Assembly: GCA_043718025.1 (NCBI GenBank)
Contig: JAYSWN010000063.1
Span: 1-37,002 of the forward strand
Length of the DNA: 37,002 nt
Origin: Pseudomonadota bacterium
Lineage (GTDB): Bacteria > Bdellovibrionota > FAC87 > UBA2466
Direction: 5' to 3'
Part shown: positions 1 to 37,002 of the stretch, piece by piece
Position numbering within the stretch: position 1 is the stretch's first letter
Layout of the letters: each line of letters starts with the position of its first letter
The notes under the pieces: model-generated
Databases searched by the model: none
What the model saw: only the letters and a program-made list of their open reading frames with translations
Told to the model about the DNA's origin: nothing
Position numbers and translations under genes: made by a program

Positions 1-732
1 CGGCCGGCATTAAGTCTGCAGACCACCACATTGTGGGAATACCCTTCTCAGCATTACGGCACGGGTGAGCAGGGGTCTAAACACTACGCGGGAGCTACCC
101 CTTCGTGGGTGATCTGGAATGTTTTGAAACGGTATACGCAAGAAGGCGACACGGTTTTAGATCCGATGTGCGGCAGCGGAACCACGCTTGACGTGTGCAA
201 AGATTTAAACCGAAAAGGAATTGGCTACGATTTGGCGCCGGCTCGCGTCGATATCACGCAAGCCGACTCGCGCAGTATCCCGCTAAAGAGCGAGTCTGTG
301 CATTGTGTGTTTGTAGATCCGCCCTACTCCACCCATTTGGAATATTCTAAAGATCCCCGTTGCATTGGAAAGCTCGAAGCCGGCGGCGGAAAGTATTACC
401 GTGCGATGGAGAATTCGATTGCGGAGATGGCGCGGGTGCTAAAAAAAGACGGCCACCTGGCGCTCTATGTTTCTGATTCGTTTAAAAAAGGAAAACCGTT
501 TCAGCCACTGGGTTTTGAGCTTTATGGACTGATGCGAAAAGCGGGCCTTTACGCGGTGGATATTATTTGCGTGATTCGCCAGAATCATAAACTAGATCAG
601 GGCAACTGGCACGCCGCCGCCGAGAGCGGAAACTTTTTTCTACGTGGCTTCAACTACCTGCTGCTGTTCAGAAAACCGAACCCTCAGGCCGCCGCTAAAC
701 GCGAAAAATTGCCCGAGTTCTTAAACAGCTAA
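1..732 (+). CDS. DNA amino-methyltransferase (N4C/N6A family), 5'-truncated by the window edge
   Basis: SAM-binding motif I LDPMCGSGTT and catalytic DPPY. The frame is open from base 1 (RPALSLQTTTLWEYP...), so the TTG at 31 is probably internal. Confidence 0.8.
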   Translation, partial: RPALSLQTTTLWEYPSQHYGTGEQGSKHYAGATPSWVIWNVLKRYTQEGDTVLDPMCGSGTTLDVCKDLNRKGIGYDLAPARVDITQADSRSIPLKSESVHCVFVDPPYSTHLEYSKDPRCIGKLEAGGGKYYRAMENSIAEMARVLKKDGHLALYVSDSFKKGKPFQPLGFELYGLMRKAGLYAVDIICVIRQNHKLDQGNWHAAAESGNFFLRGFNYLLLFRKPNPQAAAKREKLPEFLNS

Positions 733-737
733 GTGAA

Positions 738-980
738 CTATCTTCGACGAAGCAGTGATTTCAATTCGTTGGACGGGGAAAAGGAATCCGATATTTTCTC
801 TCCTTGGCTTGCCGTCGCCGTGCCGCTCTCAAACAGATTCATTTGTGGGCCTTTTTCTCCTAACCCACTTTCCGACAGGCCTCCAGAAGGAGTAGTGACC
901 GTAGAAAATCCGAGCGGCAACCGGCTAGATTCATTAAAAAGTAAAAGTAAAATCGCCAAGAGAAAAATTCGAAACATCAT
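738..980 (-). CDS. Small hypothetical exported or membrane-anchored protein (80 aa)
   Basis: AGGAG lies 6 nt upstream of the ATG. The N-terminus is signal-like (MMFRIFLLAILLLL) and the rest is Ser/Gly/Thr-rich. The stop converges on the MTase stop. Confidence 0.5.
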   Translation of the reverse strand: MMFRIFLLAILLLLFNESSRLPLGFSTVTTPSGGLSESGLGEKGPQMNLFESGTATASQGEKISDSFSPSNELKSLLRRR

Positions 981-1269
981 CCGATGCTCCTATTCGTAAA
1001 AAGTGATTGGGCCTTTTTGCGGAAATACAGATTAGCCATCAGTTAGTTTGAAGTTTTGCTCCACAACTACAATGCTGAATTGGCCTGTTCTTGAACGTAC
1101 GTGCCGCGGGCGAAGAACTTCGCCAAGAAGGAAATGGATTTTTGCACCTGTTTCTACTCTACGCCTCGGCCGCTGAAGCAGCAAGCCAGCTCAATCACAA
1201 ACGACATGATATTATATACTTAGTCATGATCTCTTAATAATGTTCGAGTTCTCACACAACTCGTGGTGC

Positions 1270-1294
1270 CCGCTCACCAGATTGGTCTGAGCGG
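1270..1294 (-). terminator. Hairpin just downstream of nrdJ, possible terminator
   Basis: CCGCTCA-ccagattggtc-TGAGCGG inverted repeat 6 nt past the nrdJ stop. There is no clear U-tract. Confidence 0.35.
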
Positions 1295-1300
1295 CGGACT

Positions 1301-4300
1301 TTACGAGCAGCCCGACGTCGCGCCGCAACTCAAACAGCGCAGGCAGGTGCCACTGCGTACCATGGTAAATTGGCCACAGTCGGGGCAGGCGTTGCCTTCG
1401 TAGCCACTGGCTTTCGCCACTTTGTGGGCCATCGCCTGGTCGTTGTCCCATTCACGTTGAGTCAGACTGATGTCGGACGGAGCACTGACCCGCACCGATC
1501 GCTCTTCGCTCGCCACTTCCAATTCGCCCCCGCCAACTCGACGGCGCACCGGACCCGACGGCGGAACCTGTACCAAATCGGTTCTTCCCAAATAATTGAG
1601 CGCAAGGTCTCTAAATAAATAGTCGACCACCGAAGAGCAGAATCGAATGTGATCGTGATCGGCCACGAAGCCATTTGGTTCGAACCTAAAGTGCAAAAAC
1701 TTATCTACGTACTCTTCAAGCGGCACCCCGTATTGCAATCCGAGTGACACCGATATGGCCAGCGCATTCATGATACTGCGGTACGCGGCCCCCTCTTTAT
1801 ACATGTCGATAAAAATTTCGCCGAGCCTTCCGTCATCGTACTCGCCGGTGCGCAGGTAAATGCGCTGGCCACCGATGGTAGCCTTCACCGTATAGCCGAA
1901 ACGCCGGTGCGGAAGTTCGCGACGCAAGGGGCGCGGCATGGTTGGCGTTGTTTCGCTCTCTTCCGCTACCGCCGCTACTTTTAAACCCACGGTTAGGGGC
2001 TGACTCAATTTTGAACCATCACGATAAAGCGAGACCGCTTTAATGCCTCTCTCCCAAGCCGAAAGATAGGCCTGAGAAACATCTTCGAGCCTGGCCTCGT
2101 GCGGAAGGTTAATGGTCTTACTGATGGCGCCGCTCAAGAATGGCTGCGCCGCCGCCATCATGCTCAAATGCTGCTCGGCAGAGAGTGAACGCGTGCCCTT
2201 GGTGCCACAACGGTTGGCGCAATCAAAGACCGCGTAGTGTTCTTTTTTCAAATGCGGCGCGCCCTCGACCGTCATTCGGCCAAATACGTAGTCGTTCGCC
2301 TGATCGATCTGCTCGGGGCCAAAGCCAAGACCGCTCAAAGACAGGACGCCGAAGGCTAAATCCAAATTAAACGAGCTGGCTAAGCGCGCTTCCACTTCAC
2401 GAATAGCCTCTGGCTTCATGCCTTTGGCTTTTAACGAATCGGGATTGATTTCGGGGCTGCCCGACAGCGTGCCGTGCCCCGAACAGTATTTTACAATGGC
2501 TTGAGTTTCGGCGGTTGAGTAACCCAGAGCGGTTAAAGCGCGCGGCACCGACTGGTTGATGATGCGAAAATAGCCTCCGCCCGAAAGTTTTTTAAACTTA
2601 ACCAACGCAAAGTCAGGCTCGATTCCGGTGGTGTCACAATCCATCACCAGCCCGATCGTTCCGGTTGGAGCCACCACGCTCACTTGGGCGTTACGGTAGC
2701 CGTATTTCTCGCCAAGCTTTAACGCCTCATCCCACGATTTTCTCGCCTGATCCAAAAGTTGGGCGGGACACTCCATGGCATCAATAACCGGAGGCAAACA
2801 CGTCAGCCCCTCGAAATCAGAATCGCAAATCGCCGCCCGGCGGTGGTTGCGAAGCACTCGAAGCATGGCGTCTTTGTTGTCGTTCCAGCGAGCGAAAGGG
2901 CCTTGCTCTTTGGCCATCAATGCCGACATGGAGTAGGACTCGGCAGTTAAGATCGCCGTCAGCGATGCGGTAATCGCTTGCGCCTTTTTGCCGCCGTAAG
3001 GCACGCCCATCGACAAGAGCAGCGCGCCCAGGTTGGCATAACCCAAACCCAAAGTACGGTACTCAAAACTGCGTTTGGCGATTTCGCGGCTCGGAAACTG
3101 AGCCATCAGCACGCTGATCTCAAGCACCACGGTCCACAAGCGGCAGGCATGACGAAACCGAACCAGGTCGAACTCTCGGGTTTTGGCGTCGTAAAACTTA
3201 AGTAAATTCAGCGACGCCAAATTACAGGCGGTGTCGTCTAAGAACATGTATTCGGAGCAAGGGTTGCTGGCGCGTATCTCTCCGCCCGCGGGGCAGGTGT
3301 GCCATTCATTTATGGTGGTATGAAACTGCAGACCGGGATCGGCGGAGGCCCACGCGCCGTAGACAATCTTGTCCCACAGCGATTTGGCTTTAAGCGTTTT
3401 TGAAACTTTGCCGTCGCCGCGGTTAGTGAGCTGCCAATCGCCGTTCGCCTTTAGCTTGGTGAAAAAATCATTTTTCAGGCGGATCGTATTATTTGCGTTT
3501 TGGCCACTGACGGTTGCGTATGCTTCGCCCTCCCAGTTGGTGTCTAGTTCAGGAAACTCTTCGATCGTCTTTCCTTGGCTAGCTAGCGCAATTGCCCTCT
3601 CCAGCATGCCATCGGGAATGCCAAGACCTTTTCCCCGAACCACGGCCTCTTTCAACGCCCCATTTTTTTCAATCGAGGGACCGCCTTTTCCGCCACAGGC
3701 TTTAAAGATTTCGGCGAGGCACTTTTTATGAATGCGGGCACCGGCAACCAGAGCCGAAACTTTTTCTTCTTCGCGCACCTTCCATAAAATGAAATCTTCC
3801 ACCTCGGGATGATCGGCATCGAGCACAACCATTTTCGCGGCCCGACGAGTGGTCCCGCCGCTCTTCACGCTGCCCGCGGCCTTATCGCCCACTTTTAAAA
3901 ATGAAAGTAAGCCGGAGGATCTCCCTCCCCCGCTTAGTTTCTCGCCCACGCCACGCAAGTTGCTAAAGTTAGTGCCGGTACCGGAGCCGTATTTGAACAA
4001 GCGGCTTTCGCGCACCCATAAATCCATGATCCCCTTTTCTCCGACCAAGCTGTCATCCACACTTTGAATGAAGCAAGCGTGCGGTTGCGGCCGTTCAAAG
4101 GCGCTGGTTGAGGTTTTGACCTCTCCCGTTTTTGGTTCAGCGTAATAGTGCCCTTGCGCCGGTCCGGTCAGCCCGTAGCTTGAAAATAGGCCGGTGTTAA
4201 ACCATTGCGGGCTATTGGGCGCGGCCATCTGATGCGCCAGCATGTAGCGAATGTCGTCACAAAAATTTTTAGCGCTGGCTTCAGAATCAAAGTACGAAAA

Positions 4301-4597
4301 CTTTTTGCCCCAATCGGTCCAACACTTCGCTAAGCGATCGAAAACTTCGCGCGAATCGGTTTCGCCCCCTTTTTCGGGAACTCCGGCGCGACGGAAATAT
4401 TTTTGGGCGAGGATGTCGGTGGCCACCTGTGACCAGTCCGAAGGTACCATTACGTTATCTTGAGCAAAGACCACCCGGCCGTCGGGTTCGCGAATTTCAG
4501 AGCGACGCGCTTCAAATTTCTGGTCGTCGTACGGACCCTTTAGGCCGAGGGTGAAAACCCGTTCGATAGGCAATCCTGCTTTTTGGCCGGGCTTCAT
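1301..4597 (-). CDS. nrdJ: Adenosylcobalamin-dependent (class II) ribonucleotide reductase with C-terminal TSCPD-like and Zn-ribbon domains
   Basis: Motifs PNSPQWFN, HACFI, GGTTRRAAKM, SNPCSEY (thiyl Cys), APTGT and ISKTIN, with a CPDC...CLSCGATSGCS tail. AAGGAG RBS present. Confidence 0.95.
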   Translation of the reverse strand: MKPGQKAGLPIERVFTLGLKGPYDDQKFEARRSEIREPDGRVVFAQDNVMVPSDWSQVATDILAQKYFRRAGVPEKGGETDSREVFDRLAKCWTDWGKKFSYFDSEASAKNFCDDIRYMLAHQMAAPNSPQWFNTGLFSSYGLTGPAQGHYYAEPKTGEVKTSTSAFERPQPHACFIQSVDDSLVGEKGIMDLWVRESRLFKYGSGTGTNFSNLRGVGEKLSGGGRSSGLLSFLKVGDKAAGSVKSGGTTRRAAKMVVLDADHPEVEDFILWKVREEEKVSALVAGARIHKKCLAEIFKACGGKGGPSIEKNGALKEAVVRGKGLGIPDGMLERAIALASQGKTIEEFPELDTNWEGEAYATVSGQNANNTIRLKNDFFTKLKANGDWQLTNRGDGKVSKTLKAKSLWDKIVYGAWASADPGLQFHTTINEWHTCPAGGEIRASNPCSEYMFLDDTACNLASLNLLKFYDAKTREFDLVRFRHACRLWTVVLEISVLMAQFPSREIAKRSFEYRTLGLGYANLGALLLSMGVPYGGKKAQAITASLTAILTAESYSMSALMAKEQGPFARWNDNKDAMLRVLRNHRRAAICDSDFEGLTCLPPVIDAMECPAQLLDQARKSWDEALKLGEKYGYRNAQVSVVAPTGTIGLVMDCDTTGIEPDFALVKFKKLSGGGYFRIINQSVPRALTALGYSTAETQAIVKYCSGHGTLSGSPEINPDSLKAKGMKPEAIREVEARLASSFNLDLAFGVLSLSGLGFGPEQIDQANDYVFGRMTVEGAPHLKKEHYAVFDCANRCGTKGTRSLSAEQHLSMMAAAQPFLSGAISKTINLPHEARLEDVSQAYLSAWERGIKAVSLYRDGSKLSQPLTVGLKVAAVAEESETTPTMPRPLRRELPHRRFGYTVKATIGGQRIYLRTGEYDDGRLGEIFIDMYKEGAAYRSIMNALAISVSLGLQYGVPLEEYVDKFLHFRFEPNGFVADHDHIRFCSSVVDYLFRDLALNYLGRTDLVQVPPSGPVRRRVGGGELEVASEERSVRVSAPSDISLTQREWDNDQAMAHKVAKASGYEGNACPDCGQFTMVRSGTCLRCLSCGATSGCS

Positions 4598-4685
4598 GAG
4601 AAGGCTCCTTGAAAGTGGCTAATTTTAAAGAAATGACGCAGGGAAACTAAGGTGAGAGCTAGCTACCCGCAAATAATATCACCAT

Positions 4686-4701
4686 ACACTACATATAAGG
4701 T
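4686..4701. promoter_or_regulatory. Putative NrdR box
   Basis: ACACTACATATAAGGT against the consensus acaCwAtATaTwGtgt, about 90 bp upstream of nrdJ. One core mismatch. Confidence 0.55.
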
Positions 4702-4740
4702 AACGCGGTTCGGTCAAAGGCTTTAGCCACACCGCCAAGG

Positions 4741-7434
4741 CTAGCAGTCGCCCCAATTGCGCCCTTCGCCCACCACTACTTTAAGCGGAACGCTAAGGTG
4801 CATCGCGTTTTCCATGCCGTCGCGGATTAACGCCCGCATGCTCGGTATTTCTGCATCGGGCACTTCAAAGACGAGTTCGTCATGTACCTGCAGCAGCATC
4901 GTGCTCGCCAGTCTCTCCTGTTTTAGGCGCTTCGCGATGTTGAGCATCGCAATTTTAATCAGGTCGGCCGCCGAGCCTTGAACTGGAGCATTGATCGCCG
5001 CCCGCTCGGCAATCTCGCGGGTCATCCGATTGTCCGCTTTAAGATCAGGTAGGTAACGGCGGCGGCCCAACATCGTCGATACGTAACCGGTGGTTCGGGC
5101 GGTTTCGATAATCGTCTGGAAAAACTGCTTCACGTGGGAATAGCGGGCAAAGTACGAATCGATAAAACCTTTGGCCTCTCCGGGCGAGATTTTAAGCATG
5201 CTCGATAAACCATAAGCCGTCTGCCCGTATACCACCCCAAAATTGATCGTTTTGGCAATGCGCCGGTGCTCAGGCGACACATCGGTCACATTGAACATGA
5301 AGCGCGCCGTAGCCTCGTGAATATCTTCATCGTTTGCAAACGCTTTACTCAATCCGGGATCTTGACTCATGTGGGCAAGAATCCTCAATTCTATTTGCGA
5401 ATAGTCGGCAGACATCAAGGTGTGGCCGGGTGGGGCCACAAAAACAGAACGAATGTTATAGCCCGTCTCAGCGGCCACCGGAATATTCTGCATGTTGGGC
5501 TCGGTGCTCGAAAGCCGCCCCGTTGCCGTAACCGTCTGGTTGAAATGGGTGTGTACCCGCCCGGTGGCGGGATGAATCTGTGAAATCAACCCCTCGACGT
5601 AAGTGGATCGCAGCTTAGCCAAACCACGAAACTTCAAAATATTTTCGCAGATCTGGTGTTTTTCGGACAGCGCTTGCAGCACCGACTCATCGGTAGAACG
5701 CCCAGTTTTGGTCTTTTTAATTACGGGCAGAAGTAACTTGTCGAAAAGCACGTCACCCAACTGCTTCGGCGATTGAATATTAAAGGGCGCACCAGCCGCT
5801 TCATAAATTTTGCTCTCGATGGTCTTCATCTCGGCTTCGAGATCGCGCCCCATCACTTCAAGTTTATTCTTTTCTACCTGAATACCAGCGTACTCCATCG
5901 CCGCCAGCACTTGCGACAACGGCATTTCTAAGTCTTGATATAACTTCTCGCAGTCGCGCTCTTTCAGCAGGGGCTCGAGTTTTTCGGTTAATCGGAAGGC
6001 AATGTCGGCATCTTCCGCCGAATAGGCGGTGGCTTTATCGATCGCCACTTCAGAAAAATTGATCTGAGCTTTTCCCTTACCCGTCACTTCCGAGTACGCG
6101 GTTGTCTGGTGCCCCAGGTAGCGCATCGCAAGAGCATCCAAATTGTGGGCTCCCGATGCGTCGATTAGGTAACTGGCAATGAGAGTATCGTGCTCGACTC
6201 CACCGAGATCAACCCCCCACGCCCGCAAAATTTGAATATCAAATTTTAAATTCTGCCCGGTCTTTTTTGGCGTGCTGCTTTCAAGAAAGGGTTTCAGGAG
6301 ATGGCGCGCGGTCTCGCCGTCAATCTGACCTCCCTGTAGCTGAGTGGTGCCAAGTTCGACGTGACCAATGGGAATATAGAACCCGGTATTCGACGCCGCA
6401 CTCAAAGAGACACCGACCAGCTTAGCGTCGTGAGGATGCAAGCCCGTGGTTTCGGTGTCTACGGATACGATCGGAGCCGTTGATAGTTTGGTCAAAAGGG
6501 CGGTTAACTCGGTAGCCGTTCGAATCGTGACGTATTCGCTTGATTGGTTGCCTTTAGTGACGCCGTCTTCGGTCGTGGGCTCTAGGCCCATGCGTTTGAT
6601 GAGCTGATAAAACTCCATGTCTTGGAATACATCGCACAGCTCGGGCTTATTGGGGCCGTCGTACTTAAAGCTGTTCCATTCAAGGGGAATATCCACGTCA
6701 CATTTTACGGTGGCCAACTCCTGACTGAGGTAGGCCATCTCTTTCTCAGCTTTTAGAGTTTCTCGCCGTTTGGCCTGAGGAATTTGTTCGAGAGATTCGT
6801 AAATGTTATCGAGCGAACCAAATTTTTGTATGAGCTCGGCCGCGGTCTTTTCACCAATTCCCGACACTCCGGGAATGTTATCGCTGCTATCCCCCATTAG
6901 GGCCAGCAGATCGACGATCTGGTGCGGCAGTACCCCAAACTTTTCTTTTACCGCATCAGCGTTGATCCGCTTGTCTTTCATCGAGTCATAAAGCGACACG
7001 CTGTCATTCACCAACTGCATTAGATCTTTGTCGCCGGTGATGATCTCCACGTCGTAGCCGTCTTCCACGGCTCGCTTAGCGATGGTGCCGATGAGATCAT
7101 CGGCCTCAAAGCCAATCTTCTCTAAACGGTGGATGCCGAAAGCGTCCACGGCTTTAAAAATCACCGGAATCTGTACTTTTAAGTCATCGGGAGCGGCGCT
7201 GCGGTTGGCTTTGTAAGCGGGGTAGCGCTCTTTGCGAAAGGTGTCACGGCCCGTGTCAAAGGCAATGGCCAGGTACTTTGGCTTTTCTGTTTCTAGCGTC
7301 TTAAGCAACATGTTCACGAAACCGTAAACCGCGTTGGTAGGAAAACCCTTTGAGTTGCTCAGCGACTTAATCGCGTAAAAGGCCCTGAAAAAATAACCAC
7401 TGCCGTCGATCAATAAAATACGTTCGCGTGCCAT
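4741..7434 (-). CDS. polA: DNA polymerase I
   Basis: 5'-3' exonuclease (LLIDG, EADD, GDSSDNIPG), 3'-5' exonuclease (DTETT) and polymerase motifs (ADYSQIELR, KTINFGVVYG, QVHDEL). Start moved from 7518 to the ATG at 7434 (MARERILLIDG) to match the family N-terminus and avoid overlap with dedA. Confidence 0.97.
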   Translation of the reverse strand: MARERILLIDGSGYFFRAFYAIKSLSNSKGFPTNAVYGFVNMLLKTLETEKPKYLAIAFDTGRDTFRKERYPAYKANRSAAPDDLKVQIPVIFKAVDAFGIHRLEKIGFEADDLIGTIAKRAVEDGYDVEIITGDKDLMQLVNDSVSLYDSMKDKRINADAVKEKFGVLPHQIVDLLALMGDSSDNIPGVSGIGEKTAAELIQKFGSLDNIYESLEQIPQAKRRETLKAEKEMAYLSQELATVKCDVDIPLEWNSFKYDGPNKPELCDVFQDMEFYQLIKRMGLEPTTEDGVTKGNQSSEYVTIRTATELTALLTKLSTAPIVSVDTETTGLHPHDAKLVGVSLSAASNTGFYIPIGHVELGTTQLQGGQIDGETARHLLKPFLESSTPKKTGQNLKFDIQILRAWGVDLGGVEHDTLIASYLIDASGAHNLDALAMRYLGHQTTAYSEVTGKGKAQINFSEVAIDKATAYSAEDADIAFRLTEKLEPLLKERDCEKLYQDLEMPLSQVLAAMEYAGIQVEKNKLEVMGRDLEAEMKTIESKIYEAAGAPFNIQSPKQLGDVLFDKLLLPVIKKTKTGRSTDESVLQALSEKHQICENILKFRGLAKLRSTYVEGLISQIHPATGRVHTHFNQTVTATGRLSSTEPNMQNIPVAAETGYNIRSVFVAPPGHTLMSADYSQIELRILAHMSQDPGLSKAFANDEDIHEATARFMFNVTDVSPEHRRIAKTINFGVVYGQTAYGLSSMLKISPGEAKGFIDSYFARYSHVKQFFQTIIETARTTGYVSTMLGRRRYLPDLKADNRMTREIAERAAINAPVQGSAADLIKIAMLNIAKRLKQERLASTMLLQVHDELVFEVPDAEIPSMRALIRDGMENAMHLSVPLKVVVGEGRNWGDC

Positions 7435-7474
7435 CCACTGCAGAACTATACGATGGGCTAAGCGGTGACAATCA

Positions 7475-8143
7475 TTAGGTGTGGCTCGTCGACGCTTTGC
7501 GCGCCTTAAGCACTTCAATCACCGCCGGCAGCACCGAGATTACGATGATGGCCAAAATGACGATGGTGAAATTCTTTTTTACCAGGGGCAGATTGCCAAA
7601 GAAATAGCCGCCGAACACGAAAAGGCCTACCCACATTAGGGCCCCAAGAACATTATAAGTACCAAACTTTTTATATTCCATTTTGCCCACCCCCGCCAGA
7701 AACGGGGCAAAGGTGCGCACGATGGGCACAAAGCGGGCAATCACCACGGTTTTGCCGCCATATTTCTCGTAGAACTTTTGGGTACGATCCAAATACTCTT
7801 TTTTGATAAATCGGTTGTTCATTGAAAACACCCGATCGCCGAGCCGGTAACCAATACTATAGTTCACCGCGTCACCCAGCACGGCGGCCACAAAAATAAG
7901 CGCGGCCACGTACCAGAGCTGCAGACTTCCCGTTGCGCACAACGCACCGGCGGCAAACAGAAGGGAATCGCCAGGAAGAAAAGGGGTCACGACCAGGCCA
8001 GTTTCACAGAAGACGATAAGGAACAAAACCCAATGAGTGGCGGCGCCATACTGCTCAACGATATTAACGAGGGTCTTGTCTAGGTGCAGAATCATGCCGA
8101 AGTAATGCACGCCCGTGTGCCAAAGAGTTGTGATCCATTCCAC
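7475..8143 (-). CDS. dedA: DedA family membrane protein
   Basis: FCETGLVVTPFLPGDSLLFAAG and ARFVPIVRTFAPF signatures. Confidence 0.93.
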   Translation of the reverse strand: MEWITTLWHTGVHYFGMILHLDKTLVNIVEQYGAATHWVLFLIVFCETGLVVTPFLPGDSLLFAAGALCATGSLQLWYVAALIFVAAVLGDAVNYSIGYRLGDRVFSMNNRFIKKEYLDRTQKFYEKYGGKTVVIARFVPIVRTFAPFLAGVGKMEYKKFGTYNVLGALMWVGLFVFGGYFFGNLPLVKKNFTIVILAIIVISVLPAVIEVLKARKASTSHT

Positions 8144-8309
8144 GTTGTTTTCTCCAGTGTAGACGGAGAACTTTACTTGAATTTATTTTGCTTGGATACA
8201 ATCCGACTGTAATTGAGATGTTGAATCGGCAAAAGCTCAGACCGTTGCAAATGACGCTTCCACAACAAAGCCCTTTCCGAAAAGCCAACTCTTCCTTTAA
8301 GATCGGCCG

Positions 8310-9368
8310 ATGGCTGCCGCATCATTCGCCCCCTCGAAGCAAAATGGAAGACTGAACAAACTCGTGGTGAGGGTCGACGCTGACGGTACTATCGGATTAG
8401 GGCATGCAATGCGCTGCCTTGCGTTGGCGCAACAGTGGAAGAGAATGGTGGGACCGGTCTGTTTTCTGATGGCCTCTCCACCCGAAATGCTGGCCAAAAA
8501 AATGCACACCGAAGGATTTACGCTTAACACCCTGCAAGCATCCGCGGGCGGCCCCCAGGATGCAGAAGAGACCTTAGCTCTTTTTCGAGCCACTGATGCC
8601 AACTGGTTGGTGGTTGATGGTTACCACTTCACCCTCGATTTTGCAGAAATGGTTTCTCAAGTCCCTACACTAGGGCTCGATGATTTGGGAACTTTGGCAA
8701 AATTTCCGTTTTCCATCGTACTAAACTTTGGCGTCCACGCTAACCAACACATGTACTCTCGGCGAATGCCGCACACTCAGTTGCTTTTGGGCCCCGGCCA
8801 CTTTTTGCTTCGCGACGAGTTTTTAAAAAAAACAATTGAGCCGCGTGTCTTTAGCGCGAATGACCATCAATTGACCATTACGTTCGGCGGAGCCGATCGC
8901 GAAAACATTACGCTTGACGTCATAAGGGCGTTACGCGACCGCAAAACCGAGAAACTAAAACTAAACGTATTGATTTCTTCAATAAATAAGAACCGCCAGT
9001 TAATTCGAGATTTTTCCACAACCTACCCCATGCGCCTTATTGAGGACGCTCAGGATATGGCGACCGAACTTGTTCGGAGCGATCTAGTCATCACCGCCAT
9101 GGGTACTACGGTTTGGGAGTTAATGTATTTGGGAGTTCCCGCTTTGGGAATCCCTTTGCACCCAACCCACAGGATGGTTTCGAGCGAGCTGGCGGCACGC
9201 AACTTAATCTGCGCGACTGAAATTTCAATGGTTTCCGAAACCGTAGACAAGTTGTTATCTACCCCCCTGCTCCGAAAACAGATGTCAAAGAACAGCCGGG
9301 AATTTATCGATGGAAAAGGGGCGGAGCGGGCGGTAATCGCGATGGTCACCATGTCAAAACGGACTTAA
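8310..9368 (+). CDS. pseG: UDP-2,4-diacylamido-2,4,6-trideoxy-beta-L-altropyranose hydrolase (PseG/SpsG family)
   Basis: RVDADGTIGLGHAMRCLALA, VVDGY, TFGGAD and IDGKGAER motifs, plus pse context. Confidence 0.88.
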   Translation: MAAASFAPSKQNGRLNKLVVRVDADGTIGLGHAMRCLALAQQWKRMVGPVCFLMASPPEMLAKKMHTEGFTLNTLQASAGGPQDAEETLALFRATDANWLVVDGYHFTLDFAEMVSQVPTLGLDDLGTLAKFPFSIVLNFGVHANQHMYSRRMPHTQLLLGPGHFLLRDEFLKKTIEPRVFSANDHQLTITFGGADRENITLDVIRALRDRKTEKLKLNVLISSINKNRQLIRDFSTTYPMRLIEDAQDMATELVRSDLVITAMGTTVWELMYLGVPALGIPLHPTHRMVSSELAARNLICATEISMVSETVDKLLSTPLLRKQMSKNSREFIDGKGAERAVIAMVTMSKRT

Positions 9369-11182
9369 CGGATTCGATACACGGCTCCCGCGGAGTTGCG
9401 GAATACCTCGGGCAAATTAAGAGGAAGCGCCGAAGTCGAACGCAGAAAATAGTCCGCACCTAGCTTGCTTCCCAAATTCACAATCGCCCGTTCATTCATT
9501 AAATCTAAATCAGAACCAAAGCTGTGAAACATCTCTCCGACCGTTCGATTGAAGTCGCTCAGCCTCCGATCGGGCGAGTAGGGAACAAAATTTAATGGGC
9601 CTACATCCACGTAGACCACCGGACGCTCAGCAATGCCTCGCCACGAATTGCGAGTCATGGACATAAATAGTGATTTGGGCGCGGTATTTTCCTTGGCCCA
9701 CTTCTGCAAAACGTACGAATCTAACAGCGGAGCAGATTTAGTGCGGGTACCTTCTCGATATTGCACAGCAATAGCGAGTACGAGCACCGCAGCAAAAAAG
9801 GGGAAGGCCCCCCGCTTCGAGCGTTTGGTGCAAACCACCACGCCGACCGCGGCCACAACGGAAAAAAAGAAAATCAGTGAATCAAAACCACCCGCCGGAG
9901 CAAGCCAGTTTCGGATTGCCATGCCCGTGGATTCGAACCCCAGATCCCTAAACGGACGGCCCAGCAAAACGAAGGCCACAACCCATCCGAAGGCAAATAG
10001 CGTGGCGATTTTTCTGGCGCTAGCCCGAGAAGGTAAAAGAACGATAAGCCACTGTCCCCAAAAGAGACCAAAACCAGAGTACATCTGAAAAAGAATGGCC
10101 AACATCGCTGAGAATCTAGCGGCAGAGTTTCCGGCCTCCACCACGCGAAGACCGTGCGAGAAAAGAATAGGAAGTAGAAAGACCGAAATGAGAACGGTAC
10201 AACGTAGGGGAACCGTGATCAAAATATACGGCACCCCAAACACGATACCCACAAGCTGAAGTAAGACCGCCGCGCCTACCGCCACCACACATCCCTTGAA
10301 CAATGCCTTTAGCGGCTCGACGTTGCCACCAAAAACCACCGTGCCGGCCCCGAAGAAAAAACCAATAAATGTTGGCAATACCCAAGCTGAAATCATCGGG
10401 ACCTTCCATGAGGTAATGTGAAGGTTGAGCAGGAGCGAGGCCAGGTACTCGGCTGAACTCAATCTTTCTCCATTACTGCGAGAGCCGCCGAATAGCTGAG
10501 GCAGAATGACGCAGGCGAACACCACTGAAAACATAAAAAGATAAGGCCGCCACTTGACGTTGCGTTTTGGATCAAAAAACAGAGTGGGTACCAAGATCAT
10601 CAAGAGATGCAAGGTTTGAAGGGGGTGGACCAAGGCCGCAGGGATAAGCGACGCAAGAAACAAACGACGATTGTCTGAGAGAAATGCCAGAAGACCCAAA
10701 ACCAGAAATGACAACACCAAATGCGCAGGATACGGCACGTACATGACATCGGGAAAGTAAGCCAAGTTTATTTGCCAAGGGCGCGCGACAAATGTAGCAA
10801 CGGCGGCCGCCCAGTATAGGACCGGCCTGGGATTGAGATACCGGCAGTAGAATAGGAGCGCCAATCCTAAGCCCACATTCTGCAACCAAACCAAAAAGTC
10901 TGTAAACAATTCGGGAGAGAACGAGAATTTGCGGTAAAGAAAACTAGCGAGCCAGTTCTGTACCGAAGCATTTATAAAAAAAGGACCGGCCAAGCGAATG
11001 GGGTCGCCCATCCACAGTTCCGGATTCTTAGCGTACTTTGCCCATACTACCGGATGGTCATCGCTGATGGCATTCGCAGTACGAACATCGCGGTCGCCAA
11101 CTCGCAAAATGCTGATTGTGGTGAAAAAGAATAGTGCCACGATGAATTCGGTGATTAAACGTCTACGCAAAGTAATATTCAT
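9365..11182 (-). CDS. Polytopic inner-membrane protein with soluble C-terminal domain (DUF6798-like; possible glycan transferase or polymerase)
   Basis: More than 10 hydrophobic segments, then WAKENT...F...WR...ER.V. Embedded in the sugar cluster. Confidence 0.6.
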   Translation of the reverse strand: MNITLRRRLITEFIVALFFFTTISILRVGDRDVRTANAISDDHPVVWAKYAKNPELWMGDPIRLAGPFFINASVQNWLASFLYRKFSFSPELFTDFLVWLQNVGLGLALLFYCRYLNPRPVLYWAAAVATFVARPWQINLAYFPDVMYVPYPAHLVLSFLVLGLLAFLSDNRRLFLASLIPAALVHPLQTLHLLMILVPTLFFDPKRNVKWRPYLFMFSVVFACVILPQLFGGSRSNGERLSSAEYLASLLLNLHITSWKVPMISAWVLPTFIGFFFGAGTVVFGGNVEPLKALFKGCVVAVGAAVLLQLVGIVFGVPYILITVPLRCTVLISVFLLPILFSHGLRVVEAGNSAARFSAMLAILFQMYSGFGLFWGQWLIVLLPSRASARKIATLFAFGWVVAFVLLGRPFRDLGFESTGMAIRNWLAPAGGFDSLIFFFSVVAAVGVVVCTKRSKRGAFPFFAAVLVLAIAVQYREGTRTKSAPLLDSYVLQKWAKENTAPKSLFMSMTRNSWRGIAERPVVYVDVGPLNFVPYSPDRRLSDFNRTVGEMFHSFGSDLDLMNERAIVNLGSKLGADYFLRSTSALPLNLPEVFRNSAGAVYRIR

Positions 11183-11195
11183 TTGAAGGCAGCTT

Positions 11196-12065
11196 TTAAG
11201 TTGTTTTTGGCTTGGGCCAAAACGAGGGATCTACCAGAGCGCGATCCTGCACTGAAAACGCAGAAAAGTCGGCAACTGAAAACTGTTTTGCTAATCCAAA
11301 AAAAGCTTTTGCAATGGCCTCGAACTGAAACAGATCATTGGCACCAACCAAGGCCACATCAACATTGGCAACGGCTCTGATAAACGCCAGGCAAATCTCA
11401 ATCATCGTAAGCCGCTCTGAATTCGCAAACACATTAAGTCTATTTAATGGTTCGTTTAATGCGGCCAAATGGGAAGGCAATGAATCAGGAGCAATAAAAA
11501 CCAGCCCTTGCAGAAAAAGCGAGCGCGCATGAATTTCGATTCCTTTTTTTTTAAGTGTCTCCAATACGCTTAAACAACGCTGATCGAACGGATTAAGGGG
11601 AAGCTGAATCAAATCTAATTCAAAGCAATCGCTAAGCTCCAGTGCCTGTTCAGGAGCATAAACCGACACCCCGATTTTTTCGATCAACCCCTCTTCTTTA
11701 CAGAGCGCAAGATCCGAATAGAAGTGCCGATTGTCCGCCTTCAAAAGCTCAGATGCATTGTGAACTAGAACCGCGTAGGCGTTCGGTCGACGCATTTTCC
11801 TTAATGAGGTACGGACCTGCGCTTGTGCGCTTTCTACACCCACAGAAACTTTGGTCACAATCTGAAATGCCGCCGCTTGGACAGAAAGCGTACCGATCAG
11901 AGACTCACTTTCACCATAAGCTGCTGCCGTATCTAAAAAGCATACCCCAGCTGTGGCGGCCGCCTCTAAAATGGCTCGTACTTCCCGCTCTGGGGTTTGG
12001 CCCTTTTGGTTTGAGATACCATAGGCCATACCAAATTGAACCGTGCCTAGCGCTAATCTCTTCAA
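11196..12065 (-). CDS. Aldo/keto reductase (nonulosonate-cluster type)
   Basis: LALGTVQFG..YG, DTAAAYG, IGVSVY and IHARSLFLQG motifs. The TTG start overlaps the pseC stop. Confidence 0.88.
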   Translation of the reverse strand: MKRLALGTVQFGMAYGISNQKGQTPEREVRAILEAAATAGVCFLDTAAAYGESESLIGTLSVQAAAFQIVTKVSVGVESAQAQVRTSLRKMRRPNAYAVLVHNASELLKADNRHFYSDLALCKEEGLIEKIGVSVYAPEQALELSDCFELDLIQLPLNPFDQRCLSVLETLKKKGIEIHARSLFLQGLVFIAPDSLPSHLAALNEPLNRLNVFANSERLTMIEICLAFIRAVANVDVALVGANDLFQFEAIAKAFFGLAKQFSVADFSAFSVQDRALVDPSFWPKPKTT

Positions 12066-13279
12066 GACTCTGCTCCGTAGACCGCATAGATTTTAAGCAA
12101 CGCGTCCACGACGTCTTTGGCGTCTTTTAGCGTCATACTCTGGTGCAGCGGTAAACTAATTAAAGTAAGAAACTCTCGGTCAGCGATTGGACAAATATTC
12201 GGGGCATAACCACGTTCGCGATAAAAGGGGTGCTGGTAAATCGGTTGGTAATGTAGGTTGGCGCCAATGCCTTCTGCCCGCAGTGCGGCAAGAACCTGAT
12301 CCCGTTTCACTTTCCATGCGGCGGGATTCAGTTTGATCACATAAAGGTGGTGAGCGTGGTCCACCTTTGTGGACGTCGCGAGGGGAATCACCGCCGGAAA
12401 TTTAGAAAATGCTCTGTCGTAGGCGACGGCAATTCTTTTTCGGAGTTTTAGAAAGTGCGCTAGGCGCTTTAATTGGCTAAGACCGAGGGCGCTTTGAATT
12501 TCTGTGAGGCGGTAATTGAATCCGAGCGTTTCCATTTCGTATGTAAATTGCCCTTTAGTGAACCTCTCCCGAAAGTCAGAACCAATGCCATGCCCGCGAA
12601 ACATCCTAAGGCGACGGGCCAATTCAGGATGGTTGGTGGTCACCATTCCACCTTCGCCAGTTGTGATTTGTTTTACGGGATGAAAACTAAAGGTGGTAAG
12701 CGTTGCAATTGAACCCACCGACTTTTTTCGAAATTTTGCTCCCACTGCGTGGCACGCATCAGAGATTAGAATCAGATTATTTTTTTCAGCAATTGCATTC
12801 AAAGAATCGTAGTCACACGGCTGGCCCGCGTAATCGACAGCAACGATAGCCCTTGTGCGTGGCGTTAGCTTCTTAATCACCTCGTTCGGGTCTATGAGTA
12901 ATGTAGAGGGTTGCACATCCGCAAAAACCGGCACCCCGCCTAAATAGATGGCCGCATTCGAAGTGGCAATAAAAGTAATGGCCGGAACGATAACTTCATC
13001 GCCTGGGCCAATGCCGGCTACCGCCATCGCCGCATGGAGAGCTGCCGTTCCATTGCAGAAAGAAACTGCGAAGGCAGCGCCCATTTTCTTTGCAAATTCA
13101 GATTCAAATTTTGCAACGGTGGGTCCAGAGGTTAACCAGTCCGACTTTAGGGCCTTAACCACCGCCGCAATATCGGTCTGGTCGATTTGCTGACGACCAT
13201 AAGGCAAGGGTTGCTTCCGTATCGGCTTTCCGCCATCGATCGCCAGTACGGCTTTGGTCCTTGCTTGCGCCTTACGCAT
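12062..13279 (-). CDS. pseC: UDP-4-amino-4,6-dideoxy-N-acetyl-beta-L-altrosamine transaminase (DegT/DnrJ family)
   Basis: LPYGRQQI, DWLTSGP, DACHA, SFHPVKQITTGEGG and LGFNYR motifs. Start set at the ATG at 13279, which overlaps the pseB stop by 8 bp. Confidence 0.92.
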   Translation of the reverse strand: MRKAQARTKAVLAIDGGKPIRKQPLPYGRQQIDQTDIAAVVKALKSDWLTSGPTVAKFESEFAKKMGAAFAVSFCNGTAALHAAMAVAGIGPGDEVIVPAITFIATSNAAIYLGGVPVFADVQPSTLLIDPNEVIKKLTPRTRAIVAVDYAGQPCDYDSLNAIAEKNNLILISDACHAVGAKFRKKSVGSIATLTTFSFHPVKQITTGEGGMVTTNHPELARRLRMFRGHGIGSDFRERFTKGQFTYEMETLGFNYRLTEIQSALGLSQLKRLAHFLKLRKRIAVAYDRAFSKFPAVIPLATSTKVDHAHHLYVIKLNPAAWKVKRDQVLAALRAEGIGANLHYQPIYQHPFYRERGYAPNICPIADREFLTLISLPLHQSMTLKDAKDVVDALLKIYAVYGAES

Positions 13280-14315
13280 ATTTTCTTTGTGGCTTAGGGA
13301 ATGCCAATTCGCCAATGGTCTGTTCTAGCAGCTGAACTAGGTCTTTAGATGCCAACCACTGCGTATTATTGTCGCTAGTGTAGGGCGAACATGGAGCACT
13401 AGCAGACTCAGTATGGTTTGAATTTTCGGCCGATGAATTAAGCGGAGCAATCACGAACCGGTCGTCATATTCAACAACGTGACGAGCATCGTCTTCCGAA
13501 ATGAGGGTCTCATGAAGTTTTTCACCGGGTCGAATACCGATTGTCTTGATTTTACAATTAGGGGCGATAACGGCCGCCAAGTCCACCACGTTCATGCTTG
13601 GGATCTTCGGAACAAAGACCTCGCCGCCAGCCATGCGAGACAGGCAATCCAAAACAAAATGAGCCCCTTGATCGAGGGTGATCCAAAAACGGGTCATGCG
13701 CTTATCGGTTATGGTAAGAGTTCCCCCGTCGCGTTGCTTAAGGAAAACGGGAATCACACTCCCTCGGCTTCCGACGACGTTACCGTAACGGACACAGGAA
13801 AATCTCGCGCCATTTAGGCCTGAATAGCAATTGCTATGTATGACCAGCTTCTCGGCGCACAATTTAGTGGCGCCGTATAAATTGATCGGATTGCATGCCT
13901 TATCAGTACTCAGCGCAATGACCTTGGCGACTTTGGCATCAATTGCGGCCTCAATCACGTTCTTAGTACCAATGACGTTGGTCAGAATCGCTTCCATTGG
14001 GTTGTATTCACAGCTCGCAACCTGTTTTAGGGCCGCGGCATGGATTACGTAATCAACACCGTGCATCGCACGCGTCAGACGGTCCTTATCCCGTACATCC
14101 CCGATGAAAAACCTTAGCCGGTCATCGCTGTATCCATTCTGCTGCATCTCATACTGCTTAAGCTCATCGCGACTAAAAATAATCACCTTGGCCGGTTCAT
14201 AGAGGTCTAACACCATTTTTGCACAGTGTTTTCCGAAAGACCCGGTGCCCCCGGTAATTAAAAAAACCTTGTTTTTAGGCAGCTTGCTGGACTTCGGCAT
14301 AAACACTCGCGTCAT
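13272..14315 (-). CDS. pseB: UDP-N-acetylglucosamine 4,6-dehydratase (inverting)
   Basis: ITGGTGSFG, SRDELKQ, HAAALKQV, LSTDKA, YGATK, RYGNVVGSRGSV and GIRPGEKLHE motifs. Start set at the ATG at 14315 (GGAG upstream); 14300 is an alternative. Confidence 0.95.
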   Translation of the reverse strand: MTRVFMPKSSKLPKNKVFLITGGTGSFGKHCAKMVLDLYEPAKVIIFSRDELKQYEMQQNGYSDDRLRFFIGDVRDKDRLTRAMHGVDYVIHAAALKQVASCEYNPMEAILTNVIGTKNVIEAAIDAKVAKVIALSTDKACNPINLYGATKLCAEKLVIHSNCYSGLNGARFSCVRYGNVVGSRGSVIPVFLKQRDGGTLTITDKRMTRFWITLDQGAHFVLDCLSRMAGGEVFVPKIPSMNVVDLAAVIAPNCKIKTIGIRPGEKLHETLISEDDARHVVEYDDRFVIAPLNSSAENSNHTESASAPCSPYTSDNNTQWLASKDLVQLLEQTIGELAFPKPQRKYA

Positions 14316-14388
14316 TTTCTCTCCGGTTTTGATATTGGGGTGGGTCGCGAACAAAGTAGGGAAAGCGAAGGAGTCAGAAGTTACATTC

Positions 14389-14417
14389 ATTATACTTGAG
14401 ATTGACGAAGAACAGAA
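14389..14417 (-). promoter_or_regulatory. Possible sigma70 promoter for pseB
   Basis: Minus strand TTCTGT-N17-TATAAT in the intergenic gap. The -35 match is weak. Confidence 0.35.
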
Positions 14418-14456
14418 ACTTTGACCCGCCGCCATCAAAAACGAATCTGCTCCGAT

Positions 14457-15404
14457 CTAAGAACCGGACCGATTGATGCTATTCCCGTGAATAAGAGGGG
14501 CGCCGTTTTTGTCTAAGTCGTTTCGTGTTTCCGCCAAATTCAGCGGTCCGTGAATTTTTCTATTCACTTGATCGATCAAAGTATTAGTGTCTGTGCGTTC
14601 GGCCTTGGCAATAACGTAACGAAGCGAGATGCGGTTGCCGACCTTTCTCTGGTCCAAAGCTGATGGTTGGGTGCCGTGCATGGTACAAGCGTGCCAAAGG
14701 TAGGCCGAACCACTGGGTCCGACGAGAGTTGCACACGGAAACTCCCCCTCTGACCCGCGTCGATCCGAATATTTCCACATCGTTTTGTCGTTCAACTTTG
14801 GTTTTAGATCATGAGGAAATAGGGTCACGCCAAAATCATGGGTTCCCGGCAAGACGAGTAGAGGGGAATCGTTCTCCGTCACCTTATCGAGATAAATGTA
14901 CAACGTGACGAAATCTGAATGGCGGTCCGGATAGTCAATCATGTCCTGATGAAAATCGATGCCATGAAAATAGGTAATATCGCGGTATTCGGGTTTCACA
15001 AATGCGCCCAAATTTGGAACGGGCAGTTCGGCAATCTCGCGTTTGACCCATTCAGGGATCCATTCCGCCGGGATCGCCGCAACGACTTTTTTCATCACCG
15101 TCTGGTAGCCAGGGCCCAAAATCGCTTCAAGTGCATCGCGAATAACCAGGTCTTCCTCGATAAAAGAAGTATTAAGTTTCTCGATTATGTTTCTTCCGGG
15201 GGCGGGATTCACCCCTTTTCGCAGCGGGTTGTTGCGAAAAGACGCTTCATCGGAAAATAGAGAGGAAGAAAAGTTGCGCAAACTAAGTAGCTCGTCAAAA
15301 AGTTTACTGCATCGCGTTACATCGAGAATGCTACCGAAGTCGATAAAGCCGGTATCTAAAAACCCCGAGACCAATAATTTCATAGGTATCTTTAATTTTA
15401 TCAC
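14457..15404 (-). CDS. Phytanoyl-CoA dioxygenase (PhyH)-family Fe(II)/2-oxoglutarate oxygenase
   Basis: Facial-triad pattern FHQD...MHG, plus IYLD, LLVLPGTH and distal Arg (RISL). Start uncertain (GTG 15404 or ATG 15383). Confidence 0.8.
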   Translation of the reverse strand: MIKLKIPMKLLVSGFLDTGFIDFGSILDVTRCSKLFDELLSLRNFSSSLFSDEASFRNNPLRKGVNPAPGRNIIEKLNTSFIEEDLVIRDALEAILGPGYQTVMKKVVAAIPAEWIPEWVKREIAELPVPNLGAFVKPEYRDITYFHGIDFHQDMIDYPDRHSDFVTLYIYLDKVTENDSPLLVLPGTHDFGVTLFPHDLKPKLNDKTMWKYSDRRGSEGEFPCATLVGPSGSAYLWHACTMHGTQPSALDQRKVGNRISLRYVIAKAERTDTNTLIDQVNRKIHGPLNLAETRNDLDKNGAPLIHGNSINRSGS

Positions 15405-15458
15405 ATCGACAAATCCATAACGATATGTGCGTACGGCCTATCCTCAGCCTCGTTATAT

Positions 15459-15488
15459 TTCAAAGTCTTCATGCGCTCAGGTTATAAT
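15459..15488 (+). promoter_or_regulatory. Putative sigma70 promoter for pseI
   Basis: TTCAAA-N18-TATAAT ending 32 nt before the proposed CTG start. Confidence 0.45.
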
Positions 15489-15520
15489 TGAGATCAGAAC
15501 AATAACATCGCGAGGAAAAT

Positions 15521-16576
15521 CTGAAAATTGCCGGAAGAAAAATAGGTGCGGGGGAACCCGTCTACTTTGTTGCCGAAATGTCAGCAAATGCCCAAAGTTT
15601 CGAACACGCACTAAAAATAATTCAGGCCGCCAAGGACAGCGGAGCCGACGCGATTAAGCTGCAAACCTATACGGCGGATACTCTGACCATGCAGAGTGAC
15701 AACTCCGAATTCAAGATTGGCAGCGGCTCCCCCTGGAGCGGGCAGTCGCTTTACGCTTTGTATGCTAAAGCGCACATGCCGTGGGACTGGCAACCCAAGC
15801 TGCAGGATTTTTCGAAAAAGATTGGACTGCCCCTATTTTCATCGCCCTTCGATATTAGTGCAGTTGAATTTCTCGAAAAAATGAATATCCCTGCTTACAA
15901 AATTGCGTCATTCGAAATTGTCGATATTCCGCTCATAGAACGGGCTGCAAAAACTGGTAAGCCCCTAATTATTTCTACTGGAATGGCCAGCATCGATGAC
16001 ATCGCGCTCGCCGTTAAGTGTGCGCGTGGGGCAGGGGCAACAGAGATTGCCCTTCTCAAATGCACTAGCGCCTACCCGGCGCCTGAAGAAGAGATGAACC
16101 TAAGAACGCTCAACGACCTATCAAAACGGTTTAATGTGCAGGTTGGTTTGTCGGATCACACCATTGGGTTCATCGCACCAGTGGTAGCGGCTTCTCTCGG
16201 AGCTACAATAATTGAGAAACACTTTACACTCTCCCGTTCAAATCCCAGCCCCGATAGTTCCTTTTCGATCGAACCGGACGAATTTAAACAAATGGTCGCC
16301 GCCGTAAGAAGCGCAGAAAAATGTCTGGGTAAAATCTCTTATGAAGTTACCGATAGTCAGAAAGATAATCTCGCTCATCGGCGATCTCTTTTTGTCGTCG
16401 AGGACATAAAGAAAGGAGAGCCTTTTACAAACAAAAACATTCGTTCCATCCGTCCCGGAAATGGTTTGGCACCGAAGTATTTGCGTGATGCTCTAGATCA
16501 GACCGCCGCTGTCGATGTAAAACGAGGAACCCCGTTAAGCTGGGAACTCTTTTCCAAGAAAAAGAGTACGAAGTGA
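15521..16576 (+). CDS. pseI: Pseudaminic acid synthase (NeuB family with C-terminal SAF domain), probable CTG start
   Basis: GADAIKLQTY, YKIASFE, IISTGMA, LLKCTSAYP, GLSDHT, IEKHFTL and RSIRPG motifs. Homology extends 19 codons upstream of ATG 15578 (LKIAGRKIGAGEPVYFVAE) to a CTG preceded by GAGG. Confidence 0.92.
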   Translation: MKIAGRKIGAGEPVYFVAEMSANAQSFEHALKIIQAAKDSGADAIKLQTYTADTLTMQSDNSEFKIGSGSPWSGQSLYALYAKAHMPWDWQPKLQDFSKKIGLPLFSSPFDISAVEFLEKMNIPAYKIASFEIVDIPLIERAAKTGKPLIISTGMASIDDIALAVKCARGAGATEIALLKCTSAYPAPEEEMNLRTLNDLSKRFNVQVGLSDHTIGFIAPVVAASLGATIIEKHFTLSRSNPSPDSSFSIEPDEFKQMVAAVRSAEKCLGKISYEVTDSQKDNLAHRRSLFVVEDIKKGEPFTNKNIRSIRPGNGLAPKYLRDALDQTAAVDVKRGTPLSWELFSKKKSTK

Positions 16577-17364
16577 CAACGAATGAAAAAGTGAATGTGG
16601 TCGCCCTTGTCCAAGCGCGGATGGGCTCGACCCGCTTTCCCGGAAAAGTATTGCAACTAATTGATACTCATCCCGTACTTTGGCACGTAGTAAATCGAAT
16701 CAAAGCCGCCTCGCGGATAAACGAAGTGGTCGTAACCACTTCGGTGAGGCCTGAAAATGATGCCATCCGGGATTTCTGCCTGCAACAGAAGATTGCCTGC
16801 TTTTCAGGCGACGAGGCGGATGTACTAGACCGCTTTTACCAAGCCGCCGTTTTTCACCGAGCCTCGCATTTGGTTCGCGTAACCGGCGATTGCCCACTGG
16901 TTGATCCTGGTCTGATTGACCAAATTGCGGGGATCTGTCTGAGCGAAGAATTAGACTACTGCGCGGTCGGAACCGGCGCCGGTGTCGCTGACAAAACAAA
17001 CTTTAAGCGCTTTCCAGACGGCATGGACGCCGAAATGATTTCTCTCCCAACTTTGAAAAGAATCTGGAGCGAGGCAACCGTGTCAACCCACAGGGAACAC
17101 GTCACACCATATCTTTTCCTAAACCAGCACCTTTTCAAAATGAGATATTTGGAGTGTGAAAAAGATTATAGCAACCTTCGCCTTACACTAGATTACCCGG
17201 AAGATCTCAAATTGATTAGCAGTATTTTCAAGAAGCTTGGAGCGTCGAATGCCTCATTCTCAATCGCTGAAATCTTACGCTTGTTTGAAACTGAGCCGGA
17301 GCTTGCGCAACTAAATATTCACCACCAATTAACCCAAGGCTACGGGGAATTCTGGAAGAAATGA
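16573..17364 (+). CDS. SpsF-type cytidylyltransferase (probable CMP-nonulosonate synthetase, PseF role)
   Basis: QARMGSTRFPGKVL, DVLDRF, VRVTGDCP, REHVT and RLTLDYPED motifs. GTGA overlap with pseI. Confidence 0.85.
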   Translation: MTTNEKVNVVALVQARMGSTRFPGKVLQLIDTHPVLWHVVNRIKAASRINEVVVTTSVRPENDAIRDFCLQQKIACFSGDEADVLDRFYQAAVFHRASHLVRVTGDCPLVDPGLIDQIAGICLSEELDYCAVGTGAGVADKTNFKRFPDGMDAEMISLPTLKRIWSEATVSTHREHVTPYLFLNQHLFKMRYLECEKDYSNLRLTLDYPEDLKLISSIFKKLGASNASFSIAEILRLFETEPELAQLNIHHQLTQGYGEFWKK

Positions 17365-18680
17365 AAAACACTAATGAACAATTTGACGGTCTAGAGCTCT
17401 ACAGGAAGGCGAAGCGCCTCATTCCCGGAGGGACTCAACTGCTTTCAAAAAGACCAGAGATGTTTGCACCCGAAGTGTGGCCAGCTTACTATTCGAAGGC
17501 AAAGGGATACACCGTTTGGGACCTTGCCGGTAAACCGTACATCGATATGTCAATCATGGGGATTGGTGCCGCGGTTTTGGGTTACGGAGATCCGGACGTT
17601 GACCATGCGGTTCTCGAAGCTATTCAATCGGGCGTTTGTAGCTCATTAAACTGCCCTGAAGAAGTTGAACTAGCTGAAGAACTGGTTGCGACACATCCTT
17701 GGGCGCAAATGGTACGGTACGCGCGCAGTGGTGGCGAAGCCGTTTCACTTGCCGTGCGCTTAGCCCGAGCCGCAACCAAAAGGGACATCGTATACTTCAG
17801 TGGCTACCACGGTTGGACCGACTGGTACCTCGCTGCAAACCTTGGAAGCGGAGCAGCCCTGGACGGACAGCTGATGCCGGGACTACACGCCGCCGGAATT
17901 CCAAGAGCCCTGAAAGGCACCTCTCTCCCCTTTCTTTTGACGGAAATCGATAAACTGAAGAAGGCTGTTCAATCCAATGCCAAAGACATCGCAGCGTTTG
18001 TCATTGAACCCGCACGCGGCGAGGACGCGCCACCAAAGGCACTGGCCGCACTGCGGGAACTGGCAAATGAGCTAGGCGTAGTTCTGATCTTCGATGAAAT
18101 CACCAGTGGATTTCGGGCAAGTAACGGCGGAATTCATCTAAATTATGGGGTAAATCCAGACGTTGCTGTCTTTGCTAAAGGAATGGCCAACGGTTATGCC
18201 ATGTCCGCTGTAATCGGTAAGGAATCGATAATGCAGGCGGCGCAATCCACTTTTGTATCCAGCACAAACTGGACAGAGCGAATTGGACCGACGGCGGCAC
18301 TGGCCACCATCAGAAAATTCAAAAGCCAGCCGGTCGTAAAACACTTGATATCAATCGGTGATTCTACCAAGGCAATTTGGAAGCGAACGGCCGAAAAACA
18401 CCGCTTAGATATTTCAATCTCGGGAATCTCTGCGCTACCGGTCTTTTCTTTTAATGGCGAACATAGGCAATCATTTAATACGATTTTTACCATTGAAATG
18501 CTTAAGTTGGGCTTTTTAGGGTTTCGGGTTTTTAAGCCTTCTTTCGCCCACACTCAAGAAGTGCTCGTAGAGTATGAATCCGCATTAAATGAAGTGTTTG
18601 GCCTCATAGCGAAGAACGGACCAGGGGCGCTAAAAACACCACTTGCTCACACTGGTTTCTCCCGTCTCACAAAAGAATAA
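17361..18680 (+). CDS. Class III PLP aminotransferase (glutamate-1-semialdehyde aminomutase-like)
   Basis: IPGGTQLLSKRP, SGGEA, GYHGW, IFDEITSGFR and FAKGMANG motifs. ATGA overlap with the upstream gene. Confidence 0.9.
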   Translation: MKNTNEQFDGLELYRKAKRLIPGGTQLLSKRPEMFAPEVWPAYYSKAKGYTVWDLAGKPYIDMSIMGIGAAVLGYGDPDVDHAVLEAIQSGVCSSLNCPEEVELAEELVATHPWAQMVRYARSGGEAVSLAVRLARAATKRDIVYFSGYHGWTDWYLAANLGSGAALDGQLMPGLHAAGIPRALKGTSLPFLLTEIDKLKKAVQSNAKDIAAFVIEPARGEDAPPKALAALRELANELGVVLIFDEITSGFRASNGGIHLNYGVNPDVAVFAKGMANGYAMSAVIGKESIMQAAQSTFVSSTNWTERIGPTAALATIRKFKSQPVVKHLISIGDSTKAIWKRTAEKHRLDISISGISALPVFSFNGEHRQSFNTIFTIEMLKLGFLGFRVFKPSFAHTQEVLVEYESALNEVFGLIAKNGPGALKTPLAHTGFSRLTKE

Positions 18681-18693
18681 AGACAATTTCAAG

Positions 18694-20028
18694 TCATGAA
18701 ATTTGCCGTAGTACCCAATTTCCTAGTCGCTTGATGAAATGCCTAACGACAAACTCGAAATCAGTTACGATTTCTGTCAATTTAGCTTCTCTCATTTGCC
18801 GGACCGCGCCACCTCCGATTCCCGACCAATCGGGAAAGAAAGACCTAGACTTCTTTGGTCGAAAAAACTTGGGGAATTCATCGTTCTGAAATTTGAATCG
18901 ATAATTCCACAACGCCGGTTCGACGTGCCCCGCCTGAACTGACTCAATAAAACGTCGACTCACGGCCTCGGCTGAATTGAATTGTTCGACAAAATTCTCG
19001 TTAAGATTATTCTTAAGCGAAATGGAACCAAGTCCGGCCAGAATGGTGATCGGGCTGAATGCAGCGACTGAAACACCGCTGTTTGAAAACGAGCTAACCA
19101 GCAAATCGGCATCCAGATTGGCGATAATAATCTCGATAGGAATATGTCTCACTTGACGCAAAGAGATACATCGGTACCCAACGGTTTGAAGCCGTCGAAT
19201 TAATGCTGTTTCTTGACCCAAACGTTCTCTCGGATGAGCTTTAATAAGTAGCGTTTTATCATTTGGTACAAACTGAACGATTTGATCAAAATAAGCATCA
19301 ACCTCGTGGGTAAGACTCTTGGTATAGTGGCCTTCACTTTCATACGAAAGAAGTACCACCGCGGAATTTTGATATTTCCCTTTCGGCAAAACCTGCAACA
19401 AACCTTCTTTAACTAATTCGGAAGCTTTGAAAATCACGGTAAAAAAAACGTCAATCGGTATCATCTGTAACGGATACTTAGAAAAGAGTTGTTCAGTCAG
19501 CTCAATCGGAAAAATAGCGGTGAGACTATCCAATCTTCTAAATCCTCGTTGCGAAAAATGGCTTCCGCCCACAGGGTCAGAATCGTGAATACCAAAGAAA
19601 TCGCCAAAACAGGTCAGTGGCGTATCGGGGAAAGCGTTCCCCACCAGTTCATTGACCAATTGAAAATTTCTTCCGAGGAAAATCCGATGGATTGCCCGCG
19701 CCCCCAGCGCTCTTTGGAATCTGGTCACTGCCTCCTCAAAACTCAAACATCCCTTAAGCGTCAATTGCTCAAGGTTCGCGATACTATAGACTTTAGCGAA
19801 ATTACCTACCCCTGAGAGGCTTAAACAGAGGGTCCTCATTTTGATTTCGTTCGACTCTTCGGTGCCTCCCCAACTCAGAACCAGACAATCGCGAGAGGCG
19901 ACTTCAGGCTGAAGTCGATTGAAATGCTCAATAACACAGAGAGCGTTGAGAAGACTAGTAACGCCTTGCACCAGAAAGAGACGATCGAACTCCAATTTTC
20001 CGTCAACATCTGGTTTGTTTGCATCCAT
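18694..20028 (-). CDS. Sialyltransferase/polysialyltransferase-like glycosyltransferase (candidate nonulosonate transferase)
   Basis: IKAHPRE (HP motif), IPIE and SSFS in the C-terminal domain; FGDFFG at the position of the D/E-D/E-G motif; cluster context. Confidence 0.6.
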   Translation of the reverse strand: MDANKPDVDGKLEFDRLFLVQGVTSLLNALCVIEHFNRLQPEVASRDCLVLSWGGTEESNEIKMRTLCLSLSGVGNFAKVYSIANLEQLTLKGCLSFEEAVTRFQRALGARAIHRIFLGRNFQLVNELVGNAFPDTPLTCFGDFFGIHDSDPVGGSHFSQRGFRRLDSLTAIFPIELTEQLFSKYPLQMIPIDVFFTVIFKASELVKEGLLQVLPKGKYQNSAVVLLSYESEGHYTKSLTHEVDAYFDQIVQFVPNDKTLLIKAHPRERLGQETALIRRLQTVGYRCISLRQVRHIPIEIIIANLDADLLVSSFSNSGVSVAAFSPITILAGLGSISLKNNLNENFVEQFNSAEAVSRRFIESVQAGHVEPALWNYRFKFQNDEFPKFFRPKKSRSFFPDWSGIGGGAVRQMREAKLTEIVTDFEFVVRHFIKRLGNWVLRQIS

Positions 20029-20188
20029 AAACTCTCAAACTTCGGTTGAACAAACATTGCTGAAAGAGCGCTTCCCAACCCAACAATCAAATTGAAAAAA
20101 AATTAGAGCGCCCAATGGTTTTAAGGCCAGAGACAATCGGCGTTTTAGTCCGCGTTACAACGGACTGCTTTCTAATTTAAAAAGAGTC

Positions 20189-20266
20189 ATGAAGATACTA
20201 ACGGTAGTTGGAAATGACGAAAGAATCAACGGCAAGCAGGCGGCGCTCACCGAAGCGTTTCATTGA
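20189..20266 (+). pseudogene. Possible N-terminal remnant of a UDP-GlcNAc 2-epimerase (WecB-like) gene
   Basis: A 25-aa mini-ORF MKILTVVGNDERINGKQAALTEAFH with AAGAG upstream. The first 8 residues match the typical WecB start MKILTVVG(ARP). Confidence 0.3.
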
Positions 20267-20326
20267 CCTAAATTCAGTTGGAGGAACAAGTTTTGGAAAT
20301 GAAATGGAATGGGGTAGAATTGGCGC

Positions 20327-21247
20327 ATGCCCGACTTACTACGAGAGGTTGTAGCGGATGATAAAACAGCAATTCTCGCGTGGCGAAACCACCCGGATGT
20401 ACGACGCGGTATGTACACTAAGCATATCATCACGCCTCAGGAACACGAGGATTGGTTTCAGAGATCAATTTTAGACGATAGTAAAAGGCTATTAATCTAT
20501 GAACGCGATGGCATCGGTAAAGGATTTGTAGCGTTTTATAATATTGCCCCCACTCAATCAACTGCCGACTGGGCCTTTTACTCAGGTGATCTGCAGACTC
20601 GCGGCATCGGTTCCGGTATGGAACGAGTGGCACTTCAATTTGCTTTTCAAACATTGAATATCGAGAAACTTTCGTGCGAGGTTTTAGATTTCAATGAGAG
20701 TGTCATTCGTTTACACCAAAAATTTGGATTCCAAATCGAGGGTCGCTTCCGAAAGCATCACCTCCATGAAGGGATCCGCATCGATGTGCTACGGATGGCG
20801 ATTTTCAAGAAAGACTGGCAACGAGTTGCCGGCCCAGCTAAACCAATGCCCTTCAAAATCGGGGATCAATTCACGTTCACCACCCAATTCAACAATGAGC
20901 AGATTGATGAATTTGCTAAGGTGACAGGTGACCTGAATCCTATTCATATGAATGATTCAGCGGCAAGGCAGGCCGGGTTCAAAAGCCGCATTGTTCACGG
21001 AATGCTCGTAGCGAGCAGCCTTTCTCGAGTCTTGGCGACAAATTTACCGGGACCGGGAACCATATTCAAATCGCAAACCCTGGAGTTTATAAAGCCGGTC
21101 TACCCTGGAGATTCACTAATGATTCAGGTTGTAGTTCGATCAGTCGTAGAAAGCAGGGTCACTCTGGACACTTTTGTTTCAGATGAGATGAGTCACATGG
21201 TACTAATTTCTGGAACCTCACTGGTGATTTATCGACATGAAAAATAA
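20327..21247 (+). CDS. pseH: PseH GNAT N-acyltransferase fused to a MaoC/PhaJ-type (R)-enoyl-CoA hydratase
   Basis: N-terminal half has WRNHPDVRRGMY..H.I...EH..WF and CEVL.FN..VI.LH.KFGF..EG. C-terminal half has FAKVTGDLNPIH, RIVHGML, LPGPG and F.KPV.PGD. Confidence 0.88.
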   Translation: MPDLLREVVADDKTAILAWRNHPDVRRGMYTKHIITPQEHEDWFQRSILDDSKRLLIYERDGIGKGFVAFYNIAPTQSTADWAFYSGDLQTRGIGSGMERVALQFAFQTLNIEKLSCEVLDFNESVIRLHQKFGFQIEGRFRKHHLHEGIRIDVLRMAIFKKDWQRVAGPAKPMPFKIGDQFTFTTQFNNEQIDEFAKVTGDLNPIHMNDSAARQAGFKSRIVHGMLVASSLSRVLATNLPGPGTIFKSQTLEFIKPVYPGDSLMIQVVVRSVVESRVTLDTFVSDEMSHMVLISGTSLVIYRHEK

Positions 21248-21902
21248 AAAAAATATGCCCCAAGACCAAACTTTCTGGAATGGCGAGGGAGATCGGTGGT
21301 GGGAGCGAAATAGAAGCAAGCTTAAAACTGGCGAAGACCTTGTCTTGAACGTTATCGAACGAAATTCCGACCACCTTAAACTCGAAACGGTTTTAGATGT
21401 TGGTTGCGCTACCGGCTGGCGCATTGCAAAGATTCAAGATCAATATGGCTCAATCTGTTACGGAGTGGATGCTTCCGAAAATGCAATCAATGAAGGAAAG
21501 ATTCAATTCCCAAACTTGAAACTTACGAGAGCGCTGGCTTCGAAACTTCCGTTTGGAAGCTTAACTTTCGACTTGGTTATTATCAATTTTTTATTTTGTT
21601 GGATCTCGCGTCAAGCGCTGTTGAATTCTGTCGCTGAGCTGGACCGAGTTTTGAAGCATGATGGGCATTTGGTCATTGGGGATTTTTTACCCTATGAACC
21701 CACGGAAGCAAAATACCACCACTTGCCCGACCAAGGAGTTAAGACTTACAAGCAAGACTATGCTGAGCTGTTCTTAGCGACCAAATGGTACCAGCGGCAA
21801 GACATCTTGGAATTCAATCACGATGCTCCAACCGCCCTCCCCCCTTTTAAATCCGAATATCGAGCGGCAGTTCAACTGCTAAAGAAAATAGGCCCCACTT
21901 AA
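21237..21902 (+). CDS. Class I SAM-dependent methyltransferase
   Basis: VLDVGCATG, GVDAS, FDLV and RVLK..G motifs. Overlaps the pseH fusion stop. Confidence 0.88.
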   Translation: MKNKKNMPQDQTFWNGEGDRWWERNRSKLKTGEDLVLNVIERNSDHLKLETVLDVGCATGWRIAKIQDQYGSICYGVDASENAINEGKIQFPNLKLTRALASKLPFGSLTFDLVIINFLFCWISRQALLNSVAELDRVLKHDGHLVIGDFLPYEPTEAKYHHLPDQGVKTYKQDYAELFLATKWYQRQDILEFNHDAPTALPPFKSEYRAAVQLLKKIGPT

Positions 21903-21909
21903 CATAGTA

Positions 21910-21938
21910 AAGGAACTTAAAGAGTTTTTTAGCTCCTT
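21910..21938. terminator. Imperfect inverted repeat between convergent genes
   Basis: AAGGAACTTAAAGA-G-TTTTTTAGCTCCTT; the arms match at 11 of 14 positions. It abuts the stop of the 2440-aa gene. Confidence 0.4.
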
Positions 21939-24900
21939 AAAAGGCGCAACGACCACTGGTAATATTATTCCTATAGTAGGTGAAGTAGTAAAACTGATAG
22001 AACGTACCAGTATAAGAAGTGCCGTACCAATTACTGCCACCCAAAAGTGACGTGAAAATCCCAGCCTGAGTGGTGTACGGGTTATCTAAGCGTGCGGCTG
22101 GATTCTGCGGGTTCGGCACGCCATTGACTCCATTGGTCGGACTAAGGTTGTATAGATCCCAGCGAGTGTCATTATTGCCAACATTAAAACCTCGTTGCCC
22201 AACCAAAGCTTTTTCTAAACCAGCAAGCCCCATGCCATCAATGCCATTGTCCAGCCCATAATCTTGATAGTACTTATCCGCAGACCGTTCGTGGTAATTC
22301 GTAGTTGCGTCGTACACCCCGTACATTGAACGGCACTTAATTTTCGCGCCGGCCGGAGAGAGAGTAAAAGTACCTTCGGTACAATTGCCTCCGGACGTTT
22401 CGTAAGTTCGAGCGCTACTACCCACCAACGTCGGCCACGCGAAATCATTTTTGTCGACGATATCATTAAAGTCAAAATCGCCCCAATCGCCCGCAGTATT
22501 CTGCTCGGCAGTCGTTACCGGCCGCATCCGATAATCATTCTGAGTGGTGTCTGCGTCGGTTACGTTCGAGTTCATACAGCCGGCCACGTAGCTGCCGAAA
22601 TCTTGCTCAGAGATGGGAGTCACGGCGGGCACAGATTGAACTTTGAGAGAGGTTCCACCATTGTTACACGTGACGTCAATCAATCCCGTTCTTAAGTATC
22701 GTTCGTAACACGTTGAGGCGTCAGCACGCCAGAAGTAGGAAAGCCCCACGGTGCTCGCAGGCCCCTCATGACTCACATCATTGACAACCCCGGCGTATGC
22801 ACTCAGTTCGTAGCTAGAAATATAGTAGTCATGGTCAAGCCCTGAAAGATGCATTGGCACCCAAGACATACGCTGCGTCGGCTTTCCAAGAGTGGTGAGG
22901 GTCGTGTCGAGAAGGGCCAGACTTACGCGCCTTAATCTCGGCTCCATTCGAAAACTGCTTTGTCGCGAATCGTTGAATTTGAGATAAAGTGGTCGACCCG
23001 TGAGGTGTGGGGTTCGAAAACGCTGAACCTGGGGTGCCAGCCTATTTCCTACCTCATCTTCTGCCACTATGACGTAGATCCAAGCTGTCCTAGCATCGGT
23101 CGAAGATAGGTTGTCGATATAAGAGCATTTGTAAGGGCCGCTGCCATTGCAAATGCTGGAAGCGGTGAGAGGTCCGCCCGTTAAAGGGGTCCACGCGGAC
23201 GACAAGTTGCTATTCACCGCTAGTGGGTCAAGTGGCTTGCTGACTCCTATGGAATATCGAGATCCCGCCACTGCCCATGTAGGATTAAGACGTTCATCTT
23301 TCGCAACCGGCTCCTGCATCCGGTAAACGTAGTATTTAAAGTTTGCACTACAGGTGGCACCGCACGACTTTTCCCAAGGAGCCCAGGTTATCGTGATGGC
23401 CCCGCCGCTAGCAGAGGGGGAACTTGGAATAGAAATGCGTTCGAAGCGATAGTCTCCGAAGTTATCTGCCGCTATGCGCATGTAACGATTTTTGGGAACC
23501 GTCCAATCGGTTTTCGCAACCGCGACGCCACCAATCGTGGGGGTGTCGCCAAGCGCCGGAGTAACAGGATCGTGTGCATATCTAGTCTCTTCAGGCAGCT
23601 CCAAACCAAGTGCCGGAATGATGGTTTGTGGCGAGAAAGCAATGCAACGAAAGCCTGCGTTGGTAGGCAGGTCCGCACCGCTATCTTGGTCTATCCAGGA
23701 TTGCGTGTTGTAATCTTTTTGCTGAGTGAAAGGCGACGAATCACTGAAACCGCTCCCCATAAGCAGGGCAGCAGAATAAGGGGCATCAAACCTTCGAAAA
23801 ATTGGGGTTAATCGATCAATTCCGTTGTCGAGCATTCGACCCGCCGTATTATAAGCGTCGAGATATCGAACTTGCGCTGGGTTTCCAACTGTCCGCGTAA
23901 ATGCAGTCATACTCTGCGAGATCACACGGGCGTCCACCCATTCGCGCATATTGCCCGCGCCGTCCAAAACTTGAGCAACGCTTTGGCAGCCTAAGCTCAA
24001 GCCTGACCCAACAACTCCGCCGGAGAAGTTGCAGCCTTTTCCAGGATAAAGATCTGAATCAGAGGCCTGATCACTGTAAGTGTCGGCGGCCCATTGATTG
24101 GCTCTTCTCCACTCCTCTTGCGTTGGCAAACGCATTCTAAAATCAGCTCTCGAAGAATTTCGACAAGCCGCCCAGGCTTGCGCCCACTTTACGTTGCTTG
24201 GAATCTGACCCGGATTGCTTTCCACCGTACCCATAGAACCAAAAGTTCCACAGCCGTTTAACGCAGGCTGATAACCCGATCCAAGAGAGAAATTGTGAAA
24301 ATTATTATTACAACTTAGGAGATTAGGTTCGGTGGTGGTAACGCTAGGATTGCCCAAGGTGCCCGTAACCTTCGCCTCCACACTCATCATAAAAAAACCA
24401 TAAGAAAGTTTCGTAATCGACGGGGGCACGTAAACGTAGTTTGTTTGGTTTGAATTAACCGCGTATGTTGCCGTGTTATATTTAAGGTTAGTACTCGCAA
24501 TCGGAGATGGCGCGAAAGTGGTTCTCACGTGGAAGTAGCCAGAGGACACTGTTTTTCCTGCACAACCGACAAGAATAGATCCCGTAACCCTTGAATTTGG
24601 ATCGAAATTCACATCGTCGCGCGGAATGACCTGCCAAGCCGGCAAGCTGGTACGAAAGGTATTTGCTATTTCAGTGCTATTTGCCGCAGCCGGCGGCACA
24701 GGACTGTAATAGACATGGAAGAAGTCGACATTAACATTGGTCAATCCCCCCGAATTTATGATCAGGCGAAGCTTGGCCGTGCCATCGGGACAGGTACCAC
24801 TAGCGACAATTGTACTGCCGATATTACTAACGCCAAACGCTGGTGTAGGTGCAACGTAACTCGGGTTCACACAACGCACGTTACCGCTTTCGGCCGACGG

Positions 24901-27900
24901 ATTAATGCCAACAGGATTCAATGCTGTGCTTGCTCCGGACAAATAACGGCCGTCGCTATCGGCATATACCACTTTAACCAAATAGCAGGTGAAACCGCTC
25001 CGGCTATCGGCGGCAAGCACATTTTTGTCCAGGAATTCAAACGTTCCCCCGTTTTCGGAATAGTTTGCGGGGAAAGTGGCCTCTCGATCAATGACGATAT
25101 CTGGAGCAACCTCAGGGCCGGTTCGATTGGCTTTTAAGGCTGCTTTTGCGTTCAAATTATTACGCACATCACCTTCTTGGACGCCAAGTGCGGAGTCTCC
25201 ATATTCGCGCCAAATATAGACTTTATTCAAATATTTCGGGTAGGCGGCATCGGCTTCGGGCGGTGGTTTGATCGTGAGCCGGGCAGTATATTTTTCACCA
25301 GGGACGCGCGGTGGAAGAGTCGAATCATAACAATTGGTAAAATTGGAACCAGCATCGCAGCCCAGTATCGAACCCGGGCCATCGTTGGTCTTTATAGAAA
25401 CTAAATCTGTAGCAGAAGGAGGCTTGGGACTTAGATAGGCTAATTGGCCATCATTACTGATTCGGCGGCTACCACGAGAAAGATTGGGCGAGGCTTCGGT
25501 ATAGGCTCGAGCAACAACAAAATATTTTCCGTATCGTACCGGGAAGAGACCATCGGGATTGATGTCTTCATCAGCGCCAATACGAAAGAAGGATTCCCGC
25601 TCGGACAGCTGGCAATTAAAGGTTTTCATTTCAACCCGATCCAGGACCGGGGTAAGGGCAAAAAGTCGCTCCGCGAAATCATCATCCGTTTCGTTTTGGC
25701 CCAGGGTCGGCCGCTTGGAAAAGAGAGCGACCTGGGTTTTTTTGCATTGATTAATCGAAACAGGGGGTACCCCGGGAAGAAGAAAATGCCACTCATCGAA
25801 AGACGCTTGCATGGTGGCAAGATTCGTAACTTCAAGTTTCAAAGCATAACCGGCTGAATCTAAACGAATGCCGGCCGTCGCTGGGTTGAGCGGATCATCA
25901 GACTCTTCGGCCACCGGGAAAAGAGGGGCAACGGCGGTCGGAGTAACACACCAACCAACAACATTCGTTTCTTTTTCCAAAAAATGCGAATTAGAATTCG
26001 TACCATCGGGAAGCAAGTCATCCATGTACACAACCTTTGCCGCCACACAGACCTGTTCATTGGTCTTCAGCCCGTCGATATAAATGGGAACAGACTTTAC
26101 GCTGGTCGGATTCAGGCCGTTGATATTTGCGTTTCCACCGGAAAACTGAAAACGAAGAATAGACTTTGTATTTGTGTCAACAGACCTAAAAACGTACTGG
26201 TCGCCGTCTAGAATGTCGTAGTCACTGCGAGCAAACAATCCCGTTGGGCTTAGCGCCGCCGTAAGTGTCGAGATCACGTCACGACCGGCGATCGAGACCC
26301 GGCTACCCGGAGCAAACCCATTGGTGGTCAAGTTGCTAAATAAATTCACCGCGGTCTGCGGGCTATTCGAGAGGGATCGATCCACGGCCACCACTAAGTG
26401 TGAAAACAAACCGCCGTTGACATTGTCCACGACGGTTGCCGGCATCTCCACCGTTAGCTGGATGGCTTTAGCGCTGGCCGCTTCAACTTTTGTGACTCCG
26501 GCGCCCTGAGCAGGATCTGGCGCCTTATCGGTAGCGGCTACCACGGGCTGTGAACCGGCTCCATTGCCCGCATTAAAGAATTTTTCGGTGGCGACACCGT
26601 TGACGGCATTGCGATTATTTATTGAAGCAACGATGCAATAAATTGGCTTATTCTCGGGAATGTTATTCACCCCCAACGCGTTTTCGATAGCTACAGTTTT
26701 AGGGACTTCAACCGGCGTTTCGCCCGGACCAGTAACAATTACCGGTTCGTAGCTACGTTTCACTAAGGCCGCGTTGGGGCAGGTGGAAAATTTGGCTTGA
26801 GAGTATCCATAACAGTCGGGGAAAGAGAGGTCGCTGTCGGCGCAAGTATATTCGATGAAGGAATGATTAGCCGCGCCGAGGTGATTTGATCGAACCTGGT
26901 TATAAGTAACTAAAACTTTCGAGAAACCAGCCGCGCCCGGGGCTCTCCTTGCTTTTATAGCACCCGAGAACTGGGTAATAGGCTCCACCACCATATTCTT
27001 GCAGACCGCAAGCGGTGCAGTTTTCGAAAGGATGATTGGGAAACCTCCCACCATTAACGCCGGTTGAATAACCCAACAGTGCTGAGCCGGTGTACGCAAG
27101 ATGTTTGGGTCGGTCCACTTGAGAGTGGGGTCCGGCAAAGTTCCTCCAACCATAGCCGAATTATTTGAGATGACTGCGTAATAGTTGGATGAATGAAGTG
27201 TGGCCTCACCGGTTGGGCCATCCAAAGCCGCTTTAGGCCCCGGGGGAAGAGGCTCGTCCGAATGATAGACTATAAAGCGGTCGTAGGTGGCGCCTATTCG
27301 AGTTGGTGTGGCATAAGTGATTGTTGCGGATGTTTCACTGTTTGCAACAATCGATATAATATTTCCATCCGGCCATTCGGGAATCGTCGACCTTACTCTG
27401 CCCGAAAGCGGGCCTGTGTCGCCCGCTATCAAAGGGTTCGCCAAATTACAGTTACCGCTGCTATTGGGGTGGTAACACGCAATCATTTGAAAACGGTAAG
27501 AACATTCAGCCACTAAACCGGTGAGTACAACCTGATCTACAGCGGCAATGTTAAACGCGAACTCCCTAGCCACGCACAATGGGTTAGGAGTGCTGGCCTG
27601 CGGGGTAGCATAAACTCTAAAACCATTATGGCCCGTGGCAGGACCGAAGGTGATCGTCATTCTGGTAAAGCCGGACGTTAACGGTGGGCCAAGGTTGGGC
27701 GTAACGTTAGTCAAGCCGGCAAAGACGGGAGGATTCGCACCAACTCGCTCGCACATATACTGAACGTTGTCTGAAAGTAAAACATCGCCGTTGCCGTCAT
27801 TCACTAGGCGAGCTTGCACCTTGAATTTGTAAAGTTGTCCATCCTCCAAACCTACCACCCGATAATCGGTCGCGGCGGGGTTGGAGACTACGATGGGAGT

Positions 27901-29259
27901 GAACGGAGTAGTAAATGGCTGGTTGCAGGTAGTTACCTTCTCGTAGGTAATTAAAAAGCTATCGTGCACGCCCGGGGCAGCCGTGCTAACGGAGCCGATA
28001 CCGACGTTTAACATAGACAAAGCTTCATTTGCATCCCCGGTTGCTCGACGGACGTAAATAATTCCCGCGAAGCCTTTGGTAATCTCAAACTTCTTGGTTT
28101 GAATACTTCTATCGACTCGGTTTTCTTCGACCAAACTTGTGGTTTTCCTAACAGCCCGGACTACAAAATGAGTAACGGTATTCGATGGCAAATTAATAAT
28201 TCTTACGCTCGTTTGGCTTGCGTCTACTAATATCCCCCTTGCTGGATCTGAAATGAGTGGAACGCTGACGTTGTTCACAACGATGGGTTTGAGGCTCGTG
28301 ATTCCAAGTTGGTTATAGTAAGCCGGAAACGACACCGGAACGGTAAATACATTGGCCAAAGCCGCGCCAAGTCCCCGGTCAGACGCGGAAAAGACCTGGT
28401 AACCTGAAATCGTGTCCAGATTCAGAGCATTATTCCAAGAAAGCGTTCCTTCACTTAATCCCTCTTTTCCGGAAGCCACCGCGGCTACTTTTAGGCCTTC
28501 GAACACCGGAAAGTTTAAGCCCACCAATAGAGAATCGGACCGTAATATCGTGTTGCTATCGTTCTGGCCCGAATCCCGCGCCCGCACCATAAACTGTTCC
28601 GTGCCTTCACCTTTAGTCTGAACACGCATTGAAAGGTTGACCGTCGTGCCCAACAAAAATAATTGACGAGAATCGCTGACCACGCGGTATACGGAATAAA
28701 CGCAATTTAAAGGAACATTACTATTTAAGTCACGGCAGGTTTCCCAGCGAGCGGTATAGAAATTGTCTGAAGCCGCGGCCAAGTCTTTGATACCGTCGAA
28801 CTTCACCACGTTGCCAACGCCCTCTTCCTGCAAAACCACGTAGGCGTAGTCGTGATACACTTTCGTTCCTTTTTGCGCGCTCACCCCAAAATACCAAGGG
28901 CCACCGGCGGCGGGCACCGTGACTTCATAAGAAGTATTAGGAGTGGTGAAAGAGGTGGTAGACCAAAGGCCATCTAAATTATTTGACGTGTGTCCAATGT
29001 AGGTAAGTGCCGAGGAAGACGAGCCGGCCGGTTTCAACCACTTACAGATCCACACTTTTTCGGTTTGATCGTAGGCATTGGGATTTGATTTTGGGGTGCA
29101 CGCTGTTCCAGTGGGGCCAACGTTAGAGCTGCTGCTAAAGTTTAGTGCGCTACCACTACAGCCGGTGATCGAAAGCAGAATCGCAAAGGCGATGGCGGCG
29201 CGAACGCGATGGCCGCGGGCCAGCCTAAGTCGAAGCGAATTAAAATAAAAGTTACTCAT
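21937..29259 (-). CDS. Giant surface lipoprotein (2440 aa): FN3/Ig-like beta-sandwich array plus two FGE-sulfatase/C-type-lectin-fold domains
   Basis: Lipobox ITGC at Cys34. Recurring P.F.G[LI] starts and F.VRA/Y.F.VQA strands. First CLec domain RLPTQEEW...GNMREWV...GFRC; second, degenerate CLec domain RPVTTAEQ...GVYDATTNYHE...GG..W...GRC. Confidence 0.8.
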   Translation of the reverse strand: MSNFYFNSLRLRLARGHRVRAAIAFAILLSITGCSGSALNFSSSSNVGPTGTACTPKSNPNAYDQTEKVWICKWLKPAGSSSSALTYIGHTSNNLDGLWSTTSFTTPNTSYEVTVPAAGGPWYFGVSAQKGTKVYHDYAYVVLQEEGVGNVVKFDGIKDLAAASDNFYTARWETCRDLNSNVPLNCVYSVYRVVSDSRQLFLLGTTVNLSMRVQTKGEGTEQFMVRARDSGQNDSNTILRSDSLLVGLNFPVFEGLKVAAVASGKEGLSEGTLSWNNALNLDTISGYQVFSASDRGLGAALANVFTVPVSFPAYYNQLGITSLKPIVVNNVSVPLISDPARGILVDASQTSVRIINLPSNTVTHFVVRAVRKTTSLVEENRVDRSIQTKKFEITKGFAGIIYVRRATGDANEALSMLNVGIGSVSTAAPGVHDSFLITYEKVTTCNQPFTTPFTPIVVSNPAATDYRVVGLEDGQLYKFKVQARLVNDGNGDVLLSDNVQYMCERVGANPPVFAGLTNVTPNLGPPLTSGFTRMTITFGPATGHNGFRVYATPQASTPNPLCVAREFAFNIAAVDQVVLTGLVAECSYRFQMIACYHPNSSGNCNLANPLIAGDTGPLSGRVRSTIPEWPDGNIISIVANSETSATITYATPTRIGATYDRFIVYHSDEPLPPGPKAALDGPTGEATLHSSNYYAVISNNSAMVGGTLPDPTLKWTDPNILRTPAQHCWVIQPALMVGGFPIILSKTAPLAVCKNMVVEPITQFSGAIKARRAPGAAGFSKVLVTYNQVRSNHLGAANHSFIEYTCADSDLSFPDCYGYSQAKFSTCPNAALVKRSYEPVIVTGPGETPVEVPKTVAIENALGVNNIPENKPIYCIVASINNRNAVNGVATEKFFNAGNGAGSQPVVAATDKAPDPAQGAGVTKVEAASAKAIQLTVEMPATVVDNVNGGLFSHLVVAVDRSLSNSPQTAVNLFSNLTTNGFAPGSRVSIAGRDVISTLTAALSPTGLFARSDYDILDGDQYVFRSVDTNTKSILRFQFSGGNANINGLNPTSVKSVPIYIDGLKTNEQVCVAAKVVYMDDLLPDGTNSNSHFLEKETNVVGWCVTPTAVAPLFPVAEESDDPLNPATAGIRLDSAGYALKLEVTNLATMQASFDEWHFLLPGVPPVSINQCKKTQVALFSKRPTLGQNETDDDFAERLFALTPVLDRVEMKTFNCQLSERESFFRIGADEDINPDGLFPVRYGKYFVVARAYTEASPNLSRGSRRISNDGQLAYLSPKPPSATDLVSIKTNDGPGSILGCDAGSNFTNCYDSTLPPRVPGEKYTARLTIKPPPEADAAYPKYLNKVYIWREYGDSALGVQEGDVRNNLNAKAALKANRTGPEVAPDIVIDREATFPANYSENGGTFEFLDKNVLAADSRSGFTCYLVKVVYADSDGRYLSGASTALNPVGINPSAESGNVRCVNPSYVAPTPAFGVSNIGSTIVASGTCPDGTAKLRLIINSGGLTNVNVDFFHVYYSPVPPAAANSTEIANTFRTSLPAWQVIPRDDVNFDPNSRVTGSILVGCAGKTVSSGYFHVRTTFAPSPIASTNLKYNTATYAVNSNQTNYVYVPPSITKLSYGFFMMSVEAKVTGTLGNPSVTTTEPNLLSCNNNFHNFSLGSGYQPALNGCGTFGSMGTVESNPGQIPSNVKWAQAWAACRNSSRADFRMRLPTQEEWRRANQWAADTYSDQASDSDLYPGKGCNFSGGVVGSGLSLGCQSVAQVLDGAGNMREWVDARVISQSMTAFTRTVGNPAQVRYLDAYNTAGRMLDNGIDRLTPIFRRFDAPYSAALLMGSGFSDSSPFTQQKDYNTQSWIDQDSGADLPTNAGFRCIAFSPQTIIPALGLELPEETRYAHDPVTPALGDTPTIGGVAVAKTDWTVPKNRYMRIAADNFGDYRFERISIPSSPSASGGAITITWAPWEKSCGATCSANFKYYVYRMQEPVAKDERLNPTWAVAGSRYSIGVSKPLDPLAVNSNLSSAWTPLTGGPLTASSICNGSGPYKCSYIDNLSSTDARTAWIYVIVAEDEVGNRLAPQVQRFRTPHLTGRPLYLKFNDSRQSSFRMEPRLRRVSLALLDTTLTTLGKPTQRMSWVPMHLSGLDHDYYISSYELSAYAGVVNDVSHEGPASTVGLSYFWRADASTCYERYLRTGLIDVTCNNGGTSLKVQSVPAVTPISEQDFGSYVAGCMNSNVTDADTTQNDYRMRPVTTAEQNTAGDWGDFDFNDIVDKNDFAWPTLVGSSARTYETSGGNCTEGTFTLSPAGAKIKCRSMYGVYDATTNYHERSADKYYQDYGLDNGIDGMGLAGLEKALVGQRGFNVGNNDTRWDLYNLSPTNGVNGVPNPQNPAARLDNPYTTQAGIFTSLLGGSNWYGTSYTGTFYQFYYFTYYRNNITSGRCAF

Positions 29260-29315
29260 ATTCCCTACACCTAACGTTCAACTGTAGGCGTTACACACGC
29301 CATACTTCGGGATCT

Positions 29316-29343
29316 TTATCGGTGCTTGCGGTCCACAATCTGA
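29316..29343 (-). promoter_or_regulatory. Putative sigma28 (FliA) promoter of the giant lipoprotein gene
   Basis: Minus strand TCAG-N16-ACCGATAA against the consensus TAAA-N15-GCCGATAA, 56 nt upstream of the ATG. Confidence 0.5.
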
Positions 29344-29453
29344 TGAAGCAACTATGAAAAATTATGAACTAAAAAACGCAATGCACCGCATTAGATTTAT
29401 CTTAGCAAAGGGCACTCGATTTGGGGGAATGGATAGGGGCAAGTAGCTAGGAT

Positions 29454-30116
29454 TTATAGATAAAAACGGTAAGAAAGCAAAATTGCTGTCCGTTTACAAG
29501 TCACTTGGGGGGCGGTGGCCGGGAGAGTCAGCATGTCGGTAAAAAACTCGAATGCTATCGCCGATTTCTCGCCGATATCCTGTCTAAATTGTATACCAAC
29601 CATGGCTTCAAACGTATGGCCGCTGATTTTTACAAAGAGTTCTTTATCGGCAACGTCAAACATGGTGTAGCCCACGCGCGCGATAAGCGAGAAGTTGTAG
29701 GGGTTTTTGCGTTCGAAACGCACGAACCCCAAATCTTGTTTGGTGCGGCGCGCGCCCCCCATTAGGTGATGCGCCACCGTTGCATAAATGCCCTTTTCGG
29801 CAAGCAGACTATTTACAAAATCGCCTACCAAGGCGAGCTCGAGACCAAGGGTGGTCTTTTGATCGACATCGAAATTGGCGCCAATAATGAGTGGGTTTCC
29901 GGCGTAGCCGCTAATGGTAGCGCCGGGGCTCTCCTGCCCTTCGAGGTTACTGGGGTTTTGTTGCACCACGCCCGTGGTCATACCGAACTTAAGACTGATA
30001 TCCATTTCGGATTTTTCAGGCGCACTGTTGCTACCGTTATTACTATTTTCCGCCCTCACCGTTAGCGACGATAAACAGAGCAGCAGCGCAAAAAAAATGT
30101 AGCTAATTTTGAACAT
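29454..30116 (-). CDS. Predicted small outer-membrane beta-barrel protein
   Basis: Signal peptide (cleavage after VRA), alternating amphipathic strands and an aromatic C-terminal strand LSYRFYL. Confidence 0.6.
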   Translation of the reverse strand: MFKISYIFFALLLCLSSLTVRAENSNNGSNSAPEKSEMDISLKFGMTTGVVQQNPSNLEGQESPGATISGYAGNPLIIGANFDVDQKTTLGLELALVGDFVNSLLAEKGIYATVAHHLMGGARRTKQDLGFVRFERKNPYNFSLIARVGYTMFDVADKELFVKISGHTFEAMVGIQFRQDIGEKSAIAFEFFTDMLTLPATAPQVTCKRTAILLSYRFYL

Positions 30117-30143
30117 CGAACCTTTTGAAAGTGGAACTAAGAG

Positions 30144-30713
30144 CTACTGCACCATGCGGAGCAGCTCACCGATTTCGGCGTCTTCAGGATCTAATGAGCG
30201 GGCTTTATTAAAGGCCAAGCGAGCCTGATCTCGCTTACCCTCCTGATAAAAAGCTAAGCCGGTAATAATGAGCGGCGCCGCCAAAGTGGCGTCCACATCG
30301 GCCGCCTTTTGCGCTAGCTCTTTAGCCAGGCGAAGGTCTTTGGCCGAAAGCGCCTGGTAGGCCTTCATTATAAGCCGCACCGGGCGATTGTTGTTCTTGT
30401 CGTTTACCTGGCAGGCAGAAAGCTGCCGCACCTTCACGTCAATTCGGCGGGCACTATCATCGGGGGGAAACCAATATTGTGAAGATTTTCCTGCCGCACC
30501 GATCCGAACCGCCTTTCCTACCAATTTGTCGCTGGTGGCCACAAAAGGATTGGTGCTGGGCGCACTGCTTCCTTCTGGATTATCGAGTGGCACCACAGTT
30601 ATGACGCTGCCCGGCTCAGAAGAAGAAAACGTAATCGTGCGTTCGCCTCCGCAGCCAGGCAGGACAAGCCAAGTCAGCCCTAGGGCTATCGCAAAATTTG
30701 TTTTGTTTTTCAT
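30144..30713 (-). CDS. Lipoprotein with PEGA-like N-domain and C-terminal TPR repeats
   Basis: Lipobox LPGC, a short beta-rich segment (ITFSSSEPGSVI), then TPR pattern GLAFYQEGKRDQARLAFNKARSLDPED. Confidence 0.75.
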   Translation of the reverse strand: MKNKTNFAIALGLTWLVLPGCGGERTITFSSSEPGSVITVVPLDNPEGSSAPSTNPFVATSDKLVGKAVRIGAAGKSSQYWFPPDDSARRIDVKVRQLSACQVNDKNNNRPVRLIMKAYQALSAKDLRLAKELAQKAADVDATLAAPLIITGLAFYQEGKRDQARLAFNKARSLDPEDAEIGELLRMVQ

Positions 30714-30727
30714 GAATTAAAAAGGTT

Positions 30728-30754
30728 TCAGCTATTTAGATTTTATCCCGAAAA
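30728..30754 (+). promoter_or_regulatory. Putative sigma28 (FliA) promoter of the rotor-stator operon
   Basis: TCAG-N15-CCCGAAAA, with the same TCAG -35 as the site at 29316-29343. Confidence 0.4.
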
Positions 30755-30772
30755 GAAGTCTGAAGCCATCCC

Positions 30773-30788
30773 AGGGGAATAGTCCCCT
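30773..30788 (+). other. GC-rich hairpin in the predicted 5' leader
   Basis: AGGGGA-ATAG-TCCCCT, a perfect 6-bp stem ending 19 nt before ATG 30808. Confidence 0.35.
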
Positions 30789-30807
30789 CTGTGGTGGCTC
30801 GGACTAT

Positions 30808-32949
30808 ATGACTGTATCACCTCACATCCTTGCGTGGGTCCGCCTACGTTGTGCACTGGCACTTAGCCTCGCTGCACTTCTTGGCGCCTCCTCATCCCAC
30901 GCTGAAGCCAATCGAAGACCACCTCCACGTGCTCCAGGAAACCTAGGCCAACCTCAAGCCGGACGACCAGTCGCGCCCAATGCGCGAGCTCCCGGCGGGT
31001 CTGAAGGTGGAGTAAATGCTGGTGCATTACTGTCGCGCACCTACGAAGAAAAAGCCCGTGAAATTCTTGAGCGGTATCTACCGCAAAAAGAATTTCAAGT
31101 GATTGCCAATGTCACTCACAACGGGCGTCCGATCCCGAGAGCGCCGTACGAGCCAAAAACGCTCACTCCCGGGTCGTCACTAAACCTCACCCCTGACGAG
31201 CTGGCGCCGTACGTATCACGCATCGTGATCGAGATAGCGCTGGCCAATCGACTCAATTCGGCCAAGCGCCGAATTGAGGAGCTGCTAAACCGCGGCTTGA
31301 AACTGCAAAAACCACGGGGCGATACCGTAACCTACTCGCCGCTGGGCATCGAGCTCGAGACCGATGACTGGAAAAAAGAAAAGCTCGATCTCAAACGTGA
31401 GATGGAAGTCATCAAATCAGAAAACACTCGCCTCAATCAAGAGATGGGGCAAAAAGGGCGCGGCGACAAAGGCGGCGGAGCGCCGGCCGGTGATTCCGAC
31501 CCCGGCAAACTCTCCAACCAACCCTGGTTCCTGCCGGCCCTGGTTGGCGGCGCCTGCTTTATTTTACTTATCGGGCTACTCGGCATTGGCCGCGGCTTCT
31601 TCTCCGCTGGAAAAAACCTCGGCGAAGCGGTGACGAATGTGGCCGGAGCGTTAGAACGTTTAGGCGGCAGCCTCGCGGCCGGCCTTACGGGCGGTTCCGC
31701 GGCCGCTCAAGAGATGAAGTTGATGGGCGGTGAAGGCTTCGGAGGTAGCAACGGAAAAGGCTTGGCTAACCTGCCGATGGAAGCCATTCACGCGCATCTA
31801 CTAAAATTGCGCAACGAACTTTTGGATAACATGACCGAAGGCGCGCAAAGCGTTATTTTAAAGCACATCAGCAAACTGCTTTCATTCCCCGAAACGACGC
31901 CCAAGGCTATCGTCACCCTTGAACTGCTGGGCCGTGAAACCGCCACCGAAATGTTTAAACGTCTAAGCATACGTTCACAAGAGGCCATCATGGTCTTTCT
32001 TCGCGGCGGCATGGGGGCCGGCAATAAGATCGAAATGATGCTCGATGCGGCCGAAGATTTAAAGACCAAGCTCTTGATGGAAGGGTTTGAAAGCGTTCGC
32101 GGCAAGCCGTCCGAACGAATCTCGCAAAAATTAATTCAGATCAGCGACGACGAACTGGTTCAGGTGGCGCTCGAGATGGACGGAGAATCGTTGCCGCGCT
32201 TATTCCTCTATTTAGACCCGCAAAAGATCTCGGCCATCTTCAACGCAATGAAGCGCTTGAACCCCGACCGGTTCCAAGGCGCGCTAACCTCTTTGCCAAA
32301 ATTACCCGAGGCCTCGGCGACCGAAGCTTTTGACGACAACATCGTCGTGGCGCTCGACTCAATCATCGCCAAAATGAAGGGCGACATGCAGCGGCCATTC
32401 CTCAAGGTCTACCAAGACATTGTGGAATTAACCGACTCCGAAGTCAGCGAACAATTGGTGCGCGAACTCTCCACCGATCCGCGCATCGAAGAATTTTTGC
32501 GCATGAACGTAATCACTTTCAACACCTTCTATGTACTGACCACGGAACTGCGTAACGCCCTCATCGATGGCCTGAGCAATAAAGACATTGCCGCCTTGTC
32601 GTTCGGCGCCCGCGAAGAAGACCGCGACCTCGTATTGGCCGGAGTCGCCGACCGACGCAAAGAGATGGTCAAAGAAGAATTTGAAAGCATGGAGGCTCGG
32701 GGCGCACAAGCCGCCGCTCCGGCCGTAAAGAAAGCACGCGAGTTGGTACTGACCAAGATTAAGGCCATGAAGGTCGACGGCACTCTAGTCACCGCCAAGA
32801 GCGATGACGCTCGCAGTCAAAAGAAAAGCGGCGAAAACGCCGAAACGGGATCTGAAGAGTCACCAGTTTCTCAAGAAGGAGAGACCGGAGCCGAAGACGA
32901 AAATTTAGCCGTGAGCGATGAATCGGAAGACAAACAAGATGCAGCTTAA
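30808..32949 (+). CDS. Putative FliF(ring domain)-TM-FliG fusion rotor protein
   Basis: Signal-like N-terminus. aa ~79-177 resemble FliF RBM3 (YEEKAREIL..., RIVIEIAL, GLKLQKPRGDTV). TM at ~240-261. FliG_N-like KAIVTLELLGRETATEMFKRLS, FliG_M-like LFLYLDPQKISAIF and FliG_C-like TF...LSNKDIAALSFGAREEDRDLVL...RRKEMVKEEF. Confidence 0.75.
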   Translation: MTVSPHILAWVRLRCALALSLAALLGASSSHAEANRRPPPRAPGNLGQPQAGRPVAPNARAPGGSEGGVNAGALLSRTYEEKAREILERYLPQKEFQVIANVTHNGRPIPRAPYEPKTLTPGSSLNLTPDELAPYVSRIVIEIALANRLNSAKRRIEELLNRGLKLQKPRGDTVTYSPLGIELETDDWKKEKLDLKREMEVIKSENTRLNQEMGQKGRGDKGGGAPAGDSDPGKLSNQPWFLPALVGGACFILLIGLLGIGRGFFSAGKNLGEAVTNVAGALERLGGSLAAGLTGGSAAAQEMKLMGGEGFGGSNGKGLANLPMEAIHAHLLKLRNELLDNMTEGAQSVILKHISKLLSFPETTPKAIVTLELLGRETATEMFKRLSIRSQEAIMVFLRGGMGAGNKIEMMLDAAEDLKTKLLMEGFESVRGKPSERISQKLIQISDDELVQVALEMDGESLPRLFLYLDPQKISAIFNAMKRLNPDRFQGALTSLPKLPEASATEAFDDNIVVALDSIIAKMKGDMQRPFLKVYQDIVELTDSEVSEQLVRELSTDPRIEEFLRMNVITFNTFYVLTTELRNALIDGLSNKDIAALSFGAREEDRDLVLAGVADRRKEMVKEEFESMEARGAQAAAPAVKKARELVLTKIKAMKVDGTLVTAKSDDARSQKKSGENAETGSEESPVSQEGETGAEDENLAVSDESEDKQDAA

Positions 32950-32964
32950 GACGGGAAACAAGTT

Positions 32965-33786
32965 ATGAATTTTTCATCATTTATAGGATTTGCCCTGGCG
33001 GGTACCGTATTCGGTGCGGCGCTAATGACCTCGTCAAAAAATTACATGGTCTTCTTTGACGCCCACGCCATTCTGATCGTGATTGGCGGCACCATCTCAG
33101 CAAGCTGCATCTGCTTTCCGGTTCCCAAAGTGCTCAGCATGGTCAAAGTATTCCTACGCCGGATCCTGGGCGGAGGAAAACGAGATTACCTGGTGATTAT
33201 CGATGAAATTGTCGCCCTTGCCGCAGCTAACCGCCGCGGTAAACAGGCGTTCGAAGGCGCCGTTCAAAAGGTGAAAGATCCTTTTCTAAAAGACGCCGCC
33301 CAAGTTCTGTTTTGGCTAGATGCTGAAATCTCTAAAGAGGAGCTGCGCGATTTACTCGAAACCCGCGCCTCCACGGTCTTCGAACGTTACTCGAGCGAGG
33401 CCAATATCTTTAGGGTGATGTCAAAATTTCCGCCCGCGTTCGGCCTATTGGGAACCACGCTGGGTATGATTGCCCTGCTCCAGAGCTTGGGCAATGCCGA
33501 TGCAAAAAACTCAATCGGCCCATCGATGTCGATCGCGTTGGTAGCCACGCTGTACGGCATCGTATTCGCCAACTTTGTATTTGTTCCCATCGCCGAAAAC
33601 CTGACGGCGCAGACCAAAGAAGACTTGGTGTCCCGGCGCATTGTCGTGGAAGGCGTCATGCTTATTGCTGACGATAAGCCCACGGCGTTCGTCGAAGAAA
33701 AAATTAAATCATTTATCCTTCCTGGCGAGCGAGGCAAGCGCGGGGCAGTCAATCGCCCGCCGGCGAAAACAGCGAAGGCGGCTTAA
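32965..33786 (+). CDS. motA: MotA/PomA-family stator A subunit
   Basis: ILIVIGGT, cytoplasmic NRRGKQAFE and DPFLK, PPAFGLLGTTLGMI, IGPSMSIALVATLYG and ANFVFVPIA motifs. Confidence 0.93.
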   Translation: MNFSSFIGFALAGTVFGAALMTSSKNYMVFFDAHAILIVIGGTISASCICFPVPKVLSMVKVFLRRILGGGKRDYLVIIDEIVALAAANRRGKQAFEGAVQKVKDPFLKDAAQVLFWLDAEISKEELRDLLETRASTVFERYSSEANIFRVMSKFPPAFGLLGTTLGMIALLQSLGNADAKNSIGPSMSIALVATLYGIVFANFVFVPIAENLTAQTKEDLVSRRIVVEGVMLIADDKPTAFVEEKIKSFILPGERGKRGAVNRPPAKTAKAA

Positions 33787-33795
33787 GTAGAAATT

Positions 33796-34635
33796 ATGGG
33801 TCATCACTCAAAAATGATTGGCGCAGCACACGGCGAGCACGCTGAAGAAGGCGAAGCGTGGCTGGTCTCCTATGCCGACATGATGACTCTGCTATTTGGC
33901 TTCTTCGTCATCATGTATTCCATGTCGGCAACGGATGACAAAAAGATGGCGGCCATCGGCAAAGAAATAGCCGAGCAGTTTAAAGGCAAGACCGACAAAA
34001 CCAACACCGACACCGGAATTTTAATGGAAGCGCGCCAGATACGCGCCCTACAAATGCTCGTGGCTCTGCTCAATCTTGGCGACAATGTCGAGAAGGCGGT
34101 TGAAACCATCGAAAAGATTGTAGCCGCCACCAAAGATATAGAAGCGGCTAAAAAAATCTTGCTCAAGGATATTAAGGGCAAAGACAAAGTGGTTGAAGAG
34201 CTCCGTATGAATATTCTGGAGCGTGACGATGCGGTCGAACTTTCCTTACCCGACACGATGCTTTTTGAATCCGGCGGCGCCGAACTAAAAGCCAGCGCCA
34301 AATCCGGCTTGCGAAAGATCGTTGGCTACCTCAACCGGATTAAAGGCATGACGGGACTGGAGATCGTGGGTCACACCGATTCTCTACCGCCTTCTCGCGC
34401 TTCGAAATACCCGAGCAACTATTCGCTGTCGGCGGCGCGTGCCGGAGCGGTGACGGAAGAATTTATTAAGATGGGGCTCAATCCCAAGGGCGTTATCACC
34501 AGGGGCATGGCGAATTTGCAACCGCTCTTCCCCGAGCGACGCGCCGACAAAACATTGATCACTGAGAACCTTGCCAAGAATCGGCGAGTGAGCATTCTCA
34601 TAAAAAAGAAACACGTAAATGACTCAGTCAAATAA
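33796..34635 (+). CDS. motB: MotB/PomB-family stator B subunit with OmpA-like peptidoglycan-binding domain
   Basis: WLVSYADMMTLLFGFF (ion-binding Asp), LFESGGAEL, GHTD, NYSLSAARA and NRRV motifs. Confidence 0.93.
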   Translation: MGHHSKMIGAAHGEHAEEGEAWLVSYADMMTLLFGFFVIMYSMSATDDKKMAAIGKEIAEQFKGKTDKTNTDTGILMEARQIRALQMLVALLNLGDNVEKAVETIEKIVAATKDIEAAKKILLKDIKGKDKVVEELRMNILERDDAVELSLPDTMLFESGGAELKASAKSGLRKIVGYLNRIKGMTGLEIVGHTDSLPPSRASKYPSNYSLSAARAGAVTEEFIKMGLNPKGVITRGMANLQPLFPERRADKTLITENLAKNRRVSILIKKKHVNDSVK

Positions 34636-36697
34636 AAAACCGAATGCGGCGGCAGCCAATCAGGACGAAGCGCTGGAGATACCCGACGCGAGTACCTTAG
34701 ATGCGTTAGAGGCGACGGTTATTGCCGATACAGCTCAATTGGCGAGAGCCGCCGAGGCCACCAAACCAACCCCCAGCGGCAAACCTGCGCGTGCTCCAAA
34801 ACAGACCGCCGCCGAGAAGGCTGCGGCAGTTAAAGACGATAAAATCGCCAAAGCGGCCAAAGCCGCAAAAATTGCCAAGGCCCCCAAACTCCCCTGGCGC
34901 AACCGCATCAGTCTATCGGCATTCGTGTCCTACATTGTGCTCGGTTCCATCTTTCTGGTTTGCGGGGGGTTGGGGTGGTACGCATTGCGCACCCTTTACG
35001 ACAATAAGCTTGTCGATATTTGGGCGATTACGTTTCTCGAACTTGAGGAACAAGGCAACCAAATGCTAAAGAAACTGGGGCAGCATTGGGATGATCACTC
35101 CGATGGATCACGCTCGGCCCTCGCCAAGGGCGCTCAAGAGGGCGTGCTAAAAATCGTGGGCGATACCGGATTTCAAACCGTACGCGGGGCTTTTCCCTAC
35201 GACTTACCGGTTAAATCGCTTCAACTCAAAAACACGACCACCACGGCGCGCTGGAACGTGTGGCAGTACGCAGGAAAGAATTATTTGGCGGTGCGAGTTG
35301 ATGATGCCTGGATTACCAGCCGTTATCGCGACCAGGTCACCCGTGGTGAGTACATGAATCTCATCCCGATTGATTTTTCGCGGTGGTTTGACCACAGCCT
35401 GGCGCCCGACGAAAAGAAGAACACATTTTATCTCGTCACGCGCGAAGGCCGACTCGTATACACCAACCATTCCGACATCAACGCTGGCAATTACATGAAG
35501 CGGCCGCTCATTCAAAAATTTGTTAATAGTCCGATTCGTCAGGGCCAGGTTGATTTCGATGGCGAAGATGGCCCCTCTTACGGCTTCTTTTTTGAAGTTC
35601 CTGACACCAATTTATTGATGTTTGCCGAGACTTCAAAACGAGTGGCGTTGGCCCCCGTGCGCGCCATCGCCTTGAACTACGCTTTGACCATTCTCTTTGT
35701 GCTTGGCGTCGTCGCTTTGGCAATTCAGGTGCCGATTACTAACTACGTGGTCGCCCCCCTTCGCGAACTGGTGCAAATGGCCGACGAAGTCGGCGACGGC
35801 AATTTCGATATCAACGTGCGGCGCCAAGGTTTGGGTGAGCTGTACGTGCTATCGCGCTCTTTTGTCGATATGGCGAAGAATTTGGTAACCCGCGATAAAA
35901 AGATACAAGGCCTACTGGTGGTCCAAGAGGAAAAACTGCGCCTTAACGAAGAGCTCGCGCTAGCTAAGAGCATTCAAGACAATTTTCTTCTTGATCAGAT
36001 TTTACCCGCCGCGGCCGGCATTGAAGTGGCTGCGCAATATACTCCCTGCACGGAGTGCGCCGGTGACTGGTACGGCTATTTTTATGACCCGATTACCGAT
36101 CAATCGGTTTGTGCGGTGGCTGACGTTTCAGGTCATGGCGCAGGATCGGCGATGTTTACGGCCATTATCGCCTCGACTTTTGAAGAGATGAAGATCGCCT
36201 GTTCACTGCGCCGCGAACCTTTCTCCCTCACTGATTTGGCGGACCGGTTGAATCGGCTGTTTCTGCGGTTAGGAAAGGGAAAAATGCACGCAACCTTAGT
36301 TGCCGCACGCTTTCACCGCCCTACTTCTACCCTAAGCGTGGTGAACTGTGGCCACCCTCCGCCGATTTTATTGCCACCGGCTGAAGACGGTCGCAAAGGT
36401 GTTCCGCTGGCGGGTAGCTCCGATGCGCTAGGTTTTAAAGAAGGTTCCATTCCCTATATTAGCGAAGTGGAGTTTACGCCTGGCATGAGTTTGTTCATGT
36501 ACACCGATGGATTGATCGAAGGTCGACCCGATAAAAAACTCTACACCGAACGCCGAATTAACAAAGCGGTTAAGATCCAACCCGGACAAAACATAAATCA
36601 GATGGTGATTAGGGTGTACGAAGACTGGCGAAAATTCCTGGATGGCTTGCCGCCGACGGATGACGTTTGTCTACTGGCAATGCGAGCCACTTCGTGA
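34619..36697 (+). CDS. Membrane sensor Ser/Thr phosphatase: periplasmic Cache-like domain, HAMP, SpoIIE/PP2C
   Basis: Two TM helices, HAMP (PLREL...V.DGNF...EL..L..SF..M) and PP2C motifs GDWY, ADVSGHG, NCGHPPP, YTDG and DD. Overlaps motB by 17 bp. Confidence 0.9.
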   Translation: MTQSNKKPNAAAANQDEALEIPDASTLDALEATVIADTAQLARAAEATKPTPSGKPARAPKQTAAEKAAAVKDDKIAKAAKAAKIAKAPKLPWRNRISLSAFVSYIVLGSIFLVCGGLGWYALRTLYDNKLVDIWAITFLELEEQGNQMLKKLGQHWDDHSDGSRSALAKGAQEGVLKIVGDTGFQTVRGAFPYDLPVKSLQLKNTTTTARWNVWQYAGKNYLAVRVDDAWITSRYRDQVTRGEYMNLIPIDFSRWFDHSLAPDEKKNTFYLVTREGRLVYTNHSDINAGNYMKRPLIQKFVNSPIRQGQVDFDGEDGPSYGFFFEVPDTNLLMFAETSKRVALAPVRAIALNYALTILFVLGVVALAIQVPITNYVVAPLRELVQMADEVGDGNFDINVRRQGLGELYVLSRSFVDMAKNLVTRDKKIQGLLVVQEEKLRLNEELALAKSIQDNFLLDQILPAAAGIEVAAQYTPCTECAGDWYGYFYDPITDQSVCAVADVSGHGAGSAMFTAIIASTFEEMKIACSLRREPFSLTDLADRLNRLFLRLGKGKMHATLVAARFHRPTSTLSVVNCGHPPPILLPPAEDGRKGVPLAGSSDALGFKEGSIPYISEVEFTPGMSLFMYTDGLIEGRPDKKLYTERRINKAVKIQPGQNINQMVIRVYEDWRKFLDGLPPTDDVCLLAMRATS

Positions 36698-37002
36698 AGG
36701 GGCGTTACCAAAAACACTTCTTGATCGTCGCCTTGGTCAGCGCGTCGCTTGCGCTCAGCGCCCCGCCTAGAATGGGAAAAACCGAAGCGGGCGGGCGCCT
36801 CAAAAAATACCGCATCCTCTCCACCGTGGGCCGCGTCACCGCCTGGGAGCCTTGGGCAACGGTCTGGACGGACGTAAACGTCGGCGACGAGCTCTGGGAA
36901 TCTACGCTCGTGCAAATTCATCGCGGCGGAACCTTCTCGTTTGAATTGGCTTCTAAAGAAGCGTTGAAGGGATTGCAGGGTGAGGCCATCCAGGTGAAAC
37001 TG
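36694..37002 (+). CDS. Secreted protein with FecR-like N-terminal domain, 3'-truncated; absent from the supplied ORF track
   Basis: GTG overlaps the PP2C stop (GTGA) and the frame is open to the window end: MKGRYQKHFLIVALVSASLALSA...ILSTVGRVTAWEPWATVWTDVNVGDELWESTLVQI. Confidence 0.6.
   Translation, partial: MKGRYQKHFLIVALVSASLALSAPPRMGKTEAGGRLKKYRILSTVGRVTAWEPWATVWTDVNVGDELWESTLVQIHRGGTFSFELASKEALKGLQGEAIQVKL

Follow-up and report, generated by a model that had tools for sequence, protein, structure and literature searches.

A gene module in a non-flagellated bacterium encodes a natural fusion of the FliF RBM3 domain with FliG, together with its own flagellar-type MotA and MotB. Our preferred reading, to which we give a probability of roughly 0.55, is that this module belongs to a widespread, undescribed envelope machine working without a flagellum: the one-protein FliF/FliG fusion likely forms a ring set into the inner membrane, that ring is likely turned one way by its private MotA/MotB, and outer-membrane partners, a TPR lipoprotein and a small barrel, probably take up its work to move or export a large surface protein. 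The parts are known and the system is not: no description of a fusion-MotAB module was found in the literature searched, and we know of no working FliG rotor outside the flagellum, nor did that literature show one. That the fusion is natural and that its flagellar-type MotAB serves something other than a flagellum had been proposed in an earlier note on this DNA, and is borne out by the fold matches and by the absence of flagellar genes.

Positions refer to the window, the whole 37,002-bp stretch of DNA analyzed. The fusion (713 aa, 30808..32949, + strand), a candidate rotor subunit by domain, profile, and fold matches, is followed on the same strand by motA (273 aa, 32965..33786) after 15 bp, a distance given in the earlier note and confirmed by the ORF coordinates, and by motB (279 aa, 33796..34635) after another 9 bp. 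The next gene (34619..36697, + strand) overlaps motB by 17 bp and encodes a membrane sensor that carries a HAMP domain and a SpoIIE (PP2C) phosphatase domain (Pfam E 2e-8 and 7e-33, respectively); coupled to it through a GTGA overlap is the start of a gene for a secreted protein of no Pfam family (36694..37002, + strand), which is cut by the contig end and was recognized by a profile of its relatives. Divergent from the fusion gene, with 94 bp between, is the gene for a 189-aa TPR lipoprotein (30144..30713, - strand; Pfam TPR E 1.1e-4, lipobox by eye), and beyond it on the same strand lie genes for a small predicted outer-membrane beta-barrel of 220 aa with the C-terminus YRFYL (29454..30116) and for a giant predicted surface lipoprotein of 2440 aa (21937..29259; lipobox-like leader by eye). 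The reading frames of the module are all intact; no plasmid match was found, and promoter and terminator scans gave signal at chance level only.

The fusion opens with a predicted cleavable signal peptide (aa 1 to ~32, 30808..30903, + strand; hydropathy scan, with the cleavage site placed by eye) that takes the place of FliF TM1, RBM1, and RBM2. There follow an RBM3-fold periplasmic domain (aa 67-178, 31006..31341, + strand), a long helix in the predicted model (aa 186-218), and a single transmembrane helix (~aa 240-265, 31525..31602, + strand) on which hydropathy scan and model agree; nearly all near-full-length homologues likewise have a leader-like start and one strong internal hydrophobic segment by hydropathy scan. 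The same order of leader, RBM3-like segment, and one membrane helix had been read directly from the sequence, and the motifs then quoted lie at aa 79, 138, and 163. The model of the periplasmic domain has a pLDDT of 93 (core above 90); Foldseek ranks 1 to 17 are all FliF (best E 8.4e-4), and VIA-align likewise puts FliF RBM3 first, at Z 10.4 with 91 aa superposed at rmsd 2.5 Å, the best unrelated row reaching Z 7.7. Because hhalign of the profile against a single canonical FliF reached only 1.7% (E 0.03, 49 columns), we base the link to FliF on fold and motif; the Pfam FliF models do not match the fusion, PF01514 is absent from the genome, and single-sequence searches with the fusion were weak (best PDB E 0.12, no NCBIfam family). 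By hydropathy and models, the fusion lacks the RBM1 and RBM2 domains of FliF, its two membrane helices, and its full beta-collar, which is reduced in the predicted models to a loop of ~30 aa without strands, as against ~89 aa in FliF; ring closure is therefore not guaranteed. Within the collar loop lies a conserved PYxP motif (aa 113-116), with P113 kept in 83, Y114 in 91, and P116 in 82 of 99 rows.

The FliG N, M, and C domains come in order after the membrane helix (aa 362-662, 31891..32793, + strand), and what had been called FliG-like regions can now be assigned by fold and profile: i) a profile of the family hits FliG M+C of T. maritima (E 5e-19); ii) hhalign against a relative's canonical FliG gives 95.8%, fusion aa 363-662 against FliG 11-330; and iii) the FliG_C structural match has Z 12.3 and rmsd 1.8 Å over 89 aa, and full Salmonella FliG aligns over 289 aa at rmsd 8.4 Å. 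R616, E623, and E624 (32653-32679, + strand) line up with R..DE in the torque helix of FliG, confirming their earlier identification as torque residues. All three are kept in 65/99 rows, and the torque positions rank in the top ten for conservation within the FliG_C region (E624 in 83, R617 in 78, R616 in 72, and E623 in 65 of 99 rows), at a mean column identity of 20%. Missing from the fusion are the EHPQ motif, which is the FliM-binding site of FliG (EHP occurs anywhere in only 4/99 rows), and the Gly-Gly linker (GG at the linker in only 1/99 rows); this loss of FliM-binding and switch motifs suggests, at the level of sequence, a motor that is probably unidirectional. A quick tree of the FliG part contained four badly trimmed rows, and no inference is drawn from it.

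MotA is of the flagellar (TGI4-like) type. It matches Clostridium MotA at E 5e-31 and PomA at E 7e-28, groups with the Mot rows across a 100/100 branch from the TolQ, ExbB, and AglR rows in a 27-row tree that carries a long-branch warning, and is closer to MotA/PomA than to ExbB/TolQ/AglR, as in the FIT clade (PMC12505986). Its identity to the flagellar MotA of relatives is only 25-27%; between two non-flagellated carriers of the module it is 86%. Alignment places R90/R91, E97, and D119 facing the rotor. The Arg cluster and Glu noted earlier in the rotor loop are thus present as R90/R91 and E97, but the Arg-to-Glu spacing is 7 rather than the canonical 8, and the canonical Arg column is Asn in alignments to Clostridium and B. 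subtilis MotA; against PomA, R90/R91 fall over R88/K89 with a one-residue gap, and of the PomA rotor-facing set (R88, K89, E96, D114, R232) E97, D119, and two Arg are kept, the R232 column being Thr. Two of the three PomA sodium-site threonines (T158, T185, T186) are kept, with Ala in the T185 column, and since proton stators replace two of the three, the driving ion is uncertain. MotB, the only MotB in the genome, retains the membrane Asp (D28) that had been recognized as ion-binding, along with a plug and an OmpA-like peptidoglycan-binding domain, as in flagellar-type stators of the FIT clade (PMC12505986).

Judged by its gene content, the genome is non-flagellated. Of 20 structural and export proteins of the flagellum taken from relatives, 19 have no tblastn match in it (38/43 control genes were found), and the sole match, FliI at 28%, is probably an F1-ATPase paralogue; profile searches of the genome found no FliF, FlhA, flagellin, rod, or FliM/FliN. 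The export gate, rod, hook, and filament genes are absent from an assembly that is 92.4% complete, the deletions lying in mid-contig where the flanks of two flagellar operons abut, and canonical motAB is also gone; an assembly gap as the cause is excluded by this synteny and by the tblastn control. Nor were an injectisome SctV/FlhA export gate or SctJ ring found in the genome. FlhA is missing in 4/4 genomes of the genus but present in 30/30 of the family's other genomes. Of the six genomes carrying the close family of the fusion, four are flagellated, and these carry the module alongside a separate canonical FliG, which answers in the negative the earlier question of whether the fusion might itself be the flagellar rotor. 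We hold it nearly certain that a one-anchor RBM3/FliG protein is present here and a flagellum is not.

Homologues lie consistently beside motA, which adjoins the fusion in 23/25 distinct loci, the exceptions being one near a contig end (L036) and one other (L050). The fusion family comprises 121 clusters at 50% identity (E<=1e-30), and one locus came from a metagenome scan. Distribution of the close family is patchy: 6/38 genomes of the class carry it, and in two same-genus genomes (77% and 90% complete) it was not found; a second paralogous family does not keep the acidic torque residues and MotA Arg. The suggestion that three genes are self-contained is not supported, the TPR lipoprotein, outer-membrane barrel, and SpoIIE phosphatase being conserved parts. 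Lipoprotein and barrel are present in 7/7 close loci with flank, and homologues of the lipoprotein occur also in distant families; the ESM Atlas neighbours of the barrel are small outer-membrane barrels (score 0.97), and its orthologue in locus L013 matches OMP_b-brl at E 1.1e-5, under cut-off. The phosphatase, which carries its own periplasmic input region, holds the same position in 6/6 close stator-bearing loci with flank and adjoins the fusion in the finished genome G132; it was not seen beside the second paralogous family or in locus L040. The secreted protein after it has 360-430 aa in relatives, and a four-relative profile matches the window copy at E 1.5e-30. The giant lipoprotein is a candidate adhesin or cargo, variable between carriers. 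Its Pfam matches to fn3 (E 7.9e-5) and FGE-sulfatase (E 0.027) are both under cut-off, and no solved relative was found; a related large gene occupies the same place in loci L012 and L013 (~30% identical in their C-terminal 1,000 aa) and, with weak likeness, in L034, there is none in L035, and the giant gene was not seen beside the second paralogous family.

The mechanism we propose has six steps: i) the fusion has a single membrane anchor with RBM3 outside and FliG N-M-C inside, as sequence and predicted fold show; ii) since the genome lacks rod, hook, filament, export gate, FliM, and FliN, the module cannot be building a flagellum; iii) by extension from FliF and FliG, copies of RBM3 and FliG would close into a ring with the torque helices outside; iv) peptidoglycan-anchored MotA5B2 would pass ions, probably protons, at MotB D28 and push the torque helices gear-like; v) there would be no chemotactic switch, because FliM/FliN, the EHPQ motif, and the Gly-Gly hinge are missing, and control would more likely run through the co-transcribed SpoIIE phosphatase; and vi), the weakest step, the PYxP loop would engage the TPR lipoprotein and small barrel, which would handle the giant surface lipoprotein. 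The loop sits where the collar and rod-binding loops of FliF arise, and in the accessible part of a recent report the rod receives its torque by way of FliF loops that rise from the collar (10.64898/2025.12.04.692373); according to the available text of PMC4768692, motors with laboratory FliF-FliG fusions are still able to rotate. A ring driven by the stator seems to us fairly probable, output through the envelope partners slightly better than an even bet, and the giant lipoprotein as cargo less likely than not.

We consider it rather unlikely, though it is the best of the alternatives, that the fusion is a non-rotary energiser acting, in the manner of TonB, TolA, or GltG, as a monomer or short arc, with the stator stroking FliG_C and RBM3 pulling the outer-membrane barrel for transport or envelope remodelling. 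The missing collar, RBM1, and RBM2 would fit, no axial shaft gene is evident, and a TPR lipoprotein together with a small barrel is reminiscent of how Tol and Agl-Glt are laid out (NCBIfam matches to PilW and GltE are weak and under cut-off); but all three FliG domains, which build a ring in flagella, are kept, RBM3 is the ring-forming part of FliF in the portion of PMC11481574 consulted, and the stator is peptidoglycan-anchored and in the flagellar clade. Less likely again is a load or surface sensor, in which the stator-rotor pair would report contact or drag on the surface lipoprotein, the HAMP-SpoIIE phosphatase would alter gene expression, and movement would be incidental. The overlap of the phosphatase gene with motB and its constant position, extending to the distant G132, speak for this, as do stator mutations that alter growth mode in B. 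bacteriovorus, though in fliL and motA3 (PMC11323537, in the part available); against it, no SpoIIE gene was seen beside the second family or in L040, the phosphatase has an input region of its own, and sensing needs no dedicated rotor. We think it improbable that the module by itself powers gliding, carrying the giant lipoprotein over the cell surface in the way the T9SS motor carries SprB: a surface lipoprotein with fn3 and lectin-like matches faces the module in 4/5 close stator-bearing loci with flank, and the host lacks a flagellum, but GltG-like (E 2e-34) and GltC-like (E 1e-16) genes, both under curated cut-offs, lie beside an AglRQS-like triad elsewhere in the genome, so gliding does not need the module, no track protein is evident, and a stator anchored to peptidoglycan stays where it is. 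The reading as an accessory or decaying part of the flagellum, with a spare stator and an alternative rotor left after flagellar loss, is very improbable and largely refuted for the present genome, for although most close-family genomes are flagellated and the three motAB pairs of B. bacteriovorus have been interpreted as all serving one flagellum (PMC13689555, accessible part), the frames are intact and MotA well conserved between non-flagellated carriers even though canonical motAB and both flagellar operons have been lost, the fusion is without RBM1/RBM2, collar, and EHPQ, and flagellar FliL bound MotB3 and not MotA2/MotB2 in a two-hybrid assay that also missed MotA-MotB pairs (available part of PMC11323537).

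Set beside the flagellar motor core (FliF MS ring, FliG, MotA5B2/PomA5B2), the module shares the RBM3 fold, FliG N-M-C with an R/D/D-type torque helix, a flagellar-clade MotA, and a MotB with Asp, plug, and OmpA domain; unlike it, the candidate rotor is a single chain bearing a signal peptide and just one membrane helix, RBM1, RBM2, full beta-collar, EHPQ, and Gly-Gly are missing, as are FliM/N, export gate, rod, hook, and filament, and the TPR lipoprotein, small barrel, and SpoIIE phosphatase are added. The nearest described protein is the FliF-FliG fusion of Chlamydiaceae, also natural and in non-flagellated bacteria (Bergeron 2016, PMC4768692). As given in the accessible part of that paper, it has ~330 aa, two membrane helices, an RBM2-like part, and FliG_M only, hence no torque domain, and is linked to the injectisome with no stator listed there; the module protein differs in its 713 aa, RBM3, and FliG N-M-C. 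A natural fusion in Chlorobium, also considered, was not borne out by the literature searched, as far as its available text goes. Laboratory Salmonella and Vibrio fusions indicate, in the parts of the sources available, that a fused chain can form rings and rotate (PMC4768692, PMC7355467, PMC11481574), but in these the periplasmic part of FliF is complete and the setting is a flagellum. The type IX secretion/gliding motor GldLM with GldKN is alike in outline, a 5:2 ion motor driving an envelope ring or belt that moves and secretes surface adhesins (PMC13104615, accessible part); there the driven part is at the outer membrane, whereas in the module it would be an inner-membrane FliG ring, and no homology was found. 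Agl-Glt, Tol-Pal, and ExbBD-TonB are likewise sets that span the envelope and unite an ion motor with TPR proteins and outer-membrane barrels, but with TolQ/ExbB-type motors and TonB-like transducers, from which the module MotA groups apart; systems of these types are encoded separately in the genome, and the Agl-Glt set (TolQ-type AglR, two ExbD-like partners, GltG/GltJ) is not in the module locus, such genes being on other contigs.

We wish to stress what would follow if the envelope-machine reading were true: the module's relation to the flagellar motor would be that of the injectisome to the flagellar export gate, the rotor-stator core would have a job without an axle, which bears on the origin or reuse of the flagellar motor, and its three proteins would be a minimal motor to reconstitute. 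In B. bacteriovorus, one of three 'flagellar' stators would also be reassigned. Its motAB2 locus (Bd3013-Bd3021) has a phosphatase-like regulator, five hypothetical genes, motB, and motA, and the published gene list matches the G132 module in order and count, a comparison of gene order alone that suggests motAB2 belongs to such a module, unlike its treatment in print as one of three flagellar stators. A related locus is probably present in this genetically tractable predator, so the question is testable now. The other two pairs, motAB1 and motAB3, have unrelated named neighbours.

The fusion gene (30808-32949, forward strand), motA (32965-33786), and motB (33796-34635) lie where the earlier note placed them, separated by spacers of 15 and 9 bp; Pfam detects FliG_C at the fusion locus above the cut-off (E 2.1e-5), and MotA_ExbB, MotB_plug, and OmpA domains in the stator genes. 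By profile search, the fusion family comprises 381 clusters when the cut-off is E<=0.001, and 121 when it is E<=1e-30. Our alignment retains the 99 near-full-length sequences among 156 proteins, excluding 57 fragments or low-coverage matches, and a leader-like start with a single strong internal hydrophobic segment is found in nearly all near-full-length members. A phylum-wide search with this alignment (E<=1e-20) found matches in 6 of 401 genomes, every one in the window's family, and the close fusion family occurs in 6 of the 38 genomes of the class; Bdellovibrionota, Bacteroidota, Balneolota, and Pseudomonadota are the commonest recorded taxa of some clusters of ESM Atlas look-alikes, which serve as leads only.

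The N-, M-, and C-like regions of the fusion match FliG: i) the alignment profile matches the M and C regions of T. maritima FliG (E 5e-19); ii) hhalign against the canonical FliG of one relative gives 95.8% across aa 363-662; and iii) the AlphaFold2 model of the fusion (mean pLDDT 82) has FliG as its best structural match followed by FliF RBM3, with FliG_C superposing at Z 12.3 and rmsd 1.8 Å over 89 aa, and 289 aa of Salmonella FliG aligning to the entire N-M-C region at rmsd 8.4 Å. The FliF relationship is weak when judged from sequence alone, and the RBM3 likeness that had been proposed by eye is upheld by the model of the isolated periplasmic domain (pLDDT 93), for which Foldseek ranks 1-17 are all FliF, with Z 10.4, 9.8, and 8.8 in a comparison with 48,161 chains; OsmC/Ohr (Z 7.7), SpoIIIAG (6.1), and EscJ (5.4) score lower. 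Whereas the beta-collar of Vibrio FliF is about 89 aa (in the relevant excerpt of PMC11481574), that of the fusion has shrunk to about 30 aa, and a PYxP motif in the shortened insert is retained in 82-91 of the 99 aligned sequences.

As predicted, R616, E623, and E624 line up with the FliG torque helix, for which a figure legend of 10.1101/2024.04.30.591856 gives the residues R281/D288/D289. All three charges are present in 65/99 sequences and rank within the ten most conserved columns of the domain. In contrast to T. maritima FliG, the fusion family has lost both the EHPQ and Gly-Gly motifs (EHP in 4/99 sequences, GG at the linker in 1/99), which have roles in FliM binding and switching. The best solved-structure matches of the window MotA are flagellar stators, and a tree places it with the Mot proteins, which a 100/100 branch divides from TolQ/ExbB/AglR, but separate from the relatives' flagellar MotA. 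Among the rotor-facing residues of PomA listed in PMC10374538 (E96, D114, and R232 included), the window MotA retains E96 and D114, and has Thr at R232; two Arg are present, one residue nearer the Glu than usual. Because 2 of 3 sodium-site threonines are retained, the coupling ion of the predicted stator is uncertain, with protons somewhat more likely than sodium.

The window's genome (4.14 Mb, 92.4% complete) has its sole FliG_C and sole MotB plug at the fusion locus, and we found no FliF, FlhA, flagellin, rod, or FliM/N families in it. By tblastn (E<=1e-3), 19 of 20 Pfam-labelled flagellar structural or export proteins of two relatives have no match there, and 38 of 43 other genes common to both relatives, taken as a control, were recovered. 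The genes bordering the relatives' flgB-fliF-fliG-flgE block are now 18 bp apart (contig C200), and the fliL-to-flhA block is missing from contig C66, where a lipoprotein gene and a shortened flhF lie on either side of the gap. None of the 4 genomes of the genus has FlhA, which all 30 remaining genomes of the family possess. Four of the six close-family carriers are flagellated, each with its own canonical FliG, in agreement with the non-flagellar reading of the earlier note, and we therefore conclude that the fusion is not the flagellar rotor and is not linked to flagellar loss. What remains at the edge of the deleted operon (C66, 8149-9770) is FliA, which shares 84% identity with that of a relative, and a remnant of FlhF (271 aa); part of a review places non-flagellar predation genes of B. 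bacteriovorus, too, under FliA control. Six CheW-domain matches persist in this non-flagellated genome (contigs C128, C166, and C227). Many genomes of the class carry short stand-alone FliG_C frames of about 150-280 aa (e.g. G023:C4:2148986-2149291), and one such frame is in a genome without flagellar genes (G026).

Counting identical proteins once, we compared 25 distinct loci (8 close-family loci, 14 from a set of 16 long FliG_C frames, and 3 loci belonging to other families of the phylum). The proposed adjacency to motA holds within 6 kb in 23/25, the exceptions being L050 and L036, the latter with about 0.5 kb of contig left upstream. L036 (7842-10915, genome G008) is a second set of TPR, fusion, and barrel genes with no stator downstream. 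Where flanks are available, the TPR lipoprotein and barrel accompany the fusion in 7/7 close loci, and close stator-bearing loci carry the SpoIIE gene in 6/6 and a large predicted lipoprotein gene in 4/5; L040 has a different giant protein (Ig/FG-GAP). In the second family (about 555-600 aa), the acidic torque residues have been lost and the Arg is missing from MotA; the loci of this family (L037-L039, L041-L050, L105, and L106) combine a barrel-like gene, a TPR gene, a fusion with an MPGF motif, and divergent motA/motB. Two or three module families coexist in some genomes.

Five finished genomes were checked, and in one of them (G132) motA and motB are followed in a row by the barrel and TPR lipoprotein genes, two hypothetical genes, the gene of a fusion of 575 aa, and that of a SpoIIE protein; the MotA of G132 is 37% identical to the window MotA, against 26% for a flagellar MotA. 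A supplementary table of PMC2797640 lists, for B. bacteriovorus HD100, Bd3021 (motA), Bd3020 (motB), five hypothetical genes, and Bd3013 ("sigma factor regulation protein"), the same gene order and count as in G132, which suggests that motAB2 of B. bacteriovorus is the module's stator and marks this cultured species as a likely model. The three motAB pairs of this species are interpreted, in PMC13689555, as serving one flagellum, a view that argues against an exclusively non-flagellar function, of the stator at least.

Most likely, copies of the fusion would close into a ring turned in one direction by a wall-anchored MotA5B2 unit. Loops rising from the flagellar FliF collar transmit torque to the rod (according to a portion of 10.64898/2025.12.04.692373); the PYxP loop, in the same insert, may serve as the link to the TPR lipoprotein and barrel, and the giant lipoprotein would be the best cargo candidate. 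Alternatively, the module could be an energiser similar to TonB, a sensor of load that signals to the SpoIIE phosphatase, a gliding motor, or a relic. Agl-Glt-like, Tol, and TonB genes are encoded separately in the genome, so that ordinary gliding is already covered without the module. Four TolQ + two-ExbD triads are present (L068 at C169, 5264-13722; L067; L069; and L070); one of them precedes genes for a TPR protein of 1120 aa and for GltG- and GltC-like proteins, likely a gliding apparatus.

Our literature search, which covered subscription papers and bioRxiv supplements poorly, found no description of such a module, and an earlier mention is possible. The closest described system is the Chlamydiaceae FliF-FliG_M fusion (part of PMC4768692); the sections consulted of a 2025 stator survey handle the clade of the window MotA as flagellar (PMC12505986), and those of a 2026 gliding review do not mention FliG (PMC13104615).

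In the window, dedA and the giant gene are separated by a nonulosonic-acid-type sugar cluster (8310-21902; NeuB, cytidylyltransferase, DegT, dehydratase, and a sialyltransferase-like gene), which looks inserted there because dedA and the giant gene are directly adjacent in L012 and L013; its putative products might glycosylate the giant lipoprotein. The window also encodes a class II (B12-dependent) ribonucleotide reductase with a TSCPD domain (1301-4597).
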